Part shown: positions 1-56,168 of the stretch, in pieces | Numbering within the stretch: position 1 is the first letter of the stretch | Layout: every line of letters starts with the position of its first letter | Source: a virus | Taxonomy: Duplodnaviria > Caudoviricetes | Reading direction: 5' to 3' (one strand) | IMG/VR virus record: IMGVR_UViG_3300034053_000011 | Coordinates: 1 to 56,168 of that record | Length of the DNA stretch: 56,168 bases | The notes under the pieces: model-generated | What the model saw: only the letters and a program-made list of their open reading frames with translations | Database searches by the model: none | Told to the model about the DNA's origin: nothing | Position numbers and translations under genes: made by a program

Positions 1-127
1 ACCTATCTGCAGCGGCGGCGTATGCCTGCACGATCCTGATGAACAACAGCAACGATGCGACCTCTCGGGGGCTGGAAGTTGCTGGTGCAGCATCCTGTAC
101 GTTGAAAGGCGCCACGAAAAAATCATG
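1..127. repeat. Terminal direct repeat, left copy (circular-assembly overlap)
   Basis: Bases 1-127 are identical to 56042-56168, and a reading frame runs through the join. Confidence 0.95.
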
Positions 128-3100
128 GACATTGATTTCCGGGGCGCTTGCTGCCGGTGATACATCCTGCGTTGTGGATGATGCTACTGGCTGGCGCGTT
201 GGTGATCGGCTGGTATTCGCCACCACGAATTCATGGGCAGCGACATCGTTCAATGTCACATCCTCGGCGTATTCCGATCCATACCTGACCTGTACGGTAT
301 CCAGCACTACCGGGCTGGTGAAAGGTGCGCGCGTGCGCATGTCCAACATGCAGGCCAGTCTTAATACCTACTGGACGATTTACGATGTTCCTTCAAGCAC
401 GACGTTCCGAATCAATGTTGGCACCGGTTTTTCGCTGACTGACGGTATCGGCAATGCAACGCTGCAGCCGAAAATCGACGAGGTCACAATCGCCACGATC
501 ACGCCGGGTTCTGGTACGACGGCAACAATTACATGGTCGGGTGGTGTTGGTACTGGTGGTGGCGTTGCGTGGGCGCATGCGGACGATTGCCCGGTCGGTA
601 ATTTCACCCGCAACGTCACGATAGGGACGAGCAATCAGGCATATAAATCATTTGTGAATTACGCAACCGAATCCGGGTCTCCGACTCGGGTTGCGCGTGA
701 TGTGTGTTTTCAGAATATGGCCTCTGGCTACACGACATTCCCAAGCTATGCACTACGGTTGCATGGGACGGCGGACCAACTAGGGGGTCTATACAATTGC
801 GCGTTTTATTACAACGGGGTAGCTTCCGGACTGTACCAACTGCAAACAACGACTGGCACATTTGAGGTATCCACTAATGTAGGTGTCGGTTTTTCTGATG
901 TGAATACGTCGGTAGCGGCGCTCGAGTCAGCGCAGACCATTCTATCCACTGTAAGTTGGACAAACAATTGCGTGTTTGGGGGATTGGTAGGAGTAACCAG
1001 TCCGAATCCCTCTGATGTATTTTCCGGCAATCAGGCGTCTGGTTGCGCGTGGGGGGTAAATATTCCGCAGAACAACATCACATATGGCACTTACGATATT
1101 TGGAGTTGTGGTGGAGGGATGCGGGCAAGCTCATCAATACTGAGTTATGCCACTTTTCGCCAATCAACCATAGGCACAAAATTCTCGGCGGCGTGCGGCA
1201 CTGCGTTTACTGCGAGCGGTGGCCCGATACGTGCGACATTGATCGATTGTTCTGTGCAGGCCAGTAATCTATTCAGTGCCTCTGCCCTGGATTTCACCCG
1301 ATTGGAGATTATTAATAAAAACGTCGATCCTGCGGTACAGGAAATCTACACCCGTCACAGCAGTACGGTTCCGGCCATTCAGCGCAATACCGGGACGGTC
1401 AGCAGATCAACCTCATCCATCGAGATGACCTGTAATGCAACGCAGGCGATCACGCATGAATTTTATGTGTTGGCAAAAGCCGGTGAGACGATCAATCTCA
1501 AGGTATTGGTCAGGAAGTCAGGGACTCCTGCCTACGGTGCCAGCACGTTGCCTAGTGTGACGATCAGCGGCCTTGGTATTACGCCAGTCATTACGACAAT
1601 GGATGCAGGTACGGCGGCGGATACATGGGAAACACTGACTTGTACCGCAACCAACAGCGGATCGGCGGACGGGAATCTCACGGTCACACTTACCGCGCAA
1701 TCATCAACAGCGGGAGCTAAGGCGTTTTTCGCTGGTTGCCCGGTGGCGCCATTTGTCACGCGAGCACGGCATTACGGGTTCTTGTTCAACGAGACCAATC
1801 CCGTGGTATCGCCTGATCTGGTGATTTCAGCGAGTGAAGCAACTGCTGCCGCTTACACCGGCATAACAATTACGTGGGGCGCGTCGTCATCCACATCAGT
1901 GACCGGCAGCAACACGTTCCAGAAACTCTACGACTACCATCAGTCGCAGGCGGTGCTAAATGTCGGTTCTGCGCTGGCACTCACGGGCGCTGGTGTTGCT
2001 GGTTCTCCTGCGCTGTTCGCCGCTGGCAATGTCACAGTATCTGACGGTGCGGTGTTGAACGGCTCAGGCTCGATCAGCATGGGGGCTTATACATTGGCAA
2101 CCGAGTTTGCTGGCGGATCGAATTACACCTACACCGGCGGCACATTCAGTCAGGCCGCTACGGTGCCGTCATTCAGCGGCGGCACTGTGACCATCGGTGC
2201 TGCGGGGACTTACACATTCGGTGCAACGGATTCGATCATCATCATGACACCGACCGCACCGGGAACCTATGTCCTGAGCGGCGGAACTCTCTCCGGCACC
2301 ATCGATCTGCGCAATGCGTCAGGCAGTCATGCGATTACGGTGGAGCTTGCTGGTGGAGTGAGCTATACCACGGCAAACAATACCGGCGCGGCAATCACGG
2401 TGCAGACGCCACAGATTTACCAGTCGGTGACGATCAGCGGCGCTACGTCTGGTTCCCGTATTCAGATTTACGATACGACATCATCGACAGAACTCTACAA
2501 CGGCACTCCGACATTCCCGTACACATGGACGGATGGCAGTCCTGCGGCGGCAGATCGAGCGATTCGCCTGCGGGTATCGTATGTTTCTGGCGCAACGGCG
2601 AAAGAATTTATCGAAGGCAGCATCGGTACTTGTGGGCAGACGGATGAGACCGCCGCCATTTCGTATCTGGTGAATCAGACCAACGACACGACCTACAACA
2701 GCAATGCTATCGACGGGCCTGCGATCTACGCGACGAGTGGGATTACATTCACCGACGCATCACCTGACCGGGTGAATTGCAATATTGCTGGCGGCTCGGT
2801 GTCGTATCCAACAATCTATGCTTGCTTCGTGTATTGGAACTTCACGCAGACGGGTATTGCCAACGATTTCACCTACATTTCTGCGCCGGACACAGCAAAC
2901 TATTTGTTGAGTGGTATGAAGATTCGCAACACCTCTGCGACCGACCTGGTTGTCACTGGTGGATATGGGCGCGATGCGACGAGCGGGTTGTCTGCGGACA
3001 TTATTGATACAGCTGGCTCTACGGGGAACATCTTTCTTACTCCCGATCATGTGGTGCCGTATGCCACGGGGTCTGGTGTCACGGCACAGGACAAAGCAGA

Positions 3101-3221
3101 CATTGCCGCTCAGGTGCTGACTGCGGCATCGTCTGCGCCGATCTACGCGGAGATCATCAAGGTAGCTGGTGAAACAGTGACGGGCGCAGGAACCGAAGGC
3201 GACCCGTGGAGGCCGGTATGA
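1..3221 (+). CDS. 3' part of the 1153-aa Gly/Ser/Thr-rich beta-strand virion protein (tailspike/adhesin-like)
   Basis: 1060-aa ORF plus 93 aa from across the join; beta-helix-like composition; located among structural genes. Confidence 0.7.
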   Translation, partial: LSAAAAYACTILMNNSNDATSRGLEVAGAASCTLKGATKKSWTLISGALAAGDTSCVVDDATGWRVGDRLVFATTNSWAATSFNVTSSAYSDPYLTCTVSSTTGLVKGARVRMSNMQASLNTYWTIYDVPSSTTFRINVGTGFSLTDGIGNATLQPKIDEVTIATITPGSGTTATITWSGGVGTGGGVAWAHADDCPVGNFTRNVTIGTSNQAYKSFVNYATESGSPTRVARDVCFQNMASGYTTFPSYALRLHGTADQLGGLYNCAFYYNGVASGLYQLQTTTGTFEVSTNVGVGFSDVNTSVAALESAQTILSTVSWTNNCVFGGLVGVTSPNPSDVFSGNQASGCAWGVNIPQNNITYGTYDIWSCGGGMRASSSILSYATFRQSTIGTKFSAACGTAFTASGGPIRATLIDCSVQASNLFSASALDFTRLEIINKNVDPAVQEIYTRHSSTVPAIQRNTGTVSRSTSSIEMTCNATQAITHEFYVLAKAGETINLKVLVRKSGTPAYGASTLPSVTISGLGITPVITTMDAGTAADTWETLTCTATNSGSADGNLTVTLTAQSSTAGAKAFFAGCPVAPFVTRARHYGFLFNETNPVVSPDLVISASEATAAAYTGITITWGASSSTSVTGSNTFQKLYDYHQSQAVLNVGSALALTGAGVAGSPALFAAGNVTVSDGAVLNGSGSISMGAYTLATEFAGGSNYTYTGGTFSQAATVPSFSGGTVTIGAAGTYTFGATDSIIIMTPTAPGTYVLSGGTLSGTIDLRNASGSHAITVELAGGVSYTTANNTGAAITVQTPQIYQSVTISGATSGSRIQIYDTTSSTELYNGTPTFPYTWTDGSPAAADRAIRLRVSYVSGATAKEFIEGSIGTCGQTDETAAISYLVNQTNDTTYNSNAIDGPAIYATSGITFTDASPDRVNCNIAGGSVSYPTIYACFVYWNFTQTGIANDFTYISAPDTANYLLSGMKIRNTSATDLVVTGGYGRDATSGLSADIIDTAGSTGNIFLTPDHVVPYATGSGVTAQDKADIAAQVLTAASSAPIYAEIIKVAGETVTGAGTEGDPWRPV

Positions 3222-3994
3222 GTACAAATTATCCTGCAGCACTCGATGTACTGACGAATCCCGCCAGTACGGACACTATGACAGCGGTCCCGCATTCGGA
3301 GCAGCACGCCAATGCCAACGATGCCATCGAGGCGCTACAGGCGAAGCTTGGGGATGATAGTACGGTGGCAAGTCTTCCGGCTGGCGCGTCGCTTGGCGCG
3401 GCGCAAGGCGTCGGCCTACTGGTTGAGGGGGCGCACGGATGGCGAGATATTGAAGGGGCGCTTATCCCAAAGACAAGTGGGGTTGGTAGCCCAACGCTGA
3501 CCACGTTTCGTGGAAACGTCCGGTGGTTCGCTTACGCGAATGGTGAGGATATGGATGCTGTTTTCCACATTCCGCATGACTACGCTCCGGGGAGTGACCT
3601 GTATTTGCATCTACACTGGGGCCACAACGGAACGAGCATCAGCAACAGTGTCGTGATCGACTACTACCTGACCTATGCCAAAGGCCACAGTCAAGCGACA
3701 TTCCCTGCGGAGATTCACATCACGCAAACGCTTGCCGGTTTGACAATCGGCAACACGCCGCAGTACGCCCATCGTATCGATGAATTTCAGATCACCAACG
3801 CCGCTGGCGATTCGACACATTTTGACCGTGACCTGATAGAGCCTGACGGTCTGTTGCTGGTACATTTTAACTGGACGACGATTCCGACAATATCAGGTGG
3901 CGGCACGACAAAACCATTCGCGTTCTACCTTGACTTGCATTACCAGAGCACCAGTACGGCGACGAAGAACAAAGCTCCTGACTTCTGGACATAA
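3218..3994 (+). CDS. Putative virion structural/fibre protein
   Basis: Start MSTNYPAALD at 3218 after GGAGG, overlapping the upstream stop (ATGA). The N-terminus (NYP..LD..TNP...H..ANDAIEALQAKLG) is typical of phage fibre anchors. Confidence 0.6.
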   Translation: MSTNYPAALDVLTNPASTDTMTAVPHSEQHANANDAIEALQAKLGDDSTVASLPAGASLGAAQGVGLLVEGAHGWRDIEGALIPKTSGVGSPTLTTFRGNVRWFAYANGEDMDAVFHIPHDYAPGSDLYLHLHWGHNGTSISNSVVIDYYLTYAKGHSQATFPAEIHITQTLAGLTIGNTPQYAHRIDEFQITNAAGDSTHFDRDLIEPDGLLLVHFNWTTIPTISGGGTTKPFAFYLDLHYQSTSTATKNKAPDFWT

Positions 3995-3997
3995 TCC

Positions 3998-4186
3998 ATG
4001 AGCGCATGGGGTACAGCGTGGCTCCGAAACTGGGGTAATTCATGGGGGGTCGTTGTCGTTGGGATCTGTGCCTACGATAACGCCAATCAGTACGACAATG
4101 TTTATGAGTACGACGCAGCAGAATGTCACGTCATCAATGAGGCGTCAGACTGGCTGATTCGCTATCGGCGCAGATGTAGAAGGTAA
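3998..4186 (+). CDS. Small Trp/Gly-repeat hypothetical protein
   Basis: 62 aa with WG..W...WG.SWG repeats; tightly coupled to the upstream gene. Confidence 0.55.
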   Translation: MSAWGTAWLRNWGNSWGVVVVGICAYDNANQYDNVYEYDAAECHVINEASDWLIRYRRRCRR

Positions 4187-4189
4187 CTA

Positions 4190-4218
4190 TTGACGTGCGC
4201 TATTTAATAGCGTAGGAT
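4190..4218 (+). promoter_or_regulatory. Sigma70-like promoter upstream of the portal, with a palindromic spacer
   Basis: TTGACG-17-TAGGAT; the spacer contains CGCTATT-T-AATAGCG. Confidence 0.65.
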
Positions 4219-4250
4219 TATCACCGTGGCGACCCCGCTCGCCCATACGA

Positions 4251-4275
4251 AACCCGCCCAGGAGGTGGGTTTTTT
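4251..4275 (+). terminator. Intrinsic terminator between the promoter and the portal gene
   Basis: AACCCGCC-CAGGA-GGTGGGTT followed by a T run. Confidence 0.7.
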
Positions 4276-4290
4276 ATTTCTGGAGACGAT

Positions 4291-6579
4291 ATGGATCAAC
4301 TCGACGGCATGCTCCCAGCAGAAGTCGAGGAGATGTTGCGTCTTCAGCGCGAGGAAAAGCTTGCCAAGATAGAGGCGTTCGGAGCGGCACTGGCAAGGAA
4401 GCGCGACGATGCCGTCGACGGGCGCAAGTCATCCGGCATCGAGGAAGAATGGTGGGAGTCGGAGGAGCAGTACCAGGGCATTGATGACGCCAACCGTGAC
4501 GAGACGAGGGGCGCCCTGAAGCCGTCTGCCGTCGGTGGTTCGTTCGTCGGCAAGGCGGATCGCAAGGATGTCCGCAGCACGGTGTTCCTGAACATCACCC
4601 GGCCCTATGTGGATGCTGCGGCCGCCAAGGTGGCTGACATGCTGCTGCCGACCGACGATCGCAACTGGGGCATAAAGCCCACGCCGATCCCGCAACTCAC
4701 GCAGGCGTTGAAGGATATGCGACCGGCAGCGCCGCAACAGCCGAGCATGGCCAATGTGCCACAGCCCGGCGTACCGCAGCAACCGATGCAGCCGCAGCCC
4801 ACCATAGCCGACCTGGCCAAGCAGGAACTGGCCGAGGCGACACGCCGGGCAGAGGCCGCGGAGAAGCGGATCGAGGACTGGCTGATCGAATGTCAGTATC
4901 ACGCCGAGGTGCGCAAGGTCATTGAGGATTGCGCTCGCCTGGGTGTCGGCATTCTCAAGGGGCCGTTCCCCGAGAAGAAAACACGTCGCGCCGTCACCAA
5001 GACGCCCGAAGGCATGGCAATGACAATGGCGGTTGATTACTCACCGTCAGCCAAGCGCATCGACCCGTGGAACTTCTATCCTGATCCAGCTTGCGGCGAA
5101 GACGTCCAGCGTGGATCTTACGTCTGGGAGCGTGACGAGATCACTGTGCGCCAGGTCAAGGAGTTGCTTGGCGTTCCCGGATACCTCAACGACCAGATCA
5201 AGAAGGTTCTCGAGGAGGGCCCGGGCAAGAAGTTCGAGAACGCGCGCAATGTGAATCAGAAGGTGTCCGTCTCCGAAAAGGAGAAGTACGAAATCTGGTA
5301 CTTCAACGGAATGGTGGATGCCAAGGATCTCAAGCTCGTTGGTGTCGATGTGCCCGAGGACACGGGTGGTGCGTTTGCGATCGTCACGATGATCAACGAC
5401 ACACCGATCAAGGCAGCGCTGCAGCCGCTGGAGTCGGAGCGCTTTCCGTACCAGATGATGCCGTGGCAGCGCAAGACCAACTCGGTCTGGGGCTCTGGTG
5501 TGGCTCGCCTGATCCGCACGCCGCAGCGCATCGTCAATGCGGGTTGCCGGAACATGATGGACAACGCTGGTGTGTCCGCTGGCGGGCAGTTCGTTATGCG
5601 CCGCGGTGCTGTCGAGCCGGCAGATGGAAGCTGGGCGATCACACCGAGAAAGATCTGGTTTGTGACTGATGATGCTGTTCGGGTCAATGATGTCTTCGCT
5701 TCGATCCAGTTGCCATCCATGCAGGCCGAGTTGATGAATATCGTTCAATTCGCGATGAAGATGGCCGAGGATGTCACCGGGCTGCCGCAGCTTTTGCAAG
5801 GCATGCAGGGTAAGGCGCCGGATACGGTCGGTGGTATGACGATGTTGATGAACAACGCCTCGAGCGTACTGCGCCGCATTGCGCGCACGTTCGATGACTG
5901 CATCACTGAGCCGTTCATCCGCGCGATGTACGAGTGGCTGATGGAGTATGGCGAGGACGACGACGAGAAGGGTGACTTCACGATCGACGCCCGCGGCAGC
6001 ACGGCGCTGGTGGAGCGTGACTTGGCCAACCAGGCGATCCTGCAGATGGGCCAGTTCGTTATGAATCCGGCGTTCGAGATGAGCCCATCCAAGTGGATTC
6101 GAGAGGCCATGCGCGCGCAAAAGCTAGATCCAAAGCGCATCGAGCTTGACGACGACGAGAAGGAAAAGATGGCGCAGCAACAACCTCAGCCGGCGCCACA
6201 GGTCCAGGCCGCGCAAATCCGCGCCGAGGTTGAGATGGAGAAAGCGAAGATGCACGCCGACGTCGCGATGCAGAAGGTCCAGCTCGATACCGACCGGGAC
6301 CGCACCTACGTCGAGGCCGAGACGGACCGCACGATGCGCGAGCACGAGGCCAGACTTGCTGAATTGAATGTGAAGCGCGAACTGGCATTGCTCGAGTACG
6401 CCATGCAGCAAAAGATCAGTTTGGATGAAATCAAATCGTCCCTTGCGAAGGAGACGATGAAATTGCAAACCCAGAAGGAACTTGCCGCAGCAAGCAACGC
6501 GATGCAAGTGCCGCAGGTAGCCACGCCCAGCGTGGAGCCGCGCGGTCGGGCGCCTAACGGGATGGCGTTCCAGCGTTGA
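4291..6579 (+). CDS. Portal protein (podovirus/P22-like)
   Basis: 762 aa; motifs DPWNFYPDP, WGSGV, EDVTG.P...QG and GDFTIDARG; coiled-coil C-terminus; GGAG RBS; lies before scaffold and capsid. Confidence 0.85.
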   Translation: MDQLDGMLPAEVEEMLRLQREEKLAKIEAFGAALARKRDDAVDGRKSSGIEEEWWESEEQYQGIDDANRDETRGALKPSAVGGSFVGKADRKDVRSTVFLNITRPYVDAAAAKVADMLLPTDDRNWGIKPTPIPQLTQALKDMRPAAPQQPSMANVPQPGVPQQPMQPQPTIADLAKQELAEATRRAEAAEKRIEDWLIECQYHAEVRKVIEDCARLGVGILKGPFPEKKTRRAVTKTPEGMAMTMAVDYSPSAKRIDPWNFYPDPACGEDVQRGSYVWERDEITVRQVKELLGVPGYLNDQIKKVLEEGPGKKFENARNVNQKVSVSEKEKYEIWYFNGMVDAKDLKLVGVDVPEDTGGAFAIVTMINDTPIKAALQPLESERFPYQMMPWQRKTNSVWGSGVARLIRTPQRIVNAGCRNMMDNAGVSAGGQFVMRRGAVEPADGSWAITPRKIWFVTDDAVRVNDVFASIQLPSMQAELMNIVQFAMKMAEDVTGLPQLLQGMQGKAPDTVGGMTMLMNNASSVLRRIARTFDDCITEPFIRAMYEWLMEYGEDDDEKGDFTIDARGSTALVERDLANQAILQMGQFVMNPAFEMSPSKWIREAMRAQKLDPKRIELDDDEKEKMAQQQPQPAPQVQAAQIRAEVEMEKAKMHADVAMQKVQLDTDRDRTYVEAETDRTMREHEARLAELNVKRELALLEYAMQQKISLDEIKSSLAKETMKLQTQKELAAASNAMQVPQVATPSVEPRGRAPNGMAFQR

Positions 6580-6776
6580 CACTCACCCATGAAGAGCGCC
6601 ACAGCGCGCTGTGGCTGAAGCTGAAAGAACATATCGCGGAGCAGATAGACATGCTTCGCCGACGCAATGACGGTGACTTCGATGCAGTGACGACGGCATC
6701 GATTCGCGGACAGATCCGCGCACTGAAGAATCTGGTGGCTCTGGAAACGGACCCGCCGACTGTGGCTGACGACTGA
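6576..6776 (+). CDS. Small hypothetical protein following the portal
   Basis: 66 aa with T..IRGQIRALK motif, typical of ORFs after podovirus portals; start overlaps the portal stop. Confidence 0.7.
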   Translation: MTLTHEERHSALWLKLKEHIAEQIDMLRRRNDGDFDAVTTASIRGQIRALKNLVALETDPPTVADD

Positions 6777-6798
6777 CGAAGTCCTTGGCCGTGTGTTG

Positions 6799-6825
6799 AG
6801 CCCACCCATTGAGGTGGGCTTTGTT
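6799..6825 (+). terminator. Terminator-like hairpin
   Basis: AGCCCACC-CATTGA-GGTGGGCT followed by TTGTT. Confidence 0.55.
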
Positions 6826-6842
6826 GTTTGCGGAGTCAATCA

Positions 6843-7661
6843 ATGACCGAAGAGGTACAAGACCAGGAAGTACAGCAGTCCTCAACAACCGCTGAAGACG
6901 AGGCTGGATTCGAGGCAGGGTTTGCCGAGGCGCGAGGCGATGAGCCCCCCACCGCGGAATCACAGCCAGAAGTCACGCCAGATCCCAATGCGGAAACAGA
7001 GCCCGAAGTAGAGCAAGAACAGCCGGTTCTCGCCGGCCTCACCGAGTCGCAGATCAAGGCCGCACTGGCTAAGGCGAACGAAGTCGATGAGTTGCGCGCG
7101 CAGTTGCGGCAGATACACGGTCGCTACGGGGATCTGAATGGCCGACTTACGCAGATGCAGCAGTCGGCAGCGCCGCGGGAAGTTACTGCGGAGATGTTTG
7201 AGGAACTGAACGCGGAATTTCCTGAGCTTGCCGCCGGAATCGCCAAAGGTCTGTCGAAGCTGCCGCTTGGAGGGCAGCCCCAGACCCAGGTTGATCTTGC
7301 TCCTATCGAGGAGAAGTTCACCCAGGGACTTGATCGGATTCAGAAGCAGGCTGAGATCAAGCTGCTTTCGATGAAGCACAGGGATTGGCAAACCATTCGA
7401 GAGAGTGATGACTTCAAGGTGTGGGAAGGGACATTACCGGAGGACGAGCGCAATGAGCTCGAGAACTCCTGGGACGCCCTGTACCTATCCGATCAGTTCG
7501 ATCGCTTCAAAGGTTGGCGCGACAGGGCGCAAGCCGCGAGGCAGACCAAGCAGAAACGGCTCGAGGCAGCCACCACGCCGCGTGGTGTTGTTTCAACGCC
7601 GCCCACAGTCAATGACGACGACGCTTTTTTTTCCGGCTTCAAGCAAGTCCGGAGGGCTTAG
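6843..7661 (+). CDS. Capsid scaffolding protein
   Basis: Acidic N-terminus and coiled coil; directly upstream of the capsid gene; ATG at 6843 after GGAG. Confidence 0.7.
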   Translation: MTEEVQDQEVQQSSTTAEDEAGFEAGFAEARGDEPPTAESQPEVTPDPNAETEPEVEQEQPVLAGLTESQIKAALAKANEVDELRAQLRQIHGRYGDLNGRLTQMQQSAAPREVTAEMFEELNAEFPELAAGIAKGLSKLPLGGQPQTQVDLAPIEEKFTQGLDRIQKQAEIKLLSMKHRDWQTIRESDDFKVWEGTLPEDERNELENSWDALYLSDQFDRFKGWRDRAQAARQTKQKRLEAATTPRGVVSTPPTVNDDDAFFSGFKQVRRA

Positions 7662-7687
7662 TCGCACTTTAATCAAGGAGCATCAAA

Positions 7688-8737
7688 ATGGCACAGTTTG
7701 AATATGCATCGCCCGCTGGGCGGATTAACAAAATCAAGGGCGAGTTGCTGGCTCATGCAATGAGCATTGAAGTGCTCGGCAAGTTCGGTATGAAGAAAGA
7801 CCTGCCGAAGAACGCCGGCGCCCAGATCGTCTTCCGTTCCTACCTGCCCTACGGCGCCACCACCAGTGACGCTAACACGCAGAACCGTCCGTCCGTCTCG
7901 GCCGCGGCTCACATCCTGTCGGAAGGCTCCACGCCGACCGCGGATACGCTCGTGCCGCGTGACGTCACCGGCACCCTGGTCCAGTACGGCGCGCTGTACA
8001 GCTATACGGACAAGACCGCGGATCTCTACGAGGACGACGTCCCTGCCGAGATGAAGAAGCAGCTCGGCGAGCGTATGGGCTTGTTGAAGGAAATGATCAC
8101 CTGGGGCGAGCTGAAGTCTGGCACCAACATCTATTACGGCGGCACGGGTACGACCGTTGCCACCGTCAATGGTGAAGTCTCGATCACTGGTCTGCGCAAG
8201 ATCTCGCGCAACCTGCAGGCTAACCACGCCAAGCGCATCACCTCGATTCTCGATGCGTCGCCGAAGTTTGCCACCGCCCCGGTTGAGGCTGCCTATGTGT
8301 TCATCGGTCACACCGACCTCGAGGCGTCCATCCGCGAACTGCCGGGCTTCAAGCATGTCAGCGAGTACGGCAGCCGCAAGGTGATGTCCGAGCATGAGCT
8401 TGGTTCCTGCGAGAACTTCCGCTTCATCCTCTCGCCTGAACTGGCTTCGACCGCCAATGCTGCGTCCTCGGTGACTGCTGCGACCTTCAACCTGTACTCC
8501 ACCGGCGGCACCAACCCGGACGTCTACAAGGCCATCATCCTGGCCGAAGACGCCTTCGGCGACCTGGCTCTGCGTGGTGCGGGTTCGATGGACGTCTCGG
8601 TGATCCCGGTCGGCCAGAAGGACAAGAACGACCCGTTGGGACAGCGCGGCTACATCGGTGCCAAGTTCTACGCGACGACCGTCCTGTTGAACCAGGGCTG
8701 GTACGCTGTTTATAACGTCGGCGCCCGCGCTCTCTGA
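7688..8737 (+). CDS. Major capsid protein (N4-gp56 family)
   Basis: 349 aa; LSEGSTP, QYG..Y.YTD, E.GS.E..RF and DPLGQRG..GAK motifs; AAGGAG RBS; strongly biased codons. Confidence 0.9.
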   Translation: MAQFEYASPAGRINKIKGELLAHAMSIEVLGKFGMKKDLPKNAGAQIVFRSYLPYGATTSDANTQNRPSVSAAAHILSEGSTPTADTLVPRDVTGTLVQYGALYSYTDKTADLYEDDVPAEMKKQLGERMGLLKEMITWGELKSGTNIYYGGTGTTVATVNGEVSITGLRKISRNLQANHAKRITSILDASPKFATAPVEAAYVFIGHTDLEASIRELPGFKHVSEYGSRKVMSEHELGSCENFRFILSPELASTANAASSVTAATFNLYSTGGTNPDVYKAIILAEDAFGDLALRGAGSMDVSVIPVGQKDKNDPLGQRGYIGAKFYATTVLLNQGWYAVYNVGARAL

Positions 8738-8791
8738 TCCTGATCATCCGGGCCGGGTAACGCCGGCCCATCCTTCCTGAAAGGAATCATC

Positions 8792-9304
8792 ATGCAACTG
8801 CTCTGGAAAAAGGTCACTGACATTCTGGTGACCAATAAACTCTCTTTTGGCAAGGGAGCGGTTCTTGAGGCCACGACGCTGTCCGGGACGAAAACCCCGG
8901 TCGCACTCGGCGCCACAGAGACGCGCACCGCAGCCACCACGCTGACCGCCGCTGACAACGGGAAGACCATCTTCCTGAACTCTGCAACGGAGTTCGCTAC
9001 GACCCTACCGGCACCCGCTGCTGGCCTGGCCTTTACCTTCATCGTCTCGGCTGCTCCGTCTGGTGCGTCCTACACGGTGGTATCTGCCAGCTCGGCGAAC
9101 ATCATCAAGGGTCAAGTCTATACCGTCGATGTCAACTCGGCTACTGATCCTGACTTCGAGACAAGTGGTGGAGACACCATCTCGCTTGTTGATGGAAAAG
9201 CTGTTGCTGGCGACCGTGTTGATGTTGTATGCGATGGCACTAACTGGTTCGCATACGGTTTCTGCTCGGTCTTCGACGCGATCACTATTACCACCGCTTC
9301 CTAA
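8792..9304 (+). CDS. Putative capsid decoration/structural protein
   Basis: 170 aa, beta-rich, ending CDGTNWF; immediately after the capsid gene. Confidence 0.6.
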   Translation: MQLLWKKVTDILVTNKLSFGKGAVLEATTLSGTKTPVALGATETRTAATTLTAADNGKTIFLNSATEFATTLPAPAAGLAFTFIVSAAPSGASYTVVSASSANIIKGQVYTVDVNSATDPDFETSGGDTISLVDGKAVAGDRVDVVCDGTNWFAYGFCSVFDAITITTAS

Positions 9305-9318
9305 TTCAGGAGACTGAC

Positions 9319-9771
9319 ATGAACTTGAGCAACTTCACTACTGCAGGCACCTTCTGCCTGTCCAAGGGCGGCCTGGCCGAAGGCACCAACTCGGCCACTT
9401 TCAAGATCGTCGCCCCCAACGGTGCTGGCATCGACTACTGCATCGGCGGTGTTCTGTACCACAAGGCGGACGCCGACAACATCGCCATCACGGCGACTGC
9501 TGTTCAGGCCAATGCCACAACCTGTCTCTACACCATTTCCCTTGATTCGAGCGGCAACGTCACTTTTACCAAGGGCGACGAGGTCACGACAACCGAGCTT
9601 GGTGATGGTAACACCAATATCCGCTGGCCGGCAGCCCCCGCCACAAACTGCGTGATCGGTGGCCTCAAGGTTGTCGCTACCGCTGCTTATACCGGCGGCA
9701 CGACCGACCTGAACGGTCAAGGTACGTTCTACGACTTCTTTGCCCTGCCGGGTACGGTTGTCGCGTCGTAA
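9319..9771 (+). CDS. Putative structural protein
   Basis: 150 aa; AGGAG RBS; head operon. Confidence 0.6.
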   Translation: MNLSNFTTAGTFCLSKGGLAEGTNSATFKIVAPNGAGIDYCIGGVLYHKADADNIAITATAVQANATTCLYTISLDSSGNVTFTKGDEVTTTELGDGNTNIRWPAAPATNCVIGGLKVVATAAYTGGTTDLNGQGTFYDFFALPGTVVAS

Positions 9772-9793
9772 CGCAGTAACGCTTCAACCCAAC

Positions 9794-9818
9794 AAGGGGC
9801 CTTCGGGCCCCTTTTTTT
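9794..9818 (+). terminator. Intrinsic terminator after the head genes
   Basis: AAGGGGCC-TTCG-GGCCCCTT followed by a T run. Confidence 0.9.
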
Positions 9819-9840
9819 ATTTCCCAAAGGAGATTGCCCC

Positions 9841-10326
9841 ATGCCGCGTTGGCCTGAAAAAGAACTGAATACCCAAGAGCTCCCGCTCGCCAAGGACAAG
9901 GAAGTTGTCCTGCCGCCCTCTGGATCGATCGCTGACAGCCTTGATGAACTGCGCACAGTGGAAGTCCATGCCCAGCCGTTGCAAGACGACTATGCGGCCG
10001 CCTTGGCCTTTGCCGAGGAAAAGGTCACCGTGATGATTCACGAGGACACAGACCCGAATGCTGAGAACCCGGTGCAGGTTGCGGTGAATGGCACCAATCA
10101 GTTCTTCTTCCGCGGTCAGCCGCAGGACGTCAAGCGCAAATACGTCGAGGTTCTCGCACGCTGCAAGCGCACTCGCATCTCCACGCCAGAGATCACCGAT
10201 GGTAGCGGCGCACGCACCAACGTCGTCCGCCAGTCGTCATCTCTTCGCTATCCCTTCAGCGTCATGTACGACCCGAACCCACGGGGCGCAGTGTGGCTGA
10301 AGAACATTATGACCGAGGCTGCTTGA
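9841..10326 (+). CDS. Hypothetical phage protein
   Basis: 161 aa; AAGGAG RBS; V.VNG...RG...V...YVEVL motif. Confidence 0.7.
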   Translation: MPRWPEKELNTQELPLAKDKEVVLPPSGSIADSLDELRTVEVHAQPLQDDYAAALAFAEEKVTVMIHEDTDPNAENPVQVAVNGTNQFFFRGQPQDVKRKYVEVLARCKRTRISTPEITDGSGARTNVVRQSSSLRYPFSVMYDPNPRGAVWLKNIMTEAA

Positions 10327-10327
10327 T

Positions 10328-10993
10328 ATGAACTTCCTCCAGCTTGCGCAGAAACTGCATCAGGAAGCCGGGCTCTCTGGCTCCGGCCCTGCGTCCGTTT
10401 CTTCGCAGTCTGGAATGGCGAAGAATGTCGTCGATTGGATCAACGATGCCTGGTACGAGATCCAGGGTAAGCGGCCGAACTGGCGCTTCATGTGGAACAG
10501 CAACGGCCTCGTGACGACGGTGGCCAATCAGCGCGAATACGACCTGGCTGCGCTCGGCTTCGATTGTGTGCCCGTGCGTGATTCGTTTCGTCAGCGGCAA
10601 ACGGGCGCGCCTGGGACCGAGTCATGGTTGACATTCTTCGAGTACGAAGGATTCCGTGCGACCTGCCTCTACGGGGTGCCGCGAACGGGTTTGCCGGATA
10701 GCGTCACCATCGATCCGGCAGAGAACATGCAGATCGATCCGGTGCCCACGGTGGATTGCCAGATCCGCTTCGAGTACTACTCGCGGCCGTCCTACATGAC
10801 GACAAACACCGACACACCCTCGCTGCCGACCCGCTACCACGACGCGATCTGGATTCTCGGGCTGATGAAGTACGCAGCCTACGATGAGAACACCGCGCTG
10901 TTCCAGGACGCTCAGAGAAAGTACGGAACCTGGATCAATCGCATCGAGGCGGATCAGCTCCTGACGCCTTATACCGGAGCGACGCTCGCATGA
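10328..10993 (+). CDS. Head-tail adaptor (P22 gp4/T7 gp11-like)
   Basis: 221 aa; starts MNFLQL, with W.F.W and DTP.LP..YH; sits before the nozzle gene. Confidence 0.75.
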   Translation: MNFLQLAQKLHQEAGLSGSGPASVSSQSGMAKNVVDWINDAWYEIQGKRPNWRFMWNSNGLVTTVANQREYDLAALGFDCVPVRDSFRQRQTGAPGTESWLTFFEYEGFRATCLYGVPRTGLPDSVTIDPAENMQIDPVPTVDCQIRFEYYSRPSYMTTNTDTPSLPTRYHDAIWILGLMKYAAYDENTALFQDAQRKYGTWINRIEADQLLTPYTGATLA

Positions 10994-13062
10994 CCACTAA
11001 GGTCGATTACGTCCCGCTGGGCGGGGGGTTGAATCTCATTGACTCCCAGCTCACCATGAAGCCGGGAATGATGACCGAGTGCCTGAACTACGAACAGATT
11101 TTCGGTTCTCAGGGGTACTGGCGCATCGCCGGGTTCGAACGCTATGACGGGCGCCTCGAGCCACATCTAGCCACCTACTACGTCCAGGAGTTCGACACCG
11201 GCACCGCGGCGATCAGTGTCGGCGACATCGTCACCGGGACATCGGCCTCAGCGGAAGTTCTGCTCGTTGAGCTCGAGACTGGATCATGGGTTGGCGGTGA
11301 TGCTGCCGGTCGCCTGATCCTGGGGAATGTCACCGGCGCATGGGCAAACAACGACAACATCAAAGTCTCTGCCGTCACCAAAGCGCTGGCTTCTGCCGCC
11401 ACCCACCTCGGGTCGATCGGTGAGACATTGAATTCAACCTACCGCGCGCTGGCCGTCGAGGACCGCCGCACGGCGATCCAGAAGCCGGCAGGGGAGGGCG
11501 CGATACTAGGTATTGGCGTCGCCAACGATGTAGTGTATTGCGTCAGGAATGCGGTAGGAAGTAACACCGCTGTCCTCTATAAAGCCACGGGTTCTGGATG
11601 GACCATGGTCAAGTCAGGGCTCTATCCCGGTGGCGACGTTCGCATGATTCAGGCCAATTTCTCCGGATCATCGACGTCGCTGTACCTGTTTGGCGCTGAC
11701 GGAATGAACCGTTCGTGGAAGTACGATGGTACGACGTTCTCTTTCATGGCGCCGATCTACGGCAGTCAGGGGACGAGCACCTCGAGCAACACGATCGGAA
11801 CTGGGGCCAAGACCTTCACCATTGCAGAATCCAGTCGTAGCTGGGTGGCCAATGACACCCTAATCCTCTGGAGCACGGCGAACGCCGGCAATCGGATGAC
11901 GGGTACGGTGACCAGCTACACCAGCGGCACCAACACCCTGGTGATGAATATCACAGCCACAGTTGGATCGGGAACGATCACCGACTGGGAGATCGGTAAG
12001 GCCGACTTTTCCGACAAGCCGTTCGAGCTGGCGGCGCATCGCGATCACATGTTTCTCTGCTATCCGTATGGGCAGCTTCAGACGTCGAATCTCGGCGACC
12101 CTATGACCTACACCTCGACCGCGGCACTGATCGGCGTAGGCGACGATCTGGACGGCCTGGTGAGCATGAAGGGAGGCCTTCTTGCGATCTACTGCGATGA
12201 GCGCACATACATCCTCGAGGGCTCCGACAAAACAACCTGGCAACTGACCGCCAACTCCTACAGCTCTGGCGCCAGGTTCAAGACGGTGCAGGAGATTGCG
12301 CAGTCTGTGGTCGCCCTTGACGATCGCGGACTCACTTCATTGCAAGCTACGCAGAATTTCGGTTCGTTCGAGATGTCGATCTTCTCGCGGATGGTCAAGC
12401 CTTATCTCGATGCGATCCTGCCCTATATCATCGGCTCCAAGGTTGTCCGCACCAAGAACCAATACCGGATCTACTCGAGCACCGGCGTGGTGATCACGGT
12501 GACCGTGCTGACGCCGAACGCGGTGATCACACCGGAAGACATTGCTGTCACCCGGTGTGACTACAACACCGCGATATCGTGCAGCGCCTCCGGGACCATC
12601 GACGACGCCGAGGTGTTGTTCTTCGGCACCACTGACGGCTATGTCATGCGCGAGGACGTTGGCACGTCGTTCGACGGCGTCGAGATTCCCAGCGTTACCC
12701 GGCTGCCGTTCAACTCGTTCAAGTCACCGAGCAACAAGAAGCGGTTCCGCAAACTGGTCATGGAGCTTGATGCACCGAGCCAGACTACTCTGAATTTCCG
12801 TCAACTGTTCGACTACGGCGACGGCAAGTATGCACCATCGATCAATCAGTCGTCATCCGTCCAGGGTGGCGGCGGTCAGTGGGACGTCGATAGTTGGGAC
12901 ACGTTCCTGTGGTCAATGCCGGTCCAGACGCAAGTCGAAGCCAACGTCGCTGGGGTCGGTCGCAACATGGCCCTCCTGATCTGGCACGAGTCGGCGCTCG
13001 ATGAGCCGTTCAACATCCAGGGCCTCCTGGTCCATCACAGTATTCTTGGTTTAGCGAGGTAA
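10990..13062 (+). CDS. Tail nozzle/DNA-stabilisation protein (P22 gp10/T7 gp12-like)
   Basis: 690 aa; GGLN start, propeller-like body, KRFRK and WD..WD..W near the C-terminus. Confidence 0.75.
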   Translation: MTTKVDYVPLGGGLNLIDSQLTMKPGMMTECLNYEQIFGSQGYWRIAGFERYDGRLEPHLATYYVQEFDTGTAAISVGDIVTGTSASAEVLLVELETGSWVGGDAAGRLILGNVTGAWANNDNIKVSAVTKALASAATHLGSIGETLNSTYRALAVEDRRTAIQKPAGEGAILGIGVANDVVYCVRNAVGSNTAVLYKATGSGWTMVKSGLYPGGDVRMIQANFSGSSTSLYLFGADGMNRSWKYDGTTFSFMAPIYGSQGTSTSSNTIGTGAKTFTIAESSRSWVANDTLILWSTANAGNRMTGTVTSYTSGTNTLVMNITATVGSGTITDWEIGKADFSDKPFELAAHRDHMFLCYPYGQLQTSNLGDPMTYTSTAALIGVGDDLDGLVSMKGGLLAIYCDERTYILEGSDKTTWQLTANSYSSGARFKTVQEIAQSVVALDDRGLTSLQATQNFGSFEMSIFSRMVKPYLDAILPYIIGSKVVRTKNQYRIYSSTGVVITVTVLTPNAVITPEDIAVTRCDYNTAISCSASGTIDDAEVLFFGTTDGYVMREDVGTSFDGVEIPSVTRLPFNSFKSPSNKKRFRKLVMELDAPSQTTLNFRQLFDYGDGKYAPSINQSSSVQGGGGQWDVDSWDTFLWSMPVQTQVEANVAGVGRNMALLIWHESALDEPFNIQGLLVHHSILGLAR

Positions 13063-13066
13063 CGAA

Positions 13067-14644
13067 ATGCCGAGCAATTCATTTTTCGATTGGGGCGCAA
13101 GCGTCAATCGCTTCGTTCGATTTGACGCCGCTCGCGCCGAAGAAGTCAATACCGCACTCGATAACGTCACCTCCGGGTTCGATGACGTCGAGGTTAAGAC
13201 CAATGCAGCGGTCAAGTTGCCAGATGGCGAGACGGCGACAGCTCTGCCTATTGCAGCATCACGCATTGGTAAGGTGATGTCGTTTGATGGCACGGGGCAG
13301 CCGACCTTGATCAATCCACCATCAGGAATAGGGGATGTTGTCACTGACGCTGTTCAGACGCTGACCAACAAGACGATTGCTTTGGGCAGCAACACGATCT
13401 CTGGAACCACGGCTCAGTTCAATAATGCGCTAAGTGATGGTGATTTTGCTACGTTGGCAGGATCAGAAACCCTCACCAACAAGACACTCACTACCCCGAT
13501 TATCGGGTCAATTTCCAACACCGGAACACTGACGCTACCGACATCGACGGACACGCTGGTTGGCAAGGCTACAACTGACACACTCACCAATAAAACCGCC
13601 CTCGCACTGACAAACACCATCGAAGCCCGATCTGGCCCTGATAGTTCTGCGTTCGGTTTCAGGAACAAGATCATCAACGGAAACTTTGATGTGTGGCAAC
13701 GATCCACCAGTGCGGCTGGTGGATCAAGCCAACCAAACTCCTACGTATCTGCAGACAGATGGATGTGTGCGGCTCCCTCGTTTGCGGCTGGGGTTACATT
13801 CAGCAGGCAGACCGGCCCGGAGGGTAGTTGGTATTGTATGCGGATGCTTCGCGATAACGGAAGCTCAGTCATTGCGCTCTATTTGCAGCAGACGCTCGAA
13901 ACGGCAAACAGCATATTTACCCAATCGAAAAATCTCACGCTGTCATTCAAAGCGCGTTGTGGTTCGTCTTACGGGGGTGCTGGATCTGGAAGCCTTAACG
14001 TAAAAGTCAGATCTGGAACTGGAACAGACCAGTCGGGGGCGCCACTTGGGACGTCGTTCACTGGGACAACGAATGTGATAAACCAAGCCGCCACGTTAAC
14101 GACAAGCTGGCAGACGTTTACCTACTCAACAGCGTCAGCATGTGGGGCGACGGTTTCACAGTTGAGCGTGGACTTCCAAACCAACCACACCGGAACAGCA
14201 GCAGACTCAAACGACTACGTTGAGATCGCATCCATCCAACTCGAAGTTGGTCAAACAGCAACCCCATTCGAGACTCGCCCGTATGGTGTGGAGTTGGCGT
14301 TGTGTCAGAGGTATTACGAACAAAGTTATGTAGAAGGAACGGCTCCCGGTACAGCAACAACGACGAATCAAGCTACGGGCAGATGGGCATATATTGACGG
14401 TACAACAGAAGCGTTAACAGCACATTTCCCTTTTAAGGCGACTAAACGTGCGGCGCCTACAGTGACGTTCTACTCGCCAGCAACGGGGGCATCGGGGCAG
14501 ATAAGGAATGTTACTGGTGCATCAGACATTGCGGCCCCTGCTGCAACAGCGTCAACGTGGCACTGTGGGTTGGATAGTGCAAACAATCTGGCAACTCAAG
14601 GGAATCAGTGGTCTTGTCATTGGAAAGCGGAGATTGAACTATGA
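13067..14644 (+). CDS. Tail fibre protein
   Basis: TLTNKT repeats; FRNKIINGNFDVWQR and QLEVG..ATPFE.RP...ELALCQRYY motifs common in fibres. Confidence 0.85.
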   Translation: MPSNSFFDWGASVNRFVRFDAARAEEVNTALDNVTSGFDDVEVKTNAAVKLPDGETATALPIAASRIGKVMSFDGTGQPTLINPPSGIGDVVTDAVQTLTNKTIALGSNTISGTTAQFNNALSDGDFATLAGSETLTNKTLTTPIIGSISNTGTLTLPTSTDTLVGKATTDTLTNKTALALTNTIEARSGPDSSAFGFRNKIINGNFDVWQRSTSAAGGSSQPNSYVSADRWMCAAPSFAAGVTFSRQTGPEGSWYCMRMLRDNGSSVIALYLQQTLETANSIFTQSKNLTLSFKARCGSSYGGAGSGSLNVKVRSGTGTDQSGAPLGTSFTGTTNVINQAATLTTSWQTFTYSTASACGATVSQLSVDFQTNHTGTAADSNDYVEIASIQLEVGQTATPFETRPYGVELALCQRYYEQSYVEGTAPGTATTTNQATGRWAYIDGTTEALTAHFPFKATKRAAPTVTFYSPATGASGQIRNVTGASDIAAPAATASTWHCGLDSANNLATQGNQWSCHWKAEIEL

Positions 14645-15015
14645 ACTACAAACTAACCAATCAAGATTCAGTGATCCGTGATGATGGCGCTTGTATCCCA
14701 TTCGATCCGGCTAACAGGGACTATCAACAATACCTCGCATGGCTTGCAGAAGGCAACACACCAGAACCCGCCGACCCAACCACACCGCAACCGATCATCG
14801 TCAGTCCGAGACAGATCAAACAGGCACTAGATCAAGTCGGCCTCTATGACGATGTGGAAGCAGCAATCGCTGCCGGTGATAGGCAATTAAAAATCTGGTG
14901 GAGCGACGCTACCTCGTTTGAGTCCAATCACCCAATGGTTGTCAGTATGGCTGCAGGACTCGGTGTGACTGAGCAGCAACTGACTGATCTGTTCAATCTG
15001 GCGAAGACTCTGTGA
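14641..15015 (+). CDS. Tail fibre assembly/chaperone-like protein
   Basis: IPFDPANRDYQQYLAWLAEGNTP, then VSPRQ...AL and F...HP...LG...L.DLF; coupled to the fibre gene. Confidence 0.7.
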   Translation: MNYKLTNQDSVIRDDGACIPFDPANRDYQQYLAWLAEGNTPEPADPTTPQPIIVSPRQIKQALDQVGLYDDVEAAIAAGDRQLKIWWSDATSFESNHPMVVSMAAGLGVTEQQLTDLFNLAKTL

Positions 15016-15761
15016 CAACCGCAAACGACGGCTACGGCTCACCGATTGCCCGGGACGCGCGTGGTGTCTCTGGCGGCACTCCCGGCAACGTCAATACGGC
15101 CAGCTACACGCACACGATCACCGGAGCGGATGAGGTGGCGTTTGAGTGGAACGCGCTGTTCCTGCTGGATAACTACGCCAAGGCGGGAGAGAACGTCGCC
15201 CTTTACGCGCAGGCAAACAAGCATTCCTCCGGCCCGACTTGGGGTGCTTGCATTGAGACTTGCGACACCACCCCCGGCGACTCCACTGGCCTTGTTGGTG
15301 CGGAGGTCGATTGCTGGGTATCCGGCCCTGATAACGGACTGCGTTTCGGGGTTGATGTCGTTGTCGGAGATGCTGGTACGATCCGCGAAAAGAAGCCGCA
15401 AGGTACAGCGGAAGGCTCTGTCGGTGTGCGCGTTGGAACCTGTCAGGCAACTCCGTGGGCAACGTGGGGTGTCGGCTATCAGGCTACGCATTTCCGGTAC
15501 GCAGGATTGCACTTGGCGTCCAATGCAACGAGAGCGATCCATCTGGAGGGTAATTACGTTGTAGGACTCGATCTCTCCACAGCAAAAACCCAGTCAGCCA
15601 TCCGCCTCGCTCCAGGGCAGCGCATGACGTTCGAGCCGACCGATACGATTTCGTGGTCGTGGAGAGATGGTCGCTTGCGGGTGCAGAACGGCGCGGTGAG
15701 CGTGCTTGAGATTGACACGACCACGGGCGACATTTACAAGATGGGCAAAAAGGTACTCTGA
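15012..15761 (+). CDS. Hypothetical beta-rich protein, possibly a second fibre/spike component
   Basis: 249 aa; GTG start overlaps the previous stop. Confidence 0.55.
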   Translation: MTTANDGYGSPIARDARGVSGGTPGNVNTASYTHTITGADEVAFEWNALFLLDNYAKAGENVALYAQANKHSSGPTWGACIETCDTTPGDSTGLVGAEVDCWVSGPDNGLRFGVDVVVGDAGTIREKKPQGTAEGSVGVRVGTCQATPWATWGVGYQATHFRYAGLHLASNATRAIHLEGNYVVGLDLSTAKTQSAIRLAPGQRMTFEPTDTISWSWRDGRLRVQNGAVSVLEIDTTTGDIYKMGKKVL

Positions 15762-15832
15762 TGTTGTTGTTTCATTGTTGATGACGCTGTAGAATCTAAC
15801 CGCCGCGACTTCGCTCGCCCTAAATTTATCGG

Positions 15833-15860
15833 ACCCCGCCACTGAGCGGGGTTTTTGTTT
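15833..15860 (+). terminator. Intrinsic terminator
   Basis: ACCCCGC-CACTGA-GCGGGGT followed by TTTT. Confidence 0.75.
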
Positions 15861-15871
15861 TGGAGGCCGCT

Positions 15872-17347
15872 ATGGCTGGACTCATAAATACCTACACAAA
15901 CTCGATGGGTGGGGTGCAGAACGTCGGCACAGCAGACTATGGGCTGCAATGGGAATACAACAACGCCCGCAGCAAGGGTTTGTCCGACGACCAGATTGCC
16001 ACAAAGTACGGTGTCAAGGCTGCTGACCTTGGGCAATTCCATGCTGGGTTTCAGCAACAGCAGGTTCCGCAGTGGTTCGGCGCCCCAATGGCAATGCCGC
16101 AAGCTCCGTCGCCTACGGCACCGACAGATGGACAGGTGTTCGGATCAGCTCCGACTGCGCCTGCGAACACCTATCAGAACTCACTTGGCGCGCGGCAAGA
16201 CGTTGGCACGGCTGATTATGGGCTGCAGGGTATCTATAACGCCGAGCGCAGCAAGGGCCTGTCCGACGACCAGATTGCCAGCGCCTACGGCTACAAAGCG
16301 GCAGACCTGACTCAGTTTCATGCTGGTTACAAGCCCTCTACCGGGTTGATCAACACGCCGGCTCCGGCTCCCCAGGCTCCACCACCTACTGTTAGCGCTC
16401 AGCCACCTACTGTAGCCGGACCACCGCCTGGCCCGCAGAACCCGACGCTCAACACCAACATCAAGAACACGCTCGGCGAAGCCAACATCAACCAGGGTAT
16501 TGATCCTGGCACGATGACCGTCGAAGGCCGCATCGGCAATCTGCTGACCGCAAACAACCGTGTCATTCAGCAGGCTGGTAACCGAGCGCGGGCCGCGTTT
16601 GCGCAACGTGGCCTACTCAACTCAAGCATGGCCGAAGAGGCCGCGATGGAGGCGATGACGACGAAGGCGATCGAGATTGCTGGACCGGACGCCGCGGCCT
16701 ACCTCAAGCAGAGCCAGCTTAACCAGGACTGGACCAACAAGTTCGCCCAGGACAAGACGCAGCAGGGCTACAAGACGTCGTCAATGGAACAGCAAGGTGC
16801 TATTGATGTCGGCAAGATCGCCGCCGAGTATGGCTTCCGCAACTCGTCCGAAGACAAAGCCAACGTCGCCAAACTGCAGACGAACTACACCTCGGCGATT
16901 GATGGCATCAACAACAACCACTCGACGATGATCAATGCCATCAACCAGATGGACGCTACGCAGGAAGAGAAGCAGGCAATGATCGTCAATGCACAAAACG
17001 CGCGCACCTCGGCGATCAGTTTCACCAATGCCGCATTCGCCAGACTCCCGGGTTGGTCCAAGGATTGGTTGATCAATGAGACGCCGACGACGCAGGCAGG
17101 GGCCGCAGTGAATGAGGTCGCAGCAAAGGACTCCGGCCCATCGGCATTTGATTTCGTCAAAAACCTTCCTGAAAATCAACGTCCGGTGGTAGGTGTTGGT
17201 TTTGGCGTGAGGGAAAAAACACCGGAGCAACTCGCCCATGAGTACAACGTCTACAAGATGGCCGGTGGGGGAATGAGTCAGTACGATTGGCTCCAGAAGA
17301 ACTACCCGCCACGGAATCAGAACTCCGAAGGCGGCGGCTCTGACTAA
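15872..17347 (+). CDS. Putative internal virion (ejection) protein with a duplicated ~54-aa N-terminal unit
   Basis: ATG at 15872 after GGAGG; A..RGLLNSSMA motif; Q/A/N-rich; internal repeat. Confidence 0.7.
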   Translation: MAGLINTYTNSMGGVQNVGTADYGLQWEYNNARSKGLSDDQIATKYGVKAADLGQFHAGFQQQQVPQWFGAPMAMPQAPSPTAPTDGQVFGSAPTAPANTYQNSLGARQDVGTADYGLQGIYNAERSKGLSDDQIASAYGYKAADLTQFHAGYKPSTGLINTPAPAPQAPPPTVSAQPPTVAGPPPGPQNPTLNTNIKNTLGEANINQGIDPGTMTVEGRIGNLLTANNRVIQQAGNRARAAFAQRGLLNSSMAEEAAMEAMTTKAIEIAGPDAAAYLKQSQLNQDWTNKFAQDKTQQGYKTSSMEQQGAIDVGKIAAEYGFRNSSEDKANVAKLQTNYTSAIDGINNNHSTMINAINQMDATQEEKQAMIVNAQNARTSAISFTNAAFARLPGWSKDWLINETPTTQAGAAVNEVAAKDSGPSAFDFVKNLPENQRPVVGVGFGVREKTPEQLAHEYNVYKMAGGGMSQYDWLQKNYPPRNQNSEGGGSD

Positions 17348-17739
17348 TGATCCCAGCCACCCTGCTCGACGCCTACGACATTTATCTGAGGGCAGGCCTG
17401 CCGGTTGGTGCTCGAGATGCCTGGCTGGAATTCTTTCGGGATGCCGAACTCTGGCCGATTGCCCGAGACGGGAAATATATCGGGATGATCCTGATTCACC
17501 AGGCGCCCACTGGCCAGGTGCTGATCCACATCGGCGTACTGCCGGAGTGGCAAGGGCGCTGGGTGACCAAGTCAATGCTGAAAGCCTACCCGCACTGGAA
17601 GCCTCAGTGTCCGGTGTATGCGATTGTTCAATGCCACAACACCAAGACACACATCCTCGCGCAACGCCTGGGCTTCAAGCCTTACCGCGGTGCAGGTGGA
17701 CACACAATCTATGTAAAGGAGCCTCACCATGAGTCCTGA
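17347..17739 (+). CDS. GNAT-fold protein (T7 gp13/DUF2824-like)
   Basis: HIGVLPEWQGRW and N......AQRLGF acetyl-CoA-binding-type motifs; between tail and ejection genes. Confidence 0.7.
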   Translation: MIPATLLDAYDIYLRAGLPVGARDAWLEFFRDAELWPIARDGKYIGMILIHQAPTGQVLIHIGVLPEWQGRWVTKSMLKAYPHWKPQCPVYAIVQCHNTKTHILAQRLGFKPYRGAGGHTIYVKEPHHES

Positions 17740-18514
17740 GATGATGGCCAAGCGCCACCTGTTACCGTTGAGCGGGCCGCAGGAACCGGTGTCTTCCGCT
17801 ATTGCGACGTTCGTTGCTTCCGTCACCGTCGAGGCCGTTGTCACCGGAGCCATCATCGGTGCGGTCGGCGCAGCCGTTACGGGTGGCGACATCCTTAAGG
17901 GCGCCTTACTGGGTGGCCTTGGTGGCGCGCTCACCAGTGGCATCGGAGGTGTTATGGCTGGGGAGGCTGGTGCTGCAAGTGGTGCCATTGGCGCCGAAAA
18001 TCTTGTGGCCAACGCGGCCCCAGTGACTGAAGCTGCGAAGGTGGCAGGGCTCAATGATCTCGGGCTCTCGCAAACTGCAAGTAATCTCGGCAACAGCGTT
18101 ACCGGTGTCAATTTGGCGCCTACTGCCCCAGCGTCTTTTGGCCCGAATCCAGCAATGCAAGGATCGCAAGCCTTCACTACTGGAAGCCAAGCTGCGGCCA
18201 ACACAGGATTGAACACTGCCGCATCGTCAGCAGGGGTCGGAACACGGGTGGCTGCAAATACTGGGATTACTCAGAAAGCAGTCGAGGTTGGCTCAGAAGT
18301 AGCCAAGAAAACAGGCCTCCTGAATTCAGCCGGCGACATGGTTAGTAAAGCCCTGAGCAGCCCATACGGCGCCGCCGCGGCCATGCAACTTGGCGGTGCG
18401 ATGCTCACCGGAAAGTCCGCCGACAAGCGCGCAGAGGAGCAAGCGGCAGCCTACGAGGCGGCACGGGCTCGCCGGATGATGCCGATCAAAACACAAGCAG
18501 AACAGTGGGGTTAA
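17729..18514 (+). CDS. Putative ejection/DNA-transfer protein with glycine-zipper segments
   Basis: Gly/Ala-rich hydrophobic stretch (GAIIGAVGAAVTGG...GALLGGLGGA). Confidence 0.65.
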   Translation: MSPEMMAKRHLLPLSGPQEPVSSAIATFVASVTVEAVVTGAIIGAVGAAVTGGDILKGALLGGLGGALTSGIGGVMAGEAGAASGAIGAENLVANAAPVTEAAKVAGLNDLGLSQTASNLGNSVTGVNLAPTAPASFGPNPAMQGSQAFTTGSQAAANTGLNTAASSAGVGTRVAANTGITQKAVEVGSEVAKKTGLLNSAGDMVSKALSSPYGAAAAMQLGGAMLTGKSADKRAEEQAAAYEAARARRMMPIKTQAEQWG

Positions 18515-18516
18515 TC

Positions 18517-18909
18517 ATGACCGGAATGATCAATCAGCAACAAGCGCAAAAGGCCTCGCCGGAGCAAGAGGCGATCGTCAATAAGCTACTCAAGCAGGCG
18601 GTCGATTTTCTCTTCGAGGAAGAGAACGCCGTGCAGCTCGTTGAGGCGGCCAAGGCGCAGGGGCCCGTGGATGCCATCGCGCAGTTCGCGGTTCAGCTCG
18701 TGACGCAGCAGTACAAGGCTGCCGACATGGCCGGCAAGCAGCTCGACATGGCCGCGGTGGCGCTGGCCGGGCGCGAGATCGGCAAGATCATGGCGCAGAT
18801 CCTCGTCCTGGCTCAGGTGATAAAGCCTGAGCAGGCCGAACAGATCGCAAGCGAAGCCTTCCAGAAAGGCATCGCCATGCACAACCAATCCGCTGGACAA
18901 GGAGCCTGA
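18517..18909 (+). CDS. Hypothetical helical protein in the ejection cluster
   Basis: About 130 aa; ATG at 18517. Confidence 0.6.
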   Translation: MTGMINQQQAQKASPEQEAIVNKLLKQAVDFLFEEENAVQLVEAAKAQGPVDAIAQFAVQLVTQQYKAADMAGKQLDMAAVALAGREIGKIMAQILVLAQVIKPEQAEQIASEAFQKGIAMHNQSAGQGA

Positions 18910-18911
18910 TC

Positions 18912-19862
18912 ATGGGTGCAGGGATGCTTGGAAGTATCGGTGCGGCGCTGGGGAATATCGGCGGCATGATGTACCAGGGGGCGCAACGGGAAGAGGCAGA
19001 GCAACGGGCAGATGCCCGGGCTATCGCTTCTGAGGAGCGTGCCTGGACTCGTGACCTGGCCAAGATCAAGATGGCCACGGACCGAGCGCTCGAGGAGAAG
19101 AAACGCCAGGGCGCGGCCTACAGCTCCGCTCAAGCGAGCGCTGGGAAGTCCATTGACACAGACCGCGAAGCCTATGTGCGCCAGGCGCTCGGCCTGCCCG
19201 AGGGCGCACCGGTGTCGCCGGAGCTGATGGATGAGTATTCGCCGAAGTCGCAGCGTGGCGTGATGAACCGCACGCAGGACGAGCTGATGAAGCTTGGTGA
19301 AACTGATCTGGCCAAGATCGCCGCCGAGCGTGCCGACAAGATGGGCACCGAAGAGCGTGAGGCCAAGCGAGATGAACGCCAGGCCTCGCGTGATGCGGTC
19401 AGCGACTCCCACTGGCAGATGTCACACAAGCTGCAGCGCGAGCAACTACAGGCATCCCTGCGCGCCAGCCGTGATGCTGCTGCGGACCGCCAGGAGAAGC
19501 GCGAGGACAAGAAGGCCGTGCGCGACCTGTACGACCAGCTCGGCCACTACGTCGAATCGGCGAAGGACGATCCTGCCAAGTACGACGCCCAGATCAAGCG
19601 CACCCTGGTCGAGCTCAAGAAGTATGGCGAAGACGCGACCAAGTTCGTCTATGGCGAGCTGAAGGATACTGGCAACAAGGTCGAGACAAAGTCCATGGAT
19701 GCCGAGGGTAATGAGATCAAGAACGTCCAGGCGGTGAAGCAGAACGTCGGCGGTCTGATCAACACCAAGCCAAGTGGTGGCAAGCCATTCAACATCCAGC
19801 CGGGTGTCAATGGTGAGTATGTGATGAAGGACGGCAAGCGATTCTTCGTGCCGTACAAGTAA
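18912..19862 (+). CDS. Putative ejection protein
   Basis: 316 aa; Gly-rich N-terminus then charged coiled coil; AAGGAG RBS. Confidence 0.65.
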   Translation: MGAGMLGSIGAALGNIGGMMYQGAQREEAEQRADARAIASEERAWTRDLAKIKMATDRALEEKKRQGAAYSSAQASAGKSIDTDREAYVRQALGLPEGAPVSPELMDEYSPKSQRGVMNRTQDELMKLGETDLAKIAAERADKMGTEEREAKRDERQASRDAVSDSHWQMSHKLQREQLQASLRASRDAAADRQEKREDKKAVRDLYDQLGHYVESAKDDPAKYDAQIKRTLVELKKYGEDATKFVYGELKDTGNKVETKSMDAEGNEIKNVQAVKQNVGGLINTKPSGGKPFNIQPGVNGEYVMKDGKRFFVPYK

Positions 19863-19894
19863 CGCAGTTACCTCCGAACTGGAGAGGTCGAACG

Positions 19895-19922
19895 AGCCCG
19901 CCTTGAGCGGGTTTTTCTTTTT
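19895..19922 (+). terminator. Intrinsic terminator
   Basis: AGCCCGC-CTTGA-GCGGGTT followed by TTTCTTTTT. Confidence 0.75.
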
Positions 19923-19936
19923 CTAAAGGTGCGACT

Positions 19937-22900
19937 ATGGCAGAACTAGACTGGTCCCGGGCTATCCCCGCTGATAACGATTTTCGCGATGCGCGAGACA
20001 TCCAGATGGGGGTAGAAAAACCGAAGTCACTTGATTGGTCTGCTGCTATTGAAGCACCTGAAGTAGAACAAAAACCCTCCGGCCTCCTTGGTGTCGGAGA
20101 AGCCATCTGGACCGGGACAAAGAACCTGATCGAGATGGGCCGGGCTACCGGCAACGTCATCTCCGGTGACAACGCCGCCGTCGAGGCTGGCCGCGAGCGC
20201 AACCTCGCCAACGAAGCAAACTCCCCCCTCGAGAAGCGCCAGTTCATGGCCGACTACATGGCGCGCAACAAGCGCGACCGTGGCACCGATGGCGACGTCT
20301 CCATGCTCGATGCGATCGGTAACCTCGCGTCATCCGCGTGGAACAACAAGATGGGCTTCACCCAGGCGATGGCCGAGCAGGCGCCGAACGCCGTGCCCGT
20401 GCTCGCGATGGGTGCTGCCGGTGCGGCTGCTGGCGCTGCTACGCCAATTCCTGGCGGGGCCATCATCGGCGGCTTCCTCGGCATGGCCCTGGGCAACGCC
20501 GGCATCGAGATCGGCTCCAAGGCTATCGAGAAGGCTGAAGGCGGCCTGACCAATGAAGAATCCAGCGCTGCTCTAAGGGAAGGTTCCGTCAAGGGCACAG
20601 TGATTGCCGGCGTCGACCTGGCCACGCTCGGTATCGGTGGCAAGGCGATGAAGGCTATAGGCGGCACTGCCGTCAAGGCCGGCGCTATGGCAGAGGCCAA
20701 GGTGCTGATGGACGCCGGCGTCGACGTCACCAACCCGATGGCGATAGCTTCCCGGCTCGCTGCTGACAAGGCGCTCGCAGCGTCCGCCAAAGCCGCTGGA
20801 ACCACCGCGGCAAGGGATGCACTCACGCTCGGTCAGAAGGCCGGCATGGCGGCCACTGGCATGGGGCTGGAGACAGTCGGCGAGGGTGTCGGCGAATACT
20901 TCGGCGAGATGGCAGCCACCGGCAAGGGCAACATGGGCGATGCGGTCCTCGAGGCCTTCATGGGAGCCGGTCAGTCGTCTGTCGAGACCGCTTACAACTT
21001 CAACAAGGTCGGGCGCAACGAGCTCGACATGCGCAACATACTCAACGCCGGATCAACCGAAGAGGCGATCCAGCACGCGCGGAATGCACTGGCGCAGAAG
21101 ACGACGGCCGCCAACGTCACCGCCGCCACCGACTTTGAAGTCACTGGCGACTCCGTCATCAACGAGATGGCTGGCGGCCTGGATGCACTCCAGACCTTCA
21201 ACAACCAGACGATCAGCGAGCCTAATGCAGCGGCCGCCGTGGCTGATGCTGATCAGTTCGTACCCGGCGCCGTGCAACCGGTCCCGCTCGAATACCGCAA
21301 CCAGCAGATCATCAACGCCACGCCGGAGACACCACCGGGAATTACCCCGCCGCCGTATCAACGAGGCACTGGTGGGGCGATCAGCGATGCGTCGCTACCG
21401 ATCATAGGGCAGACGCCAGCAACGGCTCCTACGCCCGCTATTGAAGGCGCGCCCAAGGTCAGCATGTACGACCAATACTTGGCCATCCAAGCCAAGGTCG
21501 CCAAAGGTGCAACGCCTACTGCCTTCGAGGCAGCACTCCTCAAGAACCCACCTCCCTCCCCCGCCACACCCACGCTCGAGCTCCCAGCTGGCAAGCAGCA
21601 AGCCGGCGAGGGGCAGGCCAAGCTGATCCAGGAAGTTCAGCGCGCGCGGCAGATGGCGCGCTCCGCTCCGCAGCTTGAGCAGGACGCCGCCCAAGATGAG
21701 CTCGCACCGGCACCGGTCACCATGCAGACCACTCCGGTCCAGGCGCCGCAGCCGGTTAAGTCTGTACCAACCACCCAGACACAGCTCGAGCAGCAAGAGT
21801 TGGTGCCTCGCACCAGCGTCAAGGTCGGTGGCGTCAATGCCGACCTGATGTCGAATGAAGAGCTGCAGGCGATCGTCACGAACCCGAAGGCGAACAAGAA
21901 TACCCGCCGTGCTGCGCAAGAGGTTCTATCCACCCGCTTCACCCCCCAGCGCACGGACATCGCAGAGCTCGAGCGCCAACAATTCCCTGACGTAGGAGAG
22001 ACAACGAATGCCCCTCAAGCCACAGAAGCCCCGGTGCCCGCACTGCAAGAAGAAGCACAGCCCGAGCCGGGAGTGTCCCGCACAGTCGCAAAGCGCTCCG
22101 AAAACCTAGAGCGGATGCTCCGTGAGAATCCCGCAGAGGATCGCGGGATCATGGCCGGCGAGGTCGATATCAACTCGCTGGGCAGCGAGGTCAGCTCGCT
22201 GAAGACGAAGCGTATGGGCAAGCTCAAGGCCCGTGGCATCAAGGCGCTGATGGCCCTGTTCGGGCGCAAGGTGGTCTTCTTCGAGGCCAGCAAGGATACG
22301 GCGGAAGGCATCCACTCCGACAAGAACAATCGCACAATCTACGTCAATGTCGATTCAGAAGTCGATACCCTGGCGGTGGTCAATCACGAGTTCTCCCACT
22401 CGTTTGAGAAGGAGCACCCGGCAGAGTACGCCAAGGCCGTAGCCGCGACTGAAGCCCTGCTGCGTGCTGACGGTACCCGGGCGCTGAAGTATGCGACCTA
22501 CTACAACAAGCGCGACTGGATCGCTGATGGTGCCGTCAAAGATGAGAACGTCGGCGACCTGGCCCGGGAGCTGATCGGCGACATCACCGGCAACGAGGCC
22601 CGCACCGGTGAGTTCTGGGGCGATGTGTTCAACGAGGTGGCGCTACAGAACCCGACCGAGGCCCGGGGCATCATTACCCGTATCCGCGATGCGGTGGTCA
22701 AGTTCATTAACAAGGTGATCGCTGCCACACCGAAGGGTGGCTTCCAGCTCGAGGGTGTCGGCTTCACCCGCGAAGACCTGAAAGAGATCCGTGACCAGGT
22801 GGTGCAGATGGCCGCCAAGTCGATGGTCAAGGCCGAGCGTGTTCGCCTGGGCCTTGAGCAGGATACGGCGGCGGGGGATGGGGTGGTGCGGGAAGCGGCA

Positions 22901-25900
22901 AACCGCAAACAAAAAGTTGCCGTCGCCAAAGGGGCAAAGGCTGGCTTCTCTACGGACAACAAAGTCGGCGTGGCTGTCTCTGCGTCTTACAAGCCTGGCC
23001 GGAACTACGGCACCGTGGTTTATCCGGAGAACGGCGGCAATCTCGTTCGCTTGCATGAGCGGATGCTGGTCATCACCCGCTCCGCGGACTTCGATCGCTT
23101 GCTTGAATCGATCGGGCTCAAGAGCTTCGGCGCGCAGACCACGATCCGCGGGATGTGGGATCGCGAACCGGAATGGACCCAGGTGCTACGCCTGAAGCAA
23201 CTCAACGGCACACCGGCCACGTTCGAGCAGACCCGTGCCGTAGCCAACCTGCTTGGCTGGGCCACACAGCAGGATGCTGCCATCACCTCGATGGTGGTCG
23301 ATAAGCCGGTGGATGGCCAGTACAACATCCCGAGTCTGTACTTCGGCAAGGAAGACGGCACGCCGATGACGGCCGCCGAGATCGATACCGCACTGGCCGC
23401 CTTCGGCAAAGTAACGCCCGGGGCGTCGGTCACGCCAGACGGCAAAACAGTTAAGTTCCTATTCTTCCCGGATGAGAAGTCAAAGCTCAGTGAAACTGAC
23501 CAGCAAATTCAGTTCGGCAAAAATTTGCAGGCTGTTGCGGTTAGCGTTAATCTAAGCCCTGACTACCTGTTGGCATTTACTAACTCGTCTCTGGATGAGT
23601 TCAATAAGAGGACGAACGAAAATGAAAACCGCGGATATCTTGGCCGCAATGAAGGCTACTGGGGGAAGGCTGCTAAAGGACTCGGACCCAGAGCTATACA
23701 AGGCGGAATTGGCGGGCGGACCGTCGATGTCGTTCTCGTCCCGTACATCGCCGCCGTCAGAGCCGAAGGATTCGGATTCGACTACGACCTCTGGCAACAG
23801 CGAAACAAGGCAACCGCAGCAGAAGTAGCCGAGCTTCGCGAGAAGGTCGCTGCCTACGAACAGCAGAACAAGCACGGGCTAAAACCACGTCTGCGCGAAA
23901 CGATCGATATCTCCAATCTCCCGGAGGTGTCGATCGAGGCGCAGATCACCCAGAAAACGAACGAGGCCAACGCCGAGAATCAGCTCGGCATCCTCGACAA
24001 GCTCAAGCAACAATTCCCCAACGCCGTCGAATCCGCCCGTGAGTGGCTCACGATGGCGGCGCACGCCTTTGGCAGCAATGATGTTCCGGTGGCACCGCGC
24101 AACCTGATCAACCTGATGCAGGACAGCGGCGCCGGCATCCTCGAGCAGTTGCGTCAGCTCACCCCGGGGCAGATCAAGGACGCCACCTCTGGCTTCAACA
24201 ACGCGGCCGAGTTCCTCCAGCTTTACACCTCCGGCAAAGTGAAGGTCGAGACCACTGGCAAGCTGATGCTGTGGTCGTTCCTGTCACGCGGGGTCAGCCC
24301 GTACATCCAGGAGGCGATGTTCGTTGATTCCGTGCGTGGTGTCGAGCCGTTCATTCAACAGGCCGCGCGCGGAGAATTTGGTCCGGCAGAGCTGGCAAAT
24401 TACATCGAGTGGGCCGATGGTATTGCCAAGTCCAACGGCGCCGGAGCACCCGGCAATGCCACCAAGCACAACCTGAATGCGTTCGGCAAGAGCTTCTTGA
24501 TCGGGATGTCGCAGAAGGCAGCAAACGGCAAGACCAAACTGCAGCATTTGCATGACATGCTCTCCGACAAATCGATGACTGGCCGCGACATCCGCCGCGA
24601 ATTTGTCAGGATGTCCGAGGGTGTTGGCATCGACAACAAGGTGATGTCATTCACGCTGCTGGTGACTGGGCGCACCGACGTACTGGTGCTGGACCGTATC
24701 CAGATGCGCAATCTGTTCGACGACGGCAGCTTCGCTGGCTACAATCTGTACGACGGCACGCGCAACACCAAGCTGGTAACGGACGCCAAGGACAAAACCA
24801 AGCGGACCATTCACGAGGCTATCAGCCAGCGTGAAGGCGAGACTGACGAGGAGTTCGATAACCGCGTTGATCAAGCTATGCGCAACCTGGCCAAGCAGCT
24901 CAAGATCAAGCCGTCCGCGATCGAAGCGGAACGCGCCATCGAACCTGGCACCGGGTTGGCAAGCATGACCACGGGCGTCCGCGGCTTGATGCTCTACGAG
25001 TTCTTTGAAGACAAGTTGCTCAAGATTCTGCCCGATGTGTATCAGAAGCTAGGCCGCCCACAAGATGCGTCACCGGGGCGATACCACTGGGAATCCTGGG
25101 TGGTGGTGTCAGGTCAAGAGGCCTCTCACGGCACACTGGACTCGCTGCTCTACGAAGCCGAGGGGCAGGAGAATGCGTTTGCTGATGTGACCGTCAAGCA
25201 GGGCGAGTATTCGCAGAAGGACTACGGCGTGCGCTATGGCCGTGACGTCAAGGGCAATCCGTACTACCTCTACGAGAACTCGGCCGGTACCCAGTACAAG
25301 TTGACGCACGACGCCTGGCGCGCTTTGCTGAAGAGCATTGACCGGATCAAGGGTAGGGCTGCCGGGTTCCTGCTGTCTCGAGATGAGCAAGGAAATGCCA
25401 GAACGCAACCGTGGTATTTTGACTCCCGCATCGATCGCGCTAAGATTGACGCCGAACTTCAACAACTAGGAGAGCCGCATGACGGACAAGGAACAGGATC
25501 AGCCCGCCGATCCAATGCGCGGAGCAGTGAATATGATCGAACAGGCTCTGCGGCGGAAGGACGCCCAAGTTATGGTCGAGGTAGAGAAGGAGCGGTCCAG
25601 GCTACGGGAGTCCACTACTCCAAAGCCCAGCGAGGAGAGTTAAGCTCCCGGTTCTTCGGGACCGGGATGAAGGGCGAGGAAGGTGCGCGGATCTCGTATG
25701 CCAAGGACGAGCGGATCAAGAATCGCCTGTACTTCTACATCAACACCGGGCGCGGGGTCGTGCCAGAATCGGACGTTGGCGCCCACGCCCACACGGTAGA
25801 TCTGCAGAACCTCTACGACTTGGACTCCGATCCCCTGGAGCTCTACCCGCGTAGCGATCCAACCAAGGATCAGCGCGACCAGCCTCTCGCCGACGAGCGA

Positions 25901-28900
25901 ATGAACTCGTTCGAGAGCAAGGTTCTCGATGCAGGCTTTGACGGCTACCTCACTCGCGACTTCGGCACCGGCGGCGCCGTGGTCCTGCTCGGTGATCACT
26001 CGGTCCCAGTGCAATACGAGGGCTCCGGCGTCAAGCCCGACGCCCAGGCCTTTTCTGAGCCTGTCACCCTGCGTGGCTGGCGTGAGCTGCAGGACAAGGT
26101 GACCAAGAACAACAGCCTGCCCAACGGCAGTATGATGGGCGCTGACTGGAAGCGCATGATGCCCAAGCTCATGCCCGAGCTGGATGTCTCCCATCTGCCC
26201 GACGAGCGACGCTTCTACAAGGACCAGTTGGTCAAGAGGCCGGAGGCGCGGATGAGCAACCGCCGCGTCGTCGACGTCTTCAAGACCTTGGCAAAAGACG
26301 AGGAGGCGTTCAAGTATCCGGTTCAGACGTCCATGGACCTGGGCGAAGTGGTCAAGGGTATCGACCCGGCTTTCAAGGTGTATCCGGTTGGCAGCGATCA
26401 CTGGTCTGTTGATGAGGCTAAGGCCGACGAGGGGTGGATCATCGTTGCGCCTGACAAGAAGGATGGCTGGGTGTTCCGCAAAGGCAACGACGTCTGGATC
26501 AATGTAGCCTCATTCGGATCTGGGCAGAGCCGCGGGACGGTGGTCTATCAGGCGGTTGGCGACTGGGTCTACAACAACGGCTTCAAGTTCCTTGGCGACC
26601 CGGCGGGCATCTCCTACTTCGGCGCCACCCGGCGGATTGAGAACCTGATCAGCTCGGCGCTCAAGCACGGAACCACAGAACATCTGCGCCCCCACCCGGG
26701 GAACTTCGACCATGTGCCGCCGAATGACCTGGCAGACCACTCAGAAATCAAGTGGGAAGAGGGCGCGCATGATCAAAATTTGGAGAAACTGATCCTGGCG
26801 AGCTATGCTGCAGTTATCGATAGCTACCCGGAGATCAAAGATGTCCGCTTTATACCTGCAACCGGAAGGTTTGAACGAGCTGGAACTCCGCTTGTGGACG
26901 AAGATATTCAGCAGCTCATCGCCGACAACCCCGCCAGCGCTGGTCTTGGCAAGGTATTTGGAGTCTCATCGTTCAAGAGAAGCGTGCTCGTCGATACCGT
27001 TCTACGCGAAACGGGAGGCGAAGGAAGGGGTGGAATACTGGGCGAGCTGGAGCGTCAGCTACAATCCACCGGCTCCGTACCTGGTTTAGGCAAGGTTCTC
27101 TACAGCAATGCCCGCGCTCTACCCAACGACACCCCTGTTAACCGAACTCTCGACGGGGCCAAACTCCAGGCCCTACGTCGTGCTGCGGCTGATCTCGAGC
27201 GACCCAAGGATGGCGTCTACCTCCGCATCACCGAAGACGGTCGTGCCATCGCCACCGGACCCAAGGGCACTCGCATCCCCGAGACTTTCCGTCGTTTCGC
27301 TAGAGACAACGACTTAGCGTTCTTCGCCGAACGCGACATCGGCGTATCCATCTACTCGAAAGCACCGCAAACCACCAAGTCGGAGCCGATGTCCATCGAC
27401 TACCGCGAGAGCGGCGCGCTGTACTTCGGCGAGATGGGTGACGCTAAACTTGATAGAACTGAGCGGACGCGCTTCTCCTTCAAGCGCGTCGACACCAACT
27501 CACCTGAGTTCAAAAAATGGTTCTCAGGGAGCAAGGTGGTTGATGCGAATGGCAAGCCGTTACGGGTGTATCACGGGACAAGGCTGGATTCGCCTATCGA
27601 TCAATTTGATGGGTTGAATTATTCAGGTTGGTTCAGTTCCGCACCAGAAACAGCAAACACCTATGCTGGAGGATATAGTGGAGAGCAAATTGATGAAGGG
27701 TCAGTGTATCCGACGTATCTTGCCATTCGTAATCCGATTGATTTACGCAATCGTGGATTCGATCTGAATGACGATGCGGATATTCAGGGACTTATAGAGG
27801 CTATTCCAGAAGTGGATATGCGCACTTTCAAAACCCATGAAGGAGCATGGGAGGTTTGGGAAATCATCAATAGCCTTGATTTTAGAGAAGCGGCAGAGGC
27901 TGCAGGTTTTGATGGTCTTATCGCTCCGGAAAATAGAGTTACAACATACGCGGCATTCTTCCCCTCTCAAATCAAGTCCGCCATCAGCAACACCGGCGCC
28001 TTCTCCGACACCAATCCTGATATTCGGTATTCGACAAATCGCCTGATCGGCAACTCCGGCCGGCAATACACGCCGGAGCAGGAGGCGATGCACCAGCGTG
28101 TCGGTCGGGTGGTGGATGAGAAGACCATCCTCGAGCGGCTGAAGGATTACATCCAGAAGCGCTGGCGGCAGGGGATCTTCGATCAGTTCGCTCCGTTCTA
28201 CGGGACGCAGGCCTACACCTTGATGCGCTTGTCCAAGGGCTCCACGGGGGCGTTTGAGGCGTTTATGAAGCACGGCAAGCTATCACTGCGTGATGGCGCC
28301 TACGACGCTGACACCACCGGCGGTGTGATCGAGAATGTGTTTCATCCTCTTGGCAAGGAGACGACTGACTTCCTCTACTGGATAGCAGGCAACCGGGCCG
28401 AGCGGTTGGTCGCCGAGGGCAAGGAGCGCCTCTTTACCAATGCCGACATCCAGGCCGCAAAGAGCCTGGCTGATGGCCAGCTCGACTTCGATTACATCCT
28501 GCGCAACGGTACTGTAACGCGCAGCCGCAAGGCCGCCTACATGGACAGCCTGGTCAAGTTCAACGAATTTAACAAGAACGTGATGGACATGGCCGAGCAG
28601 TCAGGGCTGATCGATGGTGCAGCTCGCCACCTATGGGAGCACGAGTTCTACGTTCCGTTCTACAGGGTAATGGAGGACGAGAACACCCGGGCCATGGGGA
28701 TCAAGAAGGGTATTGTCAGGCAGGAGGCTTTCAAGAAGCTGAAGGGCGGCGAGGAACAGCTCGGTGACTTGCTGATGAACACCTTGTTGAACTGGCACCA
28801 CTTGGTTGATGCGGCATCGAAGAATCGCGCGGCCAAGGCGGCGCTCGAGACGGCGCAGCAGTTGGGTATCGCCAGTCCTGCGGTCACCGGCGAGACGAAG

Positions 28901-30529
28901 ACGGTATGGTTCATGGACAACGGGCAGAAGGTTGACTACAAGGTCGATGACCCTGCTGTACTGGAAGCCATCAACGGGCTGCAGTACGCTGGCCTACAGG
29001 GCCCGCTGTGGTCCATCCTGACGGCACCAAAGCATTGGCTCACCGTGGGCGTCACGGCGTCGCCGTTCTTCAAGGTGCGCAACCTGATCCGTGACTCGGT
29101 GCAGGCGATCGCCACTTCGGATCTCAGCTACAACATCGCGAACAATGTGATTGAAGGCGTCAAGCTCACCGCGCGCGATCGGCAGGAATACGTCTCGGCC
29201 CTGGCCGGCGGTGGCCTGATCCGCTTCGGCACCATGCTCGAGGGCAACGAGGCCAAGCGCACCCGGCAACTGATCCGCAAGGGTGCCAAAGACGCTGCCA
29301 TACTGGACAGCCAGGGTGCCTGGACGAAGTTCTACACCGCGGCTTTGGAGCCGGCGATAGAGGCCTACAACGAGCTCGGCAACCGCGGCGAAGAGATCAA
29401 CCGCATGTCGCTCTATAACCAGCTCATCAAGCAAGGCAAGGATCACGCGACGGCCAGCTTGATGGCTCGCGACCTGATGGATTTCAGTCTGCAAGGTTCG
29501 TTCGAGACGATCCGCATCCTGTCCCAGATCGTGCCGTTCTTCAACGCTCGGATGCAGGGCATGTATAAGCTCGGCCGAGCAACGAAGGAGAACCGAGCTC
29601 ACATGGCGACGGTGATCTTCACTGCCGCCCTTGCCAGTCTGGCGCTGATGGGGATGGCCGCCGGTGACGAGGACAAGTGGAAGAAGTGGAAGAAGCGCGA
29701 GGAGTGGGACAAGGCCAGCAACTGGTGGTTCGAGTTCGGCGGCGTGCAGTACCGCATCCCGAAGCCGTTCGAGTTGGGCACCGTGTCGCACATCATGGAA
29801 CGCACCGTCGAGGGTATGTTCGACAAGGAGCGTGATGCGGGCAAACGCACGGCCAAGGCTCTGATGGATGCCGCGATGAATCAGCTCTCAATGAACCCGG
29901 TGCCGCAGGCGTTCAAGCCGATCATCGACCTGTACGCCAACTACGACAGCTTCACCAAGCGCCCGATCGAAACGATGTCGATGCAGCGCCTGGACAAGGA
30001 CCAGCGTTACACGGCGCAGACCTCGATGCCGGCGCGCGCACTATCATCGACGGTGGGCGGTCTGTCACCGGTGCAATATGACCATCTGGTCAGGGCCTAC
30101 TTCGGTTGGCTCGGGGCGCTGTCTGTTGGTACGGCAGACATCGTGGCGCGGTCAGTCAATGATGAGCCGACGAAGCCGGCACTGGACTACTGGAAGTTCG
30201 CCACCGGTGGGCTCCTGCAAGAGGACCAGATTGCCAGTCGCTACACCTCGATGATGTACGACCAGGCGGCCGAGCTCGAGCAGGCGCACGCGACCTACAA
30301 CAAGCTGCGCAAGGACGGCAAACTGGACGAGGCCAAGGAGTACCGTGAGGACAACAAGGACAAGCTCAGCGCCTACCGTTCAGTCGAGAATGTCAAGAAG
30401 CAGGTTGCCACGATCAGCGAACGTATCCGCATGATCGAGCGCAGCAACATTCACCCGGCTGAGAAGCGGATCAAGATTCGAGAGTTGAAGCAGCGCCAGA
30501 GTGACATCGCCTCGAAGTTGAGTCAGTAA
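19937..30529 (+). CDS. Giant polyvalent (ejection/anti-host) protein, 3530 aa: HExxH metallopeptidase-like, HhH-GPD glycosylase-like, two ADP-ribosyltransferase-like, GNAT-like and C-terminal LPD38 domains
   Basis: NHEFSH (22385); GIDNKVMSF...DVLVLDRIQMR (24626-24709); VHYS...RLYFY...GFDGY (25610-25950); FKKWF.GSKVVD.NGKPL.VYHGT...QIKSA..N.G.F....DIRYS (27500-28033); W.....RIPKPFELG (LPD38). Confidence 0.85.
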   Translation: MAELDWSRAIPADNDFRDARDIQMGVEKPKSLDWSAAIEAPEVEQKPSGLLGVGEAIWTGTKNLIEMGRATGNVISGDNAAVEAGRERNLANEANSPLEKRQFMADYMARNKRDRGTDGDVSMLDAIGNLASSAWNNKMGFTQAMAEQAPNAVPVLAMGAAGAAAGAATPIPGGAIIGGFLGMALGNAGIEIGSKAIEKAEGGLTNEESSAALREGSVKGTVIAGVDLATLGIGGKAMKAIGGTAVKAGAMAEAKVLMDAGVDVTNPMAIASRLAADKALAASAKAAGTTAARDALTLGQKAGMAATGMGLETVGEGVGEYFGEMAATGKGNMGDAVLEAFMGAGQSSVETAYNFNKVGRNELDMRNILNAGSTEEAIQHARNALAQKTTAANVTAATDFEVTGDSVINEMAGGLDALQTFNNQTISEPNAAAAVADADQFVPGAVQPVPLEYRNQQIINATPETPPGITPPPYQRGTGGAISDASLPIIGQTPATAPTPAIEGAPKVSMYDQYLAIQAKVAKGATPTAFEAALLKNPPPSPATPTLELPAGKQQAGEGQAKLIQEVQRARQMARSAPQLEQDAAQDELAPAPVTMQTTPVQAPQPVKSVPTTQTQLEQQELVPRTSVKVGGVNADLMSNEELQAIVTNPKANKNTRRAAQEVLSTRFTPQRTDIAELERQQFPDVGETTNAPQATEAPVPALQEEAQPEPGVSRTVAKRSENLERMLRENPAEDRGIMAGEVDINSLGSEVSSLKTKRMGKLKARGIKALMALFGRKVVFFEASKDTAEGIHSDKNNRTIYVNVDSEVDTLAVVNHEFSHSFEKEHPAEYAKAVAATEALLRADGTRALKYATYYNKRDWIADGAVKDENVGDLARELIGDITGNEARTGEFWGDVFNEVALQNPTEARGIITRIRDAVVKFINKVIAATPKGGFQLEGVGFTREDLKEIRDQVVQMAAKSMVKAERVRLGLEQDTAAGDGVVREAANRKQKVAVAKGAKAGFSTDNKVGVAVSASYKPGRNYGTVVYPENGGNLVRLHERMLVITRSADFDRLLESIGLKSFGAQTTIRGMWDREPEWTQVLRLKQLNGTPATFEQTRAVANLLGWATQQDAAITSMVVDKPVDGQYNIPSLYFGKEDGTPMTAAEIDTALAAFGKVTPGASVTPDGKTVKFLFFPDEKSKLSETDQQIQFGKNLQAVAVSVNLSPDYLLAFTNSSLDEFNKRTNENENRGYLGRNEGYWGKAAKGLGPRAIQGGIGGRTVDVVLVPYIAAVRAEGFGFDYDLWQQRNKATAAEVAELREKVAAYEQQNKHGLKPRLRETIDISNLPEVSIEAQITQKTNEANAENQLGILDKLKQQFPNAVESAREWLTMAAHAFGSNDVPVAPRNLINLMQDSGAGILEQLRQLTPGQIKDATSGFNNAAEFLQLYTSGKVKVETTGKLMLWSFLSRGVSPYIQEAMFVDSVRGVEPFIQQAARGEFGPAELANYIEWADGIAKSNGAGAPGNATKHNLNAFGKSFLIGMSQKAANGKTKLQHLHDMLSDKSMTGRDIRREFVRMSEGVGIDNKVMSFTLLVTGRTDVLVLDRIQMRNLFDDGSFAGYNLYDGTRNTKLVTDAKDKTKRTIHEAISQREGETDEEFDNRVDQAMRNLAKQLKIKPSAIEAERAIEPGTGLASMTTGVRGLMLYEFFEDKLLKILPDVYQKLGRPQDASPGRYHWESWVVVSGQEASHGTLDSLLYEAEGQENAFADVTVKQGEYSQKDYGVRYGRDVKGNPYYLYENSAGTQYKLTHDAWRALLKSIDRIKGRAAGFLLSRDEQGNARTQPWYFDSRIDRAKIDAELQQLGEPHDGQGTGSARRSNARSSEYDRTGSAAEGRPSYGRGREGAVQATGVHYSKAQRGELSSRFFGTGMKGEEGARISYAKDERIKNRLYFYINTGRGVVPESDVGAHAHTVDLQNLYDLDSDPLELYPRSDPTKDQRDQPLADERMNSFESKVLDAGFDGYLTRDFGTGGAVVLLGDHSVPVQYEGSGVKPDAQAFSEPVTLRGWRELQDKVTKNNSLPNGSMMGADWKRMMPKLMPELDVSHLPDERRFYKDQLVKRPEARMSNRRVVDVFKTLAKDEEAFKYPVQTSMDLGEVVKGIDPAFKVYPVGSDHWSVDEAKADEGWIIVAPDKKDGWVFRKGNDVWINVASFGSGQSRGTVVYQAVGDWVYNNGFKFLGDPAGISYFGATRRIENLISSALKHGTTEHLRPHPGNFDHVPPNDLADHSEIKWEEGAHDQNLEKLILASYAAVIDSYPEIKDVRFIPATGRFERAGTPLVDEDIQQLIADNPASAGLGKVFGVSSFKRSVLVDTVLRETGGEGRGGILGELERQLQSTGSVPGLGKVLYSNARALPNDTPVNRTLDGAKLQALRRAAADLERPKDGVYLRITEDGRAIATGPKGTRIPETFRRFARDNDLAFFAERDIGVSIYSKAPQTTKSEPMSIDYRESGALYFGEMGDAKLDRTERTRFSFKRVDTNSPEFKKWFSGSKVVDANGKPLRVYHGTRLDSPIDQFDGLNYSGWFSSAPETANTYAGGYSGEQIDEGSVYPTYLAIRNPIDLRNRGFDLNDDADIQGLIEAIPEVDMRTFKTHEGAWEVWEIINSLDFREAAEAAGFDGLIAPENRVTTYAAFFPSQIKSAISNTGAFSDTNPDIRYSTNRLIGNSGRQYTPEQEAMHQRVGRVVDEKTILERLKDYIQKRWRQGIFDQFAPFYGTQAYTLMRLSKGSTGAFEAFMKHGKLSLRDGAYDADTTGGVIENVFHPLGKETTDFLYWIAGNRAERLVAEGKERLFTNADIQAAKSLADGQLDFDYILRNGTVTRSRKAAYMDSLVKFNEFNKNVMDMAEQSGLIDGAARHLWEHEFYVPFYRVMEDENTRAMGIKKGIVRQEAFKKLKGGEEQLGDLLMNTLLNWHHLVDAASKNRAAKAALETAQQLGIASPAVTGETKTVWFMDNGQKVDYKVDDPAVLEAINGLQYAGLQGPLWSILTAPKHWLTVGVTASPFFKVRNLIRDSVQAIATSDLSYNIANNVIEGVKLTARDRQEYVSALAGGGLIRFGTMLEGNEAKRTRQLIRKGAKDAAILDSQGAWTKFYTAALEPAIEAYNELGNRGEEINRMSLYNQLIKQGKDHATASLMARDLMDFSLQGSFETIRILSQIVPFFNARMQGMYKLGRATKENRAHMATVIFTAALASLALMGMAAGDEDKWKKWKKREEWDKASNWWFEFGGVQYRIPKPFELGTVSHIMERTVEGMFDKERDAGKRTAKALMDAAMNQLSMNPVPQAFKPIIDLYANYDSFTKRPIETMSMQRLDKDQRYTAQTSMPARALSSTVGGLSPVQYDHLVRAYFGWLGALSVGTADIVARSVNDEPTKPALDYWKFATGGLLQEDQIASRYTSMMYDQAAELEQAHATYNKLRKDGKLDEAKEYREDNKDKLSAYRSVENVKKQVATISERIRMIERSNIHPAEKRIKIRELKQRQSDIASKLSQ
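22008..22109 (+). CDS. Nested +1-frame ORF A, 33 aa, with a CxxC-x3-H-x5-C motif
   Basis: AGGAG RBS at 21994-21998, then MPLKPQKPRCPHCKKKHSPSRECPAQSQSAPKT*. Confidence 0.45.
   Translation: MPLKPQKPRCPHCKKKHSPSRECPAQSQSAPKT
23622..23828 (+). CDS. Nested +1-frame ORF B, 68 aa
   Basis: AAGAGG RBS, then MKTADILAAMKATGGRLLKDSDPELYKAELAGG...; possible promoter TTGCAG-17-TAATCT at 23525-23553. Confidence 0.5.
   Translation: MKTADILAAMKATGGRLLKDSDPELYKAELAGGPSMSFSSRTSPPSEPKDSDSTTTSGNSETRQPQQK
25419..25446 (+). promoter_or_regulatory. Internal sigma70-like promoter for nested ORF C
   Basis: TTGACT-16-TAAGAT, ending 32 nt before the ATG at 25479. Confidence 0.5.
25479..25643 (+). CDS. Nested +1-frame ORF C, 54 aa, helical and charged
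   Basis: AGGAG RBS, then MTDKEQDQPADPMRGAVNMIEQALRRKDAQVMVEVEKERSRLRESTTPKPSEES*. Confidence 0.55.
   Translation: MTDKEQDQPADPMRGAVNMIEQALRRKDAQVMVEVEKERSRLRESTTPKPSEES
26841..27089 (+). CDS. Nested +1-frame ORF D, 82 aa
   Basis: GGAG RBS, then MSALYLQPEGLNELELRLWTKIF...VLARYLESH...EGVEYWASW... Confidence 0.5.
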   Translation: MSALYLQPEGLNELELRLWTKIFSSSSPTTPPALVLARYLESHRSREACSSIPFYAKREAKEGVEYWASWSVSYNPPAPYLV

Positions 30530-30648
30530 GTCCCGGGGTCTGCCACCGGCAGGTAGACCCCGAACCAACTCAGAACCAGGGCTACAATGTTCCACGCGCA
30601 CCCGAGCAGGGCGATGAAGAGCATTGTGCCGAAGAACTGGTTGTCCAT
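30523..30648 (-). CDS. Small membrane protein (41 aa) convergent with the giant gene
   Basis: MDNQFFGTMLFIALLGCAWNIVALVLSWFGVYLPVADPGTY*; GAGG RBS; TATACT just upstream. Confidence 0.55.
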   Translation of the reverse strand: MDNQFFGTMLFIALLGCAWNIVALVLSWFGVYLPVADPGTY

Positions 30649-30841
30649 CGCCTCAGTATAGCTGTCACTCTATGCCATTTTCACGAAAATATCTTTCGTT
30701 TTCTAATCTCTCAAGTTCCTTCCGCCTCTGTGTTATCGCAGACTCATCGATGAGGTTCTGATTGTATTTAGGCGAGAATTTTCGTATAGACAGTCAAGCG
30801 CGAGTTGGGCCTGATTTCCGGTGTTTTCAGCCACGCTCTCA

Positions 30842-31131
30842 AGGAAGGCTGGGTATGAAAAGGACAATCGCCAAGTAACCGCCGCCATTAACGCAAAAAA
30901 AAACGTGCAAAACGTAGGCGTGCGTGCCCATTGTTCTCAGATCATGAGCAAGTTGCTTTGATGTATAAGATAGCGAAATCACTTTCTCGGGTTCATGGCA
31001 TAGAGTACCATGTTGACCACATTGTTCCTTTGGCTGGTAAAGATGTATCTGGTCTTCATGTCCATTGGAACCTTCAAGTCATTCCAGCTTCCGAGAACCT
31101 AAAAAAGTCTAATATTTGGGGACCGGTGTAA
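30842..31131 (+). pseudogene. Frameshifted HNH endonuclease remnant
   Basis: ...[16 protein letters not shown] / [11 protein letters not shown]...[36 protein letters not shown] is broken at an A9 run (30895-30903); a stop lies upstream and there is no clear start. Confidence 0.7.
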
Positions 31132-31390
31132 TCTCCAACCACTTGTCCAGGTAATGCTTGGCTTTCTCCACATCCTGCCGCTTGTTTCCCTTGTCACGGG
31201 CTAGGTACTTCACTGCGTTCATCAGCAGGTAGTCTGGGAACGACTCAGGGAACCATGACTGCATCGCATCCCAAGGTTGCACATCAAGACGGGTGTAGTG
31301 ATCGCCACCAATCATCGTCTTGGATACTTTATCTTCCAATAGGTGATTGTCTGGATCAATGTAGTCGTTTGGCATTGACGCGAAACTCAT
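31109..31390 (-). CDS. DUF3310-family protein
   Basis: GGDHY...QPWD...NAVKYL.R...DVEKAKHYL motif. Confidence 0.8.
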
Positions 31391-31923
31391 AGCTTAACCC
31401 CCTGCGCAGACGTGTCCTTGTTGTACCGACCGATGGTTGCGTAGCTGCGCTCCTTGGGTACAGGTGCCACCCGATGGAACAACATCTGCCCGATCGGCAT
31501 ACCATGCGTCAGTCGGATACTGTGGTGCCGTAACTCGTTCTTGAGTTCCAACGTCAATGCGCTCCCATGCCAACCCGGATCACAATGACAGGCAAACAGG
31601 TTGTTCAGGCCGGATCGAGCACCACTGGACTTCAGCCGAAACTCTGCACTGATGTCTGACGGCAGGTTGAATATCTCCCGCGTCGCAGCAAGGACAAACT
31701 CACCGGGGCGCAGATCGTAATAGAAGTTGGCGATGGTGATACCAACCGATGCCCACATGCTACGTTGCGCGATATCAACGATATTGTCGCTGTCAGACTC
31801 AATGATGAGTTTGTCCCCCAGATGTACGTCGATGGACGTAGCGTTAATGTCCATCGGATCGACACCCGTGATTACGTTGTCTTCAACTAGACGACATAGT
31901 TCGTTGTAACTAAGCAGCGGCAT
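31387..31923 (-). CDS. dcd: dCTP deaminase
   Basis: SIDVHLG, PGEFVLA.T.E, KSS.AR.GL, DPGW.G..LTLE, IGQMLF, Y...GRY. Confidence 0.9.
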   Translation of the reverse strand: MPLLSYNELCRLVEDNVITGVDPMDINATSIDVHLGDKLIIESDSDNIVDIAQRSMWASVGITIANFYYDLRPGEFVLAATREIFNLPSDISAEFRLKSSGARSGLNNLFACHCDPGWHGSALTLELKNELRHHSIRLTHGMPIGQMLFHRVAPVPKERSYATIGRYNKDTSAQGVKL

Positions 31924-32281
31924 ACTCTTCCTTTCGTTTGAATGGTGTTAACTTGTCAGCACTATTGCGGTTGCGTGACGCGCAGGAGACAGAACAGAAC
32001 TGCTGACCGACCGTTGCCGGTTTATACATGGTTCCACAGTGCTGACAAGGACGTGGTTCACTGTTGGCGTCACGCTGCTTGCGTTTCTTTTCCCGATACC
32101 GGAGCGCCTTGGCACGTTGGCTGTTGTGTAGCCTGATCTCCTTGCACGCTGCACAGCAGTGCCTGACCTTGCTGTGCTTGTTGTTTCTCTCCGGCTCAAA
32201 CTTGCACCCGCACATATTGCACACGATGCGGGTATCCTTCTCGCCGATATTCAGGTTAGATAAAGCCAGTTTCCAAGTCAT
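31910..32281 (-). CDS. Cys-rich zinc-finger protein
   Basis: Two CxxCG..(F/Y).P...C...C modules; likely start MTWKL. Confidence 0.65.
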   Translation of the reverse strand: MTWKLALSNLNIGEKDTRIVCNMCGCKFEPERNNKHSKVRHCCAACKEIRLHNSQRAKALRYREKKRKQRDANSEPRPCQHCGTMYKPATVGQQFCSVSCASRNRNSADKLTPFKRKEEYAAA

Positions 32282-32336
32282 TTCTTGTTCCCTTGCATGA
32301 TTAGCGCGAAGGCACGCCATAGGCCAAACGAGACAC

Positions 32337-32460
32337 CGACAACCTCTCCTTTCGATAATCCCGTTGGGATACGTCTGCTGTATCTAGCTAGTTGTTTGTC
32401 GCGTTTGTGCCTCGCTGGTAGATTGGCGGACGTTTTTTTGGGGTCTACTTCGTGTTGGGC
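32337..32460 (+). other. Degenerate long attC-like hairpin
   Basis: Outer CGACAAC...GTTGGGC boxes; inner arms ACGTCTGC..ATCTA / TAGAT..GCGGACGT; the adjacent minus-strand gene ends ...PNTK* in the R box. Confidence 0.45.
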
Positions 32461-32804
32461 GTCATGTCCTTCGGTGGGAAGAAGCCGTAGCGTGAATGGA
32501 TGTCCAGCACCAGCTTGTCGTAATCAACCTTCACGTCAGGACGGAACGCTGCCATGTGCCGCTGGAACCGCACCAAGAACTCACGCTCTGCCGCCCTCAC
32601 GACCTCTTTCAATATTGAGCGAAACACTGCCTCACCTGGGTGTGACGTGAAGTTAGTCGCCAGCGTGTAAGGGCCGCAACTGGCATATCCAGGGGGTGGT
32701 GTTGGTTTGTACCGCTCAAGCGCAGCGCGGAGACTTGCATTAACCGCCTGCGTGTTAATGAGGTCTTTCACATCATCCTCGGTCAGTTCAATTTGCAACT
32801 TCAT
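32445..32804 (-). CDS. Hypothetical protein between attC-like sites
   Basis: 119 aa; AGGTGA RBS. Confidence 0.65.
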   Translation of the reverse strand: MKLQIELTEDDVKDLINTQAVNASLRAALERYKPTPPPGYASCGPYTLATNFTSHPGEAVFRSILKEVVRAAEREFLVRFQRHMAAFRPDVKVDYDKLVLDIHSRYGFFPPKDMTPNTK

Positions 32805-32824
32805 CTCATCACCTTTGTTTCGCC

Positions 32825-32883
32825 GCCCAACCCATCCTTCAACCGGACCCGCTGAAGCGGGCCGGTTAAGTCAGACGTTAGGT
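32825..32883 (+). other. Integron attC recombination site (59-base element)
   Basis: R'' GCCCAAC, 5-nt spacer, L'' CTT(C)AACC, GG(A)CCCGC-TGAA-GCGGGCC, L' GGTTAAG, 6-nt spacer, R' GTTAGGT. It is exactly 59 bp with both extrahelical bases. Confidence 0.85.
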
Positions 32884-33071
32884 ACCGTTAGCAGTCCCCA
32901 ATGACTGAACCACTCGTGTTGCTGATCTACGTTTAAATCCCACGCCATCTCTAGCGCACGGCAATCAACGACCCCGTTTTCCAGCACGTTTGCCGAAAAA
33001 ACATCATCGTCGTACCAAATTACAATCCGCCCGCGTGGCGGCTTCATGCTCGTGGTTTTAATCCAGTCCAT
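32871..33071 (-). CDS. DUF551-like small protein
   Basis: M.WIK.....PP start and SHW..L..P end; its stop lies within the attC. Confidence 0.6.
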   Translation of the reverse strand: MDWIKTTSMKPPRGRIVIWYDDDVFSANVLENGVVDCRALEMAWDLNVDQQHEWFSHWGLLTVPNV

Positions 33072-33097
33072 TTTCTTGATCTCTATGCCATCCCCAG

Positions 33098-33128
33098 ACT
33101 GCACCGCCCCTGAATTCACACGTTGGGC
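33098..33128 (+). other. attC right half-site (L'-spacer-R')
   Basis: GCCCCTGAATTCACACGTTGGGC, 2 bp from the stop of the neighbouring gene. Confidence 0.6.
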
Positions 33129-33129
33129 C

Positions 33130-33303
33130 TCAACACCCTCCCAACGCTTCCCAAAAAATGCGCCGCATCTCCCGGTCATCCTCTGGTTCGTCTTGCGGAT
33201 CCATCCCTCCGATAGGGTTCTGCATTAACCCTTTAAGCCACTCAGCCTCACGTTCGTTCAGCACAAGCGTTATGGTTTGAGTAATTTTAGTGTTCGTCTG
33301 CAT
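33130..33303 (-). CDS. Hypothetical protein
   Basis: MQTNTKITQTITLVLNEREAEWLK...; AGAGG RBS. Confidence 0.65.
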   Translation of the reverse strand: MQTNTKITQTITLVLNEREAEWLKGLMQNPIGGMDPQDEPEDDREMRRIFWEALGGC

Positions 33304-33316
33304 GATGTTTAATCCT

Positions 33317-33490
33317 CTAAAAATTAACATTTACGTCCATTGCCTTTGGCCGTTGAGCCAGGCGCTTGTTTTTTGCCAGCTTCACCCAAACCCAAGGCGC
33401 CTCAAATAGAAAACGAACAACGCCGTTTGATTTTCCTTCGCGGCTTCGTCGCCGGTTTATCCAGCGCTTTATTTCCTTCGGTGCTTTCAT
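33317..33490 (-). CDS. Basic hypothetical protein
   Basis: MKAPKEIKRW...; GGAGG RBS. Confidence 0.55.
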   Translation of the reverse strand: MKAPKEIKRWINRRRSREGKSNGVVRFLFEAPWVWVKLAKNKRLAQRPKAMDVNVNF

Positions 33491-33547
33491 CGCGTCCTCC
33501 CGTATAACTTTGCGTAATCCATGATGCTCCCCTTTCTCCAAAATGCC

Positions 33548-33587
33548 GTCCAACCCTACGCTCAAGCGGGGCTGCGTCAGGTTGGCC
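33548..33587 (+). other. attC left half-site (R''-spacer-L'')
   Basis: GTCCAAC-CCTAC-GCTCAAGC-GGGGCTGCG; the right arm is deleted. Confidence 0.6.
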
Positions 33588-33611
33588 CGGACGTACTTCA
33601 CGCATGTCTCG

Positions 33612-33926
33612 TTAATCTTGTCCGAGCACCAAGCCATACCGTTGTATTTCTCTATCTACCGCAGCTCCAAAATCGTACAAACTACTATCTGCCGGATTGC
33701 GACGTACTGTAATAGTGAATATAGGGCCGTGCGCATCGGCCTCTTGTTTTACGTTATTCGCCAACCACTGGTATCGATCGGCTGCCTTTTTATAAACGGG
33801 TGCCGCAGGCTCTGCATTTTCTATTTGGGCAATTGCAGCCTGAAGATTGATAATTGTTTGTGTACGTAATACCCCAAAGTCTTGTACATCTTCAAGAACT
33901 TGCTTCATCGTATCTAGTGGTGTCAT
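33612..33926 (-). CDS. Hypothetical protein
   Basis: MTPLDTMKQVLE after AAGGAG; ADRYQWL...D.AVD motif common in phage early genes. Confidence 0.65.
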   Translation of the reverse strand: MTPLDTMKQVLEDVQDFGVLRTQTIINLQAAIAQIENAEPAAPVYKKAADRYQWLANNVKQEADAHGPIFTITVRRNPADSSLYDFGAAVDREIQRYGLVLGQD

Positions 33927-33979
33927 TGCTTCTCCTTTAGTTAGATTAGGTGCCGCCTCCGAGTTTCCACACTCTTTCC

Positions 33980-34252
33980 TTAACACCTTTTGTTACCTTT
34001 GGTTAAAAGGATTTGGAGGCGGCGTTGATCGTAATACTCAAGCAAGCTGCGGGGCAGGTTTTCCCGACCAGCGCCTTTGCTCCTTTCGTAAAAGTGAGGC
34101 CGCTTGCTTGAGTTCGTTTGTAGGGTGAGGGGTTGGTTTACTTGTCCTGCTGCTCTGAGGCACGGGCACTGGAGCATCGCATCTCCCAACCTAGTCCCTT
34201 CCACTGGCCTTTTGGTTCCTCTGGTTTCAAGAACCAACCCCTCGTAAAACAT
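33980..34252 (-). CDS. Hypothetical protein
   Basis: MFYEGLVLE after GAGGAG. Confidence 0.5.
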   Translation of the reverse strand: MFYEGLVLETRGTKRPVEGTRLGDAMLQCPCLRAAGQVNQPLTLQTNSSKRPHFYERSKGAGRENLPRSLLEYYDQRRLQILLTKGNKRC

Positions 34253-34488
34253 CACACTCTCCTCGGCTTCATAGCCTTGCCGTACGACGTTGCGTAGGTG
34301 CAATACTCACCCTCTCTTGTTGATGACGTGCTGATAACCTGCTGCCCTTGAACTACTGGACAGACCTTCTGCACCGGAGGGAGAGGTTTGGCTTCACCCA
34401 ACATCAGACCAAGAGCGAAGCATCCACCGGCAAAACTGGCAATCACGATGGCTTTGTCCCAAGTCATACCATCCTCCGTATTTCGCAA
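34252..34488 (-). CDS. Small protein with an N-terminal transmembrane helix
   Basis: Hydrophobic stretch AIVIASFAGGCFALGLMLG; likely start MTWDK after GGAGG. Confidence 0.55.
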   Translation of the reverse strand: MRNTEDGMTWDKAIVIASFAGGCFALGLMLGEAKPLPPVQKVCPVVQGQQVISTSSTREGEYCTYATSYGKAMKPRRV

Positions 34489-34622
34489 AGCTGCACTTCA
34501 CACAGCCAGCGGTTGTAATCCTGCGTCAGCCGCCGGATATTCTCGGGGTTGCGTCCCGTGGAACGGGTGATAGCTAACTCGAACTCGGTCAGCCACAGCA
34601 TCAGTGCGTAGAAATATTTCAT
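34464..34622 (-). CDS. Hypothetical protein
   Basis: MKYFYALMLW...; coupled to its neighbours. Confidence 0.45.
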   Translation of the reverse strand: MKYFYALMLWLTEFELAITRSTGRNPENIRRLTQDYNRWLCEVQLCEIRRMV

Positions 34623-34906
34623 GGAAGCACCCATTGATCCCCAGACTGACACTTACCGTCGATGTAGAGTTGCCCCGTAACAGAATCCACCAAGGCATCA
34701 CGCGAGGCCCACTTTGCCTCCCACATCTGGCGTGTCGAGACTCCTAGCCGGTAACGCACTTCACGGGTTACTGTGGGGAACTTCTGCCACATATGGAATA
34801 GACCGGAGCGGATCACACGGTTAGGCGTACATTCGGCATCCACATCCTTGTCCGTCAGTATGAGAGGTATCTTCCACACTTTAGACTTGTGTTTGCTAGG
34901 CATCAT
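34619..34906 (-). CDS. Hypothetical protein
   Basis: 95 aa; AAGGAGG RBS. Confidence 0.6.
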   Translation of the reverse strand: MMPSKHKSKVWKIPLILTDKDVDAECTPNRVIRSGLFHMWQKFPTVTREVRYRLGVSTRQMWEAKWASRDALVDSVTGQLYIDGKCQSGDQWVLP

Positions 34907-35181
34907 GTCCTCCTTACAGGTTGTATCACAGGACGCTTGACCGTTACGCCAAACTGCTTACGCATACTAGAGTCAAGCATGTTGAGCATGGCAAATGAGT
35001 CATCGTATTCCTCCTGCATCCCTTTCTCACGATAGCGGATACAGGAGTCACCGAGTTGCTTCAACTGCTCACGGTATGGCCCCGTCAGAGGATGGTTGAG
35101 CGCCAGGTATTCGACCATCTGCACGCCGCTATCTGTGCGCGACAGTACGGTGTGATCGGTGCATTTGCTGTCAGTGGTCAT
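34903..35181 (-). CDS. Hypothetical protein
   Basis: 92 aa; ATGA overlaps. Confidence 0.6.
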   Translation of the reverse strand: MTTDSKCTDHTVLSRTDSGVQMVEYLALNHPLTGPYREQLKQLGDSCIRYREKGMQEEYDDSFAMLNMLDSSMRKQFGVTVKRPVIQPVRRT

Positions 35182-35357
35182 TTTTGATCCCTGATTCGTT
35201 GGTCAATGTACTCGCACAAAGTCAGTTCAGTGTAGTCTGGGTTGAAGTGCAACCCAGGTTCTGCGTTATGGGGCCAGAACCCATCAGGGTCTTTTTTGTC
35301 ATGCTCCATGTAGTAGCAGTTAGTAACTAACCAGTCCATGCGGTCTTTGTCGGTCAT
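35178..35357 (-). CDS. Hypothetical protein (59 aa, not in the ORF track)
   Basis: MTDKDRMDWLVTN...LCEYIDQRIRDQK*; GAGG RBS; overlaps both neighbours by 4 nt. Confidence 0.65.
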   Translation of the reverse strand: MTDKDRMDWLVTNCYYMEHDKKDPDGFWPHNAEPGLHFNPDYTELTLCEYIDQRIRDQK

Positions 35358-35617
35358 ACTAACCTCTCCATAATCTCAGCACGTTCCCGTGCCGTCTTGA
35401 GTTTTGCGTAACGCTGATGGATACGCTCGACGAAACTCTTACGCTTCCGAGTCTCAATTTCACGTTCGATCAACTTGAACAACTGGTCTTCCCGCAGATT
35501 CGACAACTCACGGTTCAAAATTCCGTAGTCGTTAAGTAGCGCATCCATGATCATCTGTTCCACGTTTGTCTCCTGTCTGTTGAACATGTGTATGTATCTT
35601 AATCTCACATTTTCCAA
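35354..35617 (-). CDS. Hypothetical protein
   Basis: 87 aa helical; ERIHQRY.K...RER motif. Confidence 0.6.
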   Translation of the reverse strand: MENVRLRYIHMFNRQETNVEQMIMDALLNDYGILNRELSNLREDQLFKLIEREIETRKRKSFVERIHQRYAKLKTARERAEIMERLV

Positions 35618-35620
35618 CAG

Positions 35621-37042
35621 TCAAGACTTTTCCTTCGATAATCTATAAGACTTTATCGCGTTTCTAAGGGAGTTTTGTGTGTCGGCCTTATCATTCAGTG
35701 CCAGTGCTTGCGCATGATCGAGGGTGTCGAGGGTCAGAATACGATGGCAAATCACAGGGATACCTTGCCCTTGACGACGGATACGAGCATTGAACTGGTC
35801 GTATAAGTCGAGGCTCCAGTTCAGACCGAACCAGACTAGGTGATGTCCGATCTTCTGTAGTCCGTCGATACCATGTCCCATACTGGCAGGATGTCCGATC
35901 ATCAGGGCGCACTCTCCCGATTGCCAGTATTCCATTGCTGCCTTCAGTGATGCCTCGGTTTTACACTCCGTCAGATTGACGGGTTTCAGATCCTTGAATC
36001 GCTCCATGATCCTCTCAGCGTCACTGCGGTAAGCGTAGGAGCAGAGGATAGGCTGACTGGCGCATTCTTCGATGATGTCTTCCAAGGCATCAAGTTTAAG
36101 GTCATGGATGTACTCCCACTTGGGGTCGCCAGGAATGGGGTAAAGCGCACCATTACTGAACTGTAGGCACTTGTTAGTGAGGCTGGCAGCATTGAACATC
36201 TCAACCTCGGTGCCGTTGTCGAGTGCCAAGAAGAATTCTCTTTCCATCCGGTCATACATGGAGCGAAGATCGTCGGTCAGTTCGACCTCTACATCGTGGA
36301 TAATCATGTCCGGTAATGGGTTGTAGTCCTCGGCTGACATCTCCAGAGTAATGTCTCCTATGAGGCGTTTAATCGTTTCCTCAGTGTCCGAGTATGGTAC
36401 TTCCTTGTATGGGCCTTCCTTACGGTAGAAACGGGTCTTAAACGCTGTTTTAGAGGTTCCCAAGCGTACCCCTTGGTCAAGTACCAAGTATTGTCCATGG
36501 AGATCTTTGTAACCGTTGCTGGCGGGTGTGCCTGTCAGTCCTGTAGTCCATGCGAACTTGGGTAACACTTTCCTCAATGCCTTGACCCGTTGAGTTGCTG
36601 AGTTCTTGCACTTGCTAATCTCGTCATAGACGATCCCATCGAATGGGAACGGGGTGTCCTTGTCGATGAAGTAAGTCTTGAGTGTCTCGGATAGCCAACC
36701 AAGGTTTTCATAGTTGATGAGATAAACATCTGCCTCGCGTAGCAAGGCACGAGTACGCTGATCCTTCGTACCCATCACCATACTGAACCGTAATCCTTTA
36801 GTATGTTCCCACTTTGCTGCCTCCTGCCGCCACACTAGACGGCACACACGAATGGGTGCAACGATCACAACTGCCTTGAGGTAGCCACAACCGATCAGGT
36901 CAGCAATGCTGGTGAGGGTGATAGCGGTCTTACCCAACCCCATATCGAGCCAGAGTGCAGAGGCAGGGTGAGTGGATTGGAACAGGACGGCCTTTTGTTG
37001 GTACGAATGGAGTTGCTCACGGGTTAGCATAATGATCCCCAT
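35621..37042 (-). CDS. SNF2-family DNA helicase
   Basis: LDMGLGKT (Walker A), YDEIS (Walker B), LTGTP, HGIDGLQ, Q.NARI.RQGQ. Confidence 0.92.
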   Translation of the reverse strand: MGIIMLTREQLHSYQQKAVLFQSTHPASALWLDMGLGKTAITLTSIADLIGCGYLKAVVIVAPIRVCRLVWRQEAAKWEHTKGLRFSMVMGTKDQRTRALLREADVYLINYENLGWLSETLKTYFIDKDTPFPFDGIVYDEISKCKNSATQRVKALRKVLPKFAWTTGLTGTPASNGYKDLHGQYLVLDQGVRLGTSKTAFKTRFYRKEGPYKEVPYSDTEETIKRLIGDITLEMSAEDYNPLPDMIIHDVEVELTDDLRSMYDRMEREFFLALDNGTEVEMFNAASLTNKCLQFSNGALYPIPGDPKWEYIHDLKLDALEDIIEECASQPILCSYAYRSDAERIMERFKDLKPVNLTECKTEASLKAAMEYWQSGECALMIGHPASMGHGIDGLQKIGHHLVWFGLNWSLDLYDQFNARIRRQGQGIPVICHRILTLDTLDHAQALALNDKADTQNSLRNAIKSYRLSKEKS

Positions 37043-37608
37043 TGATGGGCCATTGCATCTGCGATACCTTGGTAGGTACGACTACGCTCTTTCCAACGAT
37101 CAGGACTGGGTGGTAAATAGTGTAGTCTCTCTCTCTGATTCTTAGGTAACAGCATCATTTCATCCTTGACGTTGTTTGTTGGAATCAGTTTTGGCAACCC
37201 TTTCAACCATAGGCAAGTGGTTTTCTGTTCCATATGTCCAAACATCCACGGTTGAATGATCTGGTCGGGTTTGCGGATCTTGCTGCTGATTACACTGATA
37301 GGGTTCTCAATGGCTATCCTTGGTATCGGAGCATCCATCAACATTTGCACAAAATCCAATGCTCTCTGTTGTCTTCCATCCGCTATCTTCTCTTTGAACC
37401 ATACAGCACCCGATACTGCAATATCCGTACATGGAGGATGTGCTACCATCAGATCCCACCCTTGGCCAATGATGTCAAAAACATCACCTTGGTAATGATT
37501 CCCTGGTGCGTCAGACGACAATAGATCACAAGACATTGCGAAGTGTCCCTTGGCAGCAAAGGCATCCCGTACTCGACCACTGTATTCACAAGCCACCAGA
37601 ATGTTCAT
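37024..37608 (-). CDS. Short C5-cytosine methyltransferase-like protein
   Basis: LVACE.SG (motif I-like), HPPCT (motif IV), IENP (motif VI), RS.TY.GIA.AMA.QW. Confidence 0.75.
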   Translation of the reverse strand: MNILVACEYSGRVRDAFAAKGHFAMSCDLLSSDAPGNHYQGDVFDIIGQGWDLMVAHPPCTDIAVSGAVWFKEKIADGRQQRALDFVQMLMDAPIPRIAIENPISVISSKIRKPDQIIQPWMFGHMEQKTTCLWLKGLPKLIPTNNVKDEMMLLPKNQRERLHYLPPSPDRWKERSRTYQGIADAMAHQWGSLC

Positions 37609-37880
37609 AAATAATGATCCACCATTGCCTTCCCCGCATCTACCGAGTCAATCACATACACCAGGCACCCGTGGTCACGCAGACGGGTATGCTCCCGCAG
37701 CTGACCCGCAGTGGGTTTCTTACCTGCCTGTTTGAACTCGATGAACACCACTAGGCCGTCAGGACGAATGAATATCTGGTCAGGTACAAATGAATGCCCT
37801 GGTGATGTCCATTTCCGAGTCAGCCACCCTTTTGACTCGGCGTACCCCTTGACCTTCTTCTCTATGTCTTTTTCGACCAC
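37605..37880 (-). CDS. VRR-NUC nuclease
   Basis: E..IE...PD...FIEFK..G.KP...Q; GTG start at 37880 after GGAGG. Confidence 0.85.
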   Translation of the reverse strand: MVEKDIEKKVKGYAESKGWLTRKWTSPGHSFVPDQIFIRPDGLVVFIEFKQAGKKPTAGQLREHTRLRDHGCLVYVIDSVDAGKAMVDHYL

Positions 37881-38368
37881 TATTCCTCCCCACAATGAGT
37901 ATGATAAATTTTATGTGCGGCCTTCCTTGCAGCAATTGCCTCATCTTTAGTTTTGTAAAACCCAAGATATATAAGTTTCTTATTAATATAAATTCTGGCC
38001 TCATAACCTCCGGAATTACTATAAACCCCCTTGACTCCTTGCGTGTTTCTTATAGATCTTTTTGTATTCTGACAATTTTGAGAATATGTGACCTCTCTTA
38101 GATTTTCAATCCTATTATCGTTTCTGACCCTATTTATATGGTCTAAGTACGACATGGGCCATTTCCCGTGGTACATTGCCCATATCACCCGATGAGCAAG
38201 TAACGGTCTTCTATCAATACTCACACCTAAATACCCATCTGGTCTAAGACACCCAGCTACTTTTCCGGCTCTGTCATTCCGCGCACAGCCAGGTCTAGGT
38301 TTCCATATCAACTTACCAGTTGTCGGGTCATAAATAAGAAGTTCATTAAGTCTAGATATTGTAATCAT
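37880..38368 (-). CDS. HNH homing endonuclease with an AP2-like C-terminus
   Basis: AHRVIW...DHINR.RNDNRIENLR; GVKGV...YLG.Y....EA; AT-rich. Confidence 0.9.
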   Translation of the reverse strand: MITISRLNELLIYDPTTGKLIWKPRPGCARNDRAGKVAGCLRPDGYLGVSIDRRPLLAHRVIWAMYHGKWPMSYLDHINRVRNDNRIENLREVTYSQNCQNTKRSIRNTQGVKGVYSNSGGYEARIYINKKLIYLGFYKTKDEAIAARKAAHKIYHTHCGEE

Positions 38369-38380
38369 GCTTGAATTCTA

Positions 38381-40207
38381 TCATGTTAGACACAGTTTCT
38401 TTACCTCATCTATGTACCATTGGTAACTGACCGGCAAGGTGGCATCTGTCAGGTTATTGCAAATGCAGACCTTGCAGTCCTTCTGTACGTCGAACCATCT
38501 GTTCTCGGTCTTACCCTTCAACGGTGGCATGACCTTGAGTAACGTGCCACCAGCATCGCTGATGTAGTAGCGCATGGTGTTCTCGACCTGTCGTTGCCCT
38601 TCTTCGTCGGTGTAGATCAGGCGAGAACTGCGAGGCACCTTGACGCGGATCATGAAGTCCATCAGATCAGGCCATGTGATGACAGTCTCATCAATGGGTT
38701 TGCCATAGACCAGATGCTGCTCGGCAACCTTGGCAACCACAGAAGCAGAACTGTCTTGGTGCCACTCCTTGTCGTACTCATAGGCACCCTTGCGCTTCAC
38801 ATCACCATCTGTCTTGACTGCCAGATAGTTATTAACATCGCGGATGACCATCTTGCTGTACTCGGCATACTCCAAGTTCAGTTTGGTCTGCTTCTCCCAA
38901 TACTTGCAGATCGCATCCACCGTATCCCGCGCACTACGCTTCATCCTGACCGTGATACCATCCGTATTGACCTGTATGATCTCCAGATTCTCATGGATAT
39001 ACATCAAACGCTCGGCAAGCAGGGAGAGCATCATCTGCCCGCCAATGGTAATCTTCATGGTGAATAGGGGATCATAGAAGATGCTGAACTTATCGTTGGA
39101 CTTACCGTATGTCCCGTTGAGCGCCAGCTTGAGCATGGCATTCTCGGCAGTGCCTTTCTTGTATCCTATTCGCTGAGTGCGTAGATCACGATAGACATCA
39201 ACGAAGCGAGGGCCAAGATGCTCAGGGTAATGACTGTGTTCAATAGCGATGGATGGATACAAACTGCTTACATCCATGTCGAGGATCATCCACTCGTCAT
39301 CAGCAATGAACACCTTGTTCTCAACGGAGGCGTGGAGTCCTCCAGTACCATAGACGAATTCGAGTCCCTTGACGGTAGCGACAACATCCTTGAAGACCCC
39401 CTTGGTTTCAGTGATGACCTGGGTGCTGAACCAGTCTCTGACCCGTTGGAACTCAGGGTGTGTGAATTGCACCCATGTGGGAACACACTCTTGAAGGTGG
39501 ATGAATTCGCGATTTGTTTGGCGTGGAACTCGACCCTCAGTAGTGTATGTGTAACACTGGACACCAACCCGTTCCAGTTCCATCTGGAAGATCTCAGCAC
39601 CGATCTTTGTGTCGTTGTGGTTAATGAAATCCCTGCCATGCTTGACTGTCAGTTCCTCACGGAACCTGATCTGCTCCAATGACTGATGATAGAACTGCTT
39701 GGTTGCCTTAACGTCATAGGCGTTATAGTCATGTAGCACTTTAATTTGGTCAGGATTCAACGTAGTACCAACAGGGAACGGCAGATCGCTAATGTTGTCC
39801 ATACGCATCTGGAATTCCAGTGCCTTCAACGATGTCGTTCTCGCCTTGTTGTCAAAGTGGTGGATCTTGTAGAGATCGACCTGGGGGATAAGACGATCTG
39901 ACGGGTAGATCATTCCTTCAAACTTGTTGTCCGACCCAATGATCGACTGCGCCTTGTTATAGAGCGCCAAAGCGTTTGTGCGCCCCTTGAGCAGTAAATG
40001 GAGGATGGGGTAATCGAACCCGACATTGTTGAACCCCACTAGCCTCGCATCAATCGAGATCAGATATCGACACCACTCAAGGATCTGGTCGTAGTCATCA
40101 CGATAGTCGCTGATCTCAAAAGACCAAGTAAGAGGTAGACCCGAATGCTCCGCTGCCAGAGTGAAGCAATTCGGGTAGACTTCCGAATCGTACACAATGT
40201 CAATCAT
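38381..40207 (-). CDS. Family B DNA polymerase with 3'-5' exonuclease
   Basis: Exonuclease motifs DSE, GFNN..FD and YN..DV; polymerase motifs DVSSLYPS, KLALNGTYG and NTDG. Confidence 0.92.
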   Translation of the reverse strand: MIDIVYDSEVYPNCFTLAAEHSGLPLTWSFEISDYRDDYDQILEWCRYLISIDARLVGFNNVGFDYPILHLLLKGRTNALALYNKAQSIIGSDNKFEGMIYPSDRLIPQVDLYKIHHFDNKARTTSLKALEFQMRMDNISDLPFPVGTTLNPDQIKVLHDYNAYDVKATKQFYHQSLEQIRFREELTVKHGRDFINHNDTKIGAEIFQMELERVGVQCYTYTTEGRVPRQTNREFIHLQECVPTWVQFTHPEFQRVRDWFSTQVITETKGVFKDVVATVKGLEFVYGTGGLHASVENKVFIADDEWMILDMDVSSLYPSIAIEHSHYPEHLGPRFVDVYRDLRTQRIGYKKGTAENAMLKLALNGTYGKSNDKFSIFYDPLFTMKITIGGQMMLSLLAERLMYIHENLEIIQVNTDGITVRMKRSARDTVDAICKYWEKQTKLNLEYAEYSKMVIRDVNNYLAVKTDGDVKRKGAYEYDKEWHQDSSASVVAKVAEQHLVYGKPIDETVITWPDLMDFMIRVKVPRSSRLIYTDEEGQRQVENTMRYYISDAGGTLLKVMPPLKGKTENRWFDVQKDCKVCICNNLTDATLPVSYQWYIDEVKKLCLT

Positions 40208-40646
40208 ATTTTAGTTCTGACCAACAATTAGGTTTCGGTGGGTAAACATAACCCCCGTCAGATCTCCCTTCACACCAAACTTTTATCCTACTAATTGTCA
40301 CACCAAATATCTTCGCTGCATGACTCAGACTTGCATATCTAATACCATCGACGAACCACCACTTAGCAATTCGTGTGTTTCTCATTTGGGTAGTCTTATC
40401 GGCCCAATAACAATTGTCTTTCGAATATCCTTTTGTATTATCCTTACGATCAATTTGATGGTTAGGTGTTGGTCGTAACCCCATATCATGGATGAACCGA
40501 ATAGGATCGTCCCATTCAGGACATATAGATATATGGGCGTAATAATATGAATCGTGTCTACTTGGGTTATTACACCTCTGACGCATATTGATCCATACTC
40601 CGTACTCAGGGGTAAACCTTAACCCATGTTTATATCCTTTGGGCAT
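40200..40646 (-). CDS. HNH-like homing endonuclease
   Basis: W.NMRQRC.NP, IC.EW, IDRKDN.KGY..DNC.W; AT-rich. Confidence 0.8.
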   Translation of the reverse strand: MPKGYKHGLRFTPEYGVWINMRQRCNNPSRHDSYYYAHISICPEWDDPIRFIHDMGLRPTPNHQIDRKDNTKGYSKDNCYWADKTTQMRNTRIAKWWFVDGIRYASLSHAAKIFGVTISRIKVWCEGRSDGGYVYPPKPNCWSELKYD

Positions 40647-40768
40647 TTATTTCTGTCTCCAATCGACACATTTAATGGTGGTGTATCGCTTATACAAACG
40701 ACACCAATCTCGGAATCCGAGAAACGTCAGTTTCTGCCTACAGTGATAGCACGTTTCACATATGGTTT

Positions 40769-40790
40769 TGAAAAGGGGGATTGCTCCCCC
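40769..40790 (-). terminator. Terminator after the SSB gene
   Basis: Minus strand GGGGAGCAATCCCCC followed by TTTTC. Confidence 0.55.
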
Positions 40791-40796
40791 AGTCCC

Positions 40797-41414
40797 TTAT
40801 TGCGGCATCAGGAAGGCAGGAAATGCTGGAGCAGCAGGGGCAGCACCCACGGCACCAAACAGCGAGGACGCATCAGCAGCACCTTCACCGAATGCCTCAC
40901 CATCGCTGGCGAACTGGATCGCAATCAGGTCGCAACGAATACCACGACCATATTGGTTCTCCTGCACCCACGGGCGAACAGCGGCATTGACGAAGCAGCC
41001 ACCGTACAGTTTCCTCGCCAGTTGCTGATACTCCATCGTGTTGCCAGCATCAACAGGAGTGCCATCCAGACGGATCATCTGTGGCATCTGATCTTTGTTG
41101 GCACTGATGTAGACGTTCCCATCGTAACCGCTATACGGCTTGAAGGTCTTCTTATCAACCTTGTCAGCGGGGCCACCAAAACAGCGCAGCTTACGGTCTG
41201 CTTGGATCATCTGGAGGACGGCAGGGGAGTTTTCCTTCCACTTCTCTTGGGCTATAGCGGCAACCCGCGCCATGAACTGCTTGAAACCTGCGTGGTCTTG
41301 CGCCATGATGAAATCCGCACTGTACTTCTTGACGGCATTGGGTGCCGGGGAATGCGGTTCAACCAGATGGGGGAACGACAGACGAACATTTTGCAAATAA
41401 ACGATTTCAGACAT
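40797..41414 (-). CDS. DUF2815 single-stranded DNA-binding protein
   Basis: NVRLSFP, KYS, YGGC.VN and L.AIQF..DGE.FG motifs. Confidence 0.85.
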   Translation of the reverse strand: MSEIVYLQNVRLSFPHLVEPHSPAPNAVKKYSADFIMAQDHAGFKQFMARVAAIAQEKWKENSPAVLQMIQADRKLRCFGGPADKVDKKTFKPYSGYDGNVYISANKDQMPQMIRLDGTPVDAGNTMEYQQLARKLYGGCFVNAAVRPWVQENQYGRGIRCDLIAIQFASDGEAFGEGAADASSLFGAVGAAPAAPAFPAFLMPQ

Positions 41415-41426
41415 TTTGATTCTCCA

Positions 41427-42608
41427 TTAAGAGGGATTAGCAGGTATCGCCGCGAACATCGAAGCGACACCCAATTCTACTGCTTGCCGCTTGTCTGCGG
41501 CGGGTACTACGGTCAAAGAACCTTCAGACTTTTTGATGAACTCGGTCTGCATCTGGGTCTTGTGCTTATCGGACAGCACATGCTCTGACCCATCGCGTTT
41601 AGTCCACTTCAACTTCTCAGCTTGGGTAGGGGATACCACTTTGCGACTGTAACAGTCATCAGACGGCACCCCTGCCTTCTTGAGAAACGCCAGCACCTGA
41701 TCCTCCGGTACTGCCCAGTCACGACTGCCACGACCACGAACAACCTTTAGACCTGCAATGGGTTGTCCGATCTCAGCGAGGCGCAGTGCTTCCTTCTCGG
41801 CACTCTCGATCAGATCAAGGATCAACGCCTTGCGCTCGATCACCATACGAATCTTGTCGGTAGGCGTTATTACTGTGGTCAGGTCGGGGAATACCTCGGC
41901 AACTACCCCATTCAACACAGTACAGTTTACCTTGTGCTTACAGTAATGGCAGTGATCACCCGAGATCAGTGGCGCATTCGGATCTTGCGTAGCCTGGGCA
42001 TCGAGGGCAATCTGTGGTAAGCCAGCAAGGAACTCATCAATGGTCTTAGTGATTGATACATACCCATCCATCCCCTTACTACGCAACTTAGGTTGAATAA
42101 TCCCCAATGTGATCCGTTTGTACTGACTGAAGTCATTCAATCCCGCCAATACACCGAACCCGTATTGCTCCAACTGGGGAGTCTCAGCATCAACAATCGA
42201 CACGCCATCCTTGTAGTCCCATACCTCAATGTAGTCATCACCAAGGATCGTGATGTCTGCCGTACCACCTAGTCCATTGATACCGATCAGTGGTGCCGGA
42301 TCGACCTTACGCTCAGATAACACTCGACCACCACGAGAGAGGATAAAGTCGAGCGCGAACTGGACACGCTCGGCACGATCAGCATCAACAGTGAATTTAC
42401 CATCCTGATCCTCCATCTCCTGTCCAACCCATGCAGAAGGGGGAAAGAATGGAGTTTCAATACATTTGGCGAGTACGGTATGGGTATGCGTACCATCAAT
42501 GGCAGCAGGACTGGATCTCTTATCAGGGTACTGCGCTTCTTCCCTGACGGAACCTGGACACTTACGCCACCGGGGTGACTTCGACGGGGATAAGTTCTCA
42601 TGCACCAT
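41427..42608 (-). CDS. DUF2800 Cas4-like PD-(D/E)xK nuclease
   Basis: H..LSPS...RW..CPGS, GT..H, GTAD, DYK.G, QL..Y, IIQP, HCHYC.....C. Confidence 0.85.
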   Translation of the reverse strand: MVHENLSPSKSPRWRKCPGSVREEAQYPDKRSSPAAIDGTHTHTVLAKCIETPFFPPSAWVGQEMEDQDGKFTVDADRAERVQFALDFILSRGGRVLSERKVDPAPLIGINGLGGTADITILGDDYIEVWDYKDGVSIVDAETPQLEQYGFGVLAGLNDFSQYKRITLGIIQPKLRSKGMDGYVSITKTIDEFLAGLPQIALDAQATQDPNAPLISGDHCHYCKHKVNCTVLNGVVAEVFPDLTTVITPTDKIRMVIERKALILDLIESAEKEALRLAEIGQPIAGLKVVRGRGSRDWAVPEDQVLAFLKKAGVPSDDCYSRKVVSPTQAEKLKWTKRDGSEHVLSDKHKTQMQTEFIKKSEGSLTVVPAADKRQAVELGVASMFAAIPANPS

Positions 42609-43068
42609 TTTTCAATGCCTCGACGTTATCGAACAATACCTGATACTGTTCCGGCTTGACCTCGGAGATGTTCTTAATCCCCATCTTGTCCAGCACTCCT
42701 TGGATCTGAGCCCCCTTCGTCGGCCCCATCACCTGATAAACGCCCATGATCCAACCCACCATTTCCTTCTGAGTCGTGAAGGGCGCATGGGTGGGTTTAG
42801 CGGGTGCTGCGGCAGTCTCGACCACCACAGGGGATACAGTAACAGTCACGGGTGTAGGAGTCTCGACTACCACGGGTGCCGGTGCAGGGGTTGCCACGGG
42901 TGCCGGCGCGGGAGTTGCCACGGGTGCAGGTGCTGGTGTAGGATTAGACTCGGCAACTTTCTCTGCCACCTTCTCGGCAACAGCGGGAGGGAGTTTCTCG
43001 ATCAGCATCTTGAGAACTTGAGTGTTAGCCAGGATCGCTTCAGCAATTACGATGATTTCGGATTTCAT
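42598..43068 (-). CDS. Hypothetical replication-cluster protein with a Pro/Ala linker
   Basis: Three TPAPAPVA units (24-bp repeats); C-terminal G..NISEV.PEQY motif. Confidence 0.7.
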   Translation of the reverse strand: MKSEIIVIAEAILANTQVLKMLIEKLPPAVAEKVAEKVAESNPTPAPAPVATPAPAPVATPAPAPVVVETPTPVTVTVSPVVVETAAAPAKPTHAPFTTQKEMVGWIMGVYQVMGPTKGAQIQGVLDKMGIKNISEVKPEQYQVLFDNVEALKNGA

Positions 43069-43820
43069 GATTGGCCTTTCAGTTGAAAAATACGGTCTAA
43101 GAACCGAATATAAGCACCACTGAGGTTGGTACCACGGAGGTTGGCACCAATGAGGTCGGCACCACTGAGGTTGGTACCACGGAGGTCGGCATCACTGAGG
43201 TTGACACCACTGAGGTTGGCACCACTGAGGTTGGTATCACTGAGGTTGACACCACTGAGGTTGGCGTCACTGAGGTCGGCACCACTGAGGTTGGCACCAA
43301 TGAGGTCGGCACCACTGAGGTTGGTATCACTGAGGTTGACACCACTGAGGTTGACACCACTGAGGTTGGCACCACGGAGGTTGGCGTCACTGAGGTCGGC
43401 ACCACTGAGGTTGGCACCAATGAGGTCGGCATCACGGAGGTCGGCACCACTGAGGTTGGCACCATTGAGGTTGGCACCACTGAGGTTGGTACCACTGAGG
43501 TCGGCACCAATGAGGTTGGCACCACTGAGGTCGGCATCAATGAGGTTGGCACCATTGAGGTTGGCATCACTGAGGTTGACACCACTGAGGTTGGCACCAC
43601 TGAGGCCAGCATCACGGAGGTCGGCACCACTGAGGTTGGTACCACTGAGGTTGGTACCACGGAGGTCGGCATCAATGAGGTTGGCACCAATGAGGTTGGC
43701 ATCACTGAGGTTGGCACCACTGAGGTCGGCATCAATGAGGTTGGCACCACGGAGGTCGGCACCACTGAGTGTTTCAATTTCCAACATAGTCATTCCATTG
43801 AATCTATTTATTATTTTCAT
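43065..43820 (-). CDS. Pentapeptide repeat protein
   Basis: About 44 consecutive A(N/D)L(S/R/I)(G/D) pentads encoded by 15-bp tandem repeats. Confidence 0.9.
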   Translation of the reverse strand: MKIINRFNGMTMLEIETLSGADLRGANLIDADLSGANLSDANLIGANLIDADLRGTNLSGTNLSGADLRDAGLSGANLSGVNLSDANLNGANLIDADLSGANLIGADLSGTNLSGANLNGANLSGADLRDADLIGANLSGADLSDANLRGANLSGVNLSGVNLSDTNLSGADLIGANLSGADLSDANLSGVNLSDTNLSGANLSGVNLSDADLRGTNLSGADLIGANLRGTNLSGAYIRFLDRIFQLKGQS

Positions 43821-44014
43821 GATTGACCTTTCAGGGTAAAGAGGGGGTTTTTGGGTGCTGCAATTTCCACACGGTTCTCGATGAATGCCTCCACCAATTC
43901 CCGCAGGACATAGGATGTGCCACCATACTTGGCACTGAGGTTGATGAACTGCCGCCGAGTCTCCGGCGACACCCGCACTGCTATCTGCTGGTCTTTCGTC
44001 TTCTTGGTTACCAC
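43817..44014 (-). CDS. Ribbon-helix-helix-like DNA-binding protein
   Basis: QIAVRV strand followed by helices (S.VLRELVEAF); first gene after the divergent promoters. Confidence 0.65.
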   Translation of the reverse strand: MVTKKTKDQQIAVRVSPETRRQFINLSAKYGGTSYVLRELVEAFIENRVEIAAPKNPLFTLKGQS

Positions 44015-44040
44015 TGAACTCTCCTTCAGTTGATCAGGTG

Positions 44041-44075
44041 TTGCAAAGTTTAGACGTTTGTTTTACACTTGTCAA
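44041..44075. promoter_or_regulatory. Overlapping divergent sigma70 promoters
   Basis: Plus strand TTGCAA-17-TACACT (44041-44069); minus strand TTGACA-17-TAAACT (44075-44047). Confidence 0.75.
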
Positions 44076-44111
44076 TAGCAGTCCCAAAAAAATAATTTCC
44101 AAGGAGTAACA

Positions 44112-46634
44112 ATGTCTGCTCTACCGCAAGTCGCATCCCTCCCTGTCAGCTTCGATCCCTATGTGCGTCAAGGTTGGCATCTCTGCCCTATATCAAGTGG
44201 CACCAAAGGCCCGAAGAACGTCGGGTGGAACAAGAAAGAGAACACCATCACCGACCCCAACATGATCCCATCCGGCTACGGTGTCGGCCTCTGCCACGCA
44301 TACAGCGGCACGATGGCACTGGATATAGACAACTGGGAACGTGCTGCAGCAGAACTGGCAAAACACGATATAGACCTGCAAGCACTCTACGATGCACCGG
44401 ATGCCGTGATCATCAACAGCGGCAACCCTGGACACGGGAAACTGCTCTATGCGATGCCATTCGGTCTCTCCCTGACCAGCAAGAAGCTGATCGACACGCT
44501 CCCCACGGGTGATAAGTACAACTATCTGGACTTCCGCTGCGCCACGGCATCAGGCTTAACGGTGCAGGATGTACTGCCACCCACCATACACCCCATCACA
44601 TGCCAACCCTACACATGGGGTGGCAAAGGTCACTGGCAACGCTTACCCACCATCCCCATGCCCCTGCTCAGTCTCTGGCAGACGCTGCTGGAGGACGATA
44701 CGGAGCGCACGATCAATGTATCAGGGTCGGTCGATGCATCATGGGATGAGATCAAGCAGGCACTGGACTATATAGACCCGTCGATTGCCCGTGATGACTG
44801 GGTGCAGATCGGTATGGCGCTGCACTATGCCGGGACTGCCACCGATCAACTCGATCAGGCATTAGTGATATTCGATGAGTGGTCAGCCGGATCATCAACG
44901 AAGTACAAAGGACAACGGGACATTATGACCTGCTGGAAATCGTTCAAGGCAGATCAGACTGGTATCAAACTCGGCACCCTGTTCCATTACGCCACGCAAG
45001 CCGGATGGACTCGACCTATCCCAGATGTTTCCCACATGTTCAAGGGAGTCGACCCCATAGGCCCAAAGTCGATTATTCAGGACATGGTGATTCATCCTCC
45101 AGCAGTTAATCTGGATATGTTTCCCCCAATCCTCACCAGTCGCGCCAAAGTTCTCTCTAAAGAGTTCGCAGCAGACCCGCTAGTACCTATCTTCGCAGGT
45201 CTGGCAGTCGCATCGTCAGTAGCCGATAAACGCCACCGGCTCACTCTGATGGCAGACTGGAAAGTTCCCCCTGTACTCTGGACGATGACTATAGGCTCAC
45301 CATCTGCGAAAAAGACATCAGCAGCAGAACCTATGTATCGCATCCTGCGAATTCTGGAACAGGAAGACCTGCCGCGCTATAAGCAGGAACTCCAGAAGTT
45401 CGAGGCATTGGATGCCGCCTATGCTGCATCGAAGAAGGCATATCTACAAGCTGCACAGGATGCCAACCATCTACTTGGTGGTCAGCTAGATATATCGTCC
45501 CTCCCACCCGTCACAGCGCAACCCGCTAGACCGGCAAGGTTACGCCTTCAAGCCAATGATGTTACCTCCCAGAAGATCCTACGTATGGTAGAAGATCGAC
45601 CCCGTGGCGTGTCACTCATCCTTGATGAAATGAAGGGATGGTTCTCCCGTATAACCAACCCCCAATCAGGCGATGACCGATCAACATGGGTTGAGGGATA
45701 CAACTGCCGGTCGAAATATCTCGACCGTGTAGGCGATGGAAAATCAGAAGGCTATTCGTTCATCGAGCATTTCGCCTTATCCATACATGGGAATGCTCAA
45801 CCGAATGTACTGAAAAACCATTTTGAGAAATTAACGGAAGATGGACTTATACAAAGGTTCATATTTGCAGTTATAAATGATGAATATAGTGATGTATTAA
45901 ATGATCCATCTGCATATGATTCCATATCTCAATTGCAATATGAGGAAGCTATAAGGCGTATATATAACCAACCTATTACCGAATATAAACTATCGGAAAA
46001 AGCATATATAATATTCAGGGAATTTCAGGAATGGTATATAAGGCTAAAAAAAGATGAACGGCTTATATCGGCATCCGATCCATATATAGAATCCATATCG
46101 AAGATCGAGGGAACTGCTGGTCGATTGATCCTCATATACCATCTGCTGACCGACCCATCGGTTATAGAGGTATCGGAGCAGACAACCCACCATGCGCTGT
46201 CCTTGGTGATGGATTACATCATCCCGGCTATGCGATTCGTACATGGTGAAATCGAAGGTATAGAGAACGGATCGCTAGATAAGTGGGTATTGAATCACAT
46301 CGTGTATGTGATCGGACAGCAGCAGACCATAACGCTGCGCGAGATTAAACGCTCTGCGAAACGTCAGCTTGCAGATATACCCCACCATAGGCAGGATGCG
46401 GTCGTTTTAGACGCTATGGCGGTTCTTGAGCGGTCAGGATGGGCTACCATACTGGAACAGAATGGTAAGACCGTCAGATGGGCGCTAAACCCCGTTATCG
46501 CTGATCTTGATAAGGATCATCGTGTCGAGACAATCAAGGCCCGCCAGCGCATCAACGATATGATCCATCGCACTAGCGGCGGCAAAATACCACGACGTAT
46601 AGCTGCGGGGTATGATCCCACCACAATGGATTGA
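44112..46634 (+). CDS. Prim-Pol primase with PriCT-2 and DUF3987 helicase-like domains
   Basis: KGP..GW, ALDID, W..IGMAL...EWS..S.KY...W.SF, GSPS.KKT, ILDE, DGL.QRF. Confidence 0.88.
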   Translation: MSALPQVASLPVSFDPYVRQGWHLCPISSGTKGPKNVGWNKKENTITDPNMIPSGYGVGLCHAYSGTMALDIDNWERAAAELAKHDIDLQALYDAPDAVIINSGNPGHGKLLYAMPFGLSLTSKKLIDTLPTGDKYNYLDFRCATASGLTVQDVLPPTIHPITCQPYTWGGKGHWQRLPTIPMPLLSLWQTLLEDDTERTINVSGSVDASWDEIKQALDYIDPSIARDDWVQIGMALHYAGTATDQLDQALVIFDEWSAGSSTKYKGQRDIMTCWKSFKADQTGIKLGTLFHYATQAGWTRPIPDVSHMFKGVDPIGPKSIIQDMVIHPPAVNLDMFPPILTSRAKVLSKEFAADPLVPIFAGLAVASSVADKRHRLTLMADWKVPPVLWTMTIGSPSAKKTSAAEPMYRILRILEQEDLPRYKQELQKFEALDAAYAASKKAYLQAAQDANHLLGGQLDISSLPPVTAQPARPARLRLQANDVTSQKILRMVEDRPRGVSLILDEMKGWFSRITNPQSGDDRSTWVEGYNCRSKYLDRVGDGKSEGYSFIEHFALSIHGNAQPNVLKNHFEKLTEDGLIQRFIFAVINDEYSDVLNDPSAYDSISQLQYEEAIRRIYNQPITEYKLSEKAYIIFREFQEWYIRLKKDERLISASDPYIESISKIEGTAGRLILIYHLLTDPSVIEVSEQTTHHALSLVMDYIIPAMRFVHGEIEGIENGSLDKWVLNHIVYVIGQQQTITLREIKRSAKRQLADIPHHRQDAVVLDAMAVLERSGWATILEQNGKTVRWALNPVIADLDKDHRVETIKARQRINDMIHRTSGGKIPRRIAAGYDPTTMD

Positions 46635-46639
46635 AAAGA

Positions 46640-46674
46640 AAAGCCCACCGGAGCGTTATCGCTACACGGTGGGC
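46640..46674 (-). terminator. Terminator hairpin between convergent units
   Basis: GCCCACCG...CGGTGGGC stem with an A run on its left. Confidence 0.55.
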
Positions 46675-46938
46675 GAAGCCGCATTGCGCGGCGAGGGGGA
46701 GCGGTTAGATTCTAACTGAAGCGCCGAGTCAATACCACCAGGATAGACACCAACATAGCAATAAAGCCCATTTGTTAATCCTCATCAAGGAATAGCATAG
46801 CCGCGCCGCCAAAGCACAATGCCACTAAAGATAAAACAACGCCATGATGCGGCGCATAGGTGGCAACGATACCACTCGACACTAACAGGACGGTGGCGAT
46901 TGTCGCCAATGCGCTGGCGATTGTTTCGCGGATCATGA

Positions 46939-47208
46939 TTATTTCCCCACAATTGATTGAGCAAAGCAGAAAACGTAACCATTTGGCGCATTGCCATAAC
47001 GCATTTCATCAAGCGATGGCGCGTATTTAAGGTGTTTCGCAACAAACGCTTTTACAGCCTCGAAATGCACCATTTCACCGGATAACTCATGCGGGTAGCT
47101 GATCGATACACTGCGCATCTTGTCTCCGTTCATTGGAACATCGTATGCCTTGATGCGAGAACCCTTGCGATCAGTTGCAGGAATGTATTTTGTGTAGATA
47201 GCAATCAT
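46939..47208 (-). CDS. Hypothetical early protein
   Basis: MIAIYTKYIPATDRKGSRIKA...GYVF, a recognisable small phage protein type. Confidence 0.7.
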   Translation of the reverse strand: MIAIYTKYIPATDRKGSRIKAYDVPMNGDKMRSVSISYPHELSGEMVHFEAVKAFVAKHLKYAPSLDEMRYGNAPNGYVFCFAQSIVGK

Positions 47209-47242
47209 GGTATGCCCCATTATTGTTTGATCTGGCAACATT

Positions 47243-47278
47243 GCCCCAATAGCCACTCGCAGGAATGGCTATTGGGGC
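47243..47278. repeat. Perfect 13-bp inverted repeat
   Basis: GCCCCAATAGCCA-10-TGGCTATTGGGGC, intergenic. Confidence 0.8.
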
Positions 47279-47429
47279 GTGTCGCTTATAGCTTAATGAT
47301 TGTTAGATTGCGATTCCGAAGGCGGCGATAGGTATCGCGGAAACATTGCGCAGCATGGAGTTCGGTATCAGCGCAAACTAGATATTTTTTATCACTGCCT
47401 TGCACGAATACCTGATAAACGGACATGAT

Positions 47430-47612
47430 TCATTCCCCCTTAAGCCCGATAATCGCATCGGTTACGCTATCAATAGCTTTACCAATATTGAACAGCGCAA
47501 CAGTGTTGTATGCGCTTTGCTCATCTTCTAGTTCCGCATAGTGCTTGCGTAACTCCGGCAACATGGCTTCAAGTTGATCGACCCACATAGTTAGCTGCTT
47601 TTCTGTCAGCAT
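47430..47612 (-). CDS. Hypothetical protein
   Basis: 60 aa; AGGAG RBS. Confidence 0.6.
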   Translation of the reverse strand: MLTEKQLTMWVDQLEAMLPELRKHYAELEDEQSAYNTVALFNIGKAIDSVTDAIIGLKGE

Positions 47613-47615
47613 GAC

Positions 47616-47801
47616 TCATTCTCCTAATTCATTGTTAAAGACTTCGATCAGTAGGCAGACAGAGTGGTACACATCGCCCGCACTGATTTGCCCAGCGTCG
47701 TAACGCTGGCGCAGTTGAGTCAAGAAATGTCCCATGGTCATCCCCAGTTTTCCCCGCGTTTCGTTGCGGTACGTTTCAAATTCTACTACAACATCAGACA
47801 A
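47616..47801 (-). CDS. Hypothetical protein
   Basis: 61 aa; TTG start. Confidence 0.5.
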   Translation of the reverse strand: MSDVVVEFETYRNETRGKLGMTMGHFLTQLRQRYDAGQISAGDVYHSVCLLIEVFNNELGE

Positions 47802-48087
47802 AGTCTAATCACTTCTTTTGTGGATCTCGTGTCTCTTGTATCACTTTTTCTTATGTGTCTGACGTTTGTCATTGGCGCCAACTGTGCCGGACGGCTAAGG
47901 GGTACTTTTTTTCAAATGGGGGTAACTTAGAATAATTTTCCCTTTAACACGCATGGGGCAGTGGTGCCAAATACATACGTAAACATCTAATGTCACCAAC
48001 GTGCCAGTGTTTCAGATAGTTGAATCATTCCGCAATCTGTTATAGATACAAGATTCCCTAATCTCTAACGCTGCTCTAATCCTGTCG

Positions 48088-48235
48088 CCATTGGTGCCAA
48101 TGGTGCCTGGGTGCCACCTGTTGCCGGTGCCTGGGTGCCACCTGCTGCCGGTACTTGGTGTGCCATGCTCCCATCATGCTCCCATGCTTGCATCATGCTG
48201 TCGCCTGGACACACTGACACCGGGGGGGGGAGGGG
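48088..48235. repeat. Non-coding repeat cluster (origin or pac/terminus candidate)
   Basis: Palindrome CCATTGGTGCCAATGG; about 2.5 copies of 24-bp GGTGCCTGGGTGCCACCTG(T/C)TGCC; CATGCTCCCAT twice; a G run. Confidence 0.7.
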
Positions 48236-48356
48236 TCGCTCGGCTTGTGAAAGTTTTTGCATGCACCCACTCTCACCAGAAACCTGATTTCGGTCATCAT
48301 ATAATCTATAACCAGTTATAATTGACCTTACCCAACACTTGTGATACAAATAGACT

Positions 48357-48932
48357 ATGGAAACTGATATCCCCGATTGGCTTAAACCAATGGATTTGAA
48401 TGATGCGTACCCTGTGACTAAAGACCACAGGGAGATATAACGCATCGCATTTGAGTCTGTATTTGAACGTGTGATAGAAGGGGTGGAGGCTGGAATTCCA
48501 CCAAGTCAGACGCTCAAGGAGGATCCTCGCAATATCGACAAGGGTAAGTTCTACTCTTGGATGAACCGTGACCCTGAACGGAAGAAACGGTTTGATGAAG
48601 CCAAGGTGATTGGGGCTTTGGTGATGGAGGATATGTTACTGGAGCGAATCAACGGGGATTCTCTGGAGGATGTGCAACGGGCAAAGTTGGCTGTGGATAC
48701 GCTCAAGTGGTTGATGCAGGTTAATAATAGAAAACGCTATGGTGCAGACAAGGAGCACACTACATCGTTTGCTGATGGTGGGATTACCATTGTGATCAAT
48801 GATGTGCCGACGGGACGGGTTAGTGAAAAGCAAAAGGAATGGATGGATCACTACGAGGCCCAGGGCTGGAAGGTGGCGGTATGGCGATCGGCGGATGAGG
48901 CAATTAACGGACTCAAGGAGTACCTTGGATGA
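48357..48932 (+). pseudogene. Inactivated terminase small subunit fused in frame to a VRR-NUC C-terminal fragment
   Basis: ATG at 48357 and in-frame TAA at 48438; TerS-like F..A...G...ED...DVQRAKL.VDT.KW.....N.KRYG; then PTGRVSEKQKEW....GW.V.V.RS.DEA. Confidence 0.7.
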
Positions 48933-49053
48933 AAACCTGCGAAGGCTGCATTTTTTGGAGGGTCAAGCGGATGTTCTTAGGTCCCAGGCCGTGGTGCCAT
49001 CTGCGCAAGAGGATCTGGAGGGAATGGTGTGCCGATTACAAGGGGAGGAGTAA

Positions 49054-49275
49054 ATGACTGACCAGGAACTTGAGAACGAAGTCGACAGGCTGACCGGTGA
49101 GTTGATCGATGTGATTGATGGGCAGTCGGCGCTGGCGTCTGATCTTGCCTTGGTCGATGTCCTGGCGGCGGGTTGTACGGATGTCGGGGACTGCCAGAGG
49201 ATCATGGTCATGACGATTGAGGCGCTAAGTGACCGGATTGTCGAGTTGGTGTCAGGGACGGAGGTATTGCACTGA
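49054..49275 (+). CDS. Hypothetical acidic protein
   Basis: 73 aa; GGAGGAG RBS. Confidence 0.6.
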   Translation: MTDQELENEVDRLTGELIDVIDGQSALASDLALVDVLAAGCTDVGDCQRIMVMTIEALSDRIVELVSGTEVLH

Positions 49276-49664
49276 TGAAGCGAGTGAGTTGGGAGGAAGT
49301 AGCAAACTACAGGGCGATGGTTGATGCGGCGACGGACGGCGTGCTGAGCGCCTGGGGTGTGCTGATGCGATCGAGCGATGGTGGCGTGCGTGGCTGGCCG
49401 AAGGCATCGGCCGGCTTCGACGTCAGATCGACCATCAATGACTTTGAGGATCTTGCCGACGAGGTCGAGCGGGCCGTGGCTGCCAGCGCGATGGCGATCA
49501 TCTACGGTGACCGCGGTGCGGGAGGGATGCCGGAGGCTCACAGGAGGCCGCTGGTGACGATCTACTGCGGCGGTGCATGGTTTGGTGACGGCGAGCCCGA
49601 GGTGGCCTTCCTTGAGGCTGTGGAGGCGTTTGAGCGGAAGGCGAGGGGGAGGGGGTTGCTATGA
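49275..49664 (+). CDS. Putative Q-like late antiterminator
   Basis: L..WG..MR...GWP..SAG...DFE....E...A..A..I.....P...R..L...Y pattern; sits before the packaging genes. Confidence 0.5.
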   Translation: MKRVSWEEVANYRAMVDAATDGVLSAWGVLMRSSDGGVRGWPKASAGFDVRSTINDFEDLADEVERAVAASAMAIIYGDRGAGGMPEAHRRPLVTIYCGGAWFGDGEPEVAFLEAVEAFERKARGRGLL

Positions 49665-49747
49665 GGCTAAACGGGATACTGATTTGCGAATAAAAAAGCC
49701 CCCGGGACCACGAGGGCGCCGAGGGCTTGGGGTGTTTTACCAGGGTG

Positions 49748-49969
49748 TTAATTCCGGTCAGCTTCGTAGGGTACGGTAGCCAGGATGTAGTTGGCCACGC
49801 TATGAAGTTCGCCAGCGGTTCCGGTTACTTGCATAACCCGTTGGCGCCGAGGATGAAGCGCTTGCAGGTGGGTGATGTGAAACTCGACGGTATGAACGGC
49901 GGGGCCGCAGGTGTCGAGCGCGGTGTCGCCTTCCAGTAGGTAGGCGGGTTGTCTGATTAGTGATTCCAT
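49748..49969 (-). CDS. Hypothetical protein, last gene of the hammerhead-led operon
   Basis: MESLIRQPAY after GGAG. Confidence 0.5.
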   Translation of the reverse strand: MESLIRQPAYLLEGDTALDTCGPAVHTVEFHITHLQALHPRRQRVMQVTGTAGELHSVANYILATVPYEADRN

Positions 49970-50084
49970 AACTGTCTCCAAGTTAAGACCGGCGGCTGCC
50001 GGTTGATGCGGCTGGCGATGCGGCGGGCAGAGCGCAGGCTCAACGGTTCGATGCGGTGGATGTGGACCTGGCCTAGGTGGGCGG

Positions 50085-50204
50085 TCATGGTTTCTTACTC
50101 CCATTCTTGTTGCGGCCGGCGCTGATCACGCTGATGCGTGGGTCGTAGCCGTCGTGATTGATCAGACTGAGTCTTCGCAGTTGTTGCATGAGTTGTGGGC
50201 GCAT
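50085..50204 (-). CDS. 39-aa ORF directly downstream of the hammerhead
   Basis: GGAG RBS, then MRPQLMQQLRRLSLINHDGYDPRISVISAGRNKNGSKKP*; ATGA overlap with a further 43-aa ORF. Confidence 0.45.
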   Translation of the reverse strand: MRPQLMQQLRRLSLINHDGYDPRISVISAGRNKNGSKKP

Positions 50205-50213
50205 CTCAGTTCT

Positions 50214-50308
50214 CCAGGTTGGTTTCGCTCTTGCTCTTCAGAGCCGGACTTCTACCGGCTGACCTTTCCGATCCGTTATCGATCGGCCCCTTCCGGCTAA
50301 CCACCTGG
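50214..50308 (-). ncRNA. Type III hammerhead ribozyme with two alternative cleavage strands
   Basis: Minus strand GGUC-AGCCGG-uagaagu-CCGGCU-CUGAAGA-GC-aaga-GC-GAAA-CC is a complete core. An upstream CCAGGUGGUU-AGCCGGA can pair with the same enzyme strand. Confidence 0.8.
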
Positions 50309-50382
50309 GATTCGGTGGATCTGAGCGGGAGCAGGTACTAGAGTTGCCGCTTTCGCGCTGTTTCGGTTGCCTGCTGAGACGT

Positions 50383-50411
50383 ATTCTGTTCTCAACTTCA
50401 CAGGTTGTCAA
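50383..50411 (-). promoter_or_regulatory. Sigma70 promoter driving the hammerhead transcript
   Basis: TTGACA-17-CAGAAT on the minus strand. Confidence 0.7.
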
Positions 50412-50488
50412 GTACTTTGTGCAATTATTTTGAGGTTGTCTGTTGAGGCCGTAGAATCGCGACACCTCAGACCACAGGTTTCCATGAC

Positions 50489-50686
50489 ATGACCAACACA
50501 GAACGAGCTCTACAACTGATTGATGCGGGCAAGACAGTCCGCCAGGCCGCCAGGGAAGTTGATATCAGCGAGTCAGCGCTGCACGCCGCGGTGAAGAAGC
50601 GCAAGGCCGAGCAACTCAAGGAGCAGGGTATTTGCCCTTGTTGCCATCAATCATTACCGGATAAACAGCCATTGACCAGCCCATAG
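50489..50686 (+). CDS. Small HTH DNA-binding protein with a C-terminal CPCC motif
   Basis: AL.LI..G.TVRQAAREVDISESAL helix-turn-helix. Confidence 0.7.
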   Translation: MTNTERALQLIDAGKTVRQAAREVDISESALHAAVKKRKAEQLKEQGICPCCHQSLPDKQPLTSP

Positions 50687-50700
50687 AAATTGTTTATGAT
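50672..50700 (+). promoter_or_regulatory. Sigma70 promoter upstream of the packaging genes
   Basis: TTGACC-17-TATGAT. Confidence 0.7.
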
Positions 50701-50754
50701 CGTAACAGGTTGGGCGGCGCTCGCCCATAAGAAACGTGTCGATAGGACAATATC

Positions 50755-50991
50755 ATGGCAAAGTGCGTCGAGATCACCATGCAGGACGACGGGTCATTGA
50801 CTGTTGTCGAGTGCCCGCCTAAAGAGGCGATAGAAGGCGGTGGCGAGTCCTTCCAGGACATCAAGACCGCCCTGCTTGCCGCGGCCAAGATCTTGACGTC
50901 CGAGCAGATCGCAGATCCGGGTGCCGCCCAGGCTGAGGCCCAGGGCGATATGGATCAAGGGTTCAAGTCGGTGCGTGGTGGTGGGTTGTAG
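50755..50991 (+). CDS. Hypothetical protein
   Basis: 78 aa; AGGA RBS. Confidence 0.6.
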   Translation: MAKCVEITMQDDGSLTVVECPPKEAIEGGGESFQDIKTALLAAAKILTSEQIADPGAAQAEAQGDMDQGFKSVRGGGL

Positions 50992-51047
50992 TAAAAACAA
51001 CTACAAACCGTGTCATAAGAACAATGATTTTTATCAAATAAACCATC

Positions 51048-51341
51048 ATGCCAAGAGGTGGAAAGCGAGAGGGCGCTGGACGAAAAGCTGGCTCCAGTGA
51101 TCTCTTCAAGAAGGAAGCAGCGGCCGCGGTGGCTGCGAGTGGTGTAACGCCGCTTGAGTACATGCTTGGAATCATGCGCGACGGCAGCGCTGATCCAGAC
51201 AAGCGATTCGAGGCTGCAAAGGCATCGGCGCCGTACTGTCACCCGAAGCTGTCGAATGTGACGATGGACGCCAAGGTGCAGCACGAGTTGAGCAGGGAAG
51301 AGATTGAGGCCCGTTTGGCGGCCTACGGTGTGAAGATTTGA
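51048..51341 (+). CDS. Probable terminase small subunit
   Basis: RGGKREGAGRK, TPLEYML..MRD and AAK..APYCHPKL; overlaps the TerL start. Confidence 0.75.
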   Translation: MPRGGKREGAGRKAGSSDLFKKEAAAAVAASGVTPLEYMLGIMRDGSADPDKRFEAAKASAPYCHPKLSNVTMDAKVQHELSREEIEARLAAYGVKI

Positions 51342-52819
51342 CCGACGAACAAAAGCTCGAGGTGCTGCGGCTGCTTGAGATGCGCCGGCGCCTCGAGGCG
51401 AGAGATTCGCTGGAGATGTACGCAGAGGTCGCTGGCGGCGTAAAGCCGGCGCTACATCACAAGGTTTTGATTGAAGGGCTTGAGGCTGTCGAGGCGGGGC
51501 AGTGCGACGTGCTGTTGGTCATGATGCCTCCAGGCTCGGCCAAGTCGACGTATGGAAGCGTGATCTTCGGCGGCTGGTATCTCGGCCGGCATCCCGATCG
51601 ATGCGTGATCTCAGCGTCTCACACGCAAGAGCTCGCCGATCGCTTCGGGCGCCGGGTGCGCAATCTGTACGCCAGCGAGGAACATGCAGCGATCTTCCCG
51701 GGGTCCGGCTTGAGTGCCGACAGCTCGGCGGCTGGACGTTGGGACACACTGCACGGTGGCGAGTACTTCGCCGCTGGTGTTGGTGGCTCGGTCACTGGCC
51801 GGCGCGCTGACCTGGCCATCATCGACGACCCGGTAAAGAGCCGGGAGGACGCTGACAGCCAAACTGTGCGCGACAAGCAATGGGCCTGGTGGCGTGATGA
51901 TCTGATGACCCGCCTAAAGCCAGGCGCTGCGGTCGTGTTGATCATGACGCGCTGGCATGAGGATGATCTGGCCGGGCGAATGCTTGAGGATCTGAAGTCA
52001 TCGACGCTGCGGGTGCGGGTGATCAAGATCGCGATGGAGGCCGGAGAGGATGATCCTCTCGGGCGCCAGCCGGGTGAGTTGCTCTGGCCTGAGTGGTTCA
52101 CGCCGCAGATGGTTGAGGCAGCCAAGCGCGAGCCACGGACCTGGACGGCGCTGTACCAGCAGGAACCGCGGCCGATCGGTGGCGGCGAGTTACAGATAGG
52201 TTGGATGAATTACTGGGTGAATCAGCCTGCCACTGGCGTGCGCGTGATCCTGGTCGATCCGTCCAGCGGTAAGACAAAGAGCCGCGGCGACTACACCAGC
52301 ATGTGGGTCGTTGGTGTTGGGGCCGATGGGAATGATTACGTTGTCGATGGCGTGCGTGATCGCCTGAATCTGACGGAGCGAACTGAAGCACTGTTCGAGT
52401 TGGTGCGGCGGCACAACCCGGCTGCAGTTGGCTACGAGAGCTACGGCCTGCAGGCTGACATCGAGCACATCAGGATTGAGCAGGAGCGGCAGCAGTATCG
52501 GTTCAGGATCATAGAACTCGGTGGTGCCACCAAGAAAGAGGACCGCATCCGGCGCCTGATCCCGGGGTTCCAGCAGTCCAGGACGTGGATGCCGAGGTCA
52601 TTGATCAAGCGCATGAGCGACGGATCTCAGGCCGATATCATGGACGCCTTTAGGGCTGAGTATGTGTCGTTCCCGGTTGGGGCGCACGACGACGCGCTGG
52701 ACTGCCTGGCACGCAAGGAAGAGCCAGAGATCCGCAAGCTTCTGGTGGCTCCGAAACGCAGCGAGAATTCGCGGCCGGTGATTGCCTTCCGTCCGTTCGA
52801 TACCGCAACAGGCTACTAA
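51338..52819 (+). CDS. terL: Terminase large subunit
   Basis: MPPGSAKS (Walker A), GRRADLAIIDDP (Walker B), MTRWHEDD, LYQQ.P, VDP, FP.G.HDD..D. Confidence 0.95.
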   Translation: MTDEQKLEVLRLLEMRRRLEARDSLEMYAEVAGGVKPALHHKVLIEGLEAVEAGQCDVLLVMMPPGSAKSTYGSVIFGGWYLGRHPDRCVISASHTQELADRFGRRVRNLYASEEHAAIFPGSGLSADSSAAGRWDTLHGGEYFAAGVGGSVTGRRADLAIIDDPVKSREDADSQTVRDKQWAWWRDDLMTRLKPGAAVVLIMTRWHEDDLAGRMLEDLKSSTLRVRVIKIAMEAGEDDPLGRQPGELLWPEWFTPQMVEAAKREPRTWTALYQQEPRPIGGGELQIGWMNYWVNQPATGVRVILVDPSSGKTKSRGDYTSMWVVGVGADGNDYVVDGVRDRLNLTERTEALFELVRRHNPAAVGYESYGLQADIEHIRIEQERQQYRFRIIELGGATKKEDRIRRLIPGFQQSRTWMPRSLIKRMSDGSQADIMDAFRAEYVSFPVGAHDDALDCLARKEEPEIRKLLVAPKRSENSRPVIAFRPFDTATGY

Positions 52820-52890
52820 TCCTCAACGCTGATAAGGTTCATTATCAGCGTAACTGATCTCCTCCTGAGTGTCGCAAAGACGCTCTCTTC

Positions 52891-52913
52891 ACCCGGCTCC
52901 GGCCGGGTTTTTT
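52891..52913 (+). terminator. Intrinsic terminator after TerL
   Basis: ACCCGGC-TCCG-GCCGGGT followed by TTTTT. Confidence 0.8.
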
Positions 52914-52933
52914 ATTTCTGAAAGGGCATACCG

Positions 52934-53281
52934 ATGGCCGCACCCACTACGACCGACATCAACGGCGACCGGAGCGTAATGCTCTACACCTGGACGCTAA
53001 CCACTGCCGATCACACCGGCGATCCGATCTCCTGGGCCGACTGGGCTGATCGATCAGTGCAGATGACCGGCACATGGGGGGGAGCTACGGCGGTGCTTGA
53101 GGGCGCCAACGTAGCTACCTACAGCCCTATTACCGACCCGCAGGGCAACGCCATCAGCAAAACAGCCGACGCACTGGAAGCATGCACTGAGGTCACCCGC
53201 TTTGTTCGTCCGCGCCTGTCCGCCGTAGGCGCTGGCGCTACCATCATTGCAACCCTGCTCGCCCGTAAAGGAGGCTGTTGA
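52934..53281 (+). CDS. Small beta-rich putative structural protein
   Basis: 115 aa; SVQ.TGTWGGAT.VLEG.N...R.VRP motif. Confidence 0.65.
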   Translation: MAAPTTTDINGDRSVMLYTWTLTTADHTGDPISWADWADRSVQMTGTWGGATAVLEGANVATYSPITDPQGNAISKTADALEACTEVTRFVRPRLSAVGAGATIIATLLARKGGC

Positions 53282-53811
53282 TCATGTCCAAATACGCTGA
53301 TGCCGCAACCACTATCCGCAAGGCTGCGGTCAAATATGAGCAGATGATCGGCCTCGCCGCAGAGCTTGAGCGCATTGGGTCGTTGGAGGATATAGCGCGG
53401 GATTGCTCGGCTTCCGCCGAGGCGGCGCGAACTGAACTCGCCAAAGCCAAGGAAGATCTAGCTAAAACCAAGGCAAAGATCGAGGAGGCAAGGGAAAAGG
53501 CAGCTGCCATCACGCTCACTGCTGACGAAGACGCTGCGGCACTGTTGGCTGACCGGGTCAAGGATGCCGAGGTTGCGGCCGCAGGCATTACGAAAAAGGC
53601 ACAGGATGACGCGGCGGAAATGATCGCCCAAGCCAGCACGATCAAGGCCAAAGCACTAAGCGAACTCGGCGGACTGACGCAGGCGATTGAGGCAGGGCGG
53701 CTGGAACTGAAGCAACTGACGGCAGCAAAACTCGATGCCGAGAAAGCTACCGCAGAAGCCGAGAAGAAATTGGCGTCGCTGCGCGAAAAGCTCAAGGCGA
53801 TGCTGGGGTAG
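53278..53811 (+). CDS. Ala/Lys/Glu-rich coiled-coil protein
   Basis: 177 aa with a heptad pattern; GGAGG RBS. Confidence 0.65.
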   Translation: MIMSKYADAATTIRKAAVKYEQMIGLAAELERIGSLEDIARDCSASAEAARTELAKAKEDLAKTKAKIEEAREKAAAITLTADEDAAALLADRVKDAEVAAAGITKKAQDDAAEMIAQASTIKAKALSELGGLTQAIEAGRLELKQLTAAKLDAEKATAEAEKKLASLREKLKAMLG

Positions 53812-53813
53812 GT

Positions 53814-54236
53814 ATGCGTGGTCGCATTGCCAGGTTGATTTTCTGGACTGATCTGCAGGGCGTCCGCTCGCTGCTTGCTCTGGCCGAGCTTATGTGGGCA
53901 ATGGCGCTCGCTATGCCGGGAGACACATTCGAGCGCCCCACCTACACGGTGATGAGCATGGTCGCTGGCGAGGATGTCTGGATGCTGATGTTCCTGCTGA
54001 CAGGAGTCATTCAACTGTACCTACTACTGCAGTGGCGCGTCCACTCCGGGTTTTCCAAATACTTCGCCTTCTGGAACTCGACGTTGTGGTGGTTTGTTGT
54101 CATCTCAATGTACCTGAGCGTGTGGCCGATACCAGCGGCGATTTCCGGCGAGCTTGCCCTTGCTGTTGGGGCGTCGTGGGTGTTTGTTCGCAGCGGCTAT
54201 TACATTCACGGACGACGGGGGCGAGATGGGGAGTGA
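53814..54236 (+). CDS. Multi-pass membrane protein (holin-like)
   Basis: About four hydrophobic segments; upstream of the endolysin. Confidence 0.6.
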   Translation: MRGRIARLIFWTDLQGVRSLLALAELMWAMALAMPGDTFERPTYTVMSMVAGEDVWMLMFLLTGVIQLYLLLQWRVHSGFSKYFAFWNSTLWWFVVISMYLSVWPIPAAISGELALAVGASWVFVRSGYYIHGRRGRDGE

Positions 54237-54645
54237 TTTGCTGACCAATGTGGCTGCTGGTGCTGGCGGTGCGGGCCTGCTCGGCCTTTTGCTGCGCTAC
54301 CTGTTCATCACGTTCTACTCGACGAAAAGCCAAACAACATCGCTGCAACTTGGTGACTCGATGCTGACGCGGATGCAGGACGAGATCAAGCGGCTGGAAG
54401 GGATCATCGGCAAGCTCAATGACCGAATAGGGTCGCTGGAGCATGTGATCAACCGGCTGCGGCTCGAAACGCTGGATGATCTGAGCGACATCGCCCAGAT
54501 CAACGCCATCGTCGAAACCATGTGCGTGCATTCCAATTGTGGAAGCGGTGAGAAGCTGCGCGAGATTCTGCGGCGGATCTACGCGCGCCGGGATCGGATC
54601 ATCATCGACGAGTGTGAGCGGCGGGAGAAAGGGGAGGGGCAATGA
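54226..54645 (+). CDS. Membrane-anchored coiled-coil lysis-cluster protein
   Basis: N-terminal transmembrane segment (AAGAGGAGLLGLLL) plus coiled coil; overlaps the endolysin start. Confidence 0.6.
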   Translation: MGSDLLTNVAAGAGGAGLLGLLLRYLFITFYSTKSQTTSLQLGDSMLTRMQDEIKRLEGIIGKLNDRIGSLEHVINRLRLETLDDLSDIAQINAIVETMCVHSNCGSGEKLREILRRIYARRDRIIIDECERREKGEGQ

Positions 54646-55088
54646 AACTTTCCGATCACTTTACGTTGGCCGAATTGACTCGCAGCGACTACGCTGCGCG
54701 GCACGGCATCGACAACACGCCGGGGCCGCTGGCGCTCAACAATCTCAAGCGGCTGGCCGAGAAGCTGGAGAAGGTGCGGCTTATTCTCGGGCGCCCGGTG
54801 TTTGTCTCGTCCGGCTATCGTAGCGAGGCGTTGAACAAGGCAGTTGGTGGATCGAAAACCTCCGCACATCTGGTTGGCAATGCAGCGGACATCACATCCC
54901 CCGAGTTTGGCCCGCCGGCGAAGGTACTCGTCGAACTACGCGAATTCCAGCGTCGCTTGCTATGGGATCAATTGATTCTCGAATTCCCGAAGTCGCAGAA
55001 TGGCGGCTGGGTGCATATTGGCTTCTCTGATTCGCCGCGCGGGCAGGTGCTGACCTATGACGGGAAAAGTTATGAGGTACTGGTATGA
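54642..55088 (+). CDS. Endolysin, peptidase M15 family
   Basis: HFTL.EL..S, SSGYRS..LN.AVGG...SAH..G.AADI, WVHI. Confidence 0.9.
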   Translation: MKLSDHFTLAELTRSDYAARHGIDNTPGPLALNNLKRLAEKLEKVRLILGRPVFVSSGYRSEALNKAVGGSKTSAHLVGNAADITSPEFGPPAKVLVELREFQRRLLWDQLILEFPKSQNGGWVHIGFSDSPRGQVLTYDGKSYEVLV

Positions 55089-55189
55089 CACTGACTGATT
55101 ACGCCGTTCTGTTCGTGCTGTTTGCCGGGATGCTCGTGTCGCTGGCGTATCTGATTCAGAAGCTGCTTGATTGGGGTGATGATGAGTAA
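55085..55189 (+). CDS. 34-aa single-pass membrane peptide
   Basis: MTLTDYAVLFVLFAGMLVSLAYLIQKLLDWGDDE*; GAGG RBS; ATGA overlap. Confidence 0.45.
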   Translation: MTLTDYAVLFVLFAGMLVSLAYLIQKLLDWGDDE

Positions 55190-55288
55190 GCTCCTGCGGC
55201 ATTACATCGAGACTCTGCGTCTGCGGGTTGATGCTCCTTGGCCGAGTCAGCGCGACTGGCGGCATTTTCTGACTTTGCGGAGGGTGGT

Positions 55289-55801
55289 ATGAGCAATGGT
55301 CTGGAGTGGCTTAAAACTCTTGCTCCTATGGTTGGCACGGCTTTGGCTGGGCCTCTTGGTGGCGCTGCTGCGTCGTTTCTTGCGGATCGACTTGGCGTAT
55401 CGGAGAAAACCGTTGCCGCAGTCACGGAGGTACTGAATAGTGGAAAACTCAGCCCAGACCAGATCGCCAGCCTTAAAGCCGCAGAGATTGACTTCCAGAA
55501 GTTCCTCGAAGCCAACAAAATCAAGCTGGAGGAGTTGGACGCTGCGGATCGCAAATCAGCGCGTGACATGCAGATCGCAACAGGGTCATGGGTTCCGGGT
55601 GTCCTTGCGATGCTGGTCACTTTTGGCTTCTTCGGTATTCTTGGCTGGATGCTGTACTCTCCCGACTACCGACCAACCGAACCACTACTGGTTATGCTGG
55701 GATCGCTCGGCACGGCTTGGACAATGATCGTTGGGTTTTACTTCGGAAGCTCCGCTGGTTCGCGCGCCAAGACAGACTTGATCGACAGGTTGAGTAAATA
55801 A
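55289..55801 (+). CDS. Holin-like membrane protein (3TM/GTA-holin type)
   Basis: AP..GTAL.GPLGG, DR.SAR.MQ, two C-terminal transmembrane helices, FYFGSS.GS..K; ATG at 55289 after GGAGG. Confidence 0.75.
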   Translation: MSNGLEWLKTLAPMVGTALAGPLGGAAASFLADRLGVSEKTVAAVTEVLNSGKLSPDQIASLKAAEIDFQKFLEANKIKLEELDAADRKSARDMQIATGSWVPGVLAMLVTFGFFGILGWMLYSPDYRPTEPLLVMLGSLGTAWTMIVGFYFGSSAGSRAKTDLIDRLSK

Positions 55802-56168
55802 TGGCGGCATACACCAGCACAAAAAGCGGCAATTGGTCTGATTCAACGGTTTGGGGTGGGACACCTACGACGGCGGATACATGCACAATTGCCAACACGC
55901 ACACGGTCACTCTCGATACGACCGGTCTTGTCTGCTCGTCGCTGACGATCAATTCGGGCGGAACGCTTGCTGCAAGTACGGTGGCGAATTCGGGTCTCAC
56001 GACGCAACTCGGGATTGCGAATAACGGTGCGCTGACGGCTGACCTATCTGCAGCGGCGGCGTATGCCTGCACGATCCTGATGAACAACAGCAACGATGCG
56101 ACCTCTCGGGGGCTGGAAGTTGCTGGTGCAGCATCCTGTACGTTGAAAGGCGCCACGAAAAAATCATG
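55801..56168 (+). CDS. 5' part of a 1153-aa virion adhesin/tailspike-like protein (G8-like N-terminus); continues at position 1
   Basis: ATG at 55801 gives MAAYTSTKSGNWSDSTVWGGTPTTADTCTIANTHTVTLD..., in frame with the ATG at 56080 (= position 39). SGNWS..W.G..P...D...I...HTVTLD resembles G8-domain starts. Confidence 0.8.
   Translation, partial: MAAYTSTKSGNWSDSTVWGGTPTTADTCTIANTHTVTLDTTGLVCSSLTINSGGTLAASTVANSGLTTQLGIANNGALTADLSAAAAYACTILMNNSNDATSRGLEVAGAASCTLKGATKKS
56042..56168. repeat. Terminal direct repeat, right copy (circular-assembly overlap)
   Basis: Identical to bases 1-127. Confidence 0.95.

What the first reader, a model, noticed from the sequence alone, without database searches (positions are those of the whole stretch)
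23900..25420. HhH-GPD (Ogg/EndoIII-like) DNA glycosylase domain inside a virion-delivered protein
Seen: GVGIDNKVMSFTLLVTGRTDVLVLDRIQMRNL, with Lys1568 and Asp1586 18 residues apart, and a later SPGRYHWESW. Known: bifunctional HhH-GPD glycosylases such as EndoIII and archaeal Ogg use a Lys/Asp pair with this spacing. Inference: an injected base-excision enzyme that could attack host or competitor DNA (e.g. modified bases) or repair phage DNA.
Basis: partly seen in the sequence, partly recalled or inferred. Interest (0 to 1): 0.7.

Follow-up and report, generated by a model that had tools for sequence, protein, structure and literature searches.

The report
Ogg2-like DNA glycosylase domain in phage ejection protein
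A 3530-residue phage protein that sits among the virion's internal proteins carries a previously unannotated domain with the fold and the conserved lysine-aspartate pair of DNA base-excision enzymes, so this phage probably delivers a DNA glycosylase into the cell together with its genome.

Summary
The quoted strings lie at aa 1562-1593 and 1712-1721 of a 3530-aa ORF (window 19937-30529, +), and K1568 and D1586 are 18 residues apart.

An AlphaFold2 model of aa 1330-1845 is confident (pLDDT 92.3, pTM 0.91). It matches Ogg2-type 8-oxoguanine glycosylases over their whole length: Z 15.5-16.4, rmsd 2.9-3.5 A, 203-208 residues aligned to chains of 206-214. In a Foldseek-independent search of 48,161 chains, ranks 1-22 are HhH-type DNA glycosylases or the related enzyme QNG1.

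K1568 is the second residue of the second HhH helix and D1586 caps the next helix. K is kept in 132 of 132 homologues and D in 131 of 132.

Sequence models do not see the relationship. Pfam, NCBIfam and PDB profile searches give nothing, and hhalign against Ogg2 scores no better than shuffled controls. The Ogg2 determinant for 8-oxoG, a C-terminal lysine, is absent.

The domain is a mobile module of phage polyvalent or internal-virion proteins. It was confirmed in 365 of 500 candidate IMG/VR stretches, in 5 MAG contigs among 185,579 species genomes, and in none of 50,697 deposited phage records.

I read it as a new, insertion-bearing HhH-GPD family, probably a glycosylase/AP lyase delivered with the phage DNA. 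Its substrate is unknown.

The parts
19937..30529 (+). Giant polyvalent protein gene (3530 aa), last large gene of the structural module
   Evidence: ORF list and translation. Pfam hits: LPD37, ART-PolyVal, LPD38. Upstream lie portal, major head protein and tail fibre genes.
23939..25426 (+). Conserved domain (aa 1335-1830): HhH-GPD core plus family-specific N- and C-terminal extensions
   Evidence: Conservation across 132 aligned representatives. AF2 model of aa 1330-1845 has pLDDT 92.3. There are 378 cluster representatives at E<=1e-3.
24107..25129 (+). HhH-GPD glycosylase core (aa 1391-1731), the part that aligns structurally to whole Ogg2 chains
   Evidence: VIA-align: model residues 62/63..402 align to 3n0u residues -1/0..207, Z 16.3-16.4, rmsd 2.9-3.1 A, 206-207 aligned.
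24581..24718 (+). HhH-GPD motif proper (aa 1549-1594): helix, hairpin, helix, loop, helix
   Evidence: DSSP of the model gives H220-230, H238-247 and H258-265. Invariant residues are R1553, G1564, K1568, S1571, G1578 and R1587 (132 of 132 each); near-invariant are R1554 (130 of 132), D1581 and D1586 (131 of 132 each).
24638..24640 (+). Lys1568 codon: predicted Schiff-base nucleophile, second residue of the second HhH helix
   Evidence: Kept in 132 of 132. It pairs with the Ogg2 motif lysine (G-Y-K-E-A-S) in the best hhalign path, but that alignment is not statistically significant.
24692..24694 (+). Asp1586 codon: predicted catalytic aspartate, N-cap of the helix that follows the loop
   Evidence: Kept in 131 of 132. 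In the truncated model, which ends 11 residues after this Asp, most of the 31 listed human/mouse OGG1 rows end at chain residue 279 or 280, i.e. Asp268+11/12; the remaining 8 end at 283-284.
24719..24958 (+). Inserted alpha/beta subdomain (aa 1595-1674) between the Asp helix and the C-terminal helices. Its middle (about aa 1611-1662) is variable or absent in most homologues
   Evidence: DSSP gives E280-287, E294-301, H308-326 and E333-339. The conservation profile shows a gap-rich stretch here. There are weak matches to small ferredoxin-like folds at Z 4.3-5.2.
25070..25099 (+). SPGRYHWESW (aa 1712-1721), on helix H384-396. H1717 and W1721 are invariant and W1718 nearly so; these are candidate residues lining the base pocket
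   Evidence: H1717 132 of 132, W1718 131 of 132, W1721 132 of 132. W1721 lies within one residue of where MjaOgg Trp198 would fall if the last helix aligns without gaps. This is inference ranges and numbering.
22385..22399 (+). HEFSH (aa 817-821), an HExxH motif: possible zincin-like self-processing peptidase
   Evidence: Found by motif only. No Pfam match in aa 1-1000. Iyer et al. 2017 predict processing of polyvalent proteins by zincin-like peptidases (passages).
26276..27010 (+). LPD37 domain (aa 2114-2358)
   Evidence: Pfam PF18853, E 3.4e-53.
27542..28003 (+). ART-PolyVal ADP-ribosyltransferase domain (aa 2536-2689)
   Evidence: Pfam PF18760, E 1.4e-18.
27992..30520 (+). C-terminal module of about 840 aa (aa 2686-3528) shared by podophage polyvalent proteins; includes LPD38 (aa 3250-3413, nt 29684-30175)
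   Evidence: phrog_18222, E 7e-189. PF18857, E 3.6e-34. tblastn of aa 2900-3530 finds 47 phage records.

Best explanation
Residues about 1335-1830 of the 3530-aa polyvalent protein form a divergent HhH-GPD DNA glycosylase domain. Its core (aa 1391-1731) superposes on complete Ogg2 enzymes. It differs from them in three ways: an inserted alpha/beta subdomain of about 80 residues after the catalytic-Asp helix, longer helices, and extra N- and C-terminal elements.

Shown here: the fold; the placement of the invariant Lys1568 at the start of the second HhH helix; and the placement of the nearly invariant Asp1586 at the N-cap of the next helix.

Inferred mechanism: the HhH hairpin binds the DNA backbone without sequence preference. 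A base is flipped into a pocket lined by family-invariant residues (F1572 at Lys+4, and H1717, W1718, W1721, Q1727, H1731). The Asp-Lys dyad then cleaves the N-glycosidic bond through a Schiff base and nicks the strand by beta-elimination, as in bifunctional glycosylase/AP lyases.

Inferred delivery: the protein is packaged in the capsid as an internal or ejection protein, enters the cell with the DNA, and may be cut into pieces by its own HExxH peptidase. The domain would therefore act on DNA in the first minutes of infection.

The substrate base is unknown, and the 8-oxoG determinants of Ogg2 are not conserved. Repair of the incoming genome and attack on host or competitor DNA are both open.
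For: Fold. The AF2 model of aa 1330-1845 has pLDDT 92.3 and pTM 0.91. In VIA-align the top four entries are all Ogg2: 3n0u Z 16.4, 3knt 16.3, 3fhf 15.5, 3fhg 15.5, with 203-208 residues aligned to chains of 206-214 at 2.9-3.5 A. The top 38 listed entries are DNA glycosylases of this fold, apart from the queuine-salvage enzyme QNG1 and one unnamed Pyrococcus protein. In the unbiased search of 48,161 chains, ranks 1-22 are HhH-type glycosylases or QNG1; rank 1 has Z 16.3 and rank 23 falls to Z 5.3. Foldseek ranks the same Ogg2 chains first, though only at E 0.04-0.17.

Catalytic positions. DSSP gives helix 220-230, a hairpin, helix 238-247 (K = model residue 239), a loop, then helix 258-265 (D = 257). 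A separately predicted fragment has the same layout. That fragment ends 11 residues after the Asp. The 31 listed human/mouse OGG1 rows end at chain residue 279 (21 rows), 280 (2 rows) or 283-284 (8 rows); 279 equals Asp268+11. Its Ogg2 rows end at 162, against an expected 157-158. The best hhalign path pairs K1568 and D1586 with the Ogg2 motif Lys and Asp.

Conservation. K 132 of 132, D 131 of 132, S1571 132 of 132, F1572 131 of 132, G1578 132 of 132, R1587 132 of 132.

Delivery. The gene closes the structural module. It carries LPD37, ART-PolyVal and LPD38; Iyer et al. 2017 describe polyvalent proteins as predicted to be injected along with the DNA (passages). In a T7-like IMG/VR contig the domain sits in a 784-aa protein between genes matching 'internal virion protein' PHROGs.

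Other. The nearest ESM Atlas cluster is a viral 'putative HhH-GPD domain-containing protein' cluster, score 0.91.
Against: No sequence model recognises the domain. Pfam PF00730 and PF22175 give no hit for it at E<=10. Only 1 of 46 family members touches PF22175, at E 0.025, which is below the family cut-off. NCBIfam gives nothing. PDB phmmer and profile searches give nothing relevant.

hhalign against 27 Ogg2 sequences gives E 0.17-0.24. Its score of 16.0 is matched or exceeded by the reversed control (16.7) and by 7 of 30 column-shuffled controls. The Lys/Asp register therefore rests on structure and topology, not on significant sequence similarity.

I had no model coordinates, so K-D proximity and pocket geometry were not measured. 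The Ogg2 fragment rows end 4-5 residues from the expected position.

A shared fold does not prove activity, and inactivated members of this fold are known (END nucleases, PMC12191111). Virion packaging is inferred from synteny only; there are no proteomic data, and no cultured phage in the 50,697-record collection carries the domain.
Confidence: 0.62

Rival explanations
1. The domain has the glycosylase fold but is not an enzyme. It would serve only to bind DNA, or to sense unusual bases or abasic sites. Possible roles are holding the leading end of the genome during ejection or guiding other domains of the polyvalent protein, as in the inactivated EndoIII sensor domains of END nucleases.
For: HhH motifs bind the DNA backbone without sequence preference (review PMC3397491, passages). 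Catalytically dead members of the fold used as sensors are described (PMC12191111, passages). No activity has been shown here, and sequence models for active families do not match.
Against: The inactive examples are described as lacking the catalytic residues. Here Lys is kept in 132 of 132 and Asp in 131 of 132 representatives at 35-71% identity, together with a set of further invariant polar and aromatic residues (E1459, H1539, H1717, W1721, H1731). That pattern is what an active site predicts.
Confidence: 0.15
2. The domain is an N-glycosidase acting on a free nucleotide or nucleoside rather than on DNA, in the way QNG1/DUF2419 works in queuine salvage. Its target could be a nucleotide signal or a modified nucleotide pool of the host.
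For: QNG1 structures are among the matches: 7ugk Z 9.8 with 262 aligned, 7u07 Z 8.9. Iyer et al. suggest that polyvalent proteins carry enzymes aimed at nucleotide signals (PMC7824862, passage).
Against: Ogg2 DNA glycosylases match far better (Z 16.3-16.4 against 9.8) and over their whole length. The HhH hairpin and its conserved basic residues (R1553 132 of 132, R1554 130 of 132) are retained.
Confidence: 0.08
3. The motif ...TGRTDVLVLDRIQ... belongs to the palm of an N4/T7-like virion RNA polymerase (T/DxxGR plus motif A). This was my first guess, given the size of the protein and the N4-like capsid relatives.
For: The protein is about as long as I recall the N4 virion RNA polymerase to be. 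Major-head-protein relatives include a phage described as N4-derived. One homologue of the domain (P0139) also carries a Pfam RNA_pol domain elsewhere in the chain.
Against: No RNA_pol Pfam hit in this protein at E<=1. No PDB sequence hit for aa 1022-2188. The region folds confidently as an all-alpha HhH-GPD domain, and no polymerase ranks above Z 5.3.
Confidence: 0.01
4. The K...D spacing is a chance resemblance in an otherwise unrelated helical domain.
For: Sequence-profile comparison with Ogg2 is not better than shuffled controls.
Against: Whole Ogg2 chains are covered at Z about 16. There is a clean separation from unrelated folds: rank 22 has Z 6.5 and is still a glycosylase, and rank 23 has Z 5.3. 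The tool's own caution is that about Z 13 can occur for generic helical bundles, and this match exceeds that. The two residues also fall on the exact topological positions.
Confidence: 0.02

Closest known systems
Ogg2 family 8-oxoguanine DNA glycosylase/AP lyases (MjaOgg 3FHF/3KNT, SsoOgg 3FHG, Thermotoga Tm1821 3N0U; Pfam PF22175 Ogg-HhH)
   Same: Best structural match: Z 15.5-16.4 with 203-208 residues aligned, which is nearly the whole enzyme. Both have the two-lobed all-alpha fold and the HhH hairpin. Lys and Asp are 18 apart, as in MjaOgg K129/D147. Ser at Lys+3, Gly at Lys+10, Leu at Lys+17 and a basic residue after the Asp are shared with the 27 actinobacterial Ogg2 sequences. Neither has an Fe-S cluster.
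   Different: There is no significant sequence similarity. The new domain has an insertion of about 80 residues after the Asp helix, longer helices, and about 55 N-terminal and 100 C-terminal extra residues. The chain does not end with the conserved C-terminal lysine that lets Ogg2 tell 8-oxoG from G; an invariant His1731 lies there instead. Phe replaces His133 at Lys+4. It is embedded in a 3530-aa phage protein, whereas Ogg2 is a free-standing repair enzyme of about 207 aa.
Endonuclease III / Nth, OGG1, MutY, MagIII, AlkA, ROS1 (other HhH-GPD superfamily glycosylases; Pfam PF00730)
   Same: Same superfamily fold (Z 6.5-11.1). The Lys-Asp pairing is as in the bifunctional members: hOGG1 K249/D268 and EndoIII K120/D138 (recalled).
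   Different: No PF00730 match. No cysteines at all, so no 4Fe-4S cluster as in EndoIII and MutY. The N-terminal beta domain of OGG1 is absent.
Phage polyvalent proteins (Iyer, Burroughs, Anand, de Souza, Aravind 2017)
   Same: A very large multidomain protein in a late or structural gene context with LPD37, ART-PolyVal and LPD38. Homologues combine the domain with LPD22, InPase, RadC, ddrB-ParB and RNA_pol in varying order.
   Different: A DNA glycosylase or HhH-GPD domain is not mentioned in the main text of that paper. A word search gave 'glycosylase' 0, 'base excision' 0, and 'HhH' once in another context. I did not see its supplementary files.
T7-type ejection proteins gp14/gp15/gp16
   Same: Same genomic position: in contig L045 the domain-bearing gene lies between genes matching internal-virion-protein PHROGs. 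Other family members carry SLT or lysozyme domains, as I recall T7 gp16 does.
   Different: No DNA glycosylase domain is known to me in T7 gp14-16 (recalled). The enzymatic cargo here is aimed at DNA rather than peptidoglycan.
Host-side glycosylase-fold defence proteins (END nucleases with inactivated EndoIII domains; Brig1 glycosylase)
   Same: Use of a DNA-glycosylase module in phage-host conflict (PMC12191111, passages).
   Different: Those are host-encoded. The END domains are reported to lack catalytic residues, and Brig1 is reported as structurally dissimilar to them. Here the module is phage-encoded, probably injected, and keeps the Lys-Asp dyad.

Membership tests
HhH-GPD DNA glycosylase superfamily | Two-lobed all-alpha fold with a six-helix barrel domain carrying the HhH | tested here: met
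   VIA-align Z 16.3-16.4 to 3n0u with 206-207 of 208-209 residues aligned. Ranks 1-22 of 48,161 chains are glycosylases of this fold or QNG1.
HhH-GPD DNA glycosylase superfamily | Helix-hairpin-helix, then a Gly/Pro-rich loop, then an invariant Asp at the start of the next helix | tested here: met
   DSSP gives H220-230, hairpin, H238-247, a 10-residue loop with invariant G1578, and D1586 as N-cap of H258-265. The loop has Gly but no Pro.
HhH-GPD DNA glycosylase superfamily | Match to the Pfam sequence model PF00730 | tested here: not met
   No hit at E<=10 for the domain, none in the whole phage genome, and 0 of 46 family members.
Bifunctional glycosylase/AP lyase subclass | Nucleophilic Lys at the N-terminus of the second HhH helix, about 18-19 residues before the Asp | tested here: met
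   K1568 is the second residue of H238-247 and lies 18 residues before D1586; it is kept in 132 of 132. Equivalence to Ogg2/OGG1 Lys rests on topology, range ends and a non-significant hhalign register.
Bifunctional glycosylase/AP lyase subclass | Base excision and beta-lyase activity with a Schiff-base intermediate | not testable with these tools
   Needs biochemistry.
Ogg2 family (PF22175 Ogg-HhH) | Match to the family sequence model | tested here: not met
   1 of 46 members at E 0.025, none over the cut-off. hhalign E 0.17-0.24, no better than controls.
Ogg2 family (PF22175 Ogg-HhH) | Strictly conserved C-terminal lysine whose carboxylate reads N7-H of 8-oxoG | tested here: not met
   The structural alignment to Ogg2 ends at model residue 402 (H1731) and the chain continues for about 1800 more residues. 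The feature is as described in PMC3397491.
Ogg2 family (PF22175 Ogg-HhH) | His133/Trp198 sandwich around the flipped base (MjaOgg numbering) | tested here: inconclusive
   Phe1572 (131 of 132) sits at Lys+4 where MjaOgg has His133. W1718 and W1721 lie near the Trp198-equivalent position. No residue-level structural alignment was available.
Endonuclease III / MutY | C-terminal 4Fe-4S cluster ligated by four cysteines | tested here: not met
   0 Cys in aa 1290-1890.
Phage-type polyvalent protein (Iyer et al. 2017) | Several unrelated domains in one very large polypeptide, encoded among virion genes, with LPD/ART-PolyVal modules | tested here: met
   LPD37, ART-PolyVal and LPD38 above Pfam cut-offs. 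Structural-module context. LPD38 is listed as phage-only in PMC5512222.
Phage-type polyvalent protein (Iyer et al. 2017) | Physical presence in the virion and injection into the host | not testable with these tools
   Supported only by synteny.
N4/T7-like single-subunit RNA polymerase | Match to PF00940 or to solved N4 mini-vRNAP/T7 RNAP sequences | tested here: not met
   No Pfam hit at E<=1 in the whole protein. No PDB sequence hit for aa 1022-2188 at E<=1.

The most novel reading that the evidence does not exclude
The injected glycosylase/AP lyase is an offensive or counter-defensive weapon rather than a repair enzyme. In this reading it excises a normal or epigenetically marked base from host DNA, or from the hypermodified DNA of competing phages. 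That would wreck the host chromosome or erase the marks that protect the host from its own restriction systems. Alternatively, it uses its Schiff-base chemistry to attach itself covalently to DNA as a pilot protein. It would be the phage-side counterpart of the host glycosylase and END-nuclease defences.
Probability: 0.2. Interest if true: 0.85.

Novelty: new variant of a known kind. Interest (0 to 1): 0.62.

Why it matters
DNA glycosylases are known as cellular repair enzymes and, recently, as host antiphage defences. I found no description of a glycosylase-fold module carried inside a virion and delivered with the genome. Two literature searches returned nothing relevant, and word searches of the polyvalent-protein paper found no mention.

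The family is large. There are 378 clusters at 50% identity, and 365 of 500 candidate IMG/VR stretches were confirmed. It is almost confined to uncultured viral sequence: 5 MAG contigs among 185,579 species genomes. Every source name seen for it is either absent or 'hypothetical protein'.

If active, it adds DNA base excision to the repertoire of proteins that phages inject. It would also provide a new HhH-GPD enzyme whose base pocket differs from the known ones, and a testable case of either pre-emptive genome repair or DNA-directed attack at the moment of infection.

Tried and rejected
1. RNA polymerase reading. The protein's size and the TGR...LDR motif suggested an N4-like virion RNA polymerase. 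I rejected this: no PF00940 hit, no PDB sequence hit, and the fold is HhH-GPD.

2. Sequence-level detection of the superfamily. All of these failed: Pfam at E<=10; NCBIfam; PDB phmmer and a 46-sequence profile (the five profile hits at E 2-9 were coiled-coil or low-complexity noise); and hhalign against single E. coli EndoIII (E 0.14, wrong register upstream of the insertion).

3. hhalign against 27 Ogg2 sequences collected from actinobacterial genomes. The expected K/K and D/D register came out, but with E 0.17-0.24. The score of 16.0 was reached by the reversed control (16.7) and by 7 of 30 shuffles. I do not count this as evidence of homology.

4. Residue mapping by truncation. I folded a fragment ending 11 residues after the Asp. 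Of the 31 human/mouse OGG1 rows, 21 end at chain residue 279 as expected, 2 at 280 and 8 at 283-284. The Ogg2 rows end 4-5 residues later than expected. The mapping is therefore approximate.

5. Named phage relatives. tblastn of aa 1122-2021 against 50,697 phage records found 2 records. Both match only aa 1879-2021, which is downstream of the domain.

6. Papers with the original Ogg2 structures (PMC3085930, PMC2758660) are not held. I took residue numbers from PMC5069365 and PMC3397491 instead.

7. A literature search for virion proteomics of phage PTXU04, which shares the C-terminal module, returned nothing useful.

8. Earlier notes of this scan: none for this genome or sequence.

9. Hints to the substrate from the rest of the genome. 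I found a dCTP-deaminase-like gene, a methyltransferase-like PHROG and a pentapeptide-repeat protein, but no recognisable hypermodification pathway. No conclusion on the substrate follows.
Full report
**What is there**

The window is a complete viral record of 56,168 bp with direct terminal repeats. Its largest gene, 19937..30529 on the + strand, encodes 3530 aa. GVGIDNKVMSFTLLVTGRTDVLVLDRIQMRNL is at aa 1562-1593, with K1568 and D1586 18 residues apart. SPGRYHWESW is at aa 1712-1721.

**Context**

The gene closes a podovirus-like structural module. Upstream lie the portal (4291-6579), the major head protein (7688-8737), tail proteins, a tail fibre (13067-14644) and a GNAT acetyltransferase (17347-17739). 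Replication genes lie on the minus strand, and the terminase genes are near the right end.

Pfam recognises only the C-terminal third of the giant protein: LPD37 (aa 2114-2358), ART-PolyVal (2536-2689) and LPD38 (3250-3413). PHROGs recognise a C-terminal module of about 840 aa. This module is shared with giant proteins of Achromobacter, Vibrio, Escherichia, Bacillus and Pelagibacter podophages.

These features define a phage-type 'polyvalent protein'. Iyer et al. [quoted passage not shown]

Nothing in aa 1-2100 matched Pfam. PF00730 (HhH-GPD) did not match even at E<=10.

**My first hypothesis was different**

From the size and the TGR...LDR motif I expected the palm of an N4-like virion RNA polymerase. 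This failed. There is no RNA_pol Pfam hit and no PDB sequence hit for aa 1022-2188.

**The family**

A full HMMER scan of 1.84 billion cluster representatives with aa 1290-1890 found 378 proteins at E<=1e-3, of which 285 were at E<=1e-30. Of the best 150 listed, 99 are longer than 1200 aa. The shorter hits include complete 752-806-aa ORFs as well as gene fragments.

I aligned the 132 of those 150 that cover most of the query. The other 18 were dropped for partial coverage. The conserved block spans about aa 1335-1830, with a variable stretch at about aa 1611-1662.

Residue conservation in these 132 sequences, which are 35-71% identical to the query:

| Residue | Kept in |
|---|---|
| K1568 | 132 of 132 |
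| D1586 | 131 of 132 |
| S1450, E1459, H1539, R1553, S1571, G1578, R1587, E1688, E1691, H1717, W1721, H1731 | 132 of 132 each |
| F1572, D1581, W1718, Q1727 | 131 of 132 each |

The domain contains no cysteine.

**Fold**

I built a 46-sequence alignment (A1). AlphaFold2 gave a confident model of aa 1330-1845 (pLDDT 92.3, pTM 0.91).

- Foldseek against the PDB had no hit at E<=0.001. Its first four rows were nevertheless all Ogg2-type 8-oxoguanine glycosylases (3n0u, 3knt, 3fhf; E 0.04-0.17, probability 0.97-1.00).
- VIA-align on Foldseek's 722 best chains gave four Ogg2 entries on top: 3n0u Z 16.4 (rmsd 2.9 A, 206 of 208 residues), 3knt Z 16.3, 3fhf Z 15.5 and 3fhg Z 15.5. All map to model residues 63/71..402.
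- Below them came D. radiodurans EndoIII-3 (Z 11.1), human/mouse OGG1 (about 10-10.9), MagIII (9.9), QNG1/DUF2419 (9.8), ROS1 (9.7), EndoIII (9.2), MutY/MUTYH (7.4-8.2) and AGOG (6.0-6.7).
- The first 38 entries all have this fold.
- The Foldseek-independent search of 48,161 representative chains gave the same picture. Rank 1 was 3n0u at Z 16.3. Ranks 1-22 were all HhH-type glycosylases or QNG1. Rank 23 fell to Z 5.3 for an unrelated protein.

The tool warns that generic helical bundles can reach about Z 13. This match exceeds that, covers entire target chains, and stands 5 Z units above the next family.

**Are K1568 and D1586 the catalytic pair?**

I had no access to coordinates, so I could not measure distances. 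Three indirect tests agree.

(a) Topology. DSSP on the model gives helix 220-230, a hairpin, helix 238-247, a loop, then helix 258-265. K is model residue 239, the second residue of the second HhH helix. D is residue 257, the N-cap of the following helix. This is the arrangement that defines the motif: an HhH followed by a Gly/Pro-rich stretch and a conserved Asp (PMC3397491, passages).

(b) Truncation. I folded aa 1392-1597 alone (pLDDT 91.5; K = 177, D = 195, last residue 206) and read the ends of the structural alignments.
- Of the 31 listed human/mouse OGG1 rows, 21 end at chain residue 279, 2 at 280 and 8 at 283-284.
- Residue 279 is Asp268+11, the same offset as in the fragment (numbering from PMC3397491).
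- The four Ogg2 rows end at 162, whereas Asp147/146+11 predicts 157-158 (numbering from PMC5069365). That is a discrepancy of 4-5 residues in a low-confidence tail.

(c) Profile alignment. I collected 27 Ogg2 genes through PF22175 from 301 actinobacterial genomes, of which 30 had a match. The best hhalign path between the two families is the HhH-GPD motif. It pairs K1568 with the Lys of G-Y-K-E-A-S and D1586 with the Asp of I-L-D-[RK]-H. It also shares Ser at Lys+3, Gly at Lys+10 and Leu at Lys+17.

This alignment is not significant. E is 0.17-0.24. The score of 16.0 is reached by the reversed control (16.7) and by 7 of 30 column-shuffled controls. Only 1 of 46 family members touches PF22175, at E 0.025. 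The relationship is therefore visible in structure, not in sequence statistics.

**How it differs from Ogg2**

- The core is interrupted after the Asp helix by an alpha/beta subdomain of about 80 residues (aa 1595-1674). This subdomain resembles small ferredoxin-like folds only weakly, at Z 4.3-5.2.
- Helices are longer, and there are about 55 extra residues before the core and about 100 after it.
- Alignments to EndoIII-type enzymes extend to model residue about 492-495. The long helix 462-483 may therefore still belong to the fold.
- Ogg2 enzymes end in a strictly conserved lysine whose carboxylate distinguishes 8-oxoG from G (PMC3397491). Here the structural alignment ends at the invariant His1731 and the chain goes on.
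- MjaOgg sandwiches the lesion between His133 (Lys+4) and Trp198. This family has Phe1572 at Lys+4, and invariant Trp residues (1718, 1721) near the Trp198-equivalent position. The Trp equivalence is inference.

Specificity for 8-oxoG is therefore not supported, and the substrate is unknown.

**Distribution and architecture**

The domain is essentially viral.

| Collection | Result |
|---|---|
| IMG/VR viral contigs | 365 of 500 candidate stretches confirmed |
| Genomes of 185,579 species | 5 of 87 candidates confirmed, all on MAG contigs |
| Deposited phage records (50,697) | 0; the two tblastn hits cover only aa 1879-2021 |

BFVD holds two clear structural homologues, both labelled 'Uncharacterized protein'. 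Of 15 cluster members looked up, 4 carry a name, and all four are 'hypothetical protein'. The ESM Atlas's nearest cluster is a set of 51 viral proteins of about 227 aa, auto-named 'putative HhH-GPD domain-containing protein'. PF22175 is found on 27% of its members, the score is 0.91, and only 141 of 256 features are shared, so this is a lead only.

I scanned 13 long homologues with Pfam:

| Co-occurring domain | Homologues (of 13) |
|---|---|
| ART-PolyVal | 7 |
| LPD38 | 6 |
| LPD22 | 4 |
| InPase | 2 |
| RadC | 1 |
| ddrB-ParB | 1 |
| T7-like RNA_pol | 1 |
| LPD23 | 1 |
| Phage_L5_gp82 | 1 |
| No Pfam domain at all | 2 |

The domain lies before ART-PolyVal in some homologues and after it in others. 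That is the behaviour of an independent, shuffled module.

In 79 of the 80 IMG/VR loci fetched, the motif was found with K and with D at +18. This count is partly circular, because the scan patterns contained the motif. The carrying ORFs range from 672 to 4228 aa.

In one T7-like contig (L045) the gene order is:
1. tail protein
2. internal virion protein (phrog_418)
3. a 555-aa protein
4. a 784-aa protein carrying this domain
5. internal virion protein (phrog_6651)
6. tail fibre

This places the domain exactly among the ejection-protein genes. It is independent synteny support for delivery with the virion. There is no proteomic evidence.

**Mechanism proposed**

Shown here: an HhH-GPD fold with a conserved Lys/Asp pair in the canonical positions, inside a polyvalent protein encoded among virion genes.

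Inferred from established knowledge of bifunctional HhH-GPD enzymes (review PMC3397491; abstract of PMC13490550): the hairpin binds the DNA backbone, a base is flipped out, and the Asp-Lys dyad cleaves the glycosidic bond through a Schiff base and can nick the strand by beta-elimination. From recall, monofunctional members such as MutY and AlkA lack this Lys. Its invariance therefore argues for lyase-competent chemistry.

Inferred from context: the protein is packaged, ejected with the DNA and possibly self-processed. An HExxH motif lies at aa 817-821, seen by motif only.

Open question: what the enzyme acts on. It could start repair of UV- or oxidation-damaged phage DNA as it enters. Alternatively, it could attack host or competitor DNA. 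The rest of the genome offers no decisive hint. It holds a dCTP-deaminase-like gene just below the NCBIfam cut-off, a methyltransferase-like PHROG and a pentapeptide-repeat protein.

**Rivals**

- A non-catalytic DNA-binding or sensing module, as in END nucleases, is possible. Those are reported to have lost the catalytic residues (PMC12191111), whereas here the residues are kept.
- A QNG1-like nucleotide glycosidase is a weaker structural match (Z 9.8 against 16.4).
- The RNA polymerase reading and the chance-motif reading are excluded by the fold.

**Novelty and verdict**

The fold and the chemistry are known. Three things appear new:
- a large, sequence-divergent, insertion-bearing HhH-GPD family that Pfam and NCBIfam do not cover;
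- its confinement to uncultured phages;
- its placement in injected polyvalent or internal-virion proteins.

I found no description of this in print. Searches with 'HhH-GPD' + 'bacteriophage' + 'virion' and with 'DNA glycosylase' / 'polyvalent protein' / 'ejection proteins' / 'internal virion protein' returned nothing relevant. The main text of Iyer et al. 2017 contains neither 'glycosylase' nor 'base excision'. I did not see its supplements, which list all 131 domains, and they could bear on this claim.

I rate this a new variant of a known kind, with interest 0.62. Activity, substrate and packaging remain to be shown.

Noticed in passing
window 22385-22399 (aa 817-821 of the giant protein): An HExxH motif (HEFSH, followed by EKEH) in a region with no Pfam match. 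It could be the zincin-like self-processing peptidase that Iyer et al. predict for polyvalent proteins.
   Followed up: no
window 27542-28003 (aa 2536-2689): An ART-PolyVal ADP-ribosyltransferase domain in the same polypeptide (Pfam E 1.4e-18). It is a second predicted enzymatic cargo, probably aimed at host proteins.
   Followed up: partly
window 25571-25999 (aa 1879-2021): A separate conserved stretch just downstream of the glycosylase domain. It is the only part of aa 1122-2021 with tblastn hits in deposited phages: Phage zth2-2 and Limnohabitans phage DC33, about 43-44% identity. Function unknown; no Pfam match.
   Followed up: no
window 28634-30526 (aa 2900-3530): The C-terminal LPD38-containing module is shared with giant proteins of 47 phage records. 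Their annotations disagree: 'putative portal', 'N-6 adenine-specific DNA methylase', 'DarB-like antirestriction', 'large polyvalent protein' and 'hypothetical protein'. A hydrophobic segment (aa 3221-3244) precedes LPD38.
   Followed up: partly
window 43065-43820 (-): A 251-aa pentapeptide-repeat protein (Pfam Pentapeptide, E 1.7e-83) among the replication genes. It could be a DNA mimic, but this was not examined.
   Followed up: no
window 31387-31923 (-): A dCTP-deaminase-like gene (Pfam DCD E 1.9e-29; NCBIfam dCTP_deam 89.5 bits, just under the 92.8 cut-off). It might bear on the phage's nucleotide pool or DNA composition.
   Followed up: no
window 39-3221 (+): A 1060-aa ORF at the left end with no match in Pfam, PHROGs, NCBIfam or PDB sequences. 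No RNA polymerase gene was recognised anywhere in this complete genome.
   Followed up: partly
window 17347-17739 (+): A GNAT acetyltransferase gene inside the structural module, two genes upstream of the giant gene. Iyer et al. note GNAT domains among injected host-modifying functions.
   Followed up: no
protein P0139 (3437 aa, metagenomic homologue): This homologue combines the glycosylase-like domain (about aa 1983 onward) with a T7-like RNA_pol Pfam domain (aa 1368-1684) and LPD38. In it, the module travels together with a virion RNA polymerase.
   Followed up: no
L045 4710-7064 (+) and neighbours: In a T7-like IMG/VR contig the domain is in a stand-alone 784-aa protein flanked by genes matching internal-virion-protein PHROGs. 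About a dozen further fetched loci hold similar 752-806-aa ORFs. The giant fusion is therefore split in some lineages.
   Followed up: partly
window 7688-8737 (+): The major head protein's nearest named relatives are Pseudoalteromonas phage vB_Pun_Y3 (37%; described as N4-derived 'Poorviridae'), Stenotrophomonas StenR_269, Xanthomonas DES1 and Pseudomonas Rollin. The best hit is an uncultured Caudoviricetes record (55%).
   Followed up: partly

Follow-up and report, generated by a model that had tools for sequence, protein, structure and literature searches.

Integron cassettes have a fixed polarity: the gene lies on the top strand of its attC site, an arrangement that ensures expression after capture. 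The phage CTX-phi uses XerCD, a tyrosine recombinase of its host, via a folded single-stranded site. The phage described here shares with CTX-phi a phage-borne site, a putative host enzyme and a hairpin substrate. The analogy is one of mechanism only and, unlike CTX-phi, the present phage has no known integration.

That phages carry attCs is already published (Qi 2023, PMC9892861). According to that report, IntI1 recombined five of six attCs from virulent phages, and these phages resemble ours in having integron-type attCs between small genes with no integron integrase. DNA methyltransferases in the cargo of sister arrays are a further likeness. The present locus differs in having one intact site, which is below the two-site definition of a CALIN, and in a polarity that is reversed relative to the genes. 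A second system of relevance is the SALIN, which, like insertion at attG sites, is described by Loot et al. (bioRxiv 10.1101/2022.09.11.507474). As in the SALINs of that description, an isolated intact attC here adjoins a CDS in a neighbourhood that lacks both integrase and attI. The SALINs described there are in bacterial genomes, whereas here the genome is that of a phage and half-site relics flank the site; further, the adjoining genes run antisense to the top strand of that site, and comparison with a homologous viral contig (L162, see below) places no junctions at G/TT.

The intact site itself closely resembles the canonical short attCs (57-60 nt) of mobile-integron cassettes, for example those that follow aadA and blaOXA-2 in plasmid R46. 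Their length class, boxes and 6-7-nt unpaired spacers recur here, as do a short loop and, on the '' arm, two extra bases separated by 6 bp. In R46, all four cassettes have the gene on the top strand upstream of its attC, whereas the genes here are on the bottom strand.

The intact attC at 32825-32883

The window is the whole 56,168-nt stretch of DNA that was analysed, a caudoviricete genome (IMG/VR record IMGVR_UViG_3300034053_000011) that is 100% complete, with terminal repeats present. An earlier note on this DNA had proposed that integron attC sites punctuate its small early genes. The one complete attC that it described was borne out (Table 1). Two covariance models, R1 and R2, were made here from attCs adjoining IntI1-type integrases of bacterial integrons; they are ad hoc, with a seed picked by a motif-plus-fold filter and a rough calibration, and they gave the + strand of the site 55.4 bits (E 9.5e-11) and 57.5 bits (E 1.5e-10), respectively, in the 56-kb genome. 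The - strand had no model match at E<=10, and the rest of the genome contained no other significant attC match. The best score in 978 kb of unrelated phage DNA was 18.6 bits (E 0.41). In 851 kb of integron loci, 109 matches at E<=0.01 spanned 25-76 bits, a range in which our site lies. The strand call was checked on two annotated sequences, R46 (4/4 attCs co-oriented with the cassette genes) and phage TJE1 (3/3 co-oriented with the genes).

An attC is defined by terminal inverse core and core boxes, RYYYAAC ... GTTRRRY, that are able to pair (Nivina 2016, PMC5027507). The R'' and R' boxes of the site match these motifs and pair in the - strand fold, in which 6 and 5 nt between the R and L boxes are unpaired. 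Both spacers are 6 nt long and unpaired, and the loop has 4 nt. On the + strand, the 5' arm of the L''/L' stem carries two extra bases, seen in the - strand fold as an unpaired T and an unpaired G on the 3' arm; these bulges occupy the same columns as those of the 25 seed attCs. With paired boxes, a hairpin that has spacers, extrahelical bases and a loop, and a significant model score, the element at 32825-32883 is an integron-type attC. From its sequence, the recombinogenic bottom strand is predicted to be the - strand, which is the coding strand.

The intact attC and an attC within the array of another viral contig, L163, share 87% identity across 61 nt. Nucleotide searches (blastn) with the site against plasmids returned only matches at E>=3, the region had no match among 50,697 phage records, and no sequencing run was listed as containing it. 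Rfam yielded just four matches in 30-37 kb, all sub-threshold.

The complete genome has no match to TIGR02249 or PF00589, and the absence of an integron integrase and of any tyrosine recombinase, as claimed in the earlier note, is upheld. Searches for four recombinase families returned neither a tyrosine or serine recombinase nor a Y1 transposase. The locus is therefore not a complete integron, which has intI, attI and a cassette promoter. Nor is it a CALIN (at least two close attCs, no integrase): there is one significant site, and the next best scores 13.2 bits (E 0.77). It does correspond to a SALIN, in which a lone attC adjoins a CDS and neither an integrase nor a further att site is near, although the two half relics qualify this assignment. 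The canonical integron cassette, an ORF on the attC top strand and upstream of its attC, is not found at 32825-32883.

Table 1. Features of the attC-bearing region (positions of the window)
Feature	Coordinates	Strand	Description
Intact attC	32825..32883	+ (= top strand)	59 nt; covariance models
Intact attC, 5' part			R'' 32825-31; spacer 32832-37; L''/stem 32838-52, with two extra bases; loop 32853-56
Intact attC, 3' part			stem/L' 32857-70; spacer 32871-76; R' 32877-83
attC right half	33106..33128	+	L', spacer, R' ending GTTGGGC; right-half profile; left half absent
attC left half	33548..33587	+	R'' GTCCAAC, spacer, L'' (33548-33569) in a shortened 40-nt hairpin; left-half profile
GTTGGGC heptamer	32454..32460	+	sequence reading; overlaps end of o119 (PNTK*)
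o119	32445..32804	-	119-aa ORFan; directly downstream of attC in coding direction
o102	32871..33179	-	102 aa as longest ORF; 82-aa form on record; 67-aa form would start at 33071
o66	33130..33330	-	phrog_7471, E 5e-14; small early gene between the two half-sites
58-aa ORF	33317..33493	-	short form of 106-aa ORF 33317-33637; GGAGG RBS
o124 (ATG form)	33612..33927	-	upstream of left half-site in coding direction; no family found

Half-sites, neighbouring genes and the L162 homologue

Two partial sites that had been read from the sequence were recovered by half-site profiles. The right half scores 12.4 bits (E 0.014), second in the genome to the intact site's own right half. It sits between the o66 stop and the short start of o102, and no hairpin is formed there (z +0.92). 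The left half, at 12.6 bits (E 0.013), is the top left-half match of the genome; its hairpin (z -2.48) ends in GTTGGCC and lacks the L' arm. Scored as a whole attC, the left-half region reaches 8.1-13.2 bits, the upper value belonging to 33548-33596, and neither half-site is significant as a whole attC under the covariance models. In 100 simulated genomes (5.6 Mb), no left and one right match attained the half-site scores. The profile maxima in the 978 kb of control phage DNA were 13.0 bits for the left half (one sequence at two loci) and 10.9 bits for the right. All three supported elements (intact site, right half and left half) face the same way, as the earlier note had it.

Other proposed elements fared less well. 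The long degenerate hairpin suggested at 32337-32460 folds no better than shuffled sequences (z -0.15) and has no model match, and the supposed R-box remnant at 33940-33952 is just one GTTRRRY heptamer. That motif occurs six times on the + strand of the region versus 1.5 expected, two of the six lying within the intact attC. The GTTGGGC heptamer near the o119 end exactly matches the complement of R'' in the intact site and, judged by its letters, may be an R' relic of a fourth site. The segment 32440-32460 was rejected as a fourth right half, having no profile match, and the heptamer is kept, as coding sequence, in the homologue L162.

The genes adjoin these elements closely. The o119 RBS and ATG begin 21 nt past R'', and o102 ends, with its final codons and TGA stop, within the attC's R' box and spacer. 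Two ORFs close with PNV* and PNTK* across RYYYAAC heptamers, as had been noted. The inverted polarity is likewise confirmed: the attC top strand is +, every neighbouring ORF is on -, and no plausible ORF lies on the + strand to the left of the intact site. No homologue of o102 was found, and no family was found for o119 or for the 58-aa ORF, which has o66 on one side and the left half-site on the other. In searches of 5.8 and 1.84 billion proteins, o119 had a single homologue (P0002, 86% identical). Hairpin promoters of the N4 type were considered and discarded, the 3530-aa protein of this phage being a polyvalent protein (LPD37, LPD38, ART) and not a virion RNA polymerase.

Only one contig, L162, has a homologue of a local gene (o119), and it is without an attC. 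The homology block corresponds to positions 32441-32814 of the window; it stops about 10 nt before R'' and 14 nt past the R'-like heptamer, with crossover points at neither end. An exchange of C-termini between o102 and o119 at a cassette junction was also considered; the sequence that L162 shares beyond the junction weakens this model. No support was obtained for gene-content breakpoints at G/TT in relatives: no relative differing there was found, and the ends of the L162 homology are off the crossover points. Relatives were sought via a NinG-like protein, o102 and the o119 alignment, and none was found. A helicase search gave 80 viral loci, none of them (0/80) with homologues of nine local small ORFs, and the local ORFs had no homologue in 66 viral attC-bearing loci searched.

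Gene polarity around attCs of other viral contigs

The stem sequence of the intact site is also present in nine viral contigs, which hold 35 distinct attCs at E<=0.003. These attCs separate phage-type genes on the opposite strand, among them genes for RecT, SNF2, DNA methylases, a DnaB-like protein, an exonuclease and a head-tail adaptor. A strand-neutral attC pattern found 55 further viral loci with 188 attCs, near-duplicates among them. Gene strand in these loci came from crude callers, not annotation, and the GC3 caller chose the wrong side in 24 of 81 bacterial control calls; on this basis the flanking genes were 288 in opposite versus 41 in the same orientation, and 45 of the 55 loci had mirrored polarity. 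A test for an SD, a start codon and an ORF of at least 50 aa was performed on 158 unique viral attCs. It was positive at the bottom-strand end only for 100 and at the top-strand end only for 4, whereas the corresponding counts for 48 bacterial control attCs were 0 and 11.

The mirror polarity rule is not universal. TJE1 and PH101 are called typical arrays in the text of Qi 2023 (PMC9892861), and the TJE1 array is co-oriented by our model. P12002L had no significant attC with the model made here, and a blastn search with a 12-attC array against cultured phages matched a methyltransferase motif only. We found no published description of mirror polarity; the figures and supplements of Qi 2023 may show orientations. 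A tyrosine recombinase adjoins the G002 and L204 arrays and was considered as a candidate IntI; it is instead a generic phage integrase (the G002 protein scores 32.5 bits against TIGR02249, for which the cut-off is 265, and the L204 protein was judged by Pfam only).

Near-identical viral contigs differ by one 350-380-bp unit with attCs on its flanks, which lends indirect support to the idea of gene flux bounded by attCs. L204 has one additional 381-bp unit relative to L226, with a crossover window that contains the canonical G/TT in R'. L232 has one additional unit of ~353 bp relative to L218, with the crossover within a 9-nt stretch covering R''; this one of the two natural indels maps to R'' and away from the R' position at which cleavage is canonical. 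Both could also have arisen when similar repeats recombined by homology or microhomology. Comparison of L203 or L226 with L204 shows hybrid attCs, with breakpoints 24-35 nt from the 3' end. A phrog_12600 gene is common to two arrays, its copies too divergent for breakpoint mapping.

Origin and possible use of the site

We favor, with a probability of roughly 0.55, the view that erosion of a mirror-polarity attC array left the region as it now stands, with one intact site that a host IntI could use in trans. Ancestrally, small early genes would have been cassette-like, with an integron-type attC hairpin transcriptionally downstream of each, and the bottom, recombinogenic strand of each hairpin would have been the coding (non-template) strand. 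The two sites upstream of the intact attC in the coding direction would each have lost one arm. A host integron integrase would bind the folded - strand in trans; another attC, an attI or a GWT-type genomic site could serve as partner for the intact site, and the outcome would be gain, loss or swap of small accessory genes. On this reading, IntI is the presumed enzyme, the site would still be in use, and o119, o102, o66 and the 58-aa ORF would be former cassette cargo. As the phage encodes no recombinase, use of the intact site should require the presence of host IntI. The earlier idea of a working array must be given up for this phage, in which just one intact site and two half relics are found; with one intact site left, intramolecular attC x attC exchange is now impossible.

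A less probable but serious alternative is that the sites are inert fossils, in which a real attC and half-sites arrived by illegitimate or homologous phage mosaicism and are decaying with no role in recombination. Two of the three sites are already half-deleted, the phage genome has no integrase, the o119 homologue is without an attC and shares sequence with the phage up to limits that miss the crossover points, and the hybrid attCs between L203 or L226 and L204 fit such a history. However, the intact site retains all structural features and has a mid-range score among live attCs. Neutral decay is therefore disfavored, unless acquisition was recent. It is unlikely that the region instead arose as a SALIN, by IntI-mediated insertion of one circular cassette (32455-32877, o119 reversed) into a secondary attG site (GTT) close to the o102 3' end. 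The heptamer at 32454-60 has the sequence that a split R' would show after insertion of a cassette, and SALINs and attG insertion have been described (Loot et al., bioRxiv 10.1101/2022.09.11.507474). Yet the L162 homology continues 14 nt beyond the proposed left junction and ends before the attC, and such an event leaves unexplained both the two nearby half-sites and the mirror polarity of many viral arrays.

We also consider it improbable that the hairpin is an RNA or transcription element, acting in mRNA as a terminator or in processing, stability or translational coupling, with its attC likeness convergent or co-opted. Its position is suggestive: on the transcribed strand, it falls within the 66 nt that separate a stop codon from the following RBS, and in viral arrays an SD and start codon regularly follow the hairpin. 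Further, attCs are thought to hold weak terminators, as mentioned in Qi 2023 (PMC9892861). But the hairpin lacks a trailing T-run, terminator calling found nothing there and Rfam gave no match. Convergence can account neither for 57 bits with boxes, spacers and bulges in register nor for 87% identity to an array attC. The chance that the site is a fortuitous palindrome is negligible. The RYYYAAC and GTTRRRY heptamers are common, at about 50 each per strand of the genome, but the model E-values (about 1e-10 in the genome) and the control phage DNA, 978 kb with nothing at 19 bits or above, refute it.

A broader proposal, which we advance tentatively and with somewhat less than even confidence, is that viral attC arrays form a separate, mirror-image cassette pool of which the region is a decaying member. 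With the bottom strand as the coding strand in most viral arrays, transcription would expose the recombinogenic strand, as probably would co-directional replication. A gene of mirror polarity, once captured into a bacterial integron, would face against the cassette promoter, in antisense; traffic between the phage pool and bacterial integrons would therefore be silent.

Taken alone, the region is a modest finding, with one site that looks live and two apparent relics. Its importance lies in the opposite polarity of a large set of viral contigs and of this complete phage, which is highly regular (100 versus 4 in the SD/start test). If this regularity holds, phages would keep their own pool of cassettes with a different strand exposure, and would be more than the vehicles of bacterial cassettes that they have so far been proposed to be. 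The strand-selection rules of IntI would then be testable on natural mirror substrates, and there would be a place to look for the origin of attCs and for phage-integron traffic, including the defence cassettes of chromosomal integrons. If the polarity is a functional rule, it would point to a phage-specific use of host IntI, or of an unknown partner, to shuffle early accessory genes, and would bear on the source of attC sites and cassettes.

An attC and two attC-derived relics in the early region

The window, an entire virus record of 56,168 bp, has direct terminal repeats and an estimated completeness of 100%. In this phage, which lacks an integrase, a genuine attC and two relics of such sites are present in mirror polarity, with the genes on the strand opposite the attC top strand. 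These elements sit among the small early genes of the minus-strand region, which also encodes a NinG-like protein (weak match). Profile searches of the whole 56-kb genome with TIGR02249, PF00589, PF00239 and PF01797 returned zero matches; the empty PF00589 and TIGR02249 searches uphold the earlier note's claim that the genome lacks a tyrosine recombinase. The giant plus-strand protein, which also has an HExxH-like motif, is probably an injected multi-domain protein.

Features of the window; order follows transcription (decreasing coordinates)
Feature	Position	Strand	Order	Remarks
Structural genes and polyvalent protein	up to 30.5 kb	+		
3530-aa polyvalent protein	19937-30529	+		LPD37, LPD38 and ADP-ribosyltransferase (ART) domains
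66-aa ORF	30931-31131	+		HNH-like motif; antisense to early genes, between giant gene and early region
Early-type genes	about 31 to 44 kb	-		SNF2 helicase, dCTP deaminase, DUF3310 protein, many small ORFans
Inverted repeat	34036-34113			15-nt arms, 93% complementary
Fold	33944-34024	-		9-bp GC-rich stem closing about 55 nt, directly upstream of o124 start; z -3.99, 0/200 shuffles equally stable; not attC-like
o124	33612-33927	-	1	
Left-half relic	33548-33569	+	2	
58-aa ORF and o66	33317-33493 and 33130-33330	-	3	
Right-half relic	33106-33128	+	4	
o102	32871-33179	-	5	
Intact attC	32825-32883	+	6	
RBS, o119	32445-32804 (o119)	-	7	o119 end spans GCCCAAC heptamer
Gap			8	124 nt
NinG-like gene		-	9	

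Read on the plus strand, the intact site runs from a RYYYAAC box to a GTTRRRY box, each separated by 6 unpaired nt from a central stem-loop. The 5' arm of this stem is 15 nt long, with two bases that lack a partner; the 3' arm is 14 nt and the loop 4 nt. In the minus-strand fold, the R boxes are paired, the central spacer is unpaired, and a T and a G stay unpaired on the 3' side of the stem, the architecture given for the attC bottom strand by Nivina et al. (PMC5027507). The o102 reading frame runs into the attC, with its last codons and TGA stop in the R' box and its spacer. In the L'-R' spacer (32871-32883; model consensus), a conserved TCA reads on the bottom strand as a TGA, in frame and three bases past the R' AAC, and it is this TGA that ends o102.

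Rfam contains no attC family, and we therefore built our own covariance model. IntI1 of plasmid R46 led to 80 bacterial loci with IntI1-type integrases; 46 sites upstream of intI, 38 of them unique, passed a motif-plus-fold filter, and the model R1 was made from an alignment of the 25 no longer than 72 nt, whose 17-pair structure is 90.6% paired versus 76% in shuffles. Across the 80 integron loci R1 gave 109 matches at E<=0.01 (25-76 bits), 107 on the cassette strand and the remaining two being reverse-strand echoes; its maximum in 978 kb of control phage loci, retrieved via helicase, was 18.6 bits (E 0.41). A second model, R2, was seeded with 102 matches. In the genome, R1 scores the intact site at 55.4 bits (E 9.5e-11), every other match having an E of at least 2.5, and R2 scores it at 57.5 bits (E 1.5e-10). 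The complete attC claimed from the sequence alone is thus confirmed by the covariance-model search proposed with it, using models made here. The strand call was co-oriented with annotated cassette genes at 4/4 sites of R46 and 3/3 sites of phage TJE1; the plus strand is therefore the top strand in the window, where the neighboring genes are all on minus, and the inverted orientation claimed earlier stands. In Polaribacter phage P12002L, a published CALIN phage, the top score of the attC model was 12.6 bits (E 1.8), which is not significant; of the two sites published for this phage, one was also negative in the authors' recombination assay.

Four further elements had been proposed, none of which is significant as a whole attC (best 33548-33596, 13.2 bits, E 0.77 with R2). 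Half-site profiles were made from the left 30 and right 29 columns of 88 unique aligned attCs. The proposed left half tops the left profile in the genome at 12.6 bits, ahead of the left half of the intact site itself (12.0) and the next match (7.5); the proposed right half, at 12.4 bits, is second to the intact site (16.3), with the next match at 5.4. Maxima in the 978-kb control were 13.0 bits for the left (a single sequence at two related loci) and 10.9 for the right, and 100 simulated genomes gave 0 left matches and 1 right match at or above the observed scores. Both lie on the same strand as the intact site, less than 750 nt from it, in intergenic gaps. Judged by these scores, controls and positions, both halves are real attC-derived relics. 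The other two proposals lack support: the long hairpin at 32337-32460 has a fold z of -0.15 and empty half-site profiles, and the R-box remnant at 33940 is a bare heptamer. GTTRRRY is enriched on the plus strand of the region (6 versus 1.5 expected), two of the six lying within the intact attC.

Mirror polarity in other viral contigs

A pattern search found the stem of the window attC in nine viral contigs, in which R2 identified 35 distinct attCs at E<=0.003, with up to 70 bits; one, on contig L163, is 87% identical to the window attC over 61 nt. The 26-kb contig L177 carries twelve (35-63 bits) within 4.4 kb (12251-16691), all on one strand and antisense to the intervening small genes. In 9/9 contigs the inter-attC genes are opposite to the attC top strand; they include the phage-type genes RecT, DUF6527, N6_N4 and Dam methylases and SNF2, and further DnaB-like and replication proteins, an exonuclease, a head-tail adaptor and phrog_12600. 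At the downstream end of the array genes, two attC-bearing viral contigs encode a 318-328-aa tyrosine recombinase (L204 1580-2536, minus, identified with Pfam only; L176 3755-4741, plus), divergent from the attC top strand like intI in integrons. The L176 enzyme was rejected as a canonical IntI (TIGR02249 32.5 bits versus a cut-off of 265).

IMG/VR was also scanned with an attC consensus pattern carrying no gene-strand information, yielding 55 loci with 188 attCs at E<=1e-4; these include near-duplicate contigs, so independent lineages are fewer. Polarity was assessed by two independent, crude tests. By a GC3-based gene caller, flanking genes at the viral loci were opposite in 288 cases and the same in 41 (45 loci mirrored, 3 canonical, 7 mixed or none), versus 24 opposite and 57 the same at 12 bacterial integron loci (50 attCs) taken from the 80 for having several attCs (8 canonical, 2 mirrored, 2 mixed). 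The other test, counted over unique attCs, looked in the 60 nt past the hairpin for three signals together: a Shine-Dalgarno word, a start codon and an ORF of 50 aa or more. It was positive at the bottom-strand end only for 100 of 158 viral attCs, at the top-strand end only for 4 and at both for 0 (one 5'-truncated site omitted). The corresponding counts were 20, 0 and 1 among 34 attCs of the nine contigs and window (two contig-end sites and one with E 0.016 omitted), and 0, 11 and 0 among 48 in the bacterial control.

Possible unit-wise exchange, and homologues of the local genes

Near-identical viral contigs differ by single units. L204 is longer than L226 by 381 bp, and the sole L226 attC joins the upstream flank and R''-side spacer of one L204 site to the downstream flank of the next; these composite flanks place the crossover between the spacer and the R' end, a stretch that includes the canonical G/TT. 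L232 exceeds L218 by about 353 bp, and there the switch falls within 9 nt spanning R'', excluding R'. Hybrid attCs with only the last 24-35 nt in common are also present. Such differences fit attC-mediated exchange, and they are compatible with recombination between short repeats as well.

Protein database searches found no homologue of o102. For o119, sets of 5.8 billion and 1.84 billion proteins gave a single one, with 86% identity. It is encoded on L162, an attC-free metagenome contig of 1155 bp. The GTTGGGC heptamer at 32454-60 is the exact complement of the intact site's R'', as would fit insertion of one 423-bp cassette at a secondary site. Nucleotide homology with L162 (window 32441-32814) extends 14 nt beyond this heptamer and stops about 10 nt short of R'', which does not favor that junction. 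On the phage contig L165, a lone attC (4815-4872, plus) abuts a minus-strand N6_N4 DNA methyltransferase gene at its start; this contig also encodes a homologue, 65% identical, of window ORF 37024-37608.

Implications for a proposed phage cassette system

In 10,705 phage genomes, Qi et al. 2023 (PMC9892861) found 3 integrons, one In0 and 17 CALINs, and they showed that IntI1 recombines 5/6 phage attCs; SALINs and attG insertion were defined by Loot et al. (bioRxiv 10.1101/2022.09.11.507474). Our search of full-text literature, confined to text as distinct from figures and supplements, found no description of reversed attC polarity in phages. We propose that a mirror-polarity cassette system is widespread in viral contigs and that the window holds a decaying example of it. 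The intact attC, if still active in this phage, would depend wholly on a host IntI acting in trans. We favor the hypothesis that, with the reversed polarity, the recombinogenic strand becomes the non-template strand, which is probably also the lagging-template strand.

Follow-up and report, generated by a model that had tools for sequence, protein, structure and literature searches.

A probable single integron gene cassette, closed by a 59-base attC site, in the genome of an integrase-less tailed phage

The usual view of integron cassettes is that plasmids and transposons carry them from one bacterial integron to another. The case considered here is that of an apparently complete cassette, with both recombination junctions, in an apparently virulent phage. 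The window, i.e., the whole 56,168-base stretch of DNA that was analyzed, is an entire IMG/VR virus record (IMGVR_UViG_3300034053_000011) with direct terminal repeats, and it contains a 59-base sequence resembling the recombination site of such cassettes (attC). This locus raises three questions: (i) is the sequence a genuine attC; (ii) does it close a gene cassette; and (iii) how did that cassette come to lie in a phage?

The window encodes the genes of a tailed phage, namely, portal, major head protein, tail, tail-fibre, large terminase, and endolysin, as well as a minus-strand replication block comprising a DUF2800 nuclease, an Enc34-type single-stranded DNA-binding protein, a DNA polymerase, an SNF2 helicase, and a dCTP deaminase. 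The DNA polymerase gene lies between two HNH endonuclease genes, possibly of the homing type, and a 251-aa pentapeptide-repeat protein stands at the start of the minus-strand block (intervals noted for this group, 37880-38368, 40200-40646, and 43065-43820 [-]). A 3530-aa open reading frame at 19937-30529 (+) matches PHROG families of unknown function only, and these in its last third only. A search for tyrosine recombinases (PF00589) returned 0 matches at E<=0.01 and no IntI, in agreement with the initial annotation, which had called the phage integrase-less. Likewise, Pfam, PHROG, and PF00589 searches recognized no lysogeny genes in the genome. Comparison with a phage collection gave 0 near matches and one distant match, restricted to the helicase. 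Both the attC site and the cassette described below are located in the accessory small-gene region of the phage.

As listed in Table 1, the parts that had initially been read from the letters, i.e., the R''/R' and L''/L' boxes and the 5- and 6-nt spacers, are all present in the sequence. Furthermore, in the minimum-energy DNA fold predicted for the minus strand, the R boxes and the L boxes are paired and exactly a G and a T are bulged, confirming the unpaired C in L'' and the unpaired A four bases further on that had been proposed for the top strand. More specifically, the minus-strand fold had an energy of -14.2 kcal/mol (z -3.0; 2 of 200 shuffles were equally good), and the plus-strand fold was poorer than this at -12.7 kcal/mol (0 of 200 shuffles were as good). 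The share of the bottom-strand ensemble with both boxes paired was 0.41, as compared with 0.03-0.58 for four class 1 sites; the constraint used for this measure suits sites with 5- and 6-nt spacers only, and the zeros that it gave for TJE1, L013, and L216 are meaningless. L boxes, an unpaired central spacer, and bottom-strand extrahelical bases opposite the AAC arm are among the attC features given in PMC5027507. In the window, we found these features together with inverse core boxes, a covariance-model match, and an arrangement that follows cassette logic. The description of the 59-bp site as intact is thus right as far as sequence can show, and competence as an IntI substrate is plausible for a site of this predicted structure.

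Table 1. Positions of the attC site, its parts, the cassette, and the adjoining genes in the window (the slash marks the point of exchange)
Feature	Position	Strand	Remark
attC site	32825-32883	+ (top strand)	59 nt; sequence and covariance models
R'' GCCCAAC	32825-32831	+	fits RYYYAAC
5-nt spacer, R'' to L''	32832-32836	+	sequence
L'' box	32837-32843	+	unpaired C at 32840
Second unpaired base, A	32847	+	four bases past the end of L''
Inner stem, 5 bp	32848-32852 / 32857-32861	+	sequence
Loop, 4 nt	32853-32856	+	sequence
L' box	32865-32870	+	sequence
6-nt spacer, L' to R'	32871-32876	+	sequence
R' GTTAGGT	32877-32883	+	fits GTTRRRY
Predicted crossover	between 32877 and 32878	attC	predicted
Left junction G/TTGGGC	32454-32460	+	G from phage target; TTGGGC, R' remnant
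Inferred gene cassette, 423 bp	32455-32877	+	TT of left core to G of R'
p5, 119 aa, cassette cargo gene	32445-32804	- (attC bottom strand)	open reading frame
p6, orphan phage gene, 102 aa as open reading frame (82 aa as called in database)	32871-33179	-	open reading frame

We assessed the site against chance with a rule-based scanner of our own and with covariance models. The scanner reported 1 site in the window, and in 20 Mb of Markov random sequence it reported 2 much weaker sites among 1152 R''/R' pairs. Our first covariance model (R1) was trained on five 60-nt sites, i.e., the 4 class 1 aadA-type attC sites of the phage-plasmid P1 L-II and attC2 of TJE1, taken as accepted attC sites from records named in Qi 2023 (PMC9892861), with the window phage and its relatives left out of training. 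R1 gave the window site 41.2 bits (E 1e-8, plus strand), and this was the sole match in the window at E<=10. Sites held out of training all scored below it, including attC1 of TJE1 (36.4 bits), a chloramphenicol-resistance-gene site (31.9 bits), and Vibrio sites (13-18 bits); TJE1 attC1 has the same sequence as a site that was recombined with IntI1 according to Qi 2023 (PMC9892861). A second model (R2), built from the family alignment described below, gave the window site 64.2 bits on the plus strand and 14.0 bits on the minus strand, a score that is partly circular because the loci behind R2 were fished with a motif from the window site; R1 is the independent test. With filters off, R2 detected no second attC in the window at E<=1, and its match at 33548-33587 (10.6 bits, E 2.2), which fails the junction test, was taken as chance. 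A BLAST search of plasmids with the attC site returned chance-level matches of 26-28 nt only, none of them to a known attC.

IntI cuts R' between G and TT, and a cassette therefore starts with TTxxxx, the inverse of its own R''. A sequence of this kind is present to the left of the attC site, since the GTTGGGC of the left junction (Table 1) is the exact reverse complement of R'' and lies 371 nt upstream of it. Under a local Markov model, the chance of finding GTTGGGC within 400 nt upstream is 0.026. The heptamer is nonetheless locally frequent, with 4 copies on this strand between 29.8 and 33.2 kb, one of them 239 nt to the right of attC; because of this frequency, the left junction of the window taken alone is only moderately secure, and weaker than the Markov estimate. 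The copies at 29773, 30804, 32454, and 33122 are four of the five on the plus strand and fall within 3.4 kb, in contexts that are otherwise unalike. The same rule was calibrated elsewhere by looking for a matching core 80-1000 nt upstream: among first-detected sites, 34 of 44 in viral loci had one, as opposed to 2 and 3 of 44 with two control 7-mers, and 8 of 22 in bacterial loci had one, as opposed to 5 and 3 of 22 with the controls. The bacterial result counts against the explanation that we prefer (see below). No remnant of a preceding attC was detected to the left of the cassette, either by R2 with filters off or in folds. In base composition the cassette is not distinctive (GC 0.558, versus 0.50 in the surrounding gene block), and we discarded composition as a mark of foreign origin.

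Similar sites are present in relatives of the phage. Among 82 related or fetched loci, R1 matched L047 (42.7 bits) and L013 (27.6 bits), and in both of these the region of the phage and the orientation with respect to the helicase are as in the window; its match in L018 (13.8 bits, E 7.7) is at chance level. We dropped an earlier notion that the window attC is unique to this phage: the blank result of the strict scanner in relatives was a false negative, and the covariance models found L047 and L013. L047 carries three sites on one strand (R2, 62, 33.7, and 34.8 bits) in which every R'' after the first is exactly inverse to the R' before it; the inverse core of the first site is 224 nt upstream. 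These three tiny cassettes (306, 326, and 297 bp; L047:9190-10125) form a perfect R'/R'' chain. L013 carries one site (R2, 54.3 bits), with its inverse core 305 nt upstream and a right junction that reads G/ATAACG. Accordingly written, the right junctions are G/TT in the window and in L047 and G/AT in L013, all fitting GWT, the motif of IntI insertions outside att sites (preprint 10.1101/2022.09.11.507474). The 6-7 bases before the left junction are also alike in the left flanks of the window (CTTCGT-G; 32440-32454), L013 (CTCTGC-G), and L047 (CTTCGGC-G), and they resemble the L'-R' spacer of the window attC family; they could be left over from an older site or reflect a preference for certain targets.

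The cassettes of these relatives recur elsewhere. We found that the 355-bp cassette of L013 (gene plus attC; L013:10686-11047) recurs with 88-97% identity in four viral contigs (L110, L122, L104, and L092) and in a bacterial or archaeal genome record (L269), and that the first L047 cassette recurs on L159 with 98.7% identity. Homology to the L013 cassette begins 2-7 nt ahead of the left G and stops within 0-4 nt of the right G; the L269 locus starts too late to include the left cassette end. L110, L122, L104, and L092 have no helicase relative, and the same cassettes therefore occur in unrelated backgrounds. By sequence comparison, then, the sibling cassettes are shown to be mobile units. Among 80 helicase-related loci, an attC was present downstream of the helicase in 2 of the 48 with at least 3 kb there, and L025 has a weaker match (25.7 bits) upstream of the helicase. 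Since attC sites are this sparse among relatives and the region 31387-35357 has no homologue in the 80 related loci, the cassettes are sporadic additions to a hypervariable region rather than a conserved part of the phage.

A wider sequence family was retrieved with a 20-nt motif, the 5' side of the sites common to the window, L047, and L013. Searching IMG/VR viral contigs with this query gave at least 80 loci (L088-L167), with approximately 16 chance matches expected by estimate. R1 made 195 matches at E<=1 among the 80 viral loci listed (284 kb), and among these matches there were often 4-8 per strand, 200-1000 bp apart, i.e., cassette arrays. When 50 of the listed motif-bearing viral contigs were searched, IntI above the curated cut-off was present in one; one of the same 50 is related to the window phage (its helicase is 73% identical), and distant matches to the helicase were present in two others. 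By chance alone, the motif is expected approximately 140 times in bacterial and archaeal genomes; among the matches listed there, 38 of 80 loci contain attC matches at E<=0.001. By their titles, most of the 38 are Burkholderiales, Rhodocyclales, or Nitrosomonadales types (Roseateles, Acidovorax, Undibacterium, Accumulibacter, Sulfuritalea, and Sulfuricella), and the rest are Xanthomonadales types (e.g., Rhodanobacteraceae) and a few delta-proteobacterial, Acidobacteriota, and Nitrospirota bins. IntI exceeded the curated cut-off in 5 of 5 tested genomes from attC-bearing bacterial loci, examples being those titled Accumulibacter, Acidovorax, Roseateles, Sulfuritalea, and Rhodanobacteraceae. In the family alignment (150 rows), which was fitted to the model and so favors structure, 93.2% of cells were paired versus 22-46% with partners slid, and there were 548 double-sided changes versus 161 in shuffles. 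A pattern for a variant of the window attC of the same size matched 0 viral contigs. On one 55,216-bp contig (L136 and L161), the same attC array occurs twice with identical scores, 35,310 bp apart, and this "complete" contig may represent a genome of approximately 35 kb in concatemeric form. In summary, the covariance models, the presence of the family in real arrays, and the matching cassette junctions strongly support the 59-base site being a genuine integron attC.

The gene inside the cassette departs from the usual pattern. A canonical cassette holds a promoterless top-strand open reading frame that ends at or in attC, whereas p5 lies on the bottom strand and is thus reversed, with its start 20 nt from attC; in addition, its last two codons and its stop fall outside the cassette. 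Both the orientation and the position of the stop count against the explanation that we prefer (see below), and so does the lack of IntI and of a second attC in the genome. Reversed genes are common in the window attC family. By the longest-ORF rule, genes between attC sites were reversed versus same-strand at 33:9 in viral arrays and 14:21 in bacterial arrays; under a GC3 criterion, the ratios were 33:18 and 8:9, respectively (Fisher p 0.26), and a viral excess of reversed genes was therefore rejected as not robust, its signal being lost under that criterion. No Pfam or PHROG family matched p5; the Atlas clusters nearest to it hold hypothetical proteins of viruses, a lead only, and indicated no function. 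The one homologue of p5, P0002, is 86% identical. Substitutions between the two by codon position are 12/5/24, and 19 of the changed codons are synonymous and 16 non-synonymous, out of 117; because of this pattern, we take the p5 frame to be coding. To the right of the cassette, the stop of p6 (TGA, 32873-32871) lies inside the attC L'-R' spacer. As read from the sequence, p6 would run into ACG AAG TAG if the cassette were removed, ending ...VPNTK instead of ...VPNV. The insertion lies 8 nt ahead of the original stop, at next to no cost to the phage. No relatives of p6 were found.

Taken together, we consider it probable that a bona fide attC closes a single complete cassette of the SALIN type here, and that the IntI of a host put this cassette into a GTT site of the phage. 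The setting would have been infection of a host with a chromosomal integron, in which a circular cassette, by way of its folded bottom strand, could have been recombined by IntI into a GTT of the double-stranded phage DNA. Insertion would have fallen just before the p6 stop, leaving G/TTGGGC on the left and G/TTAGGT on the right. Since p5 lies on the strand of the phage early genes, it could be transcribed along with them. In an IntI-expressing host, attC could then be cut at the predicted crossover (Table 1), and the cassette might leave, further cassettes might dock (attC x attC), or phage DNA might fuse with a host att site. We infer that the inserter was a host IntI, that the host was Burkholderiales-like and carried this attC family, and that the site is still active.

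An alternative that we regard as unlikely is that a genuine attC arrived by ordinary mosaic recombination, between phages or between phage and host, rather than by IntI acting on the window phage, with the upstream GTTGGGC being a coincidence or a native part of p5. The main result in its favor concerns the p5 homologue P0002, which is encoded on L083, a 1155-bp metagenome contig with no attC. Homology between L083 and the window begins approximately 15 nt outside the left junction and stops 14 nt short of the ATG, and the L083 copy keeps GCCCAAC in its coding end; p5 therefore also moves, or has moved, by ordinary phage mosaic recombination. L083 is thus the chief result against a clean IntI history of p5, and it is compatible with an origin not involving IntI or with mosaic exchange at a later time. 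The local frequency of GTTGGGC also agrees with mosaic arrival, as does the lack of homologues of the region 31387-35357, which is to be expected of accessory mosaic DNA. Against this, a cassette carried in by mosaic exchange is at odds with the clean left flank, where no preceding attC has left a remnant; the junction rule holds in both relatives as well as in most of the viral first sites; and the cassettes of the relatives end at the junctions.

The initial annotation had suggested that the site could let the whole phage genome recombine into a host integron, and a reading of the lone attC as a phage attachment site, by which the circularized genome integrates through host IntI, appears to us very improbable. 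It is true that the attC looks recombination-competent, and that Qi 2023 (PMC9892861) describes a Vibrio prophage with excision points in two attC sites. However, no lysogeny genes were recognized, and no result came to the support of the suggestion: a sample of 401 genomes from the order to which Acidovorax lacteus belongs contained relatives of the capsid protein in 6, at no more than 48% identity, and no close prophage. In addition, the rarity of attC downstream of the helicase among relatives speaks against a conserved element of the life cycle. Our data point to an integron cassette entering a phage, the opposite of a phage entering an integron. It is scarcely credible, finally, that an ordinary intergenic hairpin (a terminator or an RNA-processing site) fits the attC consensus by chance, because although the hairpin sits between two co-directional genes and its folding energy is outside the 30 strongest 60-nt windows of the genome, its stem is followed by no T/U run on either strand (an intrinsic terminator has a G+C-rich stem directly before a T run), the terminator-like sites identified in 28-46 kb do not include it, and its E value with R1, the strong covariation of its family, and the homologous sites in cassette arrays all contradict such an origin.

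It is already known that phage-borne attC sites recombine with IntI1 (Qi 2023, PMC9892861) and that isolated cassettes and insertion at GWT occur in bacteria (Loot preprint); the addition here is a single, complete integron cassette in an integrase-less phage. Bacterial integron cassettes thus also reach the lineage of the window phage, and unrelated viral contigs share sibling cassettes with one another and with a genome record of bacterial or archaeal origin, which supports phages as carriers, and possibly users, of cassettes. We offer as a tentative extension, itself rather doubtful, that this lineage and many uncultured phages are regular users of the cassette pool: phage-gene cassettes set for phage promoters would be shuttled by host IntI from phages to bacterial integrons and back, and a lone attC would serve as a landing pad for arrays such as the three cassettes of L047.

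With respect to known systems, attC in phages is the subject of a report by Qi, Rajabal, Ghaly, Tetu, and Gillings (Qi 2023, PMC9892861), besides which our search found no further paper on attC in phage or virome data within the literature collection that was covered. According to that report, clusters of attC sites (CALINs) are present in 21 of 10,705 phage genomes, and IntI1 recombined 5 of 6 phage attC sites as readily as attCaadA7. The window resembles these CALINs in having attC in an apparently virulent phage. Because at least two attC sites per phage were required in the survey as published (Qi 2023, PMC9892861), single cassettes were excluded by design, which suggests that surveys of this kind miss part of the cassette traffic. 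The window has neither IntI with attI nor two or more attC sites, and is accordingly neither a complete integron nor a CALIN.

In architecture, the site belongs with the aadA-type attC sites of class 1 integrons (attCaadA7/aadA1, the "59-base element"). Both are of the same length class (59 versus 60 nt), have RYYYAAC/GTTRRRY boxes and spacers of 5 and 6 nt, and carry the same two extrahelical bases at the same places; in both, the bottom strand folds better than the top, and there is a common layout of 7 + 5 + (3 bp, bulged C, 6 bp, bulged A, 5-6 bp, loop) + 6 + 7. In contrast to aadA-type sites, the window site is phage-borne and single, has cargo on the opposite strand, and lies near no IntI, attI, or Pc promoter; its sequence is only partly alike.

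In organization, the closest counterparts are the SALINs, which Loot and co-workers describe as isolated cassettes inserted by IntI at genomic attG sites (GWT) (10.1101/2022.09.11.507474). The window likewise has a single attC with a coding sequence, no integrase nearby, a G/TT junction fitting GWT, and insertion at the very end of a gene, a place of little harm. SALINs are described in that preprint from bacterial chromosomes, whereas the replicon here is a phage and the cargo is reversed. Finally, the sedentary chromosomal integrons of Burkholderiales, Rhodocyclales, and Xanthomonadales types hold arrays beside an integrase, unlike the window with its one cassette and no integrase, and their attC sites belong to the same sequence family as that of the phage.

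Follow-up and report, generated by a model that had tools for sequence, protein, structure and literature searches.

The locus described here raises the question of whether a hammerhead-like motif in front of a phage ribosome-binding site (RBS) is a self-cleaving ribozyme and, if so, at which of two substrate-like strands its transcript would be cut and with what consequence for the genes downstream. The DNA that was analysed (the window) comprises 56,168 bp, a phage record that is complete and carries direct terminal repeats, and the motif lies on its minus strand.

The hammerhead motif and its transcription unit

The minus-strand unit that contains the motif diverges from the packaging operon (Table 1) of the phage, which also encodes an SU10/P22-like portal and a primase-helicase. 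From the position of the sigma-70-like promoter, the transcript would be expected to start near 50376. A 118-aa ORF listed at 49748..50104 on the minus strand is probably an over-extension of the 73-aa ORF, with the true start at ATG 49969. The N-terminal part of this longer frame is rich in proline, arginine and histidine and overlaps two better-supported small ORFs. No Pfam or PHROG match was obtained for the 39-, 43- and 73-aa ORFs, and no relatives of the 73-aa ORF were found in viral contigs. A blastn search of 49700-50700 against GenBank phages gave no match, and in four terminase relatives of the phage (L002-L005) the leader was absent by blastn, by a hammerhead descriptor and by the family model R1 (best score 9.1 bits). 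Elsewhere in the window, a 3530-aa ORF (19937-30529, plus strand) carries the polyvalent-protein domains LPD37, ART-PolyVal and LPD38; its product is a giant polyvalent protein and not a virion RNA polymerase of the N4 type.

Table 1. Positions of the features of the leader, of the minus-strand unit behind it and of the neighbouring terminase genes.
Feature	Position	Strand	Remarks
Large terminase	51338-52819		
Small-terminase-like ORF	51048-51341		
Sigma-70-like promoter TTGACA-17-CAGAAT	50383..50411	minus	10/12 consensus matches
5' leader module	50202..50385	minus	from the end of the -10 hexamer to the ATG
Distal strand CCAGGUGGU-U-AGCCGGA	50308-50292	minus	candidate cut after U50299
Parts of the distal strand	50308-50303; 50302-50300; 50299; 50298-50292	minus	CCAGGU; GGU; U17; AGCCGGA
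Hairpin CCGAUC-gauaacg-GAUCGG	50268-50286	minus	3 nt upstream of the proximal stem III strand
Compact type III hammerhead (proximal)	50221..50264	minus	stem III GGU/ACC; cut predicted after C50261
Substrate strand GGUC	50264-50261	minus	C50261 is the cut-site nucleotide (H17)
Stem I AGCCGG/CCGGCU, 6 bp	50260-50255 / 50247-50242	minus	loop I UAGAAGU
Core CUGAAGA	50241-50235	minus	
Stem II GC-AAGA-GC, 2 bp	50234-50227	minus	loop AAGA
GAAA, then CC	50226-50223, 50222-50221	minus	GAA and A15.1
3' flank ACCUGG	50214..50219	minus	complementary to distal CCAGGU; overlaps first two Gs of RBS
Shine-Dalgarno GGAG	50215-50212	minus	7 nt upstream of ATG 50204
ORF, 39 aa	50085..50204	minus	starts at ATG 50204; stop overlaps next start (ATGA)
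ORF, 43 aa	49957..50088	minus	coupled to the 39-aa ORF via the ATGA overlap
ORF, 73 aa	49748..49969	minus	own GGAG RBS; start ATG 49969
Intrinsic-terminator-like hairpin and T run	49698..49717	minus	end of the small operon

All strings and coordinates on which the original prediction of a hammerhead had been based were found on the minus strand. Every position of the core consensus is satisfied in the proximal motif, namely C3-U4-G5-A6-N7-G8-A9, G12-A13-A14, A15.1-U16.1 and an H17 that is not G: the GAA occupies 50226-50224, A50223 pairs with U50262 to form A15.1-U16.1, and G50234 pairs with C50227 to form G10.1-C11.1 at the base of stem II. The topology is that of a type III hammerhead, with loops capping stems I and II and with stem III open; the proximal stem III comprises 3 bp only, which is the minimum seen in the family described below. 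In the 56,168-bp window, a relaxed type III descriptor matched this locus only, in two registers, and the same descriptor matched 12 of 300 window-sized Markov-random genomes (mean 0.04 hits). The family model R1 gave 64.4 bits at 50264-50221, compared with 9.5 bits for the runner-up in the window, the window sequence being itself one row of the family alignment and of this model. No Watson-Crick pseudoknot between loops I and II could be written by eye; the length of both loops and several positions in them that the searches had not imposed are conserved across relatives.

An Infernal search with the Rfam hammerhead models had been proposed as a check of the assignment, and when it was run it returned no match in the window. 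This was the case for all Rfam families at the gathering score over the whole window, for the region 50000-50600 at E ≤ 10, and for RF00008 across the whole record. When RF00008 was applied to 14 loci that bear members of the family, only two matches were obtained (26.9 and 24.6 bits), both below the gathering cut-off of 48.5 bits, which is a database criterion and not a biochemical one. Since family members likewise score below this cut-off, we regard the missing Rfam match as a gap in sensitivity and not as counter-evidence.

A family of compact hammerheads and its covariation

A 21-nt pattern that runs from the core through stem II to GAAACC retrieved 23 metagenome loci. Five of them (L008, L011, L017, L019 and L027) are true relatives in which the proximal motif is complete, down to the 30 upstream nt left unspecified by the pattern. 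All five show the proximal-type arrangement only, and they vary in the middle of loop I and at the fourth position of stem III, where L027 has no pair and the other four have A-U, G-C, G-C and G-U. The other 18 loci were rejected as coincidences within coding sequence, 17 in one marine phage gene plus L025. In the conserved coding region of this abundant marine phage gene (L006, L007, L009, L010, L012-L016, L018, L020-L024, L026 and L028), the 21-nt core string recurs without stems I and III, and it is a source of false positives for ribozyme searches that use short patterns.

In the viral scan, a 27-nt pattern ending in GAAACC gave 0 loci. A looser pattern, AGT-N6-CTGANGAGC-N4-GCGAAAC, fixed stem II, the core and the last three bases of loop I and required no helix; it retrieved at least 117 viral loci and 21 genome loci, the latter mostly MAGs of Clostridia and Bacteroidota together with one Gemmata. 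The helix descriptor was satisfied by 114 of the 117 viral loci (among the matches listed), by 11/21 genome loci and by 5/23 metagenome loci, and L109 fails it, as judged by eye, solely by a mismatch at the first stem I pair.

Among the matches listed, the family amounts to 134 instances from 131 sources, with 70 unique ribozyme sequences. Its architecture consists of a 6-bp stem I with a 7-nt loop (U-R-N-N-A-G-U), a 2-bp stem II with a 4-nt loop (A-N-N-A) and an open stem III of 3-10 bp. Within the 70 unique sequences among the matches listed, stem I has 6 bp in all and a 7-nt loop I is present in 69; H17 is occupied by C in 67 sequences and by U in 3, and at N7 there are 45 sequences with U, 14 with A and 11 with C. 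Stem III is reduced to 3 bp in six of these sequences, the window copy included, and AGCCGG is the commonest stem I (17/70).

Covariation was determined for 79 distinct 54-nt sequences among the matches listed. Paired cells made up 92.8% of the alignment, compared with 71.0% in shuffles, a percentage that is partly imposed because the descriptor accepted no sequence with fewer than 5 pairs in stem I or fewer than 3 in stem III; it placed no such constraint on how diverse the types of pair are. Changes on both sides were observed in 9 of the 14 pairs (243 cells; 5/6 pairs in stem I and 4/6 in stem III), while stem II could not vary as it was fixed by the search pattern. The covariation score was 0.535 compared with 0.112 in shuffles, none of the 500 shuffles reached the observed value, and when the registers were slid by 1-3 columns only 25-40% of the cells were paired. 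Several positions that neither pattern nor descriptor had imposed are also conserved, namely the first U and the A of loop I, the G-C pair closing this loop, C17 (67/70 unique sequences) and, in loop II, the A at either end. The window agrees with every one of them.

The hammerhead identity claimed originally is thus backed by covariation across the family. The accompanying worry about a stem II of 2 bp is no objection, as 79/79 aligned relatives share this feature, which the pattern imposes, and in active natural hammerheads stem II is commonly just two base pairs long according to Perreault et al. (2011; PMC3088659). With over 130 loci of identical 54-nt architecture recovered by patterns that required no helix, a chance match can be dismissed for the proximal motif, and 50264..50221 (minus strand), judged on its sequence, is very probably a genuine self-cleaving type III hammerhead of the known kind, from a compact family that is widespread in phages. 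The window has in this way led to a large, sharply defined family of compact hammerheads that lies below the Rfam thresholds, and a covariance model specific to this family would recover hundreds of ribozymes that are currently unannotated.

Three loci (L019, L065 and L086) carry two family hammerheads each, located 300-600 nt apart on the same strand, and the paired copies flank one small ORF. The second copy of L019, 300 nt away from the first, has the stem I UGCAGG/CCUGCA and the core CUGAUGA, and the two copies differ by compensatory changes in stem I. RNAs of other classes were found beside family members. The 2.3-kb viral locus L044 holds two pistol ribozymes (L044:139-206 and L044:528-595, both on the minus strand; 68.4 and 56.3 bits, cut-off 34.5) together with a family hammerhead, another example of different self-cleaving classes clustered in one phage. 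In another viral contig, a skipping-rope RNA (L072:1297-1377, minus strand; 76.6 bits, cut-off 36.7) adjoins a family hammerhead.

The leader, the distal strand and the choice of substrate

The ribozyme had been described as lying directly upstream of an RBS and a start codon, and the same placement was found in the relatives. Among the matches listed, a Shine-Dalgarno sequence, a start codon and an ORF no shorter than 30 aa follow within 80 nt in 86 of 96 distinct instances; the corresponding figure for positions drawn at random from the matching strand of these loci is 467 of 1920 (24%). The Shine-Dalgarno sequence starts within the 3' strand of stem III in 22 of these 86 instances (among the matches listed). 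The proteins encoded downstream are short and varied: 72 distinct N-termini occur among the matches listed. A search of the literature by titles and the beginnings of abstracts found no natural phage hammerhead that masks an RBS, and a search for the stem II core string returned an unrelated mouse paper only.

Metagenomic DNA contigs from four runs of four studies were compared with 49600-50600; the samples that contain this leader are aquatic, and no RNA run was among the sequencing runs listed for the stretch. Record 8 of run X1, a 2164-nt contig, contains 50202-50385 with 0 mismatches and two 1-base gaps, and unlike sequence flanks the leader at both borders. Upstream of this copy another promoter spacer is found, yet TTGACA-17-TCTAAT lies at the same distance (by eye), and downstream a different ORF, read from the loose end of the contig, begins at the same ATG. 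Record 11 of run X2 matches 50217-50412 with 6 other letters and then diverges; at 50217 this copy passes into an RBS and start codon of its own, with most of the outer helix formed by the distal strand and the 3' flank being lost. The differences listed inside the leader are at 50251 and 50252 in loop I and at base 50323, with gaps at 50348 and 50357. No base difference in the proximal or distal strand is among those listed, and few contigs cover these strands. As these comparisons show, the 5' UTR with its ribozyme is transferred as one unit and comes to lie between different promoters and genes.

Two further observations concern the surroundings of the leader. An 18-nt imperfect direct repeat (13/18) is formed by 50204-50221 and 50390-50407, 186 nt apart; its copies correspond to the 3' end of the leader and the promoter spacer, respectively, near the borders of the portable module. 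As a significant feature the repeat was rejected, being at chance level by a rough binomial estimate. The leaders of the window, L011 and L027 have nothing in common beyond the ribozyme. L011 and L027 share CTTTGACAACT about 100 nt upstream of the hammerhead and the window has CTTGACAAC at its -35 region, strings that may point to a common promoter type for these leaders.

The distal strand and the proximal strand form a direct repeat in which 11 of 13 positions are identical (13/18 over a longer stretch, by eye). The spacing is 38 nt, as it is between the candidate cuts after 50261 and 50299, and such a repeat suggests duplication or unequal exchange. The distal strand can form six extra in-register pairs between CCAGGU and ACCUGG (50219-50214), with one bulged A, compared with 0 pairs at the proximal copy. 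Six in-register pairs arose in 679 of 200000 random 10-mers (p about 0.003), so that we take the distal strand to be, probably, a genuine strand of stem III, present or ancestral. When judged out of register, the 6-bp outer helix is ordinary (p = 0.46), and across the family, outer helices that join upstream sequence to the 3' flank show no enrichment (2/95 at p ≤ 0.05, among the matches listed). As had been pointed out, the first two Gs of GGAG fall within the distal pairing (50219-50214 vs 50215-50212). As for the hairpin between the two strands, no other copy of it was found as a repeated element in the window or in the relative loci, and GC-rich hairpins just upstream of the ribozyme are common in the rows of relatives that were inspected by eye.

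A second substrate strand was found in 2 of 102 distinct family contexts among the matches listed, in the window and in L085, where it is weak and offers just 2 stem III pairs. In shuffled upstream regions, a strand that could replace the 5' strand of stem I behind U-H occurred in 3.3% of cases (665/20400). As the frequency in the family is no higher than this, the second strand is not a recurrent design, and the expectation that the two-strand arrangement would recur in homologues was not borne out. The distal strand 50308..50292 is a lineage-specific addition, which probably originated from a 38-nt duplication or insertion or from recombination between two hammerhead loci.

The folding of the leader was assessed by nearest-neighbour energies, to which we give little weight because they ignore tertiary contacts and shift with the amount of flanking sequence. 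Taken alone, the proximal fold has -20.8 kcal/mol and the distal fold -31.9 kcal/mol; the proximal fold with the outer helix reaches -29.3 kcal/mol, and a hybrid fold without the hammerhead junction -33.0 kcal/mol. The best proximal-compatible structure has -32.5 kcal/mol and the best distal-compatible one -33.4 kcal/mol. The unconstrained minimum free energy (MFE) of the leader, -39.7 kcal/mol, belongs to a non-hammerhead fold, and the leader as a whole is no more stable than shuffles (z = -0.41). The energy gap between hammerhead and MFE was dropped as evidence since the rank of the window depends on the length of the upstream context, being 96/97 with 50 nt and 33/94 with 110 nt (among the matches listed). 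A closed 7-nt loop I is kept only in the proximal register, while the distal register opens it, and for this reason we infer that the proximal site is the efficient one and that a second cut at the distal strand would probably be inefficient. The proximal register also has the upstream hairpin that many relatives show.

Taken together, we consider it reasonably likely that the proximal type III hammerhead cleaves itself in front of the RBS and that the distal strand was added to it in this lineage. Under this reading, the promoter at 50411 would drive transcription of the leader, and self-cleavage, most likely after C50261, would remove a 5' leader of about 115 nt. The resulting mRNA would start with a 5'-OH and with the ribozyme in its folded form, 9 nt upstream of the GGAG RBS that precedes the three small ORFs. 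The likely function would be to provide a defined, context-independent mRNA 5' end and to set the access to the RBS. In uncut RNA the distal strand may pair with the 3' flank, which would either lengthen the weak 3-bp stem III across a branch or compete with the proximal GGU for ACC, and either mode of pairing would mask part of the RBS. The motif, its family, the covariation, the position before RBS and start codon and the portability of the leader are observed, and what we infer from the sequence comprises cleavage, the site used and the effects on stability and translation. The position of the family in front of RBS and start codon (86/96, among the matches listed) makes one idea directly testable, namely that phage gene cassettes obtain their mRNA 5' end and an open RBS through cleavage.

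According to the original prediction, one core alternates between the two substrates and cuts after both 50261 and 50299, so that the leader would act as a translational switch or timer and set free a hairpin RNA of 38 nt, possibly circularisable, with 5'-OH and 2',3'-cyclic phosphate ends. Both registers do obey the hammerhead rules, the structures compatible with them are nearly iso-energetic, and U17, as at the distal site, is found in 3/70 unique relatives (among the matches listed). The in-register complementarity of the distal strand is non-random, and its 6-bp extension speaks for a genuine stem III strand, current or former, which leaves some probability to a cut after U50299; moreover, neither strand is altered among the differences listed from the four other runs, with few contigs covering them. 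We nevertheless regard two cuts, and with them a 38-nt product, its circularisation and a timer, as unlikely, because the arrangement is not a family design and because the distal register would swap the conserved 7-nt loop I for a 43-nt branched insert. It would thereby lose the contact between loops I and II that the conservation of the loops implies, and slow cutting at cellular Mg would be expected. Distinctly doubtful, too, is a bistable arrangement in which a single core chooses between the proximal substrate, canonical and fast, and the distal one, with a 9-bp stem III that conceals the RBS, so that the partition would set both the time of mRNA cutting and the opening of the RBS, a double cut would free the 38-nt hairpin RNA, and the whole would form a portable 5' UTR cassette that phages exchange. 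That cutting takes place at the distal site alone (9-bp stem III, 7-bp stem I), with the proximal copy as a decoy, appears very unlikely to us. Its long stem III overlaps the RBS region, as stem III does in 22/86 relatives, and the distal fold alone is the more stable one; against this stand the loss of the conserved closed loop I, the GUC found in 67/70 unique relatives (among the matches listed) and the exclusively proximal-type arrangement of the five metagenome relatives.

It is possible, though we lean against it, that the distal strand is a roleless remnant of duplication or recombination and that the proximal ribozyme works as in the rest of the family. The direct repeat at 38 nt is in line with such a neutral scar, and AGCCGG as the commonest stem I of the family offers homology for unequal exchange. 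The leader is also found joined to differing flanks, outer helices are not enriched in the family, and the X2 version has replaced the 3' flank from 50217 and lost most of the outer helix. A scar of this kind has to account for the 6-bp in-register extension, which lies outside the repeat and would rarely arise by chance. An origin of the distal strand as the ancestral strand of stem III would account for this extension, and the distal strand would then still be a scar, though a non-random one. The listed differences in the leader, few in number and none of them in either strand, also speak against neutrality. We give hardly any credence to an inactive motif, either a decayed ribozyme or a sequence kept for another reason, e.g., as a protein-binding site. 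Such a motif would be consistent with the missing Rfam match, the 3-bp stem III and the non-hammerhead MFE fold, and some hammerhead-like RNAs without activity are reported by Perreault et al. (PMC3088659). The inactive examples described there bore core deviations, whereas every core position of the window copy fits the consensus and the window agrees with all family-conserved columns.

Comparison with known systems

Hundreds of bacterial hammerheads near prophage genes were described by Perreault et al. (2011; PMC3088659), who found that prophage hammerheads cleave in vitro and in vivo and that tandem copies flank single genes. Their function was given as unknown in that article, and the roles of bacterial and phage hammerheads were still called largely elusive in a review of 2019 (PMC6765202). 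As described in PMC3088659, the prophage hammerheads (RF00008) have in common with the elements found here the core CUGANGA...GAAA, A15.1-U16.1, H17 and three helices, as well as capped stems I and II, a 2-bp stem II, a position between or before small phage genes, and tandem copies flanking single genes (here in L019, L065 and L086). In contrast to them, the window copy lies in a promoter-proximal 5' UTR and not within a polycistron, and it bears a second substrate strand. With respect to RF00008 itself, no member of the family that was tested reaches the 48.5-bit cut-off. The glmS ribozyme is likewise a self-cleaving RNA in a bacterial 5' UTR, and its cut alters the fate of the downstream mRNA (PMC6765202). 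It differs in having another fold and in needing a metabolite cofactor, and there is no hint of a ligand in the window.

Hammerheads have also been engineered for use in bacteria, as RBS-masking aptazymes and as RiboJ-type 5' UTR insulators in which the ribozyme is placed directly before the RBS, and in some of these designs a ribozyme helix hides the RBS until cleavage. These devices are synthetic and built on hammerheads from plant pathogens or schistosomes. The elements described here share with them the position directly before the RBS, with the Shine-Dalgarno sequence starting in stem III in 22/86 natural relatives, but they are natural and compact, and an effect on translation is a candidate function.

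With its two alternative substrate strands, the leader in the window is a natural case for which we know of no described family of two-substrate (switching) hammerheads. A likeness is found in viroid and satellite RNAs, where stem III is weak and activity relies on extra or alternative pairings, as in double hammerheads; such double-hammerhead or alternative folding of viroid and satellite RNAs was reportedly described by Forster and colleagues in 1988. In those RNAs two full ribozyme copies cooperate in a multimeric RNA, whereas the phage leader combines one core with two substrate strands in the mRNA of a DNA phage.
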